Shown piece after piece: positions 1 to 44,736 of a stretch of 44,736 nt of DNA. The number at the start of each line of letters is the position of its first letter. The first letter of the stretch is position 1. The stretch is from the NCBI GenBank assembly GCA_030167865.1, contig JALAGF010005356.1, positions 1 through 44,736 of the forward strand, given 5' to 3'. Source of the DNA: Craspedostauros australis (Eukaryota). Under the pieces are notes generated by a model, which was given only the letters and a program-made list of their open reading frames with translations, had not been told where the DNA came from and made no database searches. Position numbers and translations under genes: made by a program.

Positions 1-660
1 TGCCGCGGATCCCAAAACACTGAACGGCAACCAACCGAACTGCGAGCCGGCAAGGTGCTGCAAACTCGTCCGAGCGGAGTAGTATGTCATAAGCAATCGG
101 AACGAAGAAATGCCAACGAACCATTCATTGGCATCGTGGACATTGTAGTCGCCATCAGAATCCAACAGTGTTCCTTCGCTGTTTTCTTCGTGACTGTTCC
201 TCCACGTAGTCGTGGACGCGTACATCGTGTCAGAGAGGCACACATCATCCCTTCACGCCAGCCGTACCCTTTTTCGCTCACACACTTTCAAAGGCCTGAC
301 TTTCTCGAATTGTGTTGGTCTTCGTTTGATGGACGAGCAGCACATGATCCTGGCCAACACCAATCTGAAGCTCAACATTCATCGGTGCGAGCATGAGTGC
401 CAGCATCGATGATCTCATCGTCAGCATTGCCATCAGCACCAACAGGAATATCAGTCGCATGACGCTCGTCTCTCCACAGCGCACCACGAAGTTCGTTTTC
501 ATGGAGACCAGCACAGATGCACTATCGCAACGCGTGCGACAAATCCATACATGCAAGTAGAAAAGGAGAAGAGTATCTGCAATATCGTATTATATTTGGC
601 TAATACTTGATTCATTTATTACCCCAGCGGTCCATGTATTTCCACCACTTTGATATTCGG

Positions 661-1422
661 TTACAGCCCAGCCTTTTTGATGACATCGTGGCCTTCCGAT
701 CGGAGAGGCTTATCCTTCTTGATGGCTTCCAAGATCTTGGTGTTCGAATTTGTGAAGTCTTTCTCAGAGCCAGTCTTGGCCTTGCTGCTCAGATCCTCCA
801 TGCTTTCCTTGATGTCATCATTGCGAGACAGAATCTCCACGAGATCCTCTTCCATCTTTCCAAGCGTCTTCAGCCGTTTCTGCCGCTTGGATTTCGACGA
901 TGATCGGTATTGATTGCTTAATGAATCGCGCAGGTGCTGGCCGACCTTCTCGCGGGCGATCGAATCACCGACCTCGTGCCATCTGCCGTCCTTGTACTTG
1001 ACGAAACCGCCAAATGGACTGGCCTCACGAATCTCGTCGACGATGGCCAGCACTATCCTACTCTTCTGAGTCTGGTTCGTGGCGTCAGCGTATGTGTCCG
1101 CATAGTGCTTGATCCGTTTGCGGAAATGCAGGTTCCCTGCGTGGTCCTTGACCTTCTTCCCGATCCCGCAAATCACATCGAACGGGCCCGGCGAAAAGCT
1201 TGTTGATAGCGGTGTCATCCGCTCCATCAGTCTTGGCGCCGTGTTCCCCAACGCCAGAATGGAAGCGAGAGTCACTTTCTGTTTCTGATGAGAAGATGAT
1301 GATAGCAATGACGAAAGCGTCTGATCTGCGGAGGGGGGTTGCGTGGTGGATTGCGGCGTTTCGTCATTGTCACTTGCACTCTGGTCGCGAGTGGTGGGGA
1401 CTGCAGGAGGTACTTTGTTCAT
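661..1422 (-). CDS. DUF6824-domain protein (diatom-expanded family), ~253 aa
   Basis: Within ORF 661..1803. Motifs PGPFDVICGIGK..HAGNLHFR, KSRIVLAIVDEIR..GGFVK..WHEVGDSIAREKVGQHLRD match the DUF6824 pattern (DVLCGRG..H.GN..F..GRF...W......AREKV...LR). Start placed at the first plausible ATG (MNKVPP, 1422); start uncertain. Confidence 0.8.
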   Translation of the reverse strand: MNKVPPAVPTTRDQSASDNDETPQSTTQPPSADQTLSSLLSSSSHQKQKVTLASILALGNTAPRLMERMTPLSTSFSPGPFDVICGIGKKVKDHAGNLHFRKRIKHYADTYADATNQTQKSRIVLAIVDEIREASPFGGFVKYKDGRWHEVGDSIAREKVGQHLRDSLSNQYRSSSKSKRQKRLKTLGKMEEDLVEILSRNDDIKESMEDLSSKAKTGSEKDFTNSNTKILEAIKKDKPLRSEGHDVIKKAGL

Positions 1423-4250
1423 GATGGTCAATGCCGAGAGATTCTGGACACAATGAAACGCAACAGGCATACCTTGCTGATTTTGCTCTCTTCGTGTTGC
1501 TGTCAGCTGCATTGGAGTATCCCAATTCTGGCTGATGTAGAAGCGAGTGTAATAGCTCGATTGCTTGGCTACTCGATTGATGGCTGCGTCTTCTCGTGCG
1601 GGATTGCTTCCACAGGATGAAGTTTTGAGATGAGTTTGTGCTGTTGATGCTCGGAGATTGGCTCCAATCGAGGTGTAGGTTGCAACTGCGAGAATTGATC
1701 TGATTGCTCTTGGATCAATAACGTCGCTTTGTTGCGTCAGATGTATCGTCTGATCTGGGCGATGTTCGTACGAAAGCTTGCTTTGCTTGTGCGGCTGGAT
1801 CAAAGCTGCGGCAGGCTTTGTGTCGCTCGATTCTTGAGCTTGAATGTCGGTTGTATTAGTACTCTAGCTCGCTGCTGTCGCCGATCTTTCGAAGATGATG
1901 TTGGTGGTGGTGATGGTGATGATACAATGCTGGGTGTGCTTGCTCAGATGTTGTTGTTGCTGCTTTGGTTGCTGATATTGCCGATAGCGATATTGTCGAC
2001 GGTGATGGTTGCTCGAATGACTGTGTTTTGCGATGAGAGCTGGTTGGAGATATGAGTAGAGTATGGTCGATCAAAACTGAGGAGTTGGTTTGGTCGCTGC
2101 CAGCTCCATAGTATCTGGGACAGGCACTGTATTTCCTCGTGGCGTTGCTACTTCCGGCCTTGGCACGGGAGGAGCTGTGCCGATGATGTGAAGCAACGCA
2201 GCTCTTTGGACGCTCTCACCTTCGCTGATGGTACTATCAATGACTTGAGCGATAAGTAGATGTGAATACGACTAGAGCAGAATAGAGCAGCAGAGGAGAG
2301 TGTGCTGAGCGCTCTACTTGAGTATACTATCGGCTACTTCACTCTGCTCTACTCCACTGGTATTGTTCTTTCGTTTTTGCTCTGTGCTGACTTTTGCTGC
2401 CGGTCCATTCGAGCTTCATGCCATGCGCGCTCGATGTTGGCAATCCAACTCGGAAAACAGTGCACCGCTGTTACTTGGGCGATTTATTGCTGTGGCACCA
2501 GTCCAATCCATCGATTGTGCCTTTCTTGATGACCACGCCGATCGTGACAAGTACCAGCGAAGCAAATTCAGGCACGTGCTCTGTTGGCGACGGACACAAT
2601 TGCATCCACTTCTGTGGAGCAGCCAAACCAAAGAGAGCAAGGGAAGATCTGGGCACATCTCCAGTACTCGACTCCCTACTCTGCTCTATCTCTAGTAGAG
2701 AGAAACACGGGCATTACAATATATTCTAATAGATATTGTATGTGGCCAACCAACAGCCGAAACGATCATCCGTGATCAGATCGAATGATTCATGATGAAT
2801 AGCTGCATCATGGCACTCGCGTGTTTCACTCCTCCACCCTCAGTAGACTGGCTGCATGCGTAGCTGTCACAGTTCTTGATCTACTCTTTCTAGAACACCG
2901 GGAGTTGGAATTGAGGGTTCCAACTATACTCGCAACTTGGAACCAACGTGAACATTGCAAGCGCACAGGTGCACTTCCTTGGTTCTTCATCACTCCACGT
3001 ATTCAATTTGCAGCGCGCTTCCGACTCCGGGCCTCTCCTTGCTGCATATTTAATACATTGGGTTGCAAGTAGTGTACGGTTATGTCTGGAAAATAGGGTG
3101 CGAATTCCATAGAGTATGAATGGTGACTCTGCTTTCCTCTACGGTGTTATACATTCTAGCGGAGAGGAGGAGTCTATCCCTGCAGTTTTGATGTCGATTT
3201 GGCCACAGGTGCGTTTCTGCGTTCATCTTGGCTCTGCAGCTGGTGCGCAGTATTCGTCGGCACAATCACGGGATTCAATAAAACTGCTTGGACGAATGAT
3301 TCACGAACGCGTGTTGTGAAGAATGCTCAGATGTATTAGGCTGTCCTTGTTTTGCATGAGAGTTCGCGACGACCGTATTGGAGGAACACGGGATATCACA
3401 GAATAGCGGTTGTATTAACGTTATAAAATATCCAACATTAATGTGACAAGTGTCCAACCGTTAACACGCAACACAAGTTTGAGAAGTCACGCTGCTTCGA
3501 AAGATGTGATTGGAATCGGAATCGTTGCCCATCACCAACAAGTCGTGCAGCACCAGTGTCACAGGATGTCTCCACCCTATCCATTCGATTGTGTTCTCGC
3601 GCTTCTCGTTGCCACTCCGTCATGCAGCGAGGGTCATGGCAACAGACATCTGCGGAGACGATGCAGCAGAGCTCCGAAGAGTCCGGCGCACATGGCGACG
3701 CAAGAACGAGGAAGAAGCGACACGGAAGGAAAGCGGAAGCGAGAACAAGCGAACTTGGGTGCTTCTCTTGCTGGTGGGAGCGGGCGGTTGCAACACACGT
3801 AGACGTACCTACCAATGGCATGCCTGCGGTTCGTACCTCCTGTGCCTCTAAGCTGTCGTCGAGTTGCTGTTTGGGTTCCTTTGGCTTGGATTGTGCCAAG
3901 TCCCACAAACCCAACAGCCCACGTCACAATACATCACATCACGCCGCATCTCACCACATCTGGCGACGTCTCCACAACAGCTCCACAACATCTCACAACA
4001 GCAAAGTAAAGCAAAGCACCCCCATACTACCACCGAGACCTCTTCTATCGGCGTCTGCAGATTGCCCATCAAAGCCATTGGAACACTATTAGTCATAGAT
4101 CACCACGCCCACACGTCATCGTAGCACGCAACGAAGCACATCGAAGCGAACGGCAACGCAACGCAAGGCAACGCAAGACCAGACAGAGCACCATACTCTC
4201 CCATCCTCGTAGAATACAATACAATACATTGGATCTAGCACACCACCGAC

Positions 4251-5264
4251 ATGATGAAGCCCAACAGCAACGAAGACGATCTTGACAGTGTCGAGGTGAG
4301 CACCCCGCCACAGAATCACATCGGCGAAAACAGGCCCAGCGGGCAGGGATACCCACCGGCCACGCCCACCAGCGAGTGGTACTACACGCAACAGCGCGAC
4401 GACAGCACCATCAATGTTGCCGGAACAGAGGTCGCCAACGCACAGGTCCCCATGATGGCGCAGTTTTGCTGCGCTATCCTCGTGCTGGTCGCCATCACGA
4501 CGGGCTTTGACAAGCACGAGACGAGCAACTACAGCTATGCCGTCGCCGCCTCCATCATCGCGATGATCTTTTCGCTGGCAGGGATCGTCTTCGCTGCCAC
4601 GCCTGGCCTTGGTGGGCAGATGCTCTTCTCCGCGCCGATATTGGGTTCGGTTAGCGTCGGCTACCTCAACGCCCTCTTCCTCTTCGTTTGGTGGCTGGTC
4701 GCTGCCTGCGTTCTCACCTTCGACCATCCATTCCTCATCACGGGGAACGGATACTTCGCCTCGTGGGCAGGCTTCGTCTTCAGCATCATGGGATGCGGCG
4801 TATCGGCTTCGGCCGTGCGATCGACGCTCTCCGGCGTGGGTCCGTTGCTGGGACTCGTCGGTGCCAGCGTCATCCTCATCATCGCCACACCGGAAGAGAT
4901 CGGCTCCAACCACGAGCACAACTCTGAGGCCGTCTACGCGCTCATCCTCGGCATCTTCACTCCGCTTCTCGTCCTCGTCATCCTTAATGTGGGAGACACC
5001 ACCTCGACCGTCGGGCCCATGAAGCTGCCCATCCTCGTCATCCTCTCGATCCTGTGGGTCGTCATGGCATCGCTGGTCACCTTCCGCGGGCCCTTCAAGG
5101 ACACCGGCAACGGCTACTTCGCCGCCTGGGCTGGTGCCGGCATGTGCCTCTTGGCAACCCACCAAACGCGCGTCACGGCCAATGCCAACGATATGACGCA
5201 GATCCGCCAGACCAACAGCACGGACACGGCAGACACGGCAGAGGATGACGTCGTCCGGGTCTAA
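4251..5264 (+). CDS. Multi-pass membrane protein (337 aa) with two internal repeats ending in PF..TGNGYFA.W; MARVEL-like topology, function unknown
   Basis: Intact ORF with strong C-ending codon bias and roughly 7-8 hydrophobic helices. Duplicated motif WLVAACVLTFDHPFLITGNGYFASWAG / WVVMASLVTFRGPFKDTGNGYFAAWAG. Confidence 0.8.
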   Translation: MMKPNSNEDDLDSVEVSTPPQNHIGENRPSGQGYPPATPTSEWYYTQQRDDSTINVAGTEVANAQVPMMAQFCCAILVLVAITTGFDKHETSNYSYAVAASIIAMIFSLAGIVFAATPGLGGQMLFSAPILGSVSVGYLNALFLFVWWLVAACVLTFDHPFLITGNGYFASWAGFVFSIMGCGVSASAVRSTLSGVGPLLGLVGASVILIIATPEEIGSNHEHNSEAVYALILGIFTPLLVLVILNVGDTTSTVGPMKLPILVILSILWVVMASLVTFRGPFKDTGNGYFAAWAGAGMCLLATHQTRVTANANDMTQIRQTNSTDTADTAEDDVVRV

Positions 5265-7386
5265 CCGCGTCCCGGATCATCGGCATGTCCAGTGGTACCG
5301 GACAGCCCGTATCATACTGGTACCATGCACAGGTTTACCAATGTACGTCATTCATTCTTTGGCACAAGAGAATAATCGATGAAACAACTGAATTAGTGAG
5401 CACTCGGCCATACCAATGCGGAAGGTCACGACGAACAATCAAAGACAACATGCCAACAGCCGGACACCCCAGCAATGCAACGCGCACGCAGCAGATCTAA
5501 CCGGAACAGGTCGGCGCGAGAAGCAAGGCAGCTGGTCCAACCCAAGCCGCAACTCCAGGAGCGCTAGTGCATCCGTCCATGTGATCAACTTGATCGGCGG
5601 CTGCATTTATTGGCGCACACAAAAATCTATAACATGTATAGTATTCTACAATACTCGAATCATGTCATCCCCAACTGATTCCAGCGTCTGCGTCGCCTGT
5701 AGTTGGCACGATGGCTCACAGCTGGGACAGCGCAGGGTGCCGCACTGCCTTGACTGTTGGATGTTCCTCACCCAAAACGAAGCCGTTGGTTTACCATGTA
5801 CGAGGACGAGCCATTATCCTTTTGGAAGAAGACGCAATCCCCTTGGCATTCTGTCGTTGGGCGCCAGGAGCTGATTCGTCGTGAGCTGCGCACGAGCAGA
5901 AAACCAAGATGCAGTCTCACTTCCGACAAGTACGAATACGAGTATCCACATGTTTGTACATGAATGAGCCTCGGATCATTTGTCTGCTTCTCGTCGCCTC
6001 TGCCATGCTATGCCGAAGGACGTGTCTCTCAAAGGTAGCACGGCACAAAGGCTGCGCGAGCTTCGTCGCCACCAGTGCTCCTCTAGCTCGCCTCTCGCAA
6101 GTTTGCATCGTTTTCTACACTCGATCCCCTTGCAACTAGGTCTTGTTCGTATTGACTGATCTGACCTCGTTTTTCTCGACCAGATGGAATGATTCCCAAA
6201 AGCATGACCGGCGAGCGAGAACAGAACCGGTCGAATCTGAGGCCCAAGGGAGATACTTCGGGGCCATCAGCGAGAATCTTGGCTGGTGAGGGAGTACCCA
6301 AGACCAAACAGAAGGGAAGTCACAAACGCTCATCGCGTGAGAAACCCCACGGCGAAGTATTTCTCGCTCCGGTGTCATCGATCCCGAATGACGCTTTTCT
6401 GATGAATCAATTCCCAGGCTGTTGATGGCATCATCGCCGCCATCATCTTTTGTCAATGTCGGAAGTGCAGTGAGAAGGGAGGAAAGTGCCATGACAGTTG
6501 GAGTGCACCACCTGATGTCTCCCAGGCCACCCATTCCCATCAAACGCGTCTGCGGGAACTTCGAAATGTCAGAATGAATACTATGAGCATGAACATAGAA
6601 AGAAGGCATCGACCACTGATCGATGCACTATCACATGGGTCCAACATGAGGATGGAGCACACAATCACCTCCAACCATCAACCGCATTATTTGAATGAGC
6701 GTGCGCTGCACTTTGGACTAGCTAGCAGCTTGAATCAAATCTAACAACACACGGAACAGATGGATGGATGATGACATGGAGGGCATTTTGTCGCGTCTGT
6801 CCGTCTGTTCCGGCGAGCTTCGCAGAACATGGTGGTCCCAACATCCGTAATGAGTTCTCCGCAGGAATTCGCCAGGCGAAAAAGATGTGTGGTCTTTTTC
6901 ATTCGCAAACCGTTGGGGTGGTTCGTCGTTGGCTTGTGCCTGATTTCTCGTGTTGTTTTTGTTCTTCGTGAGTTTTCCTCCTTTCTCCTCTTCCAGTCCG
7001 GGCAGGTCGATGTCTTTGGTGTTGGGATGCGAGAATGAGTGAGGACAAGAGGGCGTCGACGTCGTGCATTTGCGAAAGTGACACCACGCCGCATTGCCCA
7101 GAACCGCAATCGCGCAACCGCACAACCTGGGCGACCACGCACCCAACCAACGTCAAAGCCATCGCAATTCCATCCGAACGCACATAATTCCTTGATTGCG
7201 CAAACTGCTTGCACATCACAAGGTCGCCTCGTCTCACACTGCAAATCACGTCAAGGGAATCTGTCACCAGCATCGCCATCATCATCACCATCTCGAGAGT
7301 GACACCTCCAGGCACCTTCCCCGCTACGACCGTTCCCATCATCCGAAACGGCTTCGCCACAACAGCGACGACAACACTTTCTCACC

Positions 7387-10300
7387 ATGAAGTTCTCCTT
7401 GATGCCATCGGCCCTGACCGGCCTCATCATGGCCAGCGGCATCCTCAACAAGCAGGAGGCCGGACTGATCGCCGAAGCCGCCACGGCCACAGCCGGCGAA
7501 ACGACCATGGAGGATCTGCTGGCCAACGGCGATCTACCAGAGAACTCAGCCGTCTTCAAGCACTTCGTCGCCATGCATGACACGCACACCTGCGTGGGCG
7601 ATGAGCACGCCTTTCCCTTCAACAATCAGATCCGGGGAGTCAACCTCGGAGGGTGGATGGTCCTGGAGCCATGGATCACCCCTTCTCTCTTCTACCAATT
7701 CCTCGGGGGCAAGAAACACAACACCGCCATGGACAGCTACACCTTCTGCCAAGTCCTGGGCAAGGAGGAGGCCAACCGCCAGCTGAAGCGCCATTGGGAG
7801 ACGTGGGTCACGGAGGACCACATCAAGGAACTGGCGAAGAGCGGCAACATCAACTCGCTGCGTCTTCCCGTCGGTGACTACATGTTCAGGCCATACGGCC
7901 CATACGGTACGTACCATGCAACTGCTCGCTCTCTTACAGCCCGTCGCATTGCGCGCCCTTTTTTGCCTTTGCTTTCCCGCATGTTATTTTCATTATTGTT
8001 CCTTTGTTGGAGTTGGAGTTGGTGATGTGTCGAAACTAACCCGCCATGTGTCTGTCATAAATTCCTACATTCCCGCCCACCATTTCCATGCCCACTTTCG
8101 CACATGCCCCCAAATGTAAAACACAAATGCCAATGCCAACGGCTTTGCAATGGCCCTTCGTCGTCTCGCGTCTGTCTTGGTTTGCCTACCCTCTTCTCGT
8201 TTGCTTCACCTTTCCTAACCAACCGATCGACCAATCAATCGATAAATTGGCCGACCACCCAACGTATTGTATCATCCATCCCATCCCACCCAATCTATTG
8301 TACAATCTACAGTCTCTGAAACTTCAGCGACGCTGGGCAGAGACATCAGCTGCTGGGATGGAGCGTTGGATTACGTCGACCAGGTCCTCGAATGGGCCTA
8401 CGAATACGGACTGTCCGTCCTCATCGACATCCATGCCATGAAGGACAGCCAGAATGGCTTCGATAACTCCGGACAGGCCATGGGCTTGGAGTGGACCGCC
8501 CAGTTCGGCGAAGAAACCTTCCAGCATTGGCCAATCCGCAAGGCGCAGTGGATGGGCGAATTCGATCCAGAAAGCAAGACGTATCCCGTCATCAATCACG
8601 ACAACATCGACCACGCCTTGGATGTCATCAGCCTCATCGCCCAGCGCTGGGGCGATCATCCAGCCGTTCTTGGGCTGGAGCCAATCAACGAACCGTGGGA
8701 ACTCACGCCCATCGAGGAATTGAAGCAGTTCTATTGGGAAGGATACCTCCGCGTCAAGGAACATGCACCAAGATGGAAGTACATTATCCACGATTCCTTC
8801 CGTTTGGATCCAGAAATTTGGGGAGGATTCATGGCTGGGTAAGTATGGCACCATGCTCCTGTTCTGTCTTCTTTGAATGATTGAATACGTGAATTTCCGG
8901 ATGTGCGGATGCACAAGATGAAATGAAACTGGATGGAGCAGAATGCGCCGATCTACGAGTCTGCCTTGGCTTGAATGTCGCGCCCCCAAAGCATCAAGAG
9001 CTTCACTCACTCAAACTTCGTCTCATTCATGCATTCATTCATTCATGTTCGCACTCTCCCCATTTTCTTCATTTGACGCGATCTGATACTGTACGCAACA
9101 AATTGATACACTGCAATGCAATCACTGTTGCATTGTACCGATGCATTCTATCCCCCTCCCCCAATCATTTTCACATCCGCACGCATCTTTGCCAACGCAG
9201 CTGCCCCGACCGTGCCATGGATGCTCACATTTACCAGGCATGGGACAAGGAAACCAGCAGACTCAAGTTTTACAACGAAGCCTGTGGCATGAAGGGAAAG
9301 CTCGCGGCCATTGAAGACGCTTTCGGTCCCGTCGTTCTTGGCGAATGGTCCCTTGCCACAGACAACTGCGCCATGTGGCTCAACGGATTCAACGACAATC
9401 TTCCTGGATACCCAACCTTCCCGTGCAAATATGTCGAGTGCTCCGCTCCCTACATGGGGCTCGAGCAACCAGGCACACCAGTGGACACCACAAAGGGATT
9501 GCAAGGTCCCTTCGGCACAGCTGGATTGTCCGGCCCAATCTACGGCTTCTGCCCCATCGAACGTGACTGGTACAAGGAAGGACCACACACAATGGAGACT
9601 GGGCAAGGCAAGATCAAGGAATCCGCAGAAGCGCCACCGGAGCTGAGAGACACAGACAACGTGATGAAGAATCTCTACCGCAAGAAAATGCATTCCTTGA
9701 CCACCGTGTCACACGGTCACTACTTCTGGAACTTCCGAACGGATCTGCAAGAGCCTGCGTGGAGCTACCTTTTGGCCATGGAGAGGGGTTGGATTCCACG
9801 CAAGAGTGAGCAGTTCGTCGACATCGAGCATGCATGCGCCAAGGAGGATCTTGGGCTCTTCGTCTGCACACTGAAAGAAGAAGCTTCGGCAAAGAACATC
9901 ATCGGAGCGCTGCAGTACATTGACTACGTCAACAACAAGGACCTTCCACCGGAGGATGTTATCGAGGTTGCATATGACGTCAACGACCCCAATCTTATCG
10001 AAAGCACAGGGGCCAACCAGAGAATCGATGATTTCTTCCAGGCTCATCGCCTGGAGGGTGCCACGTGTGATTTTGGCGGCATCGCTCTGCTCGTGGAAGA
10101 GAACAAAACGTTCTACCCATCCATGGCACCGACCATGCCACCGGGCTATGGACCATCCGGCCCGAGCCCCGTCGAGATGCTCGTCATCGTCCTGGTCGCT
10201 GTCATTTGCGGGTTCCTTGTCGGATTCGTCGTGGCCATGCGCTGCAGTCCAGGCTTCAACCAGCACGTGCGTGGCACTAAGTGGTTCAAGCCAATCACCA

Positions 10301-10425
10301 AATCCAACAGCAAGATCCTGCGATCATCCTTGGCATTGCCGGCGCTGGAGACGCAAGGAGAACTGGATGCCCTCATGAAGGATGTCAACGGAATGGAGTA
10401 TCAGAACACAGGCACTTTCTCTTGA
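7387..10425 (+). CDS. Glycoside hydrolase family 5 exo-1,3-beta-glucanase with C-terminal X8-like segment and TM anchor; 3 exons (7387-7906, 8313-8838, 9201-10425), ~756 aa
   Basis: GH5 motifs RGVNLGGWMVLEPWITPSLF, LRLPVGDY, IDIHAM..SQNGFDNSG, acid/base INEP, DAHIYQ, nucleophile GEWSLA and YFWNF. GT-AG introns 7907-8312 and 8839-9200 join the three ORFs in frame (2271 nt). An in-frame alternative acceptor exists at 8327. N-terminal signal-like sequence; TM MLVIVLVAVICGFLVGFVVAM. Confidence 0.92.
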
Positions 10426-10513
10426 AGGTAACGGCGAGCCCGCAATTCTGAGCGCAAGCCACACGCGTACATAGCCACACATTCGATCAATCAATGCTGT
10501 GCGCGGAAGTTCA

Positions 10514-10550
10514 CAGCAGCAACAACAGCAATAACAACAACAACAACAAC
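10514..10550. repeat. (CAG/CAA)n microsatellite between convergent genes
   Basis: cagcagcaacaacagcaataacaacaacaacaacaac. Confidence 0.8.
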
Positions 10551-10886
10551 ACTCGTCCCAATTCAGTTCACAAGAACAAAGCGCAGACAAGCGTGCCGTC
10601 AGGATGCTGAAGTATCGCAATAACGGTCCCCAACATCACTGGCAGCGACAAACCAAACTGGCAAAAGCCGCAGTATATCTCCGTTTGCGCACCCACGCAA
10701 CCGTAACAAAATAAATCTCCATTACATTCAGCAATGATTTTGCAGCCTCGTTGACTCTGCCTGCCTGGCGATCATTCACCAAAAACTATTGTGACCTGAT
10801 TTACAACCCTACTCGTGCTTCATGCCTGTAGCCACCATGGAGGCGAAGTTTCACATTACCTCCCCTCACGCGTACTCCATTCAAAT

Positions 10887-13595
10887 TCACTCTTCGATAT
10901 CTGCGGCCTTCAAGCTCCATTCTGTGGCGCTCTTCATCTTGCCATCCGCAATGGCACGGTCGGCTGCCTGCTGGTACAGCATGGCCGCTTCGGTCTTGTT
11001 GCCGTGCTCGGCCTTGAGATCTGCCAACTCGGCCTGCAGCTGGTAGACTGGGATCATGCATTTGTCATCGGAGCTTTCACAGCCGAGTGCCTCTTCATCG
11101 GACAAAGGTCCTCCCAAATTGGTCTGCGTGGCGGTGGGCGGGATCAGGGGACGGACCTGGCTAGTGTCCAGCGTTTCAGTGGAACCATCGTCATCGTATT
11201 GAATCGTGATGCGACCATCGTCTGCATGAACGTCGACAATGGTGCCAGGATAAAACGAGCCCTCGAGGGCATAGTTGCCCTCCGCTCTGTCCCCGACAGC
11301 CACGATTTTCGCGTGGCAGCTTTTCTTTTCACGTTCCTGATGCTTCTGCCTCTCCTCGTCTTCCTCCTCCATGGCGTAGATGTGCTTCAGGGTATCCTCC
11401 AGCACCTCCATGAGGACCTTCGGCGAGGCGGCGTGCGTGCCACCCTTCTCCATGGCGATGTGCTGTCCTTCATCCAGCAGGATCTGGTAGAGGAGACAGC
11501 CGGCCGCTGCCTTGGGACCGGCTGGAGGGTACGGCGATTGCATGGCGCGCCGCAGAAACTCCTTGGACGCGTCAAAGTCGATGGGGACGATGTCCCGCAA
11601 CAGATCGGACACGACCGAATCCAATCCGGAATGGATGCGTCCGAATGCCAGGCAGGCCGGGACGTTGTGCAAGGACGCCGCATGCGACAGATGGAAGAGA
11701 ACGGAGAAGCTGTCGTGGGAGGGTTGATCCTCGGCATCGTTCTGATCTTTGCTGCTGGTGTTGCTGTTGCTGCGATCATTCTGGCTGTTAAGATTGTCGT
11801 CATGGTTGTGATTGCCGTCACCTGGAGACGCATCGTCCGCGGACTCTTGGATTGCCGGATGGGCATGTGGCACGATCTCTGGGAATCGTCCCATGCCATG
11901 CAACACGGCCAGCTGATAGTGCACCTTGCCCAAGTTGATTCGCGTTTCGTCGGTGGGAACGATGGGATCAGAGATCCTGCGTATAAGTAGGCTGCGTCGC
12001 CGGCGTGGCTTGCGGTCGGTTTCAGAGGTGTTGCTCGTCGTGGAATCACTGCGAGAAAGGGCAAGATCGTCGATGTGGCCGGGTCTGCCTCTGCCACTGT
12101 GTGTTTGACCGTGCTTGTTGCCAGCGTCGTCGCCGGTACCATCACCGACGTCATCGCCATCGGCATCACTGCTCACGCCGCTGCTGGCGCTTCTGCTGTA
12201 CAGCAACTCTCCCGATTCCTTGCGGTTGTACAGCGTCCTGTCAAACTTGAAGTCCTTCTTGGCACGGTCCAAACAGAGCTTGACTTCATCCACGTCCGAT
12301 GCGGTTCGATGCAGGATCATCTTCTTCCTGGCGGGCACGGGTGATTTGGGGACCGCCTTCTCCATGCAGCGCTTCAACGTGAGCTGCACATCCTCTCGCA
12401 TGGTGACGTTGGAACGCCTCTCCGTCTTGCGATCTTCTTCGGGCCGCAGCGCGTTGAGATCGAACGGCATCTGCAGCGCGCTGCATCGTCGCTGACGATT
12501 CTGATCCAACCTGGCAAAGTTGTTGTTGGTGTCAAGCTCGCTGCTGCCGTCCATGCCATCCGCGAGATCCTTGGCGGAGGATGCGTCCGATAACATGGAG
12601 TACACATCGTCCTCGAACTTGGCCTGGTGCTTGATTTCGTTCTTGGAGAGCGGAAAGACGGGAATGCCCAAGGCGTCCGCCAGCGAGTTGTGCCGGAAGG
12701 TCTTGAAGAAGAGGGCCATGCCGCGGGGTCCGAGATCGCCATCCCCGAATCGGTAGTCCGAGCTGAGCACCTGCGGATCGGTGAAGAGATCGCCGACGCC
12801 CTGGATGTCAGCGACGAGACGGTTGCCGGAGCTGACGTAGAAGGAGTGCGCCGAGAAGACCTGCGGCGTGACGCGGTGCAGATCCTCATCGACGAAGCCG
12901 GCGTTGGTGTTGTGCTTCGTGAAGCCGCAGCCGTAGGAATCGTGACCGGCGATGAAGCGCTCCACCGCGAACCAGGGAGATCCGGGTCTGTCGGGGAATT
13001 CGACCGCGTAGGCCCGGATGAAGACGATCTGTTTGGGCGGTTCCTGGGCGTTGAAGTGCCCCGCCCACTGCGCGGCCTCGTACTGCAGCATGATGTCGTT
13101 CTGCACCGCTGCCTTGGCCTCATCGGAGGTGTCCACCACGCCATCCTTGTGGTAGGCCTTGGCGACGTAGTTGGACGCCCTGGTCCATCCGTAGTTGTGA
13201 AAGCGATGGTTGGTGGCCGACATGGGAGGCGGGGACCTCTTCTTCATGCGGTAGCACCACCGCATGGCCCCGTGCGCGAAGGGCTGCTTCTCCATCTTGA
13301 CGATGGTCTCCTCCGTGTGCCACGTGCGCGTGTGGGGATGGTACAGATGGCGGATGATGCGCTCGGCAGGGATCTTCTCCATGTGGTGCTTGCACCATGG
13401 ATCTCCCTCTGCGACAGCCAGGCTGGCCGCGTGCTTCAGCAGGCCGATCAGCCTCTCTCGTGCCGGCGACGATGACGGCTGCGACGATGGCTGTGGCTTT
13501 GCCGTCCCTGTCTCCTTGGCTCCCACCGACGTCACCACGGGATCTGCTCCGCCTCCTTCCGCCTCCAGCGGCTCAGCCACCACTCGCGACTCCAT
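10887..13595 (-). CDS. EEF2K: Eukaryotic elongation factor 2 kinase-like alpha-kinase (902 aa) with SEL1-like helices and an inserted Tudor-like domain
   Basis: DPW..H.E.I..ER..RH.Y segment. Alpha-kinase motifs PFAHGAMRWCY, YVAKAY, VERFI.G...KHNTNAG, LVADIQGVGDLFTDPQ, FGDGDLG.RGM. SEL1-like LGKVHYQLAVLHGMGRF. C-terminal AAMLYQQAADRAI helix resembles the eEF2K C-terminus. Single uninterrupted ORF. Confidence 0.88.
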   Translation of the reverse strand: MESRVVAEPLEAEGGGADPVVTSVGAKETGTAKPQPSSQPSSSPARERLIGLLKHAASLAVAEGDPWCKHHMEKIPAERIIRHLYHPHTRTWHTEETIVKMEKQPFAHGAMRWCYRMKKRSPPPMSATNHRFHNYGWTRASNYVAKAYHKDGVVDTSDEAKAAVQNDIMLQYEAAQWAGHFNAQEPPKQIVFIRAYAVEFPDRPGSPWFAVERFIAGHDSYGCGFTKHNTNAGFVDEDLHRVTPQVFSAHSFYVSSGNRLVADIQGVGDLFTDPQVLSSDYRFGDGDLGPRGMALFFKTFRHNSLADALGIPVFPLSKNEIKHQAKFEDDVYSMLSDASSAKDLADGMDGSSELDTNNNFARLDQNRQRRCSALQMPFDLNALRPEEDRKTERRSNVTMREDVQLTLKRCMEKAVPKSPVPARKKMILHRTASDVDEVKLCLDRAKKDFKFDRTLYNRKESGELLYSRSASSGVSSDADGDDVGDGTGDDAGNKHGQTHSGRGRPGHIDDLALSRSDSTTSNTSETDRKPRRRRSLLIRRISDPIVPTDETRINLGKVHYQLAVLHGMGRFPEIVPHAHPAIQESADDASPGDGNHNHDDNLNSQNDRSNSNTSSKDQNDAEDQPSHDSFSVLFHLSHAASLHNVPACLAFGRIHSGLDSVVSDLLRDIVPIDFDASKEFLRRAMQSPYPPAGPKAAAGCLLYQILLDEGQHIAMEKGGTHAASPKVLMEVLEDTLKHIYAMEEEDEERQKHQEREKKSCHAKIVAVGDRAEGNYALEGSFYPGTIVDVHADDGRITIQYDDDGSTETLDTSQVRPLIPPTATQTNLGGPLSDEEALGCESSDDKCMIPVYQLQAELADLKAEHGNKTEAAMLYQQAADRAIADGKMKSATEWSLKAADIEE

Positions 13596-13601
13596 CGTGA
13601 A

Positions 13602-13669
13602 GGGTATGCCACGGATACGGGTATGCTACGGATACGGGTATGCTACGGATACGGGTATGCTACGGATAT
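13602..13669. repeat. 4 x 17-bp minisatellite (GGGTATGCTACGGATAC) immediately 5' of the alpha-kinase start codon
   Basis: Units start at 13602, 13619, 13636 and 13653, with single substitutions in units 1 and 4. Confidence 0.9.
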
Positions 13670-14338
13670 GTTGTGGTGTGCTGTGCTTCGACCTCATACG
13701 TTGCGGACAGCGTGCGAATATGTGGAGATCGGCGACGATGTGGAGATGGAGTTGTGATGTGATGCAGGCGCGGCTTCCGCACGAGATCGAACGCAAGGAA
13801 GATCACAACCGCAAGGAAGATGTTGCGTACTTGTGCACAAAAGAGAGGATTCGTGACCAACATCGGCGGAAAAGAACACCGAGGAACCGAACTCACGTTG
13901 CAGAAATAAGAACTCTGTGGGTGCATTCCATTGAGTCGAACAATCAGTCGAATCGGTCGAACTCATCATTCGTGAAGATTCACGAAAACTACCTGAAAGT
14001 GCGAAGGAAGAAGAGAAAGCTACCCTGTGAAGAAACAGGTGCTCCTACGACTATGATGCAACAAATGAGACCTTGGGTTTCGCGAAAACTAAAGGCAGCT
14101 ATGCTGCTACGCGTACTATTAACTTCATGTATACCGAGAGCACTCTCTGTGTACGACAATCATACGTTGAGCGCCACGGCGGCTTGTTACGCGCACTCTT
14201 CGTGAGAATTTGCTTCTGTCGCTTGAGGCAGGTCAAGCGATAGTCAGCGCCACGTCCATTTCTTGGACCGCCTGCACAAGGAGACTCGACGAGGTTCATC
14301 CAGGCCGAGCCTCCTGGGCGGCGATAGTTGCAACGCGC

Positions 14339-15403
14339 TCATGCTGCAGGCGCCGCGGCTTTCGTGCCGCTGAGGGACGTAAGCAGAAACGCAAAGATGA
14401 ATTCCAGCGCCTTGGATGTATGTGATGGCGTGGCACCATCTAGCTCGACGAAGTACGCTAGTGCTTGCTGCAGATGCACCATGGATGCAGGGACGCAGTC
14501 GCCGCCGTGCACCAAGCGAACGAGATGTGCCATGTTGATGTTCACCATGATCACAAAGATGGGGGAGGCGTGGATCTCGTTGGCCTGGCGTTCCCACAGC
14601 GACACCGTGTTTTGGTACAGCATCATGGCTTTCCTCACGAATTTGTCAGCGGCTGCAGGGTGTTTGCTGTTGCTGTCGATTCGATCGCATCTCTGTGCAT
14701 GCTGCACCGCCTTCATGTGATACACAATCGAGAGGTTGAAGATGGTCACGAACGACAGCAGGTGCACAGCATTCGAGATGCTGTATCTGATCAAGTTGGG
14801 GCTTTGGCGCTGCTTATCGGCGACGTCGTTGTGGGGTTGGCTCGTGGATGGTCGACTACCAATGGAGACGCTCAGTAAACTGCTGCAGAAAGCGTCGTCC
14901 GACGGACCCTGCAGTCCAGACTGCTGTTGCTGGCGATGGTGGAGCATATGATCGTTCTGCAGCAGCGCATGTGCTTCATGCTTATCGTCATCAGCCGAGT
15001 GCACTTCTCCGCGACAGTCCTGTGGAGTGGGGTCGAAACTAATCTCAAGATCGACGCACTCATCGAGTGGGTGGTCGGTGATGTGTTGGGAAGGCAAGCG
15101 TGGCAGCGGTCGTTGCTCCTGTTGGTGCTGCGCTTGTTGCCGCCCTTCCTCGTGTTGCTCTTGATGCTGCTGTTGTTGTGACTGCGATGGTGGGTGCGCG
15201 GGTAGATGCGATGCGGACGGCGCCGCCACCATCTTCGGGACCAACGTGCTTCTCGATTGGGATGCAGCGCCCAGCTTCGCTGTCAGCTGTCGCGCAAGCT
15301 TCAGACCATGGATGAGGTGATTCAGAGCATGATCGTAGTCGTTTCGAACGAAGCCGGCCATTGCCTGCTTGTTGTGATGAACGCAGCTCGTGATGATATT
15401 CAT
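14339..15403 (-). CDS. Uncharacterised diatom-type TPR-like helical protein (354 aa), paralog of 30528..31550
   Basis: N-terminal helix HNKQA...DYDHALNHLIHGLKL, Q-rich linker, C-terminal block SFVTIFNLSIVYH..RKAMMLYQ..NINMAHL, ending in AAPAA. Confidence 0.75.
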   Translation of the reverse strand: MNIITSCVHHNKQAMAGFVRNDYDHALNHLIHGLKLARQLTAKLGAASQSRSTLVPKMVAAPSASHLPAHPPSQSQQQQHQEQHEEGRQQAQHQQEQRPLPRLPSQHITDHPLDECVDLEISFDPTPQDCRGEVHSADDDKHEAHALLQNDHMLHHRQQQQSGLQGPSDDAFCSSLLSVSIGSRPSTSQPHNDVADKQRQSPNLIRYSISNAVHLLSFVTIFNLSIVYHMKAVQHAQRCDRIDSNSKHPAAADKFVRKAMMLYQNTVSLWERQANEIHASPIFVIMVNINMAHLVRLVHGGDCVPASMVHLQQALAYFVELDGATPSHTSKALEFIFAFLLTSLSGTKAAAPAA

Positions 15404-16472
15404 GGTTGATACTCGATGGTTGATACTCGATGGTCAATGCCCGATGTGCAGATTTGTGAAGTTGTGGGCGCTCCACGATTGCTCTCACGAGTATGAGCAC
15501 GACTACCAGTAGGAATACAAAGTCCTCTGGCCGTGGCGGAATCGAACCAATTGGTGCTGCAAATGGCCTTGCCTTGCCGACGTGATGGGAGGGGTGTGAA
15601 CTGGGGTCTCTCTCGTTCCTGGTTTGTTTCGAGGGGTCAATAAGTTCGGAATAATGAGACCGAAGATGACGGAAATGGTGACGATGGCAACGACAATCAA
15701 GATTACGTACTGGTGGGCGGTACAGTACTTGTTGTTTCACGGACATGCAAAAGGTCAAGTGCGGTTGTGGTGGCGTAGAAGAACTGCGGGGTGTGATCAA
15801 TGCGCATCTGCCGAGTCGAAAAAATGAGACCGAGACAGAGAGAAAGGGAGCGGTACTTGTGCGGCGATGAGCGCCGCGGAGAGAAGACAAGAACGATCGG
15901 GCAGCCTGGTCTGACTTCTGTTGTTGTTCACGGCCGCAAAACGCGTGGGGAAACAGAATGGAGTAGAGTAGGGTGGAGCAGGTAACACTCATCCAACGTA
16001 ATCCATGAAGAGCTCGGAGAACGATGCATGAGTCAACTGCTCGCGCTCATTTGCACTCGAACCAACGCATGCCGTGCACGGACTCGCCATGGGAACAAAA
16101 AGTTGACACAACCACACACTTGGAACTGACAAGTTGATGTCACAAGATTGCACAAGACGGAAAGTGCACGACCTGAGTGGGCAAGTGGAATATGCGTTCG
16201 TGTTCTGTCGTCGTTCTTCCTCTCGAAACCCGCAGTACTTCACAGGCAGTTGAGTCTCTCATGACGGAGTACCCCCCGAATAGATGAATCCACCATAAAT
16301 AAAAGTGCACGTCATTGCACAAGATCGCGACAAAACAGGTCCAAGAGCGTGCGTATGAGCGTAACATTGCTGTCGTATGATTAGGTAGAGCATTGTGCTC
16401 CACCATAGCGTAGTCCACTGACAAGGACGCCCCTTTGAGCCTCTTATGGCAGCGCGCTTGTCCTTTTGCCAA

Positions 16473-16511
16473 GGGGGGGAAGGGAAAACGGCGTTTTTTG
16501 CGAATTGCGAC
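16473..16511 (+). repeat. Left terminal inverted repeat
   Basis: gggggggaagggaaaacggcgttttttgcgaattgcgac. Confidence 0.92.
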
Positions 16512-16717
16512 GAAGGAAAACGAAAGTCGAAAAGGGATGCGGGCCACCAAATGGCGAAACATTCTTGCGTATTTTCCAAAACAACTTGTGGCATTTTTGC
16601 TCATTATCGTGTTGCGTACGGACTGCATCTTGTTTTTTTTTTGCTTTTTTCATTCTGGTCCACGGATCCTTCGCCTCTCCATGCGATTCCACACATTCGA
16701 CAGCCGCAGAGCCAGCA

Positions 16718-16767
16718 NNNNNNNNNNNNNNNNNNNNNNNNNNNNNNNNNNNNNNNNNNNNNNNNNN
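16718..16767. other. Assembly gap (50 N) flanked by an identical 56-bp sequence
   Basis: 16662-16717 is identical to 16768-16823, typical of an unmerged contig overlap. Confidence 0.9.
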
Positions 16768-16947
16768 ACGGATCCTTCGCCTCTCCATGCGATTCCACAC
16801 ATTCGACAGCCGCAGAGCCAGCATGTTCCCCTCTCTTCGAAGGGGGGTTGCAGATGTTGTTCCAACTCTCTTGCCAGTTGGCTTGTTGCATTCCATCAGC
16901 AGGATTCATCTAGTTACAACAATCAAAAGTTGCACATTCTGACTCCA

Positions 16948-19551
16948 CTATTTATGGTATGCTCGTTTGCCTTGCTGATGTGGTTTACTTGCATCACAGC
17001 GGCTCTGTCGTGCAGCCCTCCCCCGGGCCCTCATCCCAGTAGTAGCAGCCTCTCCTGGTTCTTTCTCTTTGTCATCATGCTGGTGTTGTGGTTGTTGTTC
17101 TTCCATACCTTCTTCTGCTGTTGGTGGTGGTGCTGCTGCAGGCTGCAGTGCTTGTTCCATACTTCCTTCTGCTGTCTCTCCTGTTCTTGCATCATCTTCA
17201 GGGACCGCTGCAGTTGATGCCAGTGTTGCGGTTGGCGATGGCATCCTGATTCTAGATATTTTGGCTCCTGTTGGTGATGCTGGTGATCGTGGTGATGACA
17301 TTGCCTGCGTCTCTGTTCGTGTCTCTGTTTGTGTTCTGTGATGGGCATCAACTGCCTGGGCTGGTAGGATCCATTGAGATGATGGGAGAATGCAGCTTCT
17401 CTGGCTTCTTTTATCCATGTTAGGGCGTTGGTGCATGTACTGGTCTGAACCAGCTCCCACACCTGCCACAACTGTTGCCACTGGACCTTGACAAGCTGAT
17501 CTGCATGCCAACTGGCTAGCAACATCAACCAACGCTGCATCGAGGGAGATCTCCTTGTGCTCCCACCATTTGTTGCCATTTGGGGAGACGTCAACATTGA
17601 CTTCAGGGCCACCTGCCAGGGGCACTTGTTTTGCGAGGTGGGGCTTCCTCATTTCTTGGATTTCTTCATTGACATCTCCAAACAATCTGGATCTCTGTTG
17701 CAAGGTGTCCTCCCGTGCCTGCTTTGCGTGCTTTGCCTCCACCTTGAGAGCCAGCTGAGACTCCATCATCTCAAACATTGCCCTCTGTATTTCAATGCAA
17801 TCTCTCGTTAGTTTGGTACTGTCCATCAAGACTGACATGAAATCTTCAGTGGCAGTCAGGGTTGCTGTCTGATGACTGATTACAGAAACTGTGGGCGTGG
17901 CTTGTTGGCCATGCAGCCATGGCTGCATTGCCGATGGTAGTTGTCCGTTGCTGTTGTGCAGACTGTCCCCTGCCGGCGTGGAGCAGCGACCTCCTAGGTC
18001 GATTGTGGGTTGGGGTGTTGAGGGCGTCATGTTGTTGCCAGCCATGGCAGCTGTGGTGCCGACAGTCGTGTTCCTTGTGCTCGTCATGGTGTTGTTGATG
18101 TTGTGGGTGGCAATGTCCGTGCTTCAGTTAGATGTGTTCGTTGCTTCTGTATTGCGATCCTGATGGCTTCCGTCACCATCTGTAAAGCCCAGACCATGGC
18201 ATACAGAGAAGCGCTGGGTCACACCAACATTGGTTGCTTTCTTCAAACGTACCAATATTGTAAAGATGTTGTGGGTGGCGCCATCATTATCCCTCACAAC
18301 ATGATGAAGCCAGACCACTCCTCCCAATCTTCAGCATGGTGTGTCACAGAAGATGGTGTCAATTGGAAATGGCATCGGTACCAGCATGTCGGATCGAAAC
18401 GACTCTGTGAAGTCTTCATTCCAAAACTGTTGCATATGGGCAGAGCGTTTCTGGCCTGAATCTGAGAATGGATGTCCCAACTTGTCAATGGGCATGTCGA
18501 AAATGCTTCTGTCATGACCGAAAGCGACTGGTGGTTTGCATAGCAACGTCAGGAACATCCAATGTACTCCATCCACTTTCCGACTTTCGATGGTGACCAT
18601 AGCATCATTCCTGGTTGTGCATGAAAGCATATGTAAATCCACCCCAACCATGTAATGCCTTTCACCATGGGGTCTCCACACCTGGGTTGTGTGGAAGACC
18701 TCAATGATTCGACTCTGCTAATGAAACCTTGCAACTCATTGGGACTCTGATACCTAAAAATTGTGGCCAATCTTGCGGGGATAGGGCCATAAGGGGTGGT
18801 TGTAAATCTGCTTGAGCCTGGTTTGTTGGTGGTGCCAGGGTACGCAATGTCATTGTTGGAATCAATGTCATCAATGTTGTCCGATGCTTTGTCATACCTA
18901 TCCCATGCGCTGCTGCTGCTCTCATCTGTGTCATCGGCTCCAATAGGGGGCAATGTCACCTTCATTTGATGCTTCATACATGCTGCCACGTGTCATTCGC
19001 CTGTTGGTGCTGTTCCTGTTGGTGTTGTTCCTGTTGGTTCCGCTCCTGGTGCTGTTGGTGTGGCTGTCGGTGATGTTATAACTGGTTGCAGTGTTGGTAT
19101 TGTGATTGAAGGTTGCCAACTCAGCATCATTGACTGCCGGTTCATCCAAAGGACAGATGGTGGCACTAAGCCTATGGGTTGAGATCTCGTTCTGCGTGCC
19201 ATCCTCTGCATTGGATGATGAAGAGGTGAAGGCCATATGTTGGAGTCATAGGAAAGAGAAAAAATAGATGAGAAGGCACCTGAATACAAGCAGACAAGTT
19301 CATGATGGAGCTTTGATTATGTGGCTGGGCATGCAGTACTTACGGTGAAACAAACCCTTCTTCACCAATGTCTGTTTGAACTTGCGTAGGGTCCGAACGA
19401 ACTTCTTTGCATCGTACTTGAGTAAGAACGGATGCTGCAGACGCAAAGGCACTGATTCTCAGTGCCATTTTGTGGGATCAGCCAAAAATGCCTTCATGAG
19501 TTCAGTGGCATCAGGCCCATTCTTGTAACAATGGTCATTGAAGCCCACCAT
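16948..19551 (-). pseudogene. Decayed accessory gene (ORF2) of the transposon, originally roughly 800 aa
   Basis: ORFs 18331..18681, 18124..18327 and 16948..18087 are one reading frame interrupted only by TGA codons at 18333-18331 and 18126-18124. 5' exon MVGFNDH..KWH*ESVPLRLQHPFLLKYDAKKFVRTLRKFK has a TGA at 19461-19459 and a GTAAGT donor at 19343. Apparent frameshifts near 18950 and 18700. Confidence 0.65.
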
Positions 19552-19594
19552 TGTGGAGTGTCTGCAATGTTGTGTTGTTGAATTGTTGGTTCTA

Positions 19595-19712
19595 TGTGTT
19601 GATGTGTTGATGCGTGGACGCGTGGATGTGCCAATGTGCACAAGTGTTGTTGCACCAATGTGCTGATGTACCAATGTGCAAATGTGTTGATGGGTTGATG
19701 TGTGGATGTGCG
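19595..19712. repeat. Degenerate ~8-bp tandem repeat (gtgttgat/gtgccaat-like) upstream of ORF2
   Basis: tgtgttgatgtgttgatgcgtggacgcgtggatgtgccaatgtgc...tgtgctgatgtaccaatgtgcaaatgtgttgatgggttgatgtgtggatg. Confidence 0.6.
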
Positions 19713-19983
19713 TGTGAGTGTTGCATTTTTTATTGCATGGCAACCTTGATTTGTTTTGGGCGGAACATGTGGACATTTGGGTTGATGATGCGGATATTGC
19801 TGTCATTTTCGAACACTTCTCCCTCTGTAGGCGTCATGGTCCATACAGGTACGCTGGTGCGGGGTGTTTGGTTTCTCCCATTCTTACCTCATGCAAAAAC
19901 AAACCAGCACGGTCTTGAGTTCTGCCACAATGCCAATACCTTCCCATGTGGCTATGTGGACCAATAGAAGCTGGCCCCAATGC

Positions 19984-20812
19984 ATCGCAACTTCGCACTC
20001 CAAACCATTGGTGGTGAATGACTTGGAATGTTGCCAACAGGCCATGAAGTATCGGACAATCTATTGGAGTGGTCGAATACAACAGGGTGAGTCAAGAACG
20101 AGCAAATTGCAATGTCGCATCCTGCAGCATTGGGTGTGAATGGCACGGAATGTCGCAAACAGACCATGTAGTATCGGACAATCTATTGGAGTGGTCGAAT
20201 ACAACAGGGTGAGTCAAGAACGAGCAAATCGCAATGTCGCATCCTACAGCATTGGGTGTGAATGGCACGGAATGTCACAAACAGACCATGTATTATTGGA
20301 AAATCTATTGGAGTGGTCGAATACAACCTGTGGAGTTGAGAACGAGCAAATTGCAATGTCGCATCCTGCAGCATTGGGCATGAATGACATGGAACGTCGC
20401 GAACAGACCATGCAGTATCGGACAATTAGCTGGTATGGCCGAATACAACCTGTGGAGTCGAGAACGAGCAAATTGCAATGTCGCATCCTGCAACATTGGG
20501 TGTGAATGACATGGAATGTCGCGAACAGACCATGTAGTATCGGACAATTAGCTGGTACGGCCGAATACAACCTGTGGAGTCGAGAACGAGCAAAGCACAA
20601 CTTCGCATTCCAGAGCAGTGTTCGCCGGTGACTTGGAATGTTGCGAACAGACCATGCAGTATCGGACAATTTGCCAGTACAGTCGAATACCACTTGGTGA
20701 GTCGAAACCGAGCGAATCGCAATGTCACATTCCTCAGCAGTGTTCGCCAGTGACTTGGAATGTCGTAAAAAGACCTGGCGGGATCGGACAGTCCGTTCGT
20801 GTTGTCGAACAC
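19984..20812. repeat. Tandem array A: exact 122-bp period, ~6.8 copies
   Basis: The ccatg of the (a/g)ccatg.agtatcggacaat anchor recurs at 20042, 20164, 20286, 20408, 20530 and 20652, and degenerately at 20774; every interval is 122. Confidence 0.93.
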
Positions 20813-21399
20813 GCCCTAGTTGGAATGGTCGCAACCATGTCGCACTACATCACACACTAAATAGCGTCACCGAGACCCCAAAAGGCGACATTTTGGTACA
20901 AAATGGCACTTTCAATGACGTTGATAGCGCTGATATTGTCACAAGCAGCACAACAAGCGACAAGAATGGGTCTAAGTAATGCTGTTTTTTTGTCAAGATG
21001 AACAAAAAGTCATGAATTAGTCTCAAAATCACATCAATCGGTGTAGAAAGGGGCTAACAAATGCCTGAATGTTGTTGCTTGAACCGCTCATTCTGAAACT
21101 GCTTATTCGGAACTGCAACAACCACAATGACATCCGTGGCAGATCGCGCCTTGGGGCGCAAACGGTTCAAAACTGCAGCGTCCGTACAAACCGACCAACA
21201 TGTTCGGCGAATGCGCCAAAGGCGACGCCGTGGAAACACTGTTTCCGTCCGGCCAACGCAGAAAAAAAGGCATAAATGAGAACATGTTCCACGATTCGAG
21301 GGCGAGATGGAAAAAACGGTGCAAATGTCCGAGTGAAACAGTCACAGCCGAAATTTGCACACGACGAATAAATGTGACAAAGCGCTCCCGGTCTTCGTC

Positions 21400-22490
21400 C
21401 ATGTCTGTGTGTGCCGGGTCTTTTTCATTCGCTACGATTTAGCCTGTCTGTGCTTGCTGATGTTGCACGTCTGACAACTCGGTTCGTTAAGCCCCTGTTT
21501 GTTGCGACGGTGCTGCACGGACATGACAGACACGACACGGACGATAACAACAACATCACGCGCGCAACATCAGACACGGTGCTCGTCTGTGTCTGTGTCT
21601 GTGTCTGTTTGTGCCGGTCTCTTTTGTTCGTTGCGATTTAGGCTGTCTGTGCTTGCTGATGTTGCGCGTCTGACAACTCGGTTCGACAAGCCCCTGTTTG
21701 TTGCGACGGTGCTGCACGGACATGACAGACACGACAGACACGACAGACACGACACGCACGATAACAACAACATCACGCGCGCAACATTGAACGCGTGCCA
21801 TCAGTCTGTGTGTGCCGGTCTCTTTCGTTCGTGACGATTTAGCTTGTCTGTCTGTGCTTGCTGATGCTACGCGCCTGACAACTCGGTACGATCATCCCTG
21901 TTTGTTGCGACGGTGCTGCGCGGACATGACAGACACGACACGCACGATAACAACAACATCACGCGCGCAACATCCGACATGGTCTTCTTGGTCTTCGTCT
22001 GTCTGTGTTTACCAGTCTCTTTCGTTCGTTACGATTTAGGCTGTCTGTGCTTGCTGATGTTGGGCGCCTGACAACTCGGTACGATCACCCCTGTTTGTTG
22101 CGACGGTACTGGTCTACATGACAGACACGACACGCACGAAACAAAAACATCGCTCGCGCAACATCGATCGCACACCATCAGACACAGTCCTCCTGATCTT
22201 CGTCTGTTTCCGTGTCCGTGTCCGTGTGTACCAGTCTTTTTGGTTCGTTGTGATGTAGCCTGTCTGTCTGTGTTTGCTGATGCCGCGCGTCTGACAGGTC
22301 GGTACGATCAGCCCTGTTTGTTGCGACCGTATTGGTCTACATGACAGACACGACACGCACGATAACAACAACATCGATCGCACACCATCAGACACAGTCC
22401 TCCTGCTCTTTGTCCGTGTCTGTGTGTACCAGTCTTTTTGGTTTGTTACGATTTAGCCTGTCTGTCCGTACTTGTTGATGTTACACATGT
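21400..22490. repeat. Tandem array B: ~200-bp period, 5 full copies plus a degenerate sixth
   Basis: Anchor gat(t/g)tag at 21436, 21635, 21836, 22033, 22252 and 22450 (intervals 199, 201, 197, 219, 198). Conserved blocks include ccctgtttgttgcgac and acatgacagacacgacacg. Confidence 0.93.
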
Positions 22491-22851
22491 GACTACTTGG
22501 CATGGTCGGCCCTGTGTGCCATGACTCCATACCCGGTTTGTTTCAGCAATACTGCACGGACGTGCGACCCACGTACAGAATTGCGCAGGCACAATCAAAC
22601 ACAACATGTCCAATCCTCCTCTGTGTCTGTGTATGCAAGTCGTTTTGTGCCAGTTCAACATGACATGGACAGCCAAGGGAAACGAGCCAAACAACATGCT
22701 AAATTGTGCATGTCATTGTGTGTTCAGAACAAATCAACAATAGCAGCGCTTGCCCTGTTTGTTTTACTCTCTCTGTTGCTGAAATTGATGTTTCACTGGT
22801 AGGTGTCACATTTTTGTCCTCCATCCTGATGGTATACCAAGATACATCAGA

Positions 22852-23892
22852 ATGGCATCAGAGACAACAGAGACAACCATTGCAGGCATGGGCATGGAGC
22901 TTCTGGGACAAGCAATTGATCCTGGACTCCAGACTTCACCATCATATAGTGTGCAAACATGTGTCCGAAGCAACCTTGGAACACACACACAAGTGGTGGC
23001 AATGGCATGGGACAGACTGAATGAGAAGGACTTACTGCCTTGTAATGCAACAATGGAGCACCTGCTGTGCACTCTAATGTTCTGAAACAATATCCAACAT
23101 GGGGAGTGCTGGCAGGACAAATGGGAAAGGATGTGAAAACTGTACGGAAGTGGACACGGATTTTTCTTTGTGCATTGGGACTCCTCAGCCGTGAACTTGT
23201 AAGTGGCATGACGTTGGTACATCAACAGCCGGACTGCAACATACACAATGCAATTGATGAGCCACATGCTGTATCTCTCACAATCTCTGTATTTTCCAAT
23301 GTTGCCAGGTGTTGATCCTATCCCAGATATGCTTTGAAGATCGGAAAATGGAATGTGCACAAGGAGCATCAAACATGGCATCCGTAGATGGCACGGACTT
23401 CTCCATCATAGAGCCTACATTGTATGACCCAGGCTGGTATTCCCACAAATTCCAAGCTGTGAGTCTCGGATACAAAACCTGCATTTCCATTGCAAAAGGG
23501 CACCTTGTGTGGGTGGACGGACCGTATCCATGTGGGGAGTGGCCGGACATCAGGATTTATTGAGAGAAGCTCCTACATTCATTGGATTCTTCCAAGAAGG
23601 TTGTTGCGGACTGAGGGTACAGAGGTGAGTCTAACTTCTGCTTGGATCGCATGCAACGCAATGGCATGATTTGTGCATGCCATGAAGCTGTATATAAAAA
23701 AGGTTCAAGAACTGGAAGTGCCTGAAGCAAAAATGGCGGCACTGTTTGGATAAGCACCAGTATGCAATGTACACGGTTGCTGCAATCACGCAATTGGAAC
23801 TGAAACATACGAATCAGCTGTTTAACCTCACCCAAACGATGGGGATCATCCAAGAGATGGATGATTGGTTGGATTCCCTGGTGGAACCGTAG
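22852..23892 (+). pseudogene. DDE transposase pseudogene (DDE_Tnp_4 / PIF-Harbinger / IS5-like)
   Basis: HLLCTLMF/LKQYP (frameshift ~23082), HTH-like KDVKTVRKW, intron 23199-23326 (GTAAGT..CCCAG, phase 0). Then SVDGTDF, WYSHKF, WVDGPYPCGEWPDIRIY*, VVAD*GYRG, CACHEAV, a frameshift in the A-run 23696-23701, and RFKNWKCLKQKWRH..KH..VAAITQL to TAG 23890-23892. The D-D-E triad is recognisable. Confidence 0.9.
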
Positions 23893-23966
23893 GAATAAAC
23901 AATAACCACATGCAAGAAACTACGATGCTCTAGAATAGAAACAACAAGCGCTGTTCAGTCTATTTG

Positions 23967-24839
23967 TCACTGTAATTGCTGGAAACAAACTGCAGTTGGC
24001 TGCACCAACCGAGAACGTATCCCAGGACGAACCAAGGTGGTCTGGAGGAACGATCCTGGTCTCGAAAGGTAAAGACAAGGACAAGGACAAGACCAAGGAA
24101 GAGGAGAAGCAACAGCGGCATGAAGCACTTTGTATGCAATCATGATTGCGTTGTTGACAAACACATGGAAGAACAAGAAGAAGCAGCTTGTATGACATAA
24201 GAACAACAACCATGTATAATACCAGGTAGTTTTGGACTCCTGCATCGAACAAGTCTGGCACATCATCTGGCCATCAAGGTCCGTGGGGATTGGGCCGAGC
24301 ATCTTGTCAAACCTCTCTGCATCCTGATGCAAGCCAACACTATGCCAGAAGGCAGCATCTGCATATCAACCGATGCCATCAAGGAGTCTTGGCAAGGAGC
24401 GGGCTGGGACGGCCTGATATGGACTGCATGGTTGGTGGAGTGGAGAAAGCACGGCCCCAACCCTACTGGGTCATTGGAGCGCCAGAAACCCTTCCACTGG
24501 CAAACCAGAGTGACTCACACACTGTAGCAGGTGGCACTACAATAGTGATCGAGCCGAAATCACAAGCTCCACAAAGAAGGCAAGCGCGGCATCATGCCAC
24601 AGAGCATGGATGCCGATTGCTAAGCCTTTGTAGAGCTGCCTCAAAGATCTATGCATTCCCACCCTGTGTAAGCTTGGTCAGCACCTACCAGGAACCCAGC
24701 CAAGGAGAGCAGAGTGACTGCTAGCTGTGACACATGGCAAGCCGCATACGGAGGCCATAGTTTCTTCAGAGCATCCAGCATAGCTGCACCATGCACCATC
24801 TGCACCCAACATCCTCCAGCGTGACCACACGCCCAGCAT
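23967..24839 (-). pseudogene. Probable third decayed ORF of the transposon, convergent with the transposase; no recognisable family
   Basis: One frame of ~291 codons with only four internal stops (TGA 24680, TAG 24539, TGA 24473, TGA 24368). Protein-like text: HRSLRQLYKGLAIGIHALWHDAALAFFVELVISARSLL...YADAAFWHSVGLHQDAERFDKMLG. Confidence 0.35.
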
Positions 24840-25350
24840 GCCAGGCAGGAGTCACTGCAAGGGCAGCTGGCGCCGCCACGCGTGTCTCTTGTATGTACAT
24901 TGTATATGTACCAGCATACACAATTGTATGCAACCACACGGCAAGGCAAGACCTGCCAACGTTATCCGTTCACACTAAATGACTTATGTGGAATAAACGA
25001 GGCGGTACGAAAGCAGCTGCAGCACATGGTTATGGATTATAGTCTATATGGTACAACAACAACAGAAAAAGAACTGTACACAGCATGCATGGGGAGGAAG
25101 AGAGAAGCAACTTGCATTGTCAGTATGGTAGGCTGGAGTATTATTAGTTGCTACAGGGAGGACCATGTTGAAGTGTGGATGGAAATTACGGACGAAGTCG
25201 AGATGGATGATGGGCTTGTTGTCCCAAGTCTGAGAACAGTGACAAATACACGAGGAAAGTAACAGTGAATCTTATGAAATGGGTGATTCGAACGAAGAGC
25301 AAGGAAATTTGGAAAATGGCAACAATGGACCCACTTTCTATTCTTTCTGA

Positions 25351-25389
25351 GTCGCGATTCGAAAAAAACGCCGTTTTCCCTTCCCCCCC
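25351..25389 (-). repeat. Right terminal inverted repeat
   Basis: Reverse complement gggggggaagggaaaacggcgtttttttcgaatcgcgac; 2 mismatches to the left TIR. Confidence 0.92.
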
Positions 25390-26850
25390 CAAGGGAAAGC
25401 CGGCTTCTCGCGAATCCCGAGACGCCCCCATCAGTCGTTCTTCCCATCACTACAATGACGTCAGTGTTCATTGACAACAACTCGTGACTTTGGGTACCGC
25501 GCAAGTCTCATCTGTCCGATGTGCGCAAAGAGATCTGCCATGAGATCCAGCACACACTCAGAGAACACGCCGGTACTTCCGGCATGGCAGGTGTCGCGGC
25601 TCGTGCATCTACTCGTTGTCGGGTCTTGCCCAAGTCGCAATAGGTAGGTTCCTTTCCGGCAACAGCATTTGTACCATCATGCAGGTGTACCGGGAGCACA
25701 AAGCCTGCCCGATGTGGACATCATGTGCGAGGAGTGGCGAATGCGAGAGGTGGGTGGCGTTCCTGGTTGATGTTGAAAGAGTCCCAGAGTGCCTGGTACA
25801 ACAATGAGGACCAGAACAGGGTAGGGCAGATAACTCGTACTCGACTCTATTGTGGATACGGCATTCTCGCGAATGATAGTGGGAAAAGTTCGCAGTCGAT
25901 GACGAGATGTGGCTCTGTCTCTCTGTCTCCATTGGTAGAGAGCGAGTACGTTGAACTGCCGCGTAGTGCTCACGGCAAAAAGATGAGAGAGCAACAGCAA
26001 CACACACCAATGCCAGCAAGTTGGTGGTGACGATGTCGCGCCGAGATCGAGTCCATGAGTCTGTCGACCGAAGCCGCCAGCGTACCATACCTGTATCTAC
26101 GGGTATACTCGTGTGTATACTGGAGCACAGCACATTGAGTCCGAACGGTAATACTACCACCACACACTGCTGCATATGAGGAATTGTACGACTAGGGCAG
26201 AATGTTGCAGAGTATGGCACCATAGTACGGAGAGTAGATCGCATATTACGAGGTTCGTCAAAGCTATCTCTCTTTGAGGTTGATCGTGGTGGAACATAAA
26301 TCTACGGCGTCTGGGTTTGGCACCGTGAATGGTGGCGAAACTGGGCCTCGACGACTATTCTGCTCGTGCAAGTACTCGTAGGTATTATGGAATACATGCT
26401 TCTTCAACTGGAGTAGTGGTGCGAGTCGAGTGCACAATGTTCTTGGCGGTACCGCTGATACCTCCGTGACGAATTCGCGCACCATTCAGCATCATCGAGG
26501 TTGATCAAATACGTGGCGAGCTGGCTTGGTTCGTTGTCGTGCCATCTTCCACGGAACGAAACGACCCTGGAAAGTTCGGTGTACCAGAGTCCTTGTCGCG
26601 AATCGATACATGGATGCATCGCTTGAGCCATTCGTCAATGACGAAAAGTGCTGTCCGAACATCCTCTCTCCGGGATCTAAGCGGACTTTCCACGACATCA
26701 ACCATTCTGCGTGTACCAAAGATCCGCCTGTCGTCCTTCTGGCGGTTCCTCCGCATGGTTCCTTTTGGGTGGTGCAGTCACATCTTCGCTGCGCACGAGT
26801 ATGAGTGGTACCATCCTCTTCGGAGAACACGAGCGTGCATGCGATGAAGG

Positions 26851-28526
26851 TTATGGCTGGAACTTGGGCTGTGGATCCTTTTGAGCTCCGATTCTGTCAA
26901 AGATCATCGAGAGTGCCTTTTCGGTGGCGACAACGCCGCGTTCATCCGGCGACTCACCGAAGCATTTCGTGAAATGGTCCGATTCTTCGTCGATCAGACG
27001 TGCCATACTGGCGGATGTAACCTCCGGAATGTAGGCATGGCGGCAAGTTAATGCCATCTCGAGATCGTTGTCATCATCGCACATGCAGACCGCGTACGTT
27101 GCGAGGAAGTTGTCGCCGTCATCCTCGGCTGCGTTGTTGCCATTTTCATCGACAACTCGGTCTAGGTAGAAGACTTGTGCCAAATACTTGCAGCTGCTCC
27201 GATGGCCGAAGCAGACGTGCGAGCAAGCACGGTGGGTATGCAGGTAGGTAGGCGATACAGGCGCTGGTGAGCGACAGATCTCGCAGAAGAGAAGCAAGAG
27301 GCATGCATGCACAGCCATCGTAATGCATTGAACACGGAGGATACACGAACCGGGGTGTGCCAACCATGATGGCAACCATGACGCGCGCTTCGTTTCCAGA
27401 CGAGATATGAAGTGGCCGATCAAATAAAAGCAAGCATGGATCCATCGCGCTGCAATCGTGGCGGCATCGACAAACGCAACACTGTGGAGTAGGGTTGATT
27501 GACTCACCAGTTCAGCTTGCCGCTCTCCTCGGGATAGAAGTCCACGCATCCAAGATTGGTGCTGGTCGTGAGGCCTTTCCACGGTTGCACGGAGCCGTTG
27601 GCAAGCCTGTCGAAATTATCCTCCATGACCTCAGACTGTTGCTTGCGATTCACCCGAAAGCATGTGGAGTAACCCTTGGTATCCAGGACGTATCCTTGCT
27701 CCATGAGGCTGCGCGCGAAATCCCAAAGCAACCCATCGCGTTCGCAAACGTCGCTGACGATGGTGGAGTCCTTCATGGACTGATGCAGCTGCAGCAACGG
27801 ATCAACCTTGCCGGATCTTTCCTCCATCCGGGACCTCCATATGGCATCCTCCTTCAACCCGAACGGCTTCAGATCCTGTGGGGTGGCACCTTGGAACCGC
27901 TTCGGCTTGACGATGAAATCGCACTTGTTCGGCGGCGCCTCCGTGGCATAAAAGATGCGTCCTCCGGCCTCGCTGCAGTACGCATCGGCGCGCGGCAGGA
28001 AGGGCAGCCGCGACAATAGCGTCGTCGTCCGCATCCCGCTCACGAGCACGACCTTGGTGCCCGTCTTGCGGATGTCGCGAATCTTGACAAACGTCTTGGA
28101 GGACACGACGCCCTGCATACCGGTGGAACTCGGCGGCAGCCTCAAGATGTCGTTTCGGTCGTTGGCGTTCGATGCCAAGTCCGTGAGGGCTGGGTAATGG
28201 ATCAAGGTGCCATCCAAATCGGAGAACAGAATGAGCGTCTCGTCGGTCGGTGGCCCGTCCCCATGATCCGACATCTCCCCTTTGTTCTTTCCTTCTGCCG
28301 CAGATGACCTGTTCTTTCTTCCAGAGAATGGGGATGTGATTGATGCAGTTCCCCCTCTTGTGGATACGATGGAATCCGGCACCGGAATGCTGTGAGGGGA
28401 GGATTTCGCTTGGGCGCCGCAGATGATCGCTCCACAGAAGATGCTGAGAAAGAGCAGAACGGAGGTGGATAGAACTTCGAACCGCTTGCTGGAATCCTTT
28501 GCTTCTCTTTGCGATCTATGGTTCAT
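26851..28526 (-). CDS. HAD-superfamily hydrolase, Cof/HAD-IIB-like; 2 exons (28526-27508, 27193-26851), ~453 aa, N-terminal hydrophobic leader
   Basis: Motif I FSDLDGTL, motif II VLVSG, SEAGG, motif III SGK, motif IV CDDDNDLEM. Intron 27507-27194 (GTGAGT..GCAG) joins two ORFs in frame. Start uncertain. Confidence 0.85.
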
Positions 28527-30120
28527 GGCTGGTTGGATTGCTGCTGGTTTCGTCCACTCCTGCTCGTACTCGTACTCGTCCGTGTGGCACGATTGCAATT
28601 GATGCCGCGTGGCGTTGTGCTCAAAAGAGTGATCAAGGTCTCGCACTCTGATTGCTCGAATGTTGGATTGCTTGAATGTTTGGATGATGGACCGAGAGAG
28701 TATAATAGAATGGTTGGATGCTTGCTCGATTACTATTATATTATATAATAATATGCTCCTGTTCACGTTTGGTTGAGGCTGTTGTTACGTTGGCGCCGTT
28801 GACCTCTTGTGTGTCATCCTGGTGGTAGGTTCGTTTCGTTTCGGATCTTTCTTTTGGCTTCTCTGTGTGATGGGGATGTGGCTGTTGTGATGGCTGTGGG
28901 CTGCTTCGTTGGATTTGGCTGTCTTGTGATCAGTTTCAGTGCCGACACGATTGAAGATTCATGGCTCATTCGAGACTCATTTCATGATTGTGTCACGTGG
29001 AACACGAATCGTTTTGGAGCCATATGCGTACGAAGGACGGACGTGTACAAGCCACCAAAGACTGGTTCTGATCTCGACATCTTGCTGTTCTCGGTCGTTT
29101 GCACGAGTCCCCAAACGCTTCGCATCTTGCACGTGTGCGTGGACGAGTTGTTCCGTGGTCCTAGCAAAACAGCTGCAATTGCGTACGTCTGCAACGAGTA
29201 TATATGGTGAAATATGAAGCCGTATGTTCGCTTTTGTGCGGGGAATCCGAACAATGCCGCTGGCCGTTGTTTCCGACAGTCCGTTTCAAGAGGCGAAGTT
29301 TTTTAGCAAAGAGGACTTGGAGGTTCGGGCGACTACAGAAAACGAAGACCGCCGGCAGATGCGAGCTGCAGATGCAGATGCCGATGCGATCGGCTCAGCC
29401 CCCTTCGCAGGAAGCGCTATCGCAAAGGCGGCGCGACTGTGTTTTCGGTGGCGAAGATGCCAGCGGTGGGGCTGTTGAAGCGGACAGAGAGCGGAATAGA
29501 AACGCGAAAGGACCAGCGGTCGAAGCCCACCAGTCTTTGGTCGTTGGTGGAGAACTACAGGTCACGAGGCGATGTCCGTGATGAAAGAGGTGCAAGGTGT
29601 TACGTTTGTACAGGTACAGGACAGACATCACCAACAGACTGATGAGCGGACGCCTTCGAATCGGATCTTGGGACTGAAAGAGGTCACACATGACCACGAC
29701 AGGTGGTGTGTTCTCGTTTGGACGAGGACAGGCAGCTCTCTTCGTGTCGTGCACCAGTCACCGCCTTGTGATCCGTTGGGTCTTCGTGAGAAGAGGATGA
29801 AGCGCTGTGGTGTTGAGAGTGGGTTGGTCCACTCATACGAACGGGTGCTCCTTATCCGTGTGTGCGCTCGTGCTTCTACCTGCACGGAATCGTCCTTCCG
29901 CGCTGCCAACTCTTATTTTATCCTTGCGAGTTGCCACAGAGATCTATTCCTCCGCTTCACTCATTTGAGACACATGACCTTTGGGAGGGACGGATTTACT
30001 CTTCTCCAGTGCAACATGGAACTCCATTGCGCTATCGCCTTCACTGGAGATGCAGATGAGACTATCCATCGGCAACCGTGATTCCTGTATCAGCATGGCA
30101 GGTTGATGTCTTTGTCTTGC

Positions 30121-30140
30121 AGAGAGAGAGAGAGAGAGAG
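30121..30140. repeat. (AG)10 microsatellite
   Basis: agagagagagagagagagag. Confidence 0.9.
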
Positions 30141-30527
30141 GAATCCTGTCGATCCCATGAGCCGCGAGTGCCCCACGCGAATGAAAGGCCATGAGAATGG
30201 CAACGCGCAGGCGATTCGCGGACGCTGTGGGACAAGCTACGCCAAAGGTTGACAAATGACGCAGAAGTATGGTTGGTATGTCTGCAGATTCTTCTATCGA
30301 AGGCCAGGCCGGGTTGCATAGCTCTCCATCCGCACTCCTCAGACCTCTACTCGTGCCATCCGAGCCATCGACAGTCTTGAAACAACAACGCATCGTGCGC
30401 ACATGCTTTCTGGAACGTATGAGTGCACCATGAACTATTATAGTAGACTAATTGATATTAGATGTAACTGTGCATGTGCATAGAGTATGCATGTGTATGT
30501 GTGAAGGTATTTGCGTGGATGAGATGA

Positions 30528-31550
30528 TCAAGCAACTGCAGCAGCCAATGCACATCGATCCTGTATGGCGCAGAGTATCATCATGTACAGACGATCAAAG
30601 ACTCGAGCCTCGTCTTCATGCAGACTCTTGTAGTTCATGGACACCAGGAATAGCAGGCCTTGGCGGTAGTGTTCGTGCGCTTCCTCCATGAATCCCAGCA
30701 TACGGTGCACGTGGCCAATGTTCATCGACAGCGCGATGAGGGGTAGGAGAGGAGGGCCTTGATCCTGATTGGCCTGCACGTGCTGCAGCAGCAGCATCTG
30801 GGCTTGGTGATACAAAGCCAGTGTCTTGCGTGCGTGCTTGAATCGCTTGGCGACATCCTTTTCACAGAGCGCCCGTCGATGTGAGGTCAGCGAGAGGTTG
30901 TAGATGATGCAAAAGCTGGAGGCCATGACGGTAACCTCGGTGACTGCATCATCACTGAGAGTGCTGCTGCTGTTGGTGCTGTTGCTGCCGCATCTCTCCT
31001 TCTGCGGTGCTCGTTGGATGCACGTGACAAGAGGAACATCGAAGATATCCATCTGGTGGTTTTGCGGCTGCTGTTCAGTCATGCTTCCATTTGTATGAAC
31101 TCTCCCATCGGTGTAGAATGAAACGCAGAAATCCTCTTGATGATCTGCTAATTCATTCCACTGTTGCCCTGGATTCGTGATGACATTCTTGGGCGCCTGT
31201 TGTTGCCCCAGATGCCGTGTCTGCCACTGTGTCTGCACCTGCGCCTGCTCGTGAGCCGTTTGTGCGTTGGGACCTTTCCATATTTCGAGCTGTGGTGCTG
31301 TCTGTTGCATCTCACGTGCGCGAGAATTGGAGGATGCCGGCGATGTGGCTGTGGAGTGTGACGGAAGTGCAGTCGGCACTTTGATCGCAAGTGCTTGACA
31401 TCTGCTTGTCACTTGCTTCAGCACCGTCAATGCTGGGATGAGGAGAGCAGCGGCTGCTTCGAAACGGCCGTGGGTGATGCATGAACATGCCTCGTTGTTG
31501 AGGTGCGCAATCTGTCTCATACTTGACGTTTGATGCGCGTGAGCCAGCAT
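30528..31550 (-). CDS. Uncharacterised diatom-type TPR-like helical protein (340 aa), paralog of 14339..15403
   Basis: LNNEA...GRFEAAAALL..AL..LK, Q-rich linker, SFCIIYNLSLTSH..RKTLALYHQA..SMNIGHV, ending in AAAVA. Confidence 0.78.
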   Translation of the reverse strand: MLAHAHQTSSMRQIAHLNNEACSCITHGRFEAAAALLIPALTVLKQVTSRCQALAIKVPTALPSHSTATSPASSNSRAREMQQTAPQLEIWKGPNAQTAHEQAQVQTQWQTRHLGQQQAPKNVITNPGQQWNELADHQEDFCVSFYTDGRVHTNGSMTEQQPQNHQMDIFDVPLVTCIQRAPQKERCGSNSTNSSSTLSDDAVTEVTVMASSFCIIYNLSLTSHRRALCEKDVAKRFKHARKTLALYHQAQMLLLQHVQANQDQGPPLLPLIALSMNIGHVHRMLGFMEEAHEHYRQGLLFLVSMNYKSLHEDEARVFDRLYMMILCAIQDRCALAAAVA

Positions 31551-33700
31551 GTTGGTTTGGAAGATCGGAGTGTTCTTTGAGTGATGGAGCTGAAGGAGTT
31601 GGCAGAATGGTTGATGCTATCGCTGCTGTCGCTGCTGTTGTTTGGTGTTGCTGTCTGATTTTGTGAGGAGATAGTTGTGGGGGACCGATCGCAAGGGGGT
31701 GCAAGAGAAGAATCATCGGAGTGGGTGGGAAGCCCCCAAGCATCCCCACACAGCGTCTCTTGGTTCTTCCTCGACCTCCTTGGCCATCGTTTACACCAAT
31801 GACGAGTGGTTGCTGTTGTGATCGTGGTGGTAGTAGCAGTGGTAGGATTAAGTCGTAGAGTGGACGCGAGAGTACCAGTAACAACAGCGAGGCTGTTCGC
31901 ATTGTGTGGATCCGAGCATTGGGAAGAACTAAAGGCCAGACCGCTTCTCATCCGGGCCTGTTTTGGGTCCAAAACCACCAGGGTCGGCTCCCCAGATAGA
32001 TTCTTACCGGCAACATCATCACTGATAAAGGTACTATCCAGGCACAGAAGGAATTGTTGCGGACCCTCATTCGTGGTGGCAAGTGTGGTTGGTGAAACCG
32101 TCTCGGAATTTCAGCAATTCCTTTTGTACGGACTGCGAGGTCGAGAGGCCAGCAGCGCTCCACGGCGGTCATTGGCATCATTTGTAAATTTGCATTCTCA
32201 AAACACGGTTGGCCCAACTGGATCCATGGTACAGTTTATTTGTGGCTTTTTCTCTCGATTGGCGGAGATAGAGATAGTGGACAGTACTGGTAGGTGTGTG
32301 CAAGACAGCTGTCGTACATAGCTCATGTACTCTAGAGTACAATACGAACCAGGCGGTGGTGCGCAACTAGTCCCCACCGATCATTGCGCATTTTTGTCCT
32401 CCTTGGTGCTGCATCCGTTCCACCCAAGGCGCTCCAGTGGATTGCCATTCTCACATGATGCAGCACAAACTATTTCTCTGATGGTGATGCAAGTGTCCGT
32501 GGTGTATGGTGCCTGCAGCAGCAGCCGCCGACGTTACATATACGTGCACCTCCGAAGACACACCCTCCGCATCTCTACCTTGCCTCTTGCCAAAACTGGA
32601 GAATGAGCACATTCTCGAACGAACATGGCGACAATTCGCCGAATTCCATCACCCCTTCTGCCGCCGACACAAGTTCTTCATGTTGGTTGGGAAGGACCAC
32701 CGAATGCTCTGTAGAATGAATCATCACTTTTCACACATCCAAGAATAAGCACCATTGCGGTCCTCCATTCTCGTACGCAACAGAACGTTGACGGCAACTC
32801 CCTGGAACGTCTTTATCCATGATGTCAAATGGGAACATCGTTGCAGCGCCATGACGCACGAACAGGCAACGAAAAGCTCCACAGCGCAATCCCATGACGC
32901 ACGAGGACTTGAATTGGTCTTGATTGTGAACCATGGACATCTCCCAATGATCCGTTCGTCCCTGTCGAAGAGCGTGCAGAAGCAAACCGCGATTGCAAAC
33001 CAGAAGTCAGGAAAAGACTCGACGCAAGATACGAGAAAACAATGATGTGACGCACTGAAGTAGTATATAATAGAATAGGTGGCTTGTGCATCATCTCTAC
33101 GAGTACCCCCTCAAGGAAGCCGAAGCGGGCGCTGGTCTTGTTTCTGTCAAGAATTCCCCGATTTCAAATATCCAAAACCATCGTTTTTGTCTCTCTGCGT
33201 TTGCCAGATTCATTGGCATTCTCGCATGCGCTCGTGCACACGAACCCCTTGTGGGTTCGAACCAACGATGGGTGGGGCAAGGGGGCATTTCAGGTAGTGT
33301 ATGGGACGAACGACAACAGGACAGATTTTCAGTCCTTGTCCTTTTCATTTTGGGAAGGGCGCCGCGAAGCGCTCGCCACAGCATTGTACCTGCAAGTCTG
33401 CTGCGACTGTTTGGGCGTGGTTGTCGCGTTAGCGTGTTTCAAATAGTACCATTCACACCTCCGTCGGTGGCGTGTTGGAGATGCGGGCGACCAAATCGCG
33501 GAAGCGAAGACATCGGATCTTCCCGCAGTTCCTTTGTTCCTCTTCCATTTCTTCCTTTTGTGCCATTGCTTCGCAAGTCAGCAACGGCATCACGCAACCA
33601 TCGGTTTCCTCCGCTTCGTTCCTTGATTCCTTCGTCCATCCCCATCCTCGTTTTGCCTGTGCGAAGCATGCCACAGTATTTATGCGATACCCGGTGGGCT

Positions 33701-33734
33701 TTGACTTGACTTGACTTGACTTGACTCGACTCGA
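33701..33734. repeat. (TTGAC)n pentanucleotide repeat
   Basis: ttgacttgacttgacttgacttgactcgactcga. Confidence 0.85.
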
Positions 33735-35360
33735 TAATGTAATAATACTATGCAAACATTCCCTCCATTGATGTACCATATCTGCGCCTGTGTGGGCATT
33801 GATCTAATTGTAAGACGAGCACCATACTCATCCTCGTACTCATATTCGTCCTCGTGGAGTGCACGGAAGTGTTGTCGTGATACTTCTTGTACAAGTGGTA
33901 CATTCTTTGATCTACACAATCTCTCTAGACTGCGTTGTCCCTGAATGAGACATCCACGAGCCACCCATCACGATCCATTTGACTATGGTAGTGTGACTAG
34001 ATTACAACGTGACTCCCGTCCAAAAACCCTGACGGAACCAAAGAAAAGAGAGAGTCATCGGGACAAACACGTGACAGTTGCCAACCTGACAAACCAACAT
34101 CTCCAATAAACTCCCCCAAACATGATGGCACAAGTACTCGTAGAGTATGGTGCGGCACACGATGCTTCCTGTATCTCCTGTCGAGACCGCTCGTGGTGCT
34201 CCCGTCGTTCTTGTTGATGCGGATTGGAATGTTGGTGGAGGGAGTTGAATAATATAATAAGACGCACGCCATCGGTTGGCTGCGTGAAAACCTCTATCGG
34301 GATACGATTAGTTGTGCGATCCAGGCACAAGACACGACCATCAGAACCAGCCATAATACGATCTACAAGCCCACTGCGCTCTCGTAAGGCCAACGGCAGA
34401 TGGGAAGCTGCGGAGAGAGGAGACGTCGCTGCGTCTCTGGCTCGTACGGGCACCAACGCCGACGCCGCACAACACGGACACTTCTTCAATTTATTTGAAG
34501 CGACGGCAAGACACGCGAATTCAGCTTCCATCGTTGATCGTTGCCATCGTCAACAGCGACACCAACAAAATACCATCGCAGCTTCAGACCGCTCTCGTCT
34601 CTTCGCCTCAAAGCACTTCCGTTGAACGGCCGTCAACAGCAGGATGGGCGACCAGACAGTGACAATTGTCGACATTCCAAAGCCTACGAATCAGGACACG
34701 AAATCTTTCTCTCTTGAATCCAATCTTCGACCAAGCAGCTTTCTGGTCCGACATGTCGGGTTTGAAGCACCACGCAACGCAAGACTTCCTGGAACGGCAC
34801 GCCGCCGTATGAATGAAACGGGCTGGCATCGCCGCTTTCAATGAGACCGACCTCCAGGAGGCATGTGAAAGTGTTGTTCCGAGGTAGAAGCAGGCCCGCC
34901 AATATGTTTTGAAGCAGGTGCGCAATAGCCAAGATGCTTCACAACCACAGAAGGATGTTGTGGACTACAACCTTGATCAAGGGGCCACCTCGGCGGGACG
35001 GTGGCTCTTCGCCTTCCTTTGTGTCCATGGACCAATCCCTGGATGTATCGTCTCCATTGCACGGCCATTCAATATCGACAGCGAACTCATCAATGTCGCC
35101 GAGCCGTACCAATCGATTCTCGAACTGCTCAAGGTGATCCGCAGTGGTGACACCAACCTCAGTCGCTTTCGAAGTCTGCGCTGTACCTCGGCAAGTAACA
35201 AACCAGAGGGTACCGGTCACAAAGGAACGCTCCAGTGTCAGTTGGAGCTCCGCACTCTCCTCTCGTCAAGAACCAGGATATTCCGCACGTCGTCATGCGG
35301 ACCGTGGACGCGCATCATACTAGCACAGTACATTTGAAATTCACCTCAAACGTTGAATCT

Positions 35361-37593
35361 TTAGATATTTTCTCTCAAAACTGAAACGACGCTCTTGAAG
35401 GCGAACCACTCTGGGATGTCCTCACCTCCACGGAGCATTTGGCGGAACTTGGTTCCGGAAAGCTTCTTGAGGGAAAGTCCCTTCTCCTTGGCTTCATCGG
35501 CCGTCACGTAACCCTCCTCGTCGGTGTAAACGAGGTTCAGGGATGGCACTGGTGTCACGCCGAGCTTCTCAGAACTCTCACGGGCAAAGTCCTGGGCGTC
35601 GTAGGCGCCATAGTAGTCCTCGCCAGTGATGCTGGACTTGGATCCGGCCATGTCACGTCCGATGATAAAGTGTGTGCATCCGAAGTTCTTGCGGATGATC
35701 ATGTGCTGGATGGCCTCACGTGGTCCGGCCATATGCATGGAGTATGGGAGGTACTCCCAGAAGACACGTGGGTTGGCGGTCTCCTCCTTGAGGACCTCGT
35801 AAGTCTTGTATCGGACGGTACCTGGGATATCGTCCGCCTGTTGTTGTCGATGTATTTGCGATTGCAATGTCGCAGGCAGTACCAGGATCGATTTATTTTC
35901 ATTTCAAGTTCGATTGATGCCGAAGACAAATGAGAGTGTGAGTTGTGGCGATATCCCGGAATGTAATGTTGTGGTCGCAGTGGATGTCATGCAATTCTCC
36001 AACGGACGAGTGTGAAAGGGCTCCGAAACAGTCAGCTCTTCATCTCTCACTTGCGGCGTGAAATCCATTTTATGATGTCTCCGAGCAGCAACAGCAGAAA
36101 AGGGAATGATTGTGCAATTCGTTCGTGTGTACAGTAACTCACCTGGGTTGGTCCGCAGGTTGGGTGGACGAGGACGATTCCTCCCTCGCCGATGAGTGGA
36201 TCATCGAGGGCGCGGGTGAAGAGCTCGTAGTGAGCACGGTGGACTGGGTTGCGGCACTGGAAGGCGACGACGTCCTTGTCATCTGGGAGCTCGGCGCGGA
36301 CCTCGGCTGGGGTCTTGCATGGGAAGTCGCGGACTGGGAAGTTCAGTCCGGTGACCTTTCCACCCATGTAGTAGGCACCACGCTCGGTGGCAACCATGAG
36401 GGTTCCTGGGTGCTCCAGCTCGGAAGTTCCGTAGCACTTCTTGGACTCGACGGCCTTGTTTGGCTTGAACTTGTCGGTGAATTCGACCGTGGCAATTGGG
36501 AGGTCGCCCTGCGTGAGGAGGACTGTGGTTCCTGGCTCGAGGTCCTCGTCATCGGTGTCGAAGATGACTGGAAGTCCGAACATGGTGCCGTCTGGGAGGG
36601 CGACGTCGTCGACGACACTGGTGTAGGTGGCTTCGTCCATGAATCCGGTGAGTGGGGAGAATCCACCGTTCATGATGAGCTCGAGGTCGCAAAGCTGACG
36701 GTCGGAAGCCTCGAGGGTGACGGTGGCCTTGGCGATGGCGGCCTCCTTCTCCTCGTCGCTCTTGATGACGAGGTCGATGAGGGTGCCTCCGTGTGGGGTC
36801 TGCTTGGCAGCCATGAAGAGAGCTCCGCTGCAGTTTCATGCGTAATAGAGATTTCGAATGAGTTGTGCAGAGCACGGGAATGAGTGCGAGAACGAATGCG
36901 TGCAGATGATGTATGATTTGGCCGTTTCATGACGTTGGTGCATGCAGTTCGTTCGTTCGTTGGTGAATGTGGCATGGTGTCATTCATCGTTTTGGAGAGC
37001 GAGAATGCCAATGAATTGCGAATCAGAGAAAGTAAATTCAATTCAATTCATTTTGCACGGATGCGTCGTCGCAGTTGCAGATCAACACCATACAATGCCA
37101 TACATGGTGAGGGATGTGCATAGGATGAATGAATAAGTGAAAGATGGTGTATGGTTGGGTGAGAAAGAGGAAGTGTCGGGGTGGTGATTGGCCATCGCAT
37201 GAAGACTGAAGGGACACAAATAATTCGGAACGGTGCCGTTCGAAATGAATCGAATGACATGCGACCGAATGGATCCGTCATGGTCCACAGCATTGATCCG
37301 AATGCCTCGACGCTACTCGGAACGCCATGCCGTCGATGGTGGATGCCGCCACTTCTGAATGCCATGCAGCTGGTCTCTTCCTCTGTCCCTCGCAATCATC
37401 GGAGGATGCTCAGAGCAATGCTTGAGACGGCCGCACAAAGTGAGAATGGCAACGCAACATGGGTACAACAGACTCACTTGGTGGCTGGGGCAGCGGTGGC
37501 CAGGCTGTTGATGTTGACCGCACGGCGTGGTTGCATGGCGGTGAAGGCCGAGGCTCCGGCGGTGAGGAAGGCGGCAGCGGTGAGGAACTTCAT
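35361..37593 (-). CDS. sat: Plastid-targeted ATP sulfurylase (sulfate adenylyltransferase); 3 exons (37593-37478, 36827-36143, 35837-35361), ~425 aa
   Basis: PHGG.L, GGFSPL.GFM, AFQCRNPVHRAH, MHMAGPREAIQHMIIRKNFGCTHFIIGRDMAG, LSGTKFRQMLR.G..IPEWF. Exon 1 MKFLTAAAFLTAGASAFTA is a signal peptide with an ASA-F cleavage motif. Introns 37477-36828 and 36142-35838 are GT-AG and restore the frame (1278 nt). Confidence 0.95.
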
Positions 37594-38543
37594 CTTGACT
37601 ATCTTCTTCTTCGATTTCAGAATGGTTACTTTCTGGTTTTATGACTCTCCACGGGAGCAAGAGGCATACGGAACAACACACGGAGACACCACACAAAACA
37701 GACACAAACGCAAATGCAAAACCAATCTGAAGAACAGCATTGTTCTCACACGCACACGAATGAACTGTCTGTGAGGTGCTCCGACGAAGGTGAGGTGTTG
37801 GCATGTGACTTGCGTTCGCATCACGGGGCACAACGTCTGTCACAAATTGGTTGGATGTCAAAGATTCGTTCTGTGTCCCACAGCCCTTCGTTCATTTTTT
37901 CGTGTGTTGCGTGGCCACGGAGGATCTTGGACTGACGTTTTGCTTTTTGTGAGTGCGCTTCATGGAGCTCGATGATAGACCTCGTACATACAGAATGGAG
38001 TTGGTTATGTTCACTCTTCTCCACCAATCATGATGCACTCGTCCATCTGTCTTCGCACCGCGTTTCAATCATGGCCAATTCATGATTGAAATAGTCCGAT
38101 CGGTCAATTACAACGTCAATACAACGTCCGTATATTCTCAAGTAATCAGCACTGATTGGTTGTATTGCAGCGCACGACGAAAACCATTTTGGCGCGCAAA
38201 ATTGACTCCGACTTTCTTCTCTGTGCTGGTCGTGCGAATGAGGAGTTTTGTTTCCCGAAGCACGCTCGCGTTGTTTCGTCCTTGTTGATGTGCGCAATGG
38301 TGACATTCATCCATCCGTTTGTGTCTCATGCGGTACGCGTGTGGTATTATACAAACAAGCACACTCCATACTCCGTCGGTTGGAGAATCTTCATCGAACC
38401 TATGCTCTTCCTATGGTACATCTGAATGCGAAAGATCACCACAAAAGCGACAAACAGCAGCGGCAAACAGCAGCACCAGCAATACGGGCACGCATTGTGC
38501 TCGTTTGCAGGCTGTGATCGAAGACACTGACGAACATCGAGTG

Positions 38544-40460
38544 ATGTTTGAGTATGAGCTCACAAGAAGTGAAGCACAGAGAAGCGACGCGAAGATGATG
38601 GGCAATGGAACACGTCCACGGCGGATGGCAGCGAGGGCAGTGAGGACATCACCTTGCGATCCTTCTCAACTCAACACGCAGAAGATGCCAACATCGACTT
38701 CAGCATCAACATCGACAATGTCATCGGCGTCCACAAGACGGTGGCATGCGCGCAGATTGAGCTGCTTTCTCATCATCGCGTGCTGCGCCACGCTCTTCGA
38801 ACCCGCGCTCCACTTCGTGAGATACCAGGCCAGTCTGAAAGATTCCCTGTCAACGGCAGACGGATATGATTACGATTTGCCTTCTCCAATCCATCGACCG
38901 CAGCAGGATTCCGTGCCGACGCGCAACGGGATGGTCCCGCGATCTAAGCTGCGCAACAAGTTCATTCTGGACTCGGATCCGCTCATGCCTGACGTCGGGA
39001 TCGAAGACGGCGATGCTCTGTCTTCGGATGATGCGAGTTCACCTCAGCCTGATCATCCATCTGATGTGCTGACGCCCACACAAACGCATGCCCGCATCGT
39101 CTATCTGCAACCAAATGAAGATGACAAATTGCAGCACACGGCAACGCGGGTCATGGAACTGCAGGCACCGCAACACAACGAAACGGGACGGGTACGCGAA
39201 CGCAGACCCTTCGAGCGGCACTTTTATGACGAATGTGAGCCTATTGCCCAGTTGCAATTGCGACCATCCTGCAATGGGTTGCATGAGTTCGCTTTGCAAG
39301 ATGGATATGCTGTCCCCAGTGGCGTGAATGCGACAGCAACAGCAACCACATCTGCGACAACGCCTACAGACGCAACGAAGAGTATGGCAGCAATGAAAGA
39401 AGCCGAGAAATTCATTGCGACGTCGGATGCGGAGGCGAGCGCTTCGTTGCTATCGTTGCGAGGGTCATGGCGAAGCACGTGGAGGATGGAACGACGGCGC
39501 TCCATGCAATCATTGTCCACAGCGGATTCACAGACAGGCAACGCAGGAAGCCATGATGACAATCCGATCGTCATGAAGATGCTGCATTTACACCGCCGAT
39601 TCGACGAGGAATCGTTTCAAAACAACAACCTCGACGCCATGGTCATGGAACGATTGACGGCCAGCCCCTACGTTGTCACCGCATACGGATACTGCGGGCA
39701 GTCCATCCTCACCGAATGGGCTCCCACCGGCGGTCGCGAGCACATCAAACAAACGTCGCTGCGTCCCAAGGAACGCCTCAAGATCGCGCGGGACCTTGCC
39801 AGGGGATTGGCGGATCTGCATGCCCTGCGATATGTCCGTACCTACACTGCCGAGGAGTACCGCAAAAGCCAGCGCTCTTTGCAGCATGGTCAAGTCTTTC
39901 GATTGTTTGCGCACAACGACATCAACGTGGCCAACACCGTTCAGATCAAGGGACGCGTCAAATGGAACGATTTCAACATTGGGGAACTGCAGCGGCATGC
40001 GCCATCACGTAGCGGCAGCAACGCGCACAAGCAGAACGCAACTCATGAGCATTGCCTCGCGCCGGTGCGGTACCGAAGTGATCTGTGGAGATCACCGGAA
40101 GAGATTCGAAACAGCACGTCCGTCGATCTCGAAAAGACCGACGTGTACGGGCTGGGCAACATCCTCTTCCAGGTGCTCACGAAGCACCAACCATGGATGC
40201 AGATGGCGAATACGACCCAGACCCTGAACGTCACAACCCAGAAGTTGGCGGGACACATGCCGGATGTACCGGAAAAGTATCGCAACAGCACGCGTGCGGA
40301 AGTCCATGCCATGCTCTTCTCCACGATGTCCTGCTTCCGACCTCAGCCCGAATCAAGACCATCCGCCATGGAGTTGGCCTACAAACTGGGCAAGGTCTAC
40401 GAATGGCTCAAAACGGGACGTCCACCAGCCAAGAAGGTCCGTGACTTGTTCACCAAGTGA
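38544..40460 (+). CDS. Protein kinase, PKDCC/VLK-like diatom type, with N-terminal membrane anchor
   Basis: Hydrophobic LSCFLIIACCATLF, then GSWRSTW, IVMK, DAMVMERLTASPYVVTAYGYCG, HNDINVAN, NDFN (DFG equivalent), WRSPEE, KTDVYGLG and RPSA. Start could be 38544, 38595 or 38685. Confidence 0.82.
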   Translation: MFEYELTRSEAQRSDAKMMGNGTRPRRMAARAVRTSPCDPSQLNTQKMPTSTSASTSTMSSASTRRWHARRLSCFLIIACCATLFEPALHFVRYQASLKDSLSTADGYDYDLPSPIHRPQQDSVPTRNGMVPRSKLRNKFILDSDPLMPDVGIEDGDALSSDDASSPQPDHPSDVLTPTQTHARIVYLQPNEDDKLQHTATRVMELQAPQHNETGRVRERRPFERHFYDECEPIAQLQLRPSCNGLHEFALQDGYAVPSGVNATATATTSATTPTDATKSMAAMKEAEKFIATSDAEASASLLSLRGSWRSTWRMERRRSMQSLSTADSQTGNAGSHDDNPIVMKMLHLHRRFDEESFQNNNLDAMVMERLTASPYVVTAYGYCGQSILTEWAPTGGREHIKQTSLRPKERLKIARDLARGLADLHALRYVRTYTAEEYRKSQRSLQHGQVFRLFAHNDINVANTVQIKGRVKWNDFNIGELQRHAPSRSGSNAHKQNATHEHCLAPVRYRSDLWRSPEEIRNSTSVDLEKTDVYGLGNILFQVLTKHQPWMQMANTTQTLNVTTQKLAGHMPDVPEKYRNSTRAEVHAMLFSTMSCFRPQPESRPSAMELAYKLGKVYEWLKTGRPPAKKVRDLFTK

Positions 40461-41322
40461 TTGTGACACTCACAACTTCGTCCATGGTGACTCATCACGG
40501 CATTGCGAAACATGCCCGCGTGTTCGTACGCACGTCATGCCACCCACACGTACCCAACTCCATTTGTACAGTGTGGTACCTGCTGGAGAGCAGGGTAGTT
40601 CGTAGAGCATGGCACACAAAGTGGAAGAAGCTCCGTCTGTGTTGGCGTTTGGGGGAAGAACTCGTACTCCATGATCCGGCCCAACAACCATCAGGGACAA
40701 AACACGGGTGCTCATGAAGTGGAATGGAATGGTGTGGCATGCTACGATAGTCGTACTGCGATGCGGCGATGACCATACTCGTACTCTGCCACACCTGTTA
40801 TGCACATCTATTCGTCACATCGCGCATTCTCTGCCGTACATCACACATCATCAAGTACCAACGAGTACTCTACTATGAGAGCAGCGTGTGCAGACGAGGC
40901 TCGTGATCGACAGCCATCATGTCCATGTGCGGCAACCGCACCCGTAAGAATCTACGAATACGAGGAAGCATAGTTGATGGGAGGTGGCGCCTGTCAATGG
41001 TTGAGTGGTGACACGAATGTTGTGATTTATTGTCACCAGGGTACACCGGGCTCTCGTCGCCTCCTCGTCCTTTCCGGACACAGCGGTCGTGTTCTCATTG
41101 GGGTATGGGCGATGCCAAGCACACACCAAAAGCAGACAGAGAAGCCCTTGCTCGCACAAATGCCCCCTTGACCAAGCCGAAAAAGTTCTTCTCGCAGAGG
41201 AACAGCATTGCTCACAAATTCCAAACACTGATGCGCAAAACCGAAACCCACACACAAAAACTGAATCGACGCAGCCATCATCGACCAGGAGCACAAGAAT
41301 ACTAATCATCATCCCCATCATC

Positions 41323-42315
41323 ATGACCCTGAATAAGTTGCTGCAAGGCACGGCCATCGTTGTTGCGGCCGTCACAAGCGCCCACGCATCGCCATCAGCG
41401 ACGATGACGGCAATGATGGAATCTCCATCATTCATCTCACACAGAATGGACGGAACAATGCCACTGCGCACCGACAACCTCGCCTTCTTGATGAATCGAG
41501 AGCACATCGAAACGTGCACATCGTCCACTTCCGTGTTGACGACGCTGGCCACCACGGCATGGACGCTGTCCTTGATGTTGTTGCCACCAACGCTGGCATC
41601 GTCAACGTTGCAACCTTCCAAGGCCCCATCGACGACGTTTGAACATCTCGAGGAGCGCGTGCGCAAGCTGTTCTCCTCCATCGACTTTCACCCTCACAAA
41701 CGCACTCAAAGCCACGTCGAGTGGACAGATGATGGCACCATCGCTGCCGTTTCCCGTGGCATCACACACGACTTTGTCCCCAGTGACTTTGAAGGGTTTC
41801 TGAACAACTTTGTGGAAGAGTTCCCATTGATCCATCCGCTCTGCTGCTTTGCCGAATCGTTGGGATGCGACGAGTCTCATGTCGACGACAATGACAATGC
41901 TGGACGCGAAGGAATCAAGGCCTACTTGAGATTGCCGTTTCCGTTGCGGGAGCGCGTGCTGTACCCATGGCTACTCAAGCGCCTGCACGTCCGCCCCAAC
42001 GAGCATCTCCTCGTCATGACTGAAGACGACAACGACGAGCTGATACGACAGCACTACCATGAGACGCCCGAGGCCAACAGCAAGCGAGTGCAGGCGCGCA
42101 TGTTCCTGTGCGCCTACTGGATCCGTCCCCTTCACAACGATCGCCAGGAGATCGTGGGGACGGAGATCCTGTACTGTTTCTCGGGCGACGCCGGCGGCGG
42201 TATCCCACAGTGCATCCAGAACACGTTGGGTCCCAAGGGCGCTCAAGACAGCGTGCAGGGATTGCTGAAGCACCTGCGGAAGCAACGCAGAGCGGCGTGC
42301 AAAGTGGTCGCGTAG
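41323..42315 (+). CDS. START/SRPBCC-like lipid-binding domain protein with predicted signal peptide, ~330 aa
   Basis: MTLNKLLQGTAIVVAAVTSAHA leader. LRLPFPLRERV and WIRP...GTEILYCFSGDAGGGIPQCIQN fit the START pattern (PWP..RD..; D.GG.IP....N). Confidence 0.68.
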   Translation: MTLNKLLQGTAIVVAAVTSAHASPSATMTAMMESPSFISHRMDGTMPLRTDNLAFLMNREHIETCTSSTSVLTTLATTAWTLSLMLLPPTLASSTLQPSKAPSTTFEHLEERVRKLFSSIDFHPHKRTQSHVEWTDDGTIAAVSRGITHDFVPSDFEGFLNNFVEEFPLIHPLCCFAESLGCDESHVDDNDNAGREGIKAYLRLPFPLRERVLYPWLLKRLHVRPNEHLLVMTEDDNDELIRQHYHETPEANSKRVQARMFLCAYWIRPLHNDRQEIVGTEILYCFSGDAGGGIPQCIQNTLGPKGAQDSVQGLLKHLRKQRRAACKVVA

Positions 42316-42955
42316 ATGGGTCGAACGGAGGGATGTGTAGAACAAAGAAGAGTGCGAACAAAACAGAACGGCAACAATAGAACAATAGTATAATAGCAGA
42401 GTAGTAGCACACGACACGCTGTCAATCATGGAACGCATCACTTGTATTATGTTATTAGATCTGCCGTCAGAGGAGCAGGGACTGCGGGATCGAATGATAG
42501 AAGAGCGCTCTGCCAAGCACATAAGAATGCGCTGTATGACGGGCAGTCGCGGCATCAATGCGTTCCACATCGCACACCAGGGAATGGACGATCTATTCCA
42601 TAGAATGCCACTTCTGCGACTGCTACCATGATACGATGTTCCGATTACAAACAATCGCCAGTGGGAGAGGGTATTGCAGTTGGTCGCATACCACAGCGTA
42701 CCAAACGAGTAGAACAGTCGACGCATTTATTCACATTTACCGCACACCATGTCTAACCTGGCTAGCATGTACCAGCACCATCGTCAACGATCTACACTTG
42801 GCCTTCAGGGACACTCGGCAGAAAGTCGGGAGTTGCTACAACCGGTAACGTGTTAAGTAACATAATATCATGATATTATGAATTGGTCATACATCATTGC
42901 TGCGTATTGCGTCAATTACTCCCTTGAGAGAACCTTGAGTCGTAACAGAGAAACT

Positions 42956-43027
42956 CCCGACATTCCCGACAAAGCTCCCGACATTCCCGACAAAGCACCC
43001 GACATTCCCGACAATCCCGACATTCCT
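42956..43027. repeat. Seven CCCGACA motifs in a 9/12-bp alternating (21-bp higher-order) array
   Basis: Motif starts at 42956, 42965, 42977, 42986, 42998, 43007 and 43016. Confidence 0.85.
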
Positions 43028-44736
43028 CACACAACAGTCGACATACTCGACCAAAGTTGACAATCTGTTTGGATGACGTTGGCGGAGCGTGGGTGCTGTT
43101 GCGATCCATGAAGTTTCAACCCGAACACACACAAAATGCCACCCAAATCGGATGAGCGCGTTGTTTGTTGTTGCGGTTTGGACAAACAACGGGCAGCTTT
43201 TTCGCTTGACACCACAACAACGACACACCATGTCGCCTCGCATCACATCACAGTCCATGTATGCAATGCAGGGTACTCATGCAGTGATTGTAATATTTAA
43301 ATATAAGCACTTATATCATCCCATTATGGTGTTTAGAGTAGACTTGTAAATTTTTAAGCTCCTGGGACTTGTAAAAACAAAGTTATTGTGTTGTTGTAGC
43401 CTATGGCTAGAAACGTTAGGCATGCGGACGCAAAGGGGCAGCTGCAGCTCAAAATCTCCAGTCGTGCTTCTACTTGTGCCGAGTCGTGTCCACCATGGAC
43501 ACACTCACATTTCTCGCGGGTGGGGCGGTTGGCTGCAAAGCAATATCATGGACTGCGCAGTGGCAGTAGACATGATGAGGCTGCTGCTTCGTCTGGGCTT
43601 TGGATTGGTGGAAGACATGTAGAGAGCTGTAAATACGTTGGTTGGCAGGTTGCAGGCTCCATGCTATCCACAGGTGGTACACCCCAATGTAGCCTTTCCC
43701 CTCACCCTTATCTTGACCTGGACCCTGCCTTGTTCTCGGTTCTGCCGCTGTTCATGGCCCAAGAGGTTGACCCTACTCCATGTCCCAATCAGCACACACT
43801 GCCTTCCCTCCATATTCCCACTCTATTCTGCAGCCTCGTCCTCGCTTCAGGTCTATTCCCTGCCAGCGTGTTTGGACCTCCTCTCTGCTTGTCGTCGCCA
43901 ACAGCCATTGTTGGATTCTGGCCGTTGTTCATCTGCTCTCCTTGTGGCTTCTTATTTCGGTGTCAATGAACCTGCAAGCACACGAATCACAACACGAGAA
44001 ACAACAAGGAAAGCAACACTGCCGCCACCAGTTGCTTTCCGCACCGTGCCAACAGCTTGCAGATGACCATGACGTCCCTTGTCCAATGGGAGCAAAGCAG
44101 GTTGCACAGGACTTTGTATTAACAAACTAAGCTAAGTGTTACAGAATATTATATTTTGCATTCCCTCGGATACATCACTGTGCTCCATTAAATTATATTG
44201 TGTTGTGTAGTATTCGCAAGTGTCGCTGTTGCTGTGGATGCACAGGGATGCTACCACCAAGGCTGTGGTGATTGACACAACACGCACAAAAGAAGGAAAC
44301 GCCCAACCGAGCCAAATCACCAACAGCGTGAGAATCAAAGAGGACACCATCCATAACGTTGGATACCAACGCAGTCTGACATCGACCGTCAATGACGTCA
44401 TCATTTTCGTCCACGGTGAAGACAAGCCAGCCAGGTATTTGTGTCGTTCAATAAAGCTAAATACATCTAACCCTAATGAACAACACGCCGTATCGTTATC
44501 TAAAAATATCACGATGTACGATATCAAATCCGCAGGATCGTACGTGCGGACGCTGAATGGGGCCAAACGTGGAAAAAGACAACTGATCAAGCCTGTTCTT
44601 CGTTTTGCTGATTGGTATTGCGCTAGGCTACTCTAGAGAGAGTGTTGCTTGATGGTATTCCAAATCTGCTTGCAGCTCTTCTTCTTTGGCGATGCTTGAT
44701 GGATGACAAGATAATGAATAAACTTCTGATACAATC

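Follow-up and report, generated by a model that had tools for sequence, protein, structure and literature searches.

A probable PIF/Harbinger-type transposon copy, now inactive, with CpG-rich tandem arrays between divergent genes in a diatom-like genome

The window (the whole stretch of DNA analysed here, 44,736 nucleotides) contains a structure at positions 16470–25392 that is delimited by inverted ends with CAA on both sides. The left terminal inverted repeat (16473–16518, plus strand) is 46 nt long and 89% complementary to its right-hand counterpart (25344–25389, minus strand, also 46 nt). The first 27 nt of the two ends are perfect, and the window contains this core just two times, on opposite strands and only at the element ends; a match to it was found in none of 100 shuffles. 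The initial annotation had reported 39-bp inverted repeats and a CAA duplication. By eye, the ends agree at 37 of their first 39 positions, and identical CAA trinucleotides can be read directly from the sequence at 16470–16472 and 25390–25392. Because the fourth base is mismatched, the target duplication is 3 bp, a length at which the flanks would match by chance once in 64 cases. The element is inserted in non-coding DNA; all frames that span the junctions have 128 codons or fewer. The subterminal regions have the 10-mer ATTTTCCAAA in common. A 20-nt inverted pair at 22743 and 24571, which brackets the transposase alone, was rejected, being at noise level and having flanks that do not match. 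Near the left end, a run of 50 N (16718–16767) is bordered by an exact 56-bp duplicate (16662–16717 and 16768–16823, 100% identity). This gap zone (16662–16823) is probably a scaffolding artefact, and since it lies within the assembled length, the true length of the element is uncertain.

The transposase was located on the plus strand, as annotated initially, in a two-exon gene with similarity to DDE_Tnp_4 (22849–23893). Exon 1 (22849–23198), the N-terminal region, carries a frameshift near 23080, and positions 23112–23216 match the N-terminal exon of a relative from locus L002. It would be followed by a 110-nt, phase 0 GT–AG intron (23199–23308), as read from the sequence; the proposed junction coincides with the point where the two exons of the relatives meet, and the two-exon layout is common to them. 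Exon 2 (23309–23893), which encodes the DDE_Tnp_4 catalytic domain, is pseudogenised: TGA interrupts it at 23561 and at 23612, and its frame shifts in an A-run near 23690, bringing the damage to the gene to at least two in-frame TGA stops and two frameshifts. Although the gene is broken, all three catalytic residues (D, D and E) are retained. The two aspartates (in VDGTD and AD-x-GY) align with those of the intact 190-aa proteins P0001 and P0002, to which the read-through DDE region is 49–53% identical, and the glutamate is found in ...HEAV..., just ahead of the frame change.

When the stops are read through, the DDE region scores 21.1 bits against DDE_Tnp_4 (E 2.5e-4), which is under the curated cut-off of 24.8, and the family assignment therefore leans on relatives. 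In tblastx searches the DDE region matched 9 of 12 metagenome loci, with group E-values down to 8e-32. The DDE exons of eight intact relatives were scanned, and six passed the Pfam cut-off (L005, 47.7 bits; P0001, 41.2; L001, 39.5; L004, 38.5; P0002, 35.4; L003, 34.3); that of L006 lies just below it at 24.4 bits, and L002 gave no match. PIF/Harbinger elements (PHIS; Pfam DDE_Tnp_4, PF13359) resemble the present structure in their transposase type with D, D and E, in having terminal inverted repeats with a 3-bp target duplication, and in carrying a second gene beside the transposase. The similarity to DDE_Tnp_4, the relatives that pass the cut-off, the inverted ends and the 3-bp duplication all agree with the original designation as a Harbinger-type transposon, and we consider it likely that 16470–25392 represents a single, inactive copy of a cut-and-paste transposon of the PIF/Harbinger type (PHIS superfamily) in a eukaryotic, diatom-like nuclear genome. 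Harbinger-like elements are known in diatoms, according to the accessible text of PMC2806351.

The sole complete relative found is L005, a metagenomic element of 2.5 kb with 60-nt inverted ends. A second, diverged copy of it (L007) shares 76% identity, which breaks off where the repeat ends. Like the element in the window, L005 has inverted ends, a transposase exon (50% identical over 82 aa by tblastx) and a divergently oriented gene of two exons, the first of which matches exon 1 of ORF2, the partner gene described below. It differs in that it has no arrays, with about 100 bp between its two frames (1525, 1641), in that the N-terminal exon of the transposase is missing, and in that the sequence downstream of the transposase amounts to only about 300 bp, leaving no room for a third gene. 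Moreover, no match to ORF2 was obtained for the body of its partner gene.

ORF2 lies on the minus strand and runs from 19551 to 16948. The initial annotation was right in placing a reading frame on this strand; its size needed revision, from the 391-codon open frame alone to about 850 codons in two exons, interrupted by four TGA stops and a frame change. Exon 1 (19344–19551) starts with an ATG at 19551, contains one TGA at 19461 and codes for an N-terminal domain of some 50 aa that is predicted to be helical. On sequence reading, a putative 64-nt GT–AG intron (19280–19343), with a GTAAGT donor and a pyrimidine-rich CAG acceptor, would join frame 0 to frame 1. The candidate exon 2 (16948–19279), of about 777 codons as judged from frames and stops, has TGA stops at about 18992, 18333 and 18126 and a frame change within 18549–18717. 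The final 391 codons (18123–16948) are open, and since none of 300 dinucleotide shuffles reached this length, ORF2 is taken to be a real reading frame. It includes low-complexity stretches rich in Thr/Asn, Pro/Thr and Glu/Gln.

Searches with ORF2 were largely negative. No Pfam domain rose above noise; an exhaustive phmmer search with 420 residues against 1.84 billion representative proteins returned no relatives, and a word-based search gave no matches in 8000 scored candidates. No match to a Myb/SANT family of Pfam appeared when the ORF2 region was read in its minus-strand frames, the transposase region in its plus-strand frames, and the centre and right arm in all six, the genes being decayed. 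Exon 1 shows a weak resemblance to exon 1 of the L005 partner gene (BLASTP, E 1e-5, 25% identity over 51 aa), and each is the other's best tblastn match within about 90 kb (E values of 0.014 and 0.076). Both are predicted, with low confidence, to be helical (for L005, a single-sequence AlphaFold model with a pLDDT of 55). The L005 exon 1 model had no Foldseek match in the PDB, an atlas search with this exon gave only noise (top score 0.80), and an hhalign comparison of the L005 partner family with the ORF2 body was not significant. A minus-strand frame of locus L012 gave no alignment with ORF2 in the window; its match to L005 (E 0.033) was not counted as homology.

The lack of homologues or of a match to a DNA-binding family, together with the length of ORF2 and its low-complexity stretches, would fit a host gene fragment captured by the element (transduplication) and having no part in transposition. 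We regard such a capture as highly improbable, given that exon 1 is the reciprocal best match of the L005 divergent gene in the same relative position, and that the CpG depletion of ORF2 equals that of the transposase.

Beyond the transposase lies a right arm of 1.45 kb (23894–25343), in which a third gene, ORF3, had been proposed. The longest open frames within 23921–25343 are of 164 codons on the plus strand and 132 on the minus strand, and 164 codons were reached by 9% of 300 shuffles. No Pfam match was obtained for any of the six frames of the arm, and an atlas search with an uninterrupted frame from the ORF3 region stayed at noise level (top score 0.81, recognition 1501). A codon-usage score for which flanking frames served as the training set failed to recognise even the transposase and is thus uninformative on ORF3. 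The right arm is decayed sequence with no demonstrable third gene. As no frame exceeds chance and ORF3 has neither statistical nor homology support, we do not retain the claim of three genes.

The centre of the element comprises the 3.3 kb between the divergent start codons of ORF2 and the transposase (19551 and 22849), and is built from three tandem arrays plus one unique spacer. Apart from ORF3, the layout given by the initial annotation was reproduced here, from the 8-bp repeat through the 122-bp array, the ~0.6-kb unique stretch (563 bp by the present coordinates) and the ~200-bp array to the plus-strand transposase. The first array (19604–19711), situated 50–160 bp upstream of the ORF2 start, is a degenerate ATGTGNNN-like repeat; its 8-bp periodicity was read from the sequence, and TRF reports periods of 40 (2.7 copies) and 16. 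The 122-bp array (19984–20812) holds about seven units (~6.8, in exact register), adjacent ones being 85% identical. The spacer (20813–21375, 563 bp) is free of repeats and has a CpG observed/expected ratio of 1.18. It is followed by the ~200-bp array (21376–22518), with ~5.6 units of 193–223 bp that are 72–77% identical; units 1–3 contain an inverted-repeat pair of 15–18 nt spaced about 81–99 nt. Within the centre there was no Pfam match in six frames, no Rfam family and no tRNA. Inverted repeats, which would mark a nested element, were not found at the borders of the array block, and the k-mers shared between the arrays and the element termini were at or below the shuffle mean. The units in the arrays show many CG to TG/CA differences, and for this reason the centre cannot be regarded as fully exempt from CpG decay.

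We then considered whether the arrays are functional, as a bidirectional promoter or enhancer or as protein-binding sites, in an undescribed three-gene diatom lineage of Harbinger. Their position exactly between the two divergent start codons points in this direction, as do the contrast of a CpG-rich block with CpG-depleted arms, such as an unmethylated promoter region would show, and the strong conservation of the unit cores, including the inverted-repeat pairs kept in units 1–3 of the ~200-bp array. That ORF2 is not recognisable as a Myb/SANT protein, and that CAA is outside the PHIS target patterns described in the accessible text of PMC4482050, would likewise suit an undescribed lineage. 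Against this, ORF3 is unsupported, the complete relative L005 manages without arrays and with only about 300 bp past its transposase, and a single copy was seen. Furthermore, the k-mers that the arrays share with the termini do not exceed chance, and the units differ by 15–28%, with many of the differences reflecting CpG decay, so that there is no sign of strong constraint on the arrays. Taken as a whole, this proposal appears very doubtful.

CpG content divides the element sharply. The observed/expected ratio is 0.41, 0.37 and 0.49 in three arm segments, in comparison with about 1.0 in both flanks; by region, it ranges from 0.2 to 0.6 in the gene arms and from 1.0 to 1.44 in the array block. 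Of the 11 stops listed for the candidate frames, 10 are TGA. This excess is only mild, because TGA already accounts for 62% (300/484) of all stops in the element. Stops that are mostly TGA, combined with the loss of more than half of the CpGs in both arms, form the pattern that a silenced element would be expected to acquire as its methylated CpGs are deaminated. In a model diatom, transposons carry CG methylation as a mark, as stated in the accessible part of PMC9998398.

The same contrast could also be explained by a later arrival of the central block. In this composite reading, an older Harbinger copy, by then in decay, took up unrelated DNA in the form of the array block, the 1.45-kb right arm or the two together, whether as a nested insertion, as a satellite captured from the host or as part of a gene. 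It gains from the right arm having no recognisable content, and from L005, which shows that the clade can be a compact two-gene unit. Nevertheless, it is unlikely. The borders of the block lack inverted repeats, and its interior shows no protein domain of a transposon; the array units, at 72–85% identity, are old in their own right; and the right arm is CpG-depleted like the transposase (0.49 and 0.37, respectively), a similarity that suggests a shared history of the two.

A CpG-tolerant 24-nt end motif gave no matches in metagenome contigs, genome contigs or viral contigs. The window holds no second copy of the element, a comparison of the element with a phage collection produced no match, and no transposase relatives were present in viral and prokaryote genome contigs. 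No second copy, and so no sign of multi-copy status, of mobility or of the arrays at family level, was found in the contigs searched or in the window.

Compared with known systems, the element departs from the usual PIF/Harbinger pattern in several respects. The target patterns of six PHIS groups, as given in the accessible text of PMC4482050, are TWA for PIF/Harbinger in the narrow sense, AT for ISL2EU, ANT for Pangu, CWG for NuwaI, C|TNA|G for NuwaII and none for Spy. CAA in the window, represented by one copy only, differs from TWA and is outside all six patterns in that text, although Pangu, NuwaI and NuwaII, as described there, resemble the element in their 3-bp duplications. With Pangu, both Nuwa groups, ISL2EU and Spy alike, the element has a related transposase fold family in common. 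The PIF/Harbinger partner is canonically a Myb/SANT protein, whereas no such domain is detectable in the decayed ORF2. At about 8.8 kb, the element is twice the ~4.1 kb quoted in the available portion of PMC4482050 for a candidate autonomous PIF/Harbinger. Its genes are head-to-head and 3.3 kb apart, in contrast to the tail-to-tail arrangement reported for the Ectocarpus Harbingers in the part of PMC12477816 that was accessible.

DNA transposons with internal tandem arrays can seed satellites, which is a general phenomenon. The present element resembles them in having tandem arrays inside a transposon bounded by inverted repeats, and differs from them generally in that two CpG-rich, long-period arrays (122 and ~200 bp) are adjacent to each other and placed between divergent genes.

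Returning to the preferred reading of an inactive PIF/Harbinger-type copy, the history of the locus may be outlined by reference to the family. A live relative would encode a two-exon DDE transposase of about 330–360 aa, which would bind the G-rich inverted ends and excise the element; reinsertion with a 3-bp staggered cut would have left CAA on both sides here. After silencing, deamination of methylated CpG would have generated the TGA stops and depleted the arms of CpG. The non-coding centre may be an intergenic region on the promoter side that belongs to the element itself and has grown through unequal exchange or slippage, and its CpG richness could mean either that it escaped methylation or that it was very CpG-rich at the start. 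With both its transposase and ORF2 broken, the copy is dead and cannot transpose.

A more specific picture would place the element in a hitherto undescribed PHIS branch of stramenopiles or diatoms that has a relaxed, non-TWA target, and in which a large non-Myb partner with a small helical N-terminal domain replaces the Myb/SANT protein, and transcription diverges from an unmethylated, CpG-island-like array spacer while the methylated gene bodies decay. We put this forward tentatively, as a decidedly unlikely proposition. In practical terms, the locus is an item for repeat annotation, a dead Harbinger-type element in non-coding DNA. If intact copies do conserve ORF2 and the array block, the element would represent a Harbinger variant with a non-Myb partner. 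In that event it would also offer, in a compact natural setting, an unmethylated island enclosed by a methylated diatom transposon, with which methylation targeting in these algae could be studied.

In the element at 16470–25392, the stretch 23261–23920 was read through with TGA as X, giving a protein with the motif series VDGTDF...WYSHKF...GP.P.G.WPDI...AD.GYRGE. This read-through matched Pfam DDE_Tnp_4 at 21.1 bits (E 2.5e-4), below the 24.8 cut-off, and no Pfam family other than this one was matched in any frame. A word-based search recovered two intact 190-aa proteins that are 49–53% identical to the window transposase, and a metagenome scan with the alignment of these proteins yielded 12 loci. 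By tblastx, the DDE region of the window matched nine of the 12, with group E-values down to 8e-32, and the remaining parts of the element matched none of them. The DDE exons of six of the eight intact relatives scanned scored above the Pfam cut-off; that of locus L006 reached 24.4 bits and locus L002 gave no match. The sub-threshold match, the intact homologues and the performance of the relatives together bear out the initial annotation of a Harbinger-type transposon.

Alignment with the relatives placed TGA stops at 23561 and 23612, and a change of frame near 23690, within an A-run, beyond which the C-terminal third (23698–23892) aligns in the other frame. The N-terminal exon carries a further frame change near 23080, and the N-terminal exon of L002 is matched by window 23112–23216. 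A 110-nt GT-AG intron on the plus strand (23199–23308) falls at the junction of the relatives' two exons. The stops, the frame changes and the alignment indicate that the gene is a pseudogene of a PIF/Harbinger-type transposase with at least four disabling lesions.

A repeat search returned terminal inverted repeats of 46 nt, 89% complementary, at 16473–16518 and 25344–25389. Their first 27 nt are perfect and found at both ends only, a result matched by none of 100 dinucleotide shuffles. Read by eye, the arms agree at 37 of the first 39 positions, corresponding to the 39-bp repeats first described, and the proposed CAA duplication was likewise recovered, CAA lying immediately outside both arms with the fourth base mismatched. 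The 10-mer ATTTTCCAAA is common to both subterminal regions in inward orientation (window ~16560 and ~25310), ~90 and ~70 nt from the element ends. By our estimate ~0.02 shared 10-mers would be expected by chance, and ATTTTCCAAA may serve as a binding site. No part of the element has a second copy elsewhere in the window. The left arm contains a 50-N gap between two exact 56-bp copies (16662–16823), most likely an unclosed scaffold join and hence an assembly artefact; up to 106 bp may be artefactual, or sequence may be missing there, so that the length of 8,923 bp holds only for the element as assembled. In the rebuilt empty site, the longest frame spanning the junction is at most 128 codons, which suggests that insertion was probably into non-coding DNA.

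Flanking frames encode a DUF6824 protein, an alpha-kinase with a Tudor/Agenet domain, a protein kinase and ATP sulfurylase. The DUF6824 open frame (77.5 bits; 661–1863, minus strand) carries what we take to be a diatom-type domain. A 912-codon open frame at 10887–13625 on the minus strand contains the alpha-kinase domain, which scores 143 bits, and a weak Tudor/Agenet match towards its C-terminus. The introns and flanking genes fit a eukaryotic, diatom-like genome. Two short, almost perfect minisatellites lie outside the element, at 13602–13668 (17 bp, 3.9 copies, 98% matches) and 42954–43026 (21 bp, 3.6 copies, 90% matches).

On the minus strand of the left arm, a 391-codon open frame (18123–16948) proved to be only the tail of the larger, divergent gene ORF2, which totals ~850 codons. 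Since 391 codons were reached by none of 300 dinucleotide shuffles, the open run is not a chance event. Exon 1 runs from an ATG at 19551 to 19344, with one TGA at 19461, and is followed by a 64-nt GT-AG intron (19280–19343). The upstream part of exon 2 is read in frame 1 and contains one TGA near 18992. A frame change falls within 18549–18717, and the downstream part continues in frame 0 as far as 16948, interrupted by TGA at 18333 and 18126. A Pfam search of ORF2 gave no family, a word-based homologue search gave no match, and neither did a comparison of 420 of its residues with 1.84 billion representative proteins; judged by these searches, the ORF2 protein is an orphan.

The only link for ORF2 came from the marine metagenome locus L005, where positions 65–2582 form a Harbinger-type element that is complete and compact (2.5 kb), is bounded by inverted ends of 60 nt and has a DDE exon with 47.7 bits against DDE_Tnp_4. 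Its partner is a two-exon minus-strand gene, divergent and upstream of the transposase, with four close relatives in metagenomes. The first exon of this gene matched ORF2 exon 1 by BLASTP (E 1e-5, 25% identity over 51 aa), and the two first exons were reciprocal best tblastn matches in ~90 kb (E 0.014 and 0.076); the gene bodies did not match each other. The domain common to ORF2 exon 1 and the L005 partner is predicted, with low confidence, to be helical, and gave no fold match and no atlas match. On the strength of the exon 1 link, and with neither fold nor atlas match, we take ORF2 to be the partner gene of the element with moderate confidence; none of its frames matched a Myb/SANT family in Pfam.

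Because the N-terminal exon of the transposase is missing, the L005 element probably arose by deletion. L007 (123–1096) carries a second copy with 76% identity, which ends at the same inverted repeat. The triplets flanking L005, GCG (left) and GTG (right), may represent a 3-bp duplication whose copies differ through a single CpG transition. At locus L012, a 65-nt inverted pair (75% complementary; 2093–8589) brackets 6.4 kb containing a decayed transposase relative (7246–7906) and a minus-strand frame (4735–5280) weakly matching the L005 partner (E 0.033); this may be another large element of the clade.

The initial annotation had allowed for up to three genes. Two of these, the transposase and ORF2, are supported, and the third, ORF3 in the right arm (23894–25343), is not. 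The longest open frames there are 164 and 145 codons on the plus strand and 132 codons on the minus strand, and 164 codons was reached by 9% of 300 shuffles, within chance. The best minus-strand read-through contains five stops in 270 codons, by our arithmetic no fewer than the mean stop density of the element predicts (484 stops in its six frames). No frame of the right arm matched Pfam, and one uninterrupted minus-strand frame returned only noise from the atlas. In the shuffle test the coding strand of the transposase likewise shows no open frame of significant length, so a dead gene may lie in the right arm; nothing supports one.

The canonical Harbinger layout comprises a transposase and a Myb/SANT protein. 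For NuwaI and NuwaII, two ORFs encoding a transposase and a Myb/SANT protein are reported (PMC4482050). That paper divides the PHIS superfamily by target duplication into PIF/Harbinger (TWA), ISL2EU (AT), Spy (none), Pangu (ANT), NuwaI (CWG) and NuwaII (C|TNA|G); the CAA duplication of our element, which is a single decayed copy, falls outside all six patterns given there. Ectocarpus Harbingers are reported to have two genes arranged tail-to-tail (PMC12477816), whereas the two supported genes of the window element stand head-to-head with 3.3 kb between them. Elements resembling Harbinger have already been noted in Thalassiosira pseudonana (PMC2806351).

Between the ORF2 and transposase starts, the internal layout agrees with that first described: a degenerate 8-bp periodic stretch (19604–19711; TRF period 40/16), a 122-bp array of seven units in exact register (19984–20812; neighbours 85% identical), directly after it a unique spacer of 563 bp, and a ~200-bp array of ~5.6 units (21376–22518; 72–77% identical) with several strongly conserved cores kept across units. 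Internal tandem arrays are a known general phenomenon in DNA transposons. Pfam in six frames, Rfam and tRNA scans detected no coding or RNA content in the central block, its borders carry no inverted repeats, and its k-mer sharing with the termini does not exceed chance. Units 1–3 of the ~200-bp array (21457–21787) contain an inverted pair, CTGATGTTGCGCGTCTGA and its complement, of 15–18 nt spaced ~81–99 nt apart.

The arrays are genuine, and their composition sets them apart; as family features or functional parts of the element they are candidates. The CpG observed/expected ratio amounts to 0.41 for ORF2, 0.37 for the transposase and 0.49 for the right arm. The 122-bp array, the spacer and the ~200-bp array reach 1.03, 1.18 and 1.24, respectively, and each flank has a ratio of ~1.0. 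In a sliding profile the arms (16800–19900 and 22500–25250) give 0.2–0.6 and 20250–22500 gives 1.0–1.44. The arrays are not immune to CpG decay: at positions with CG in at least one 122-bp unit, we counted 51 CG, 48 TG/CA and 34 other cells. As transposons in a model diatom are marked by CG methylation (PMC9998398), the arms look like long-methylated DNA. The CpG-rich centre of this one copy is compatible with three histories: protection of the kind seen at a promoter island, a much higher CpG content at the outset, or a more recent origin. Overall, the element is a real but dead PIF/Harbinger-type transposon and a new member of the family. We consider it unlikely that it represents an undescribed PHIS branch with a non-Myb partner and a CpG-island-like array promoter; the most interesting new observation is the CpG contrast between the arms and the array block.
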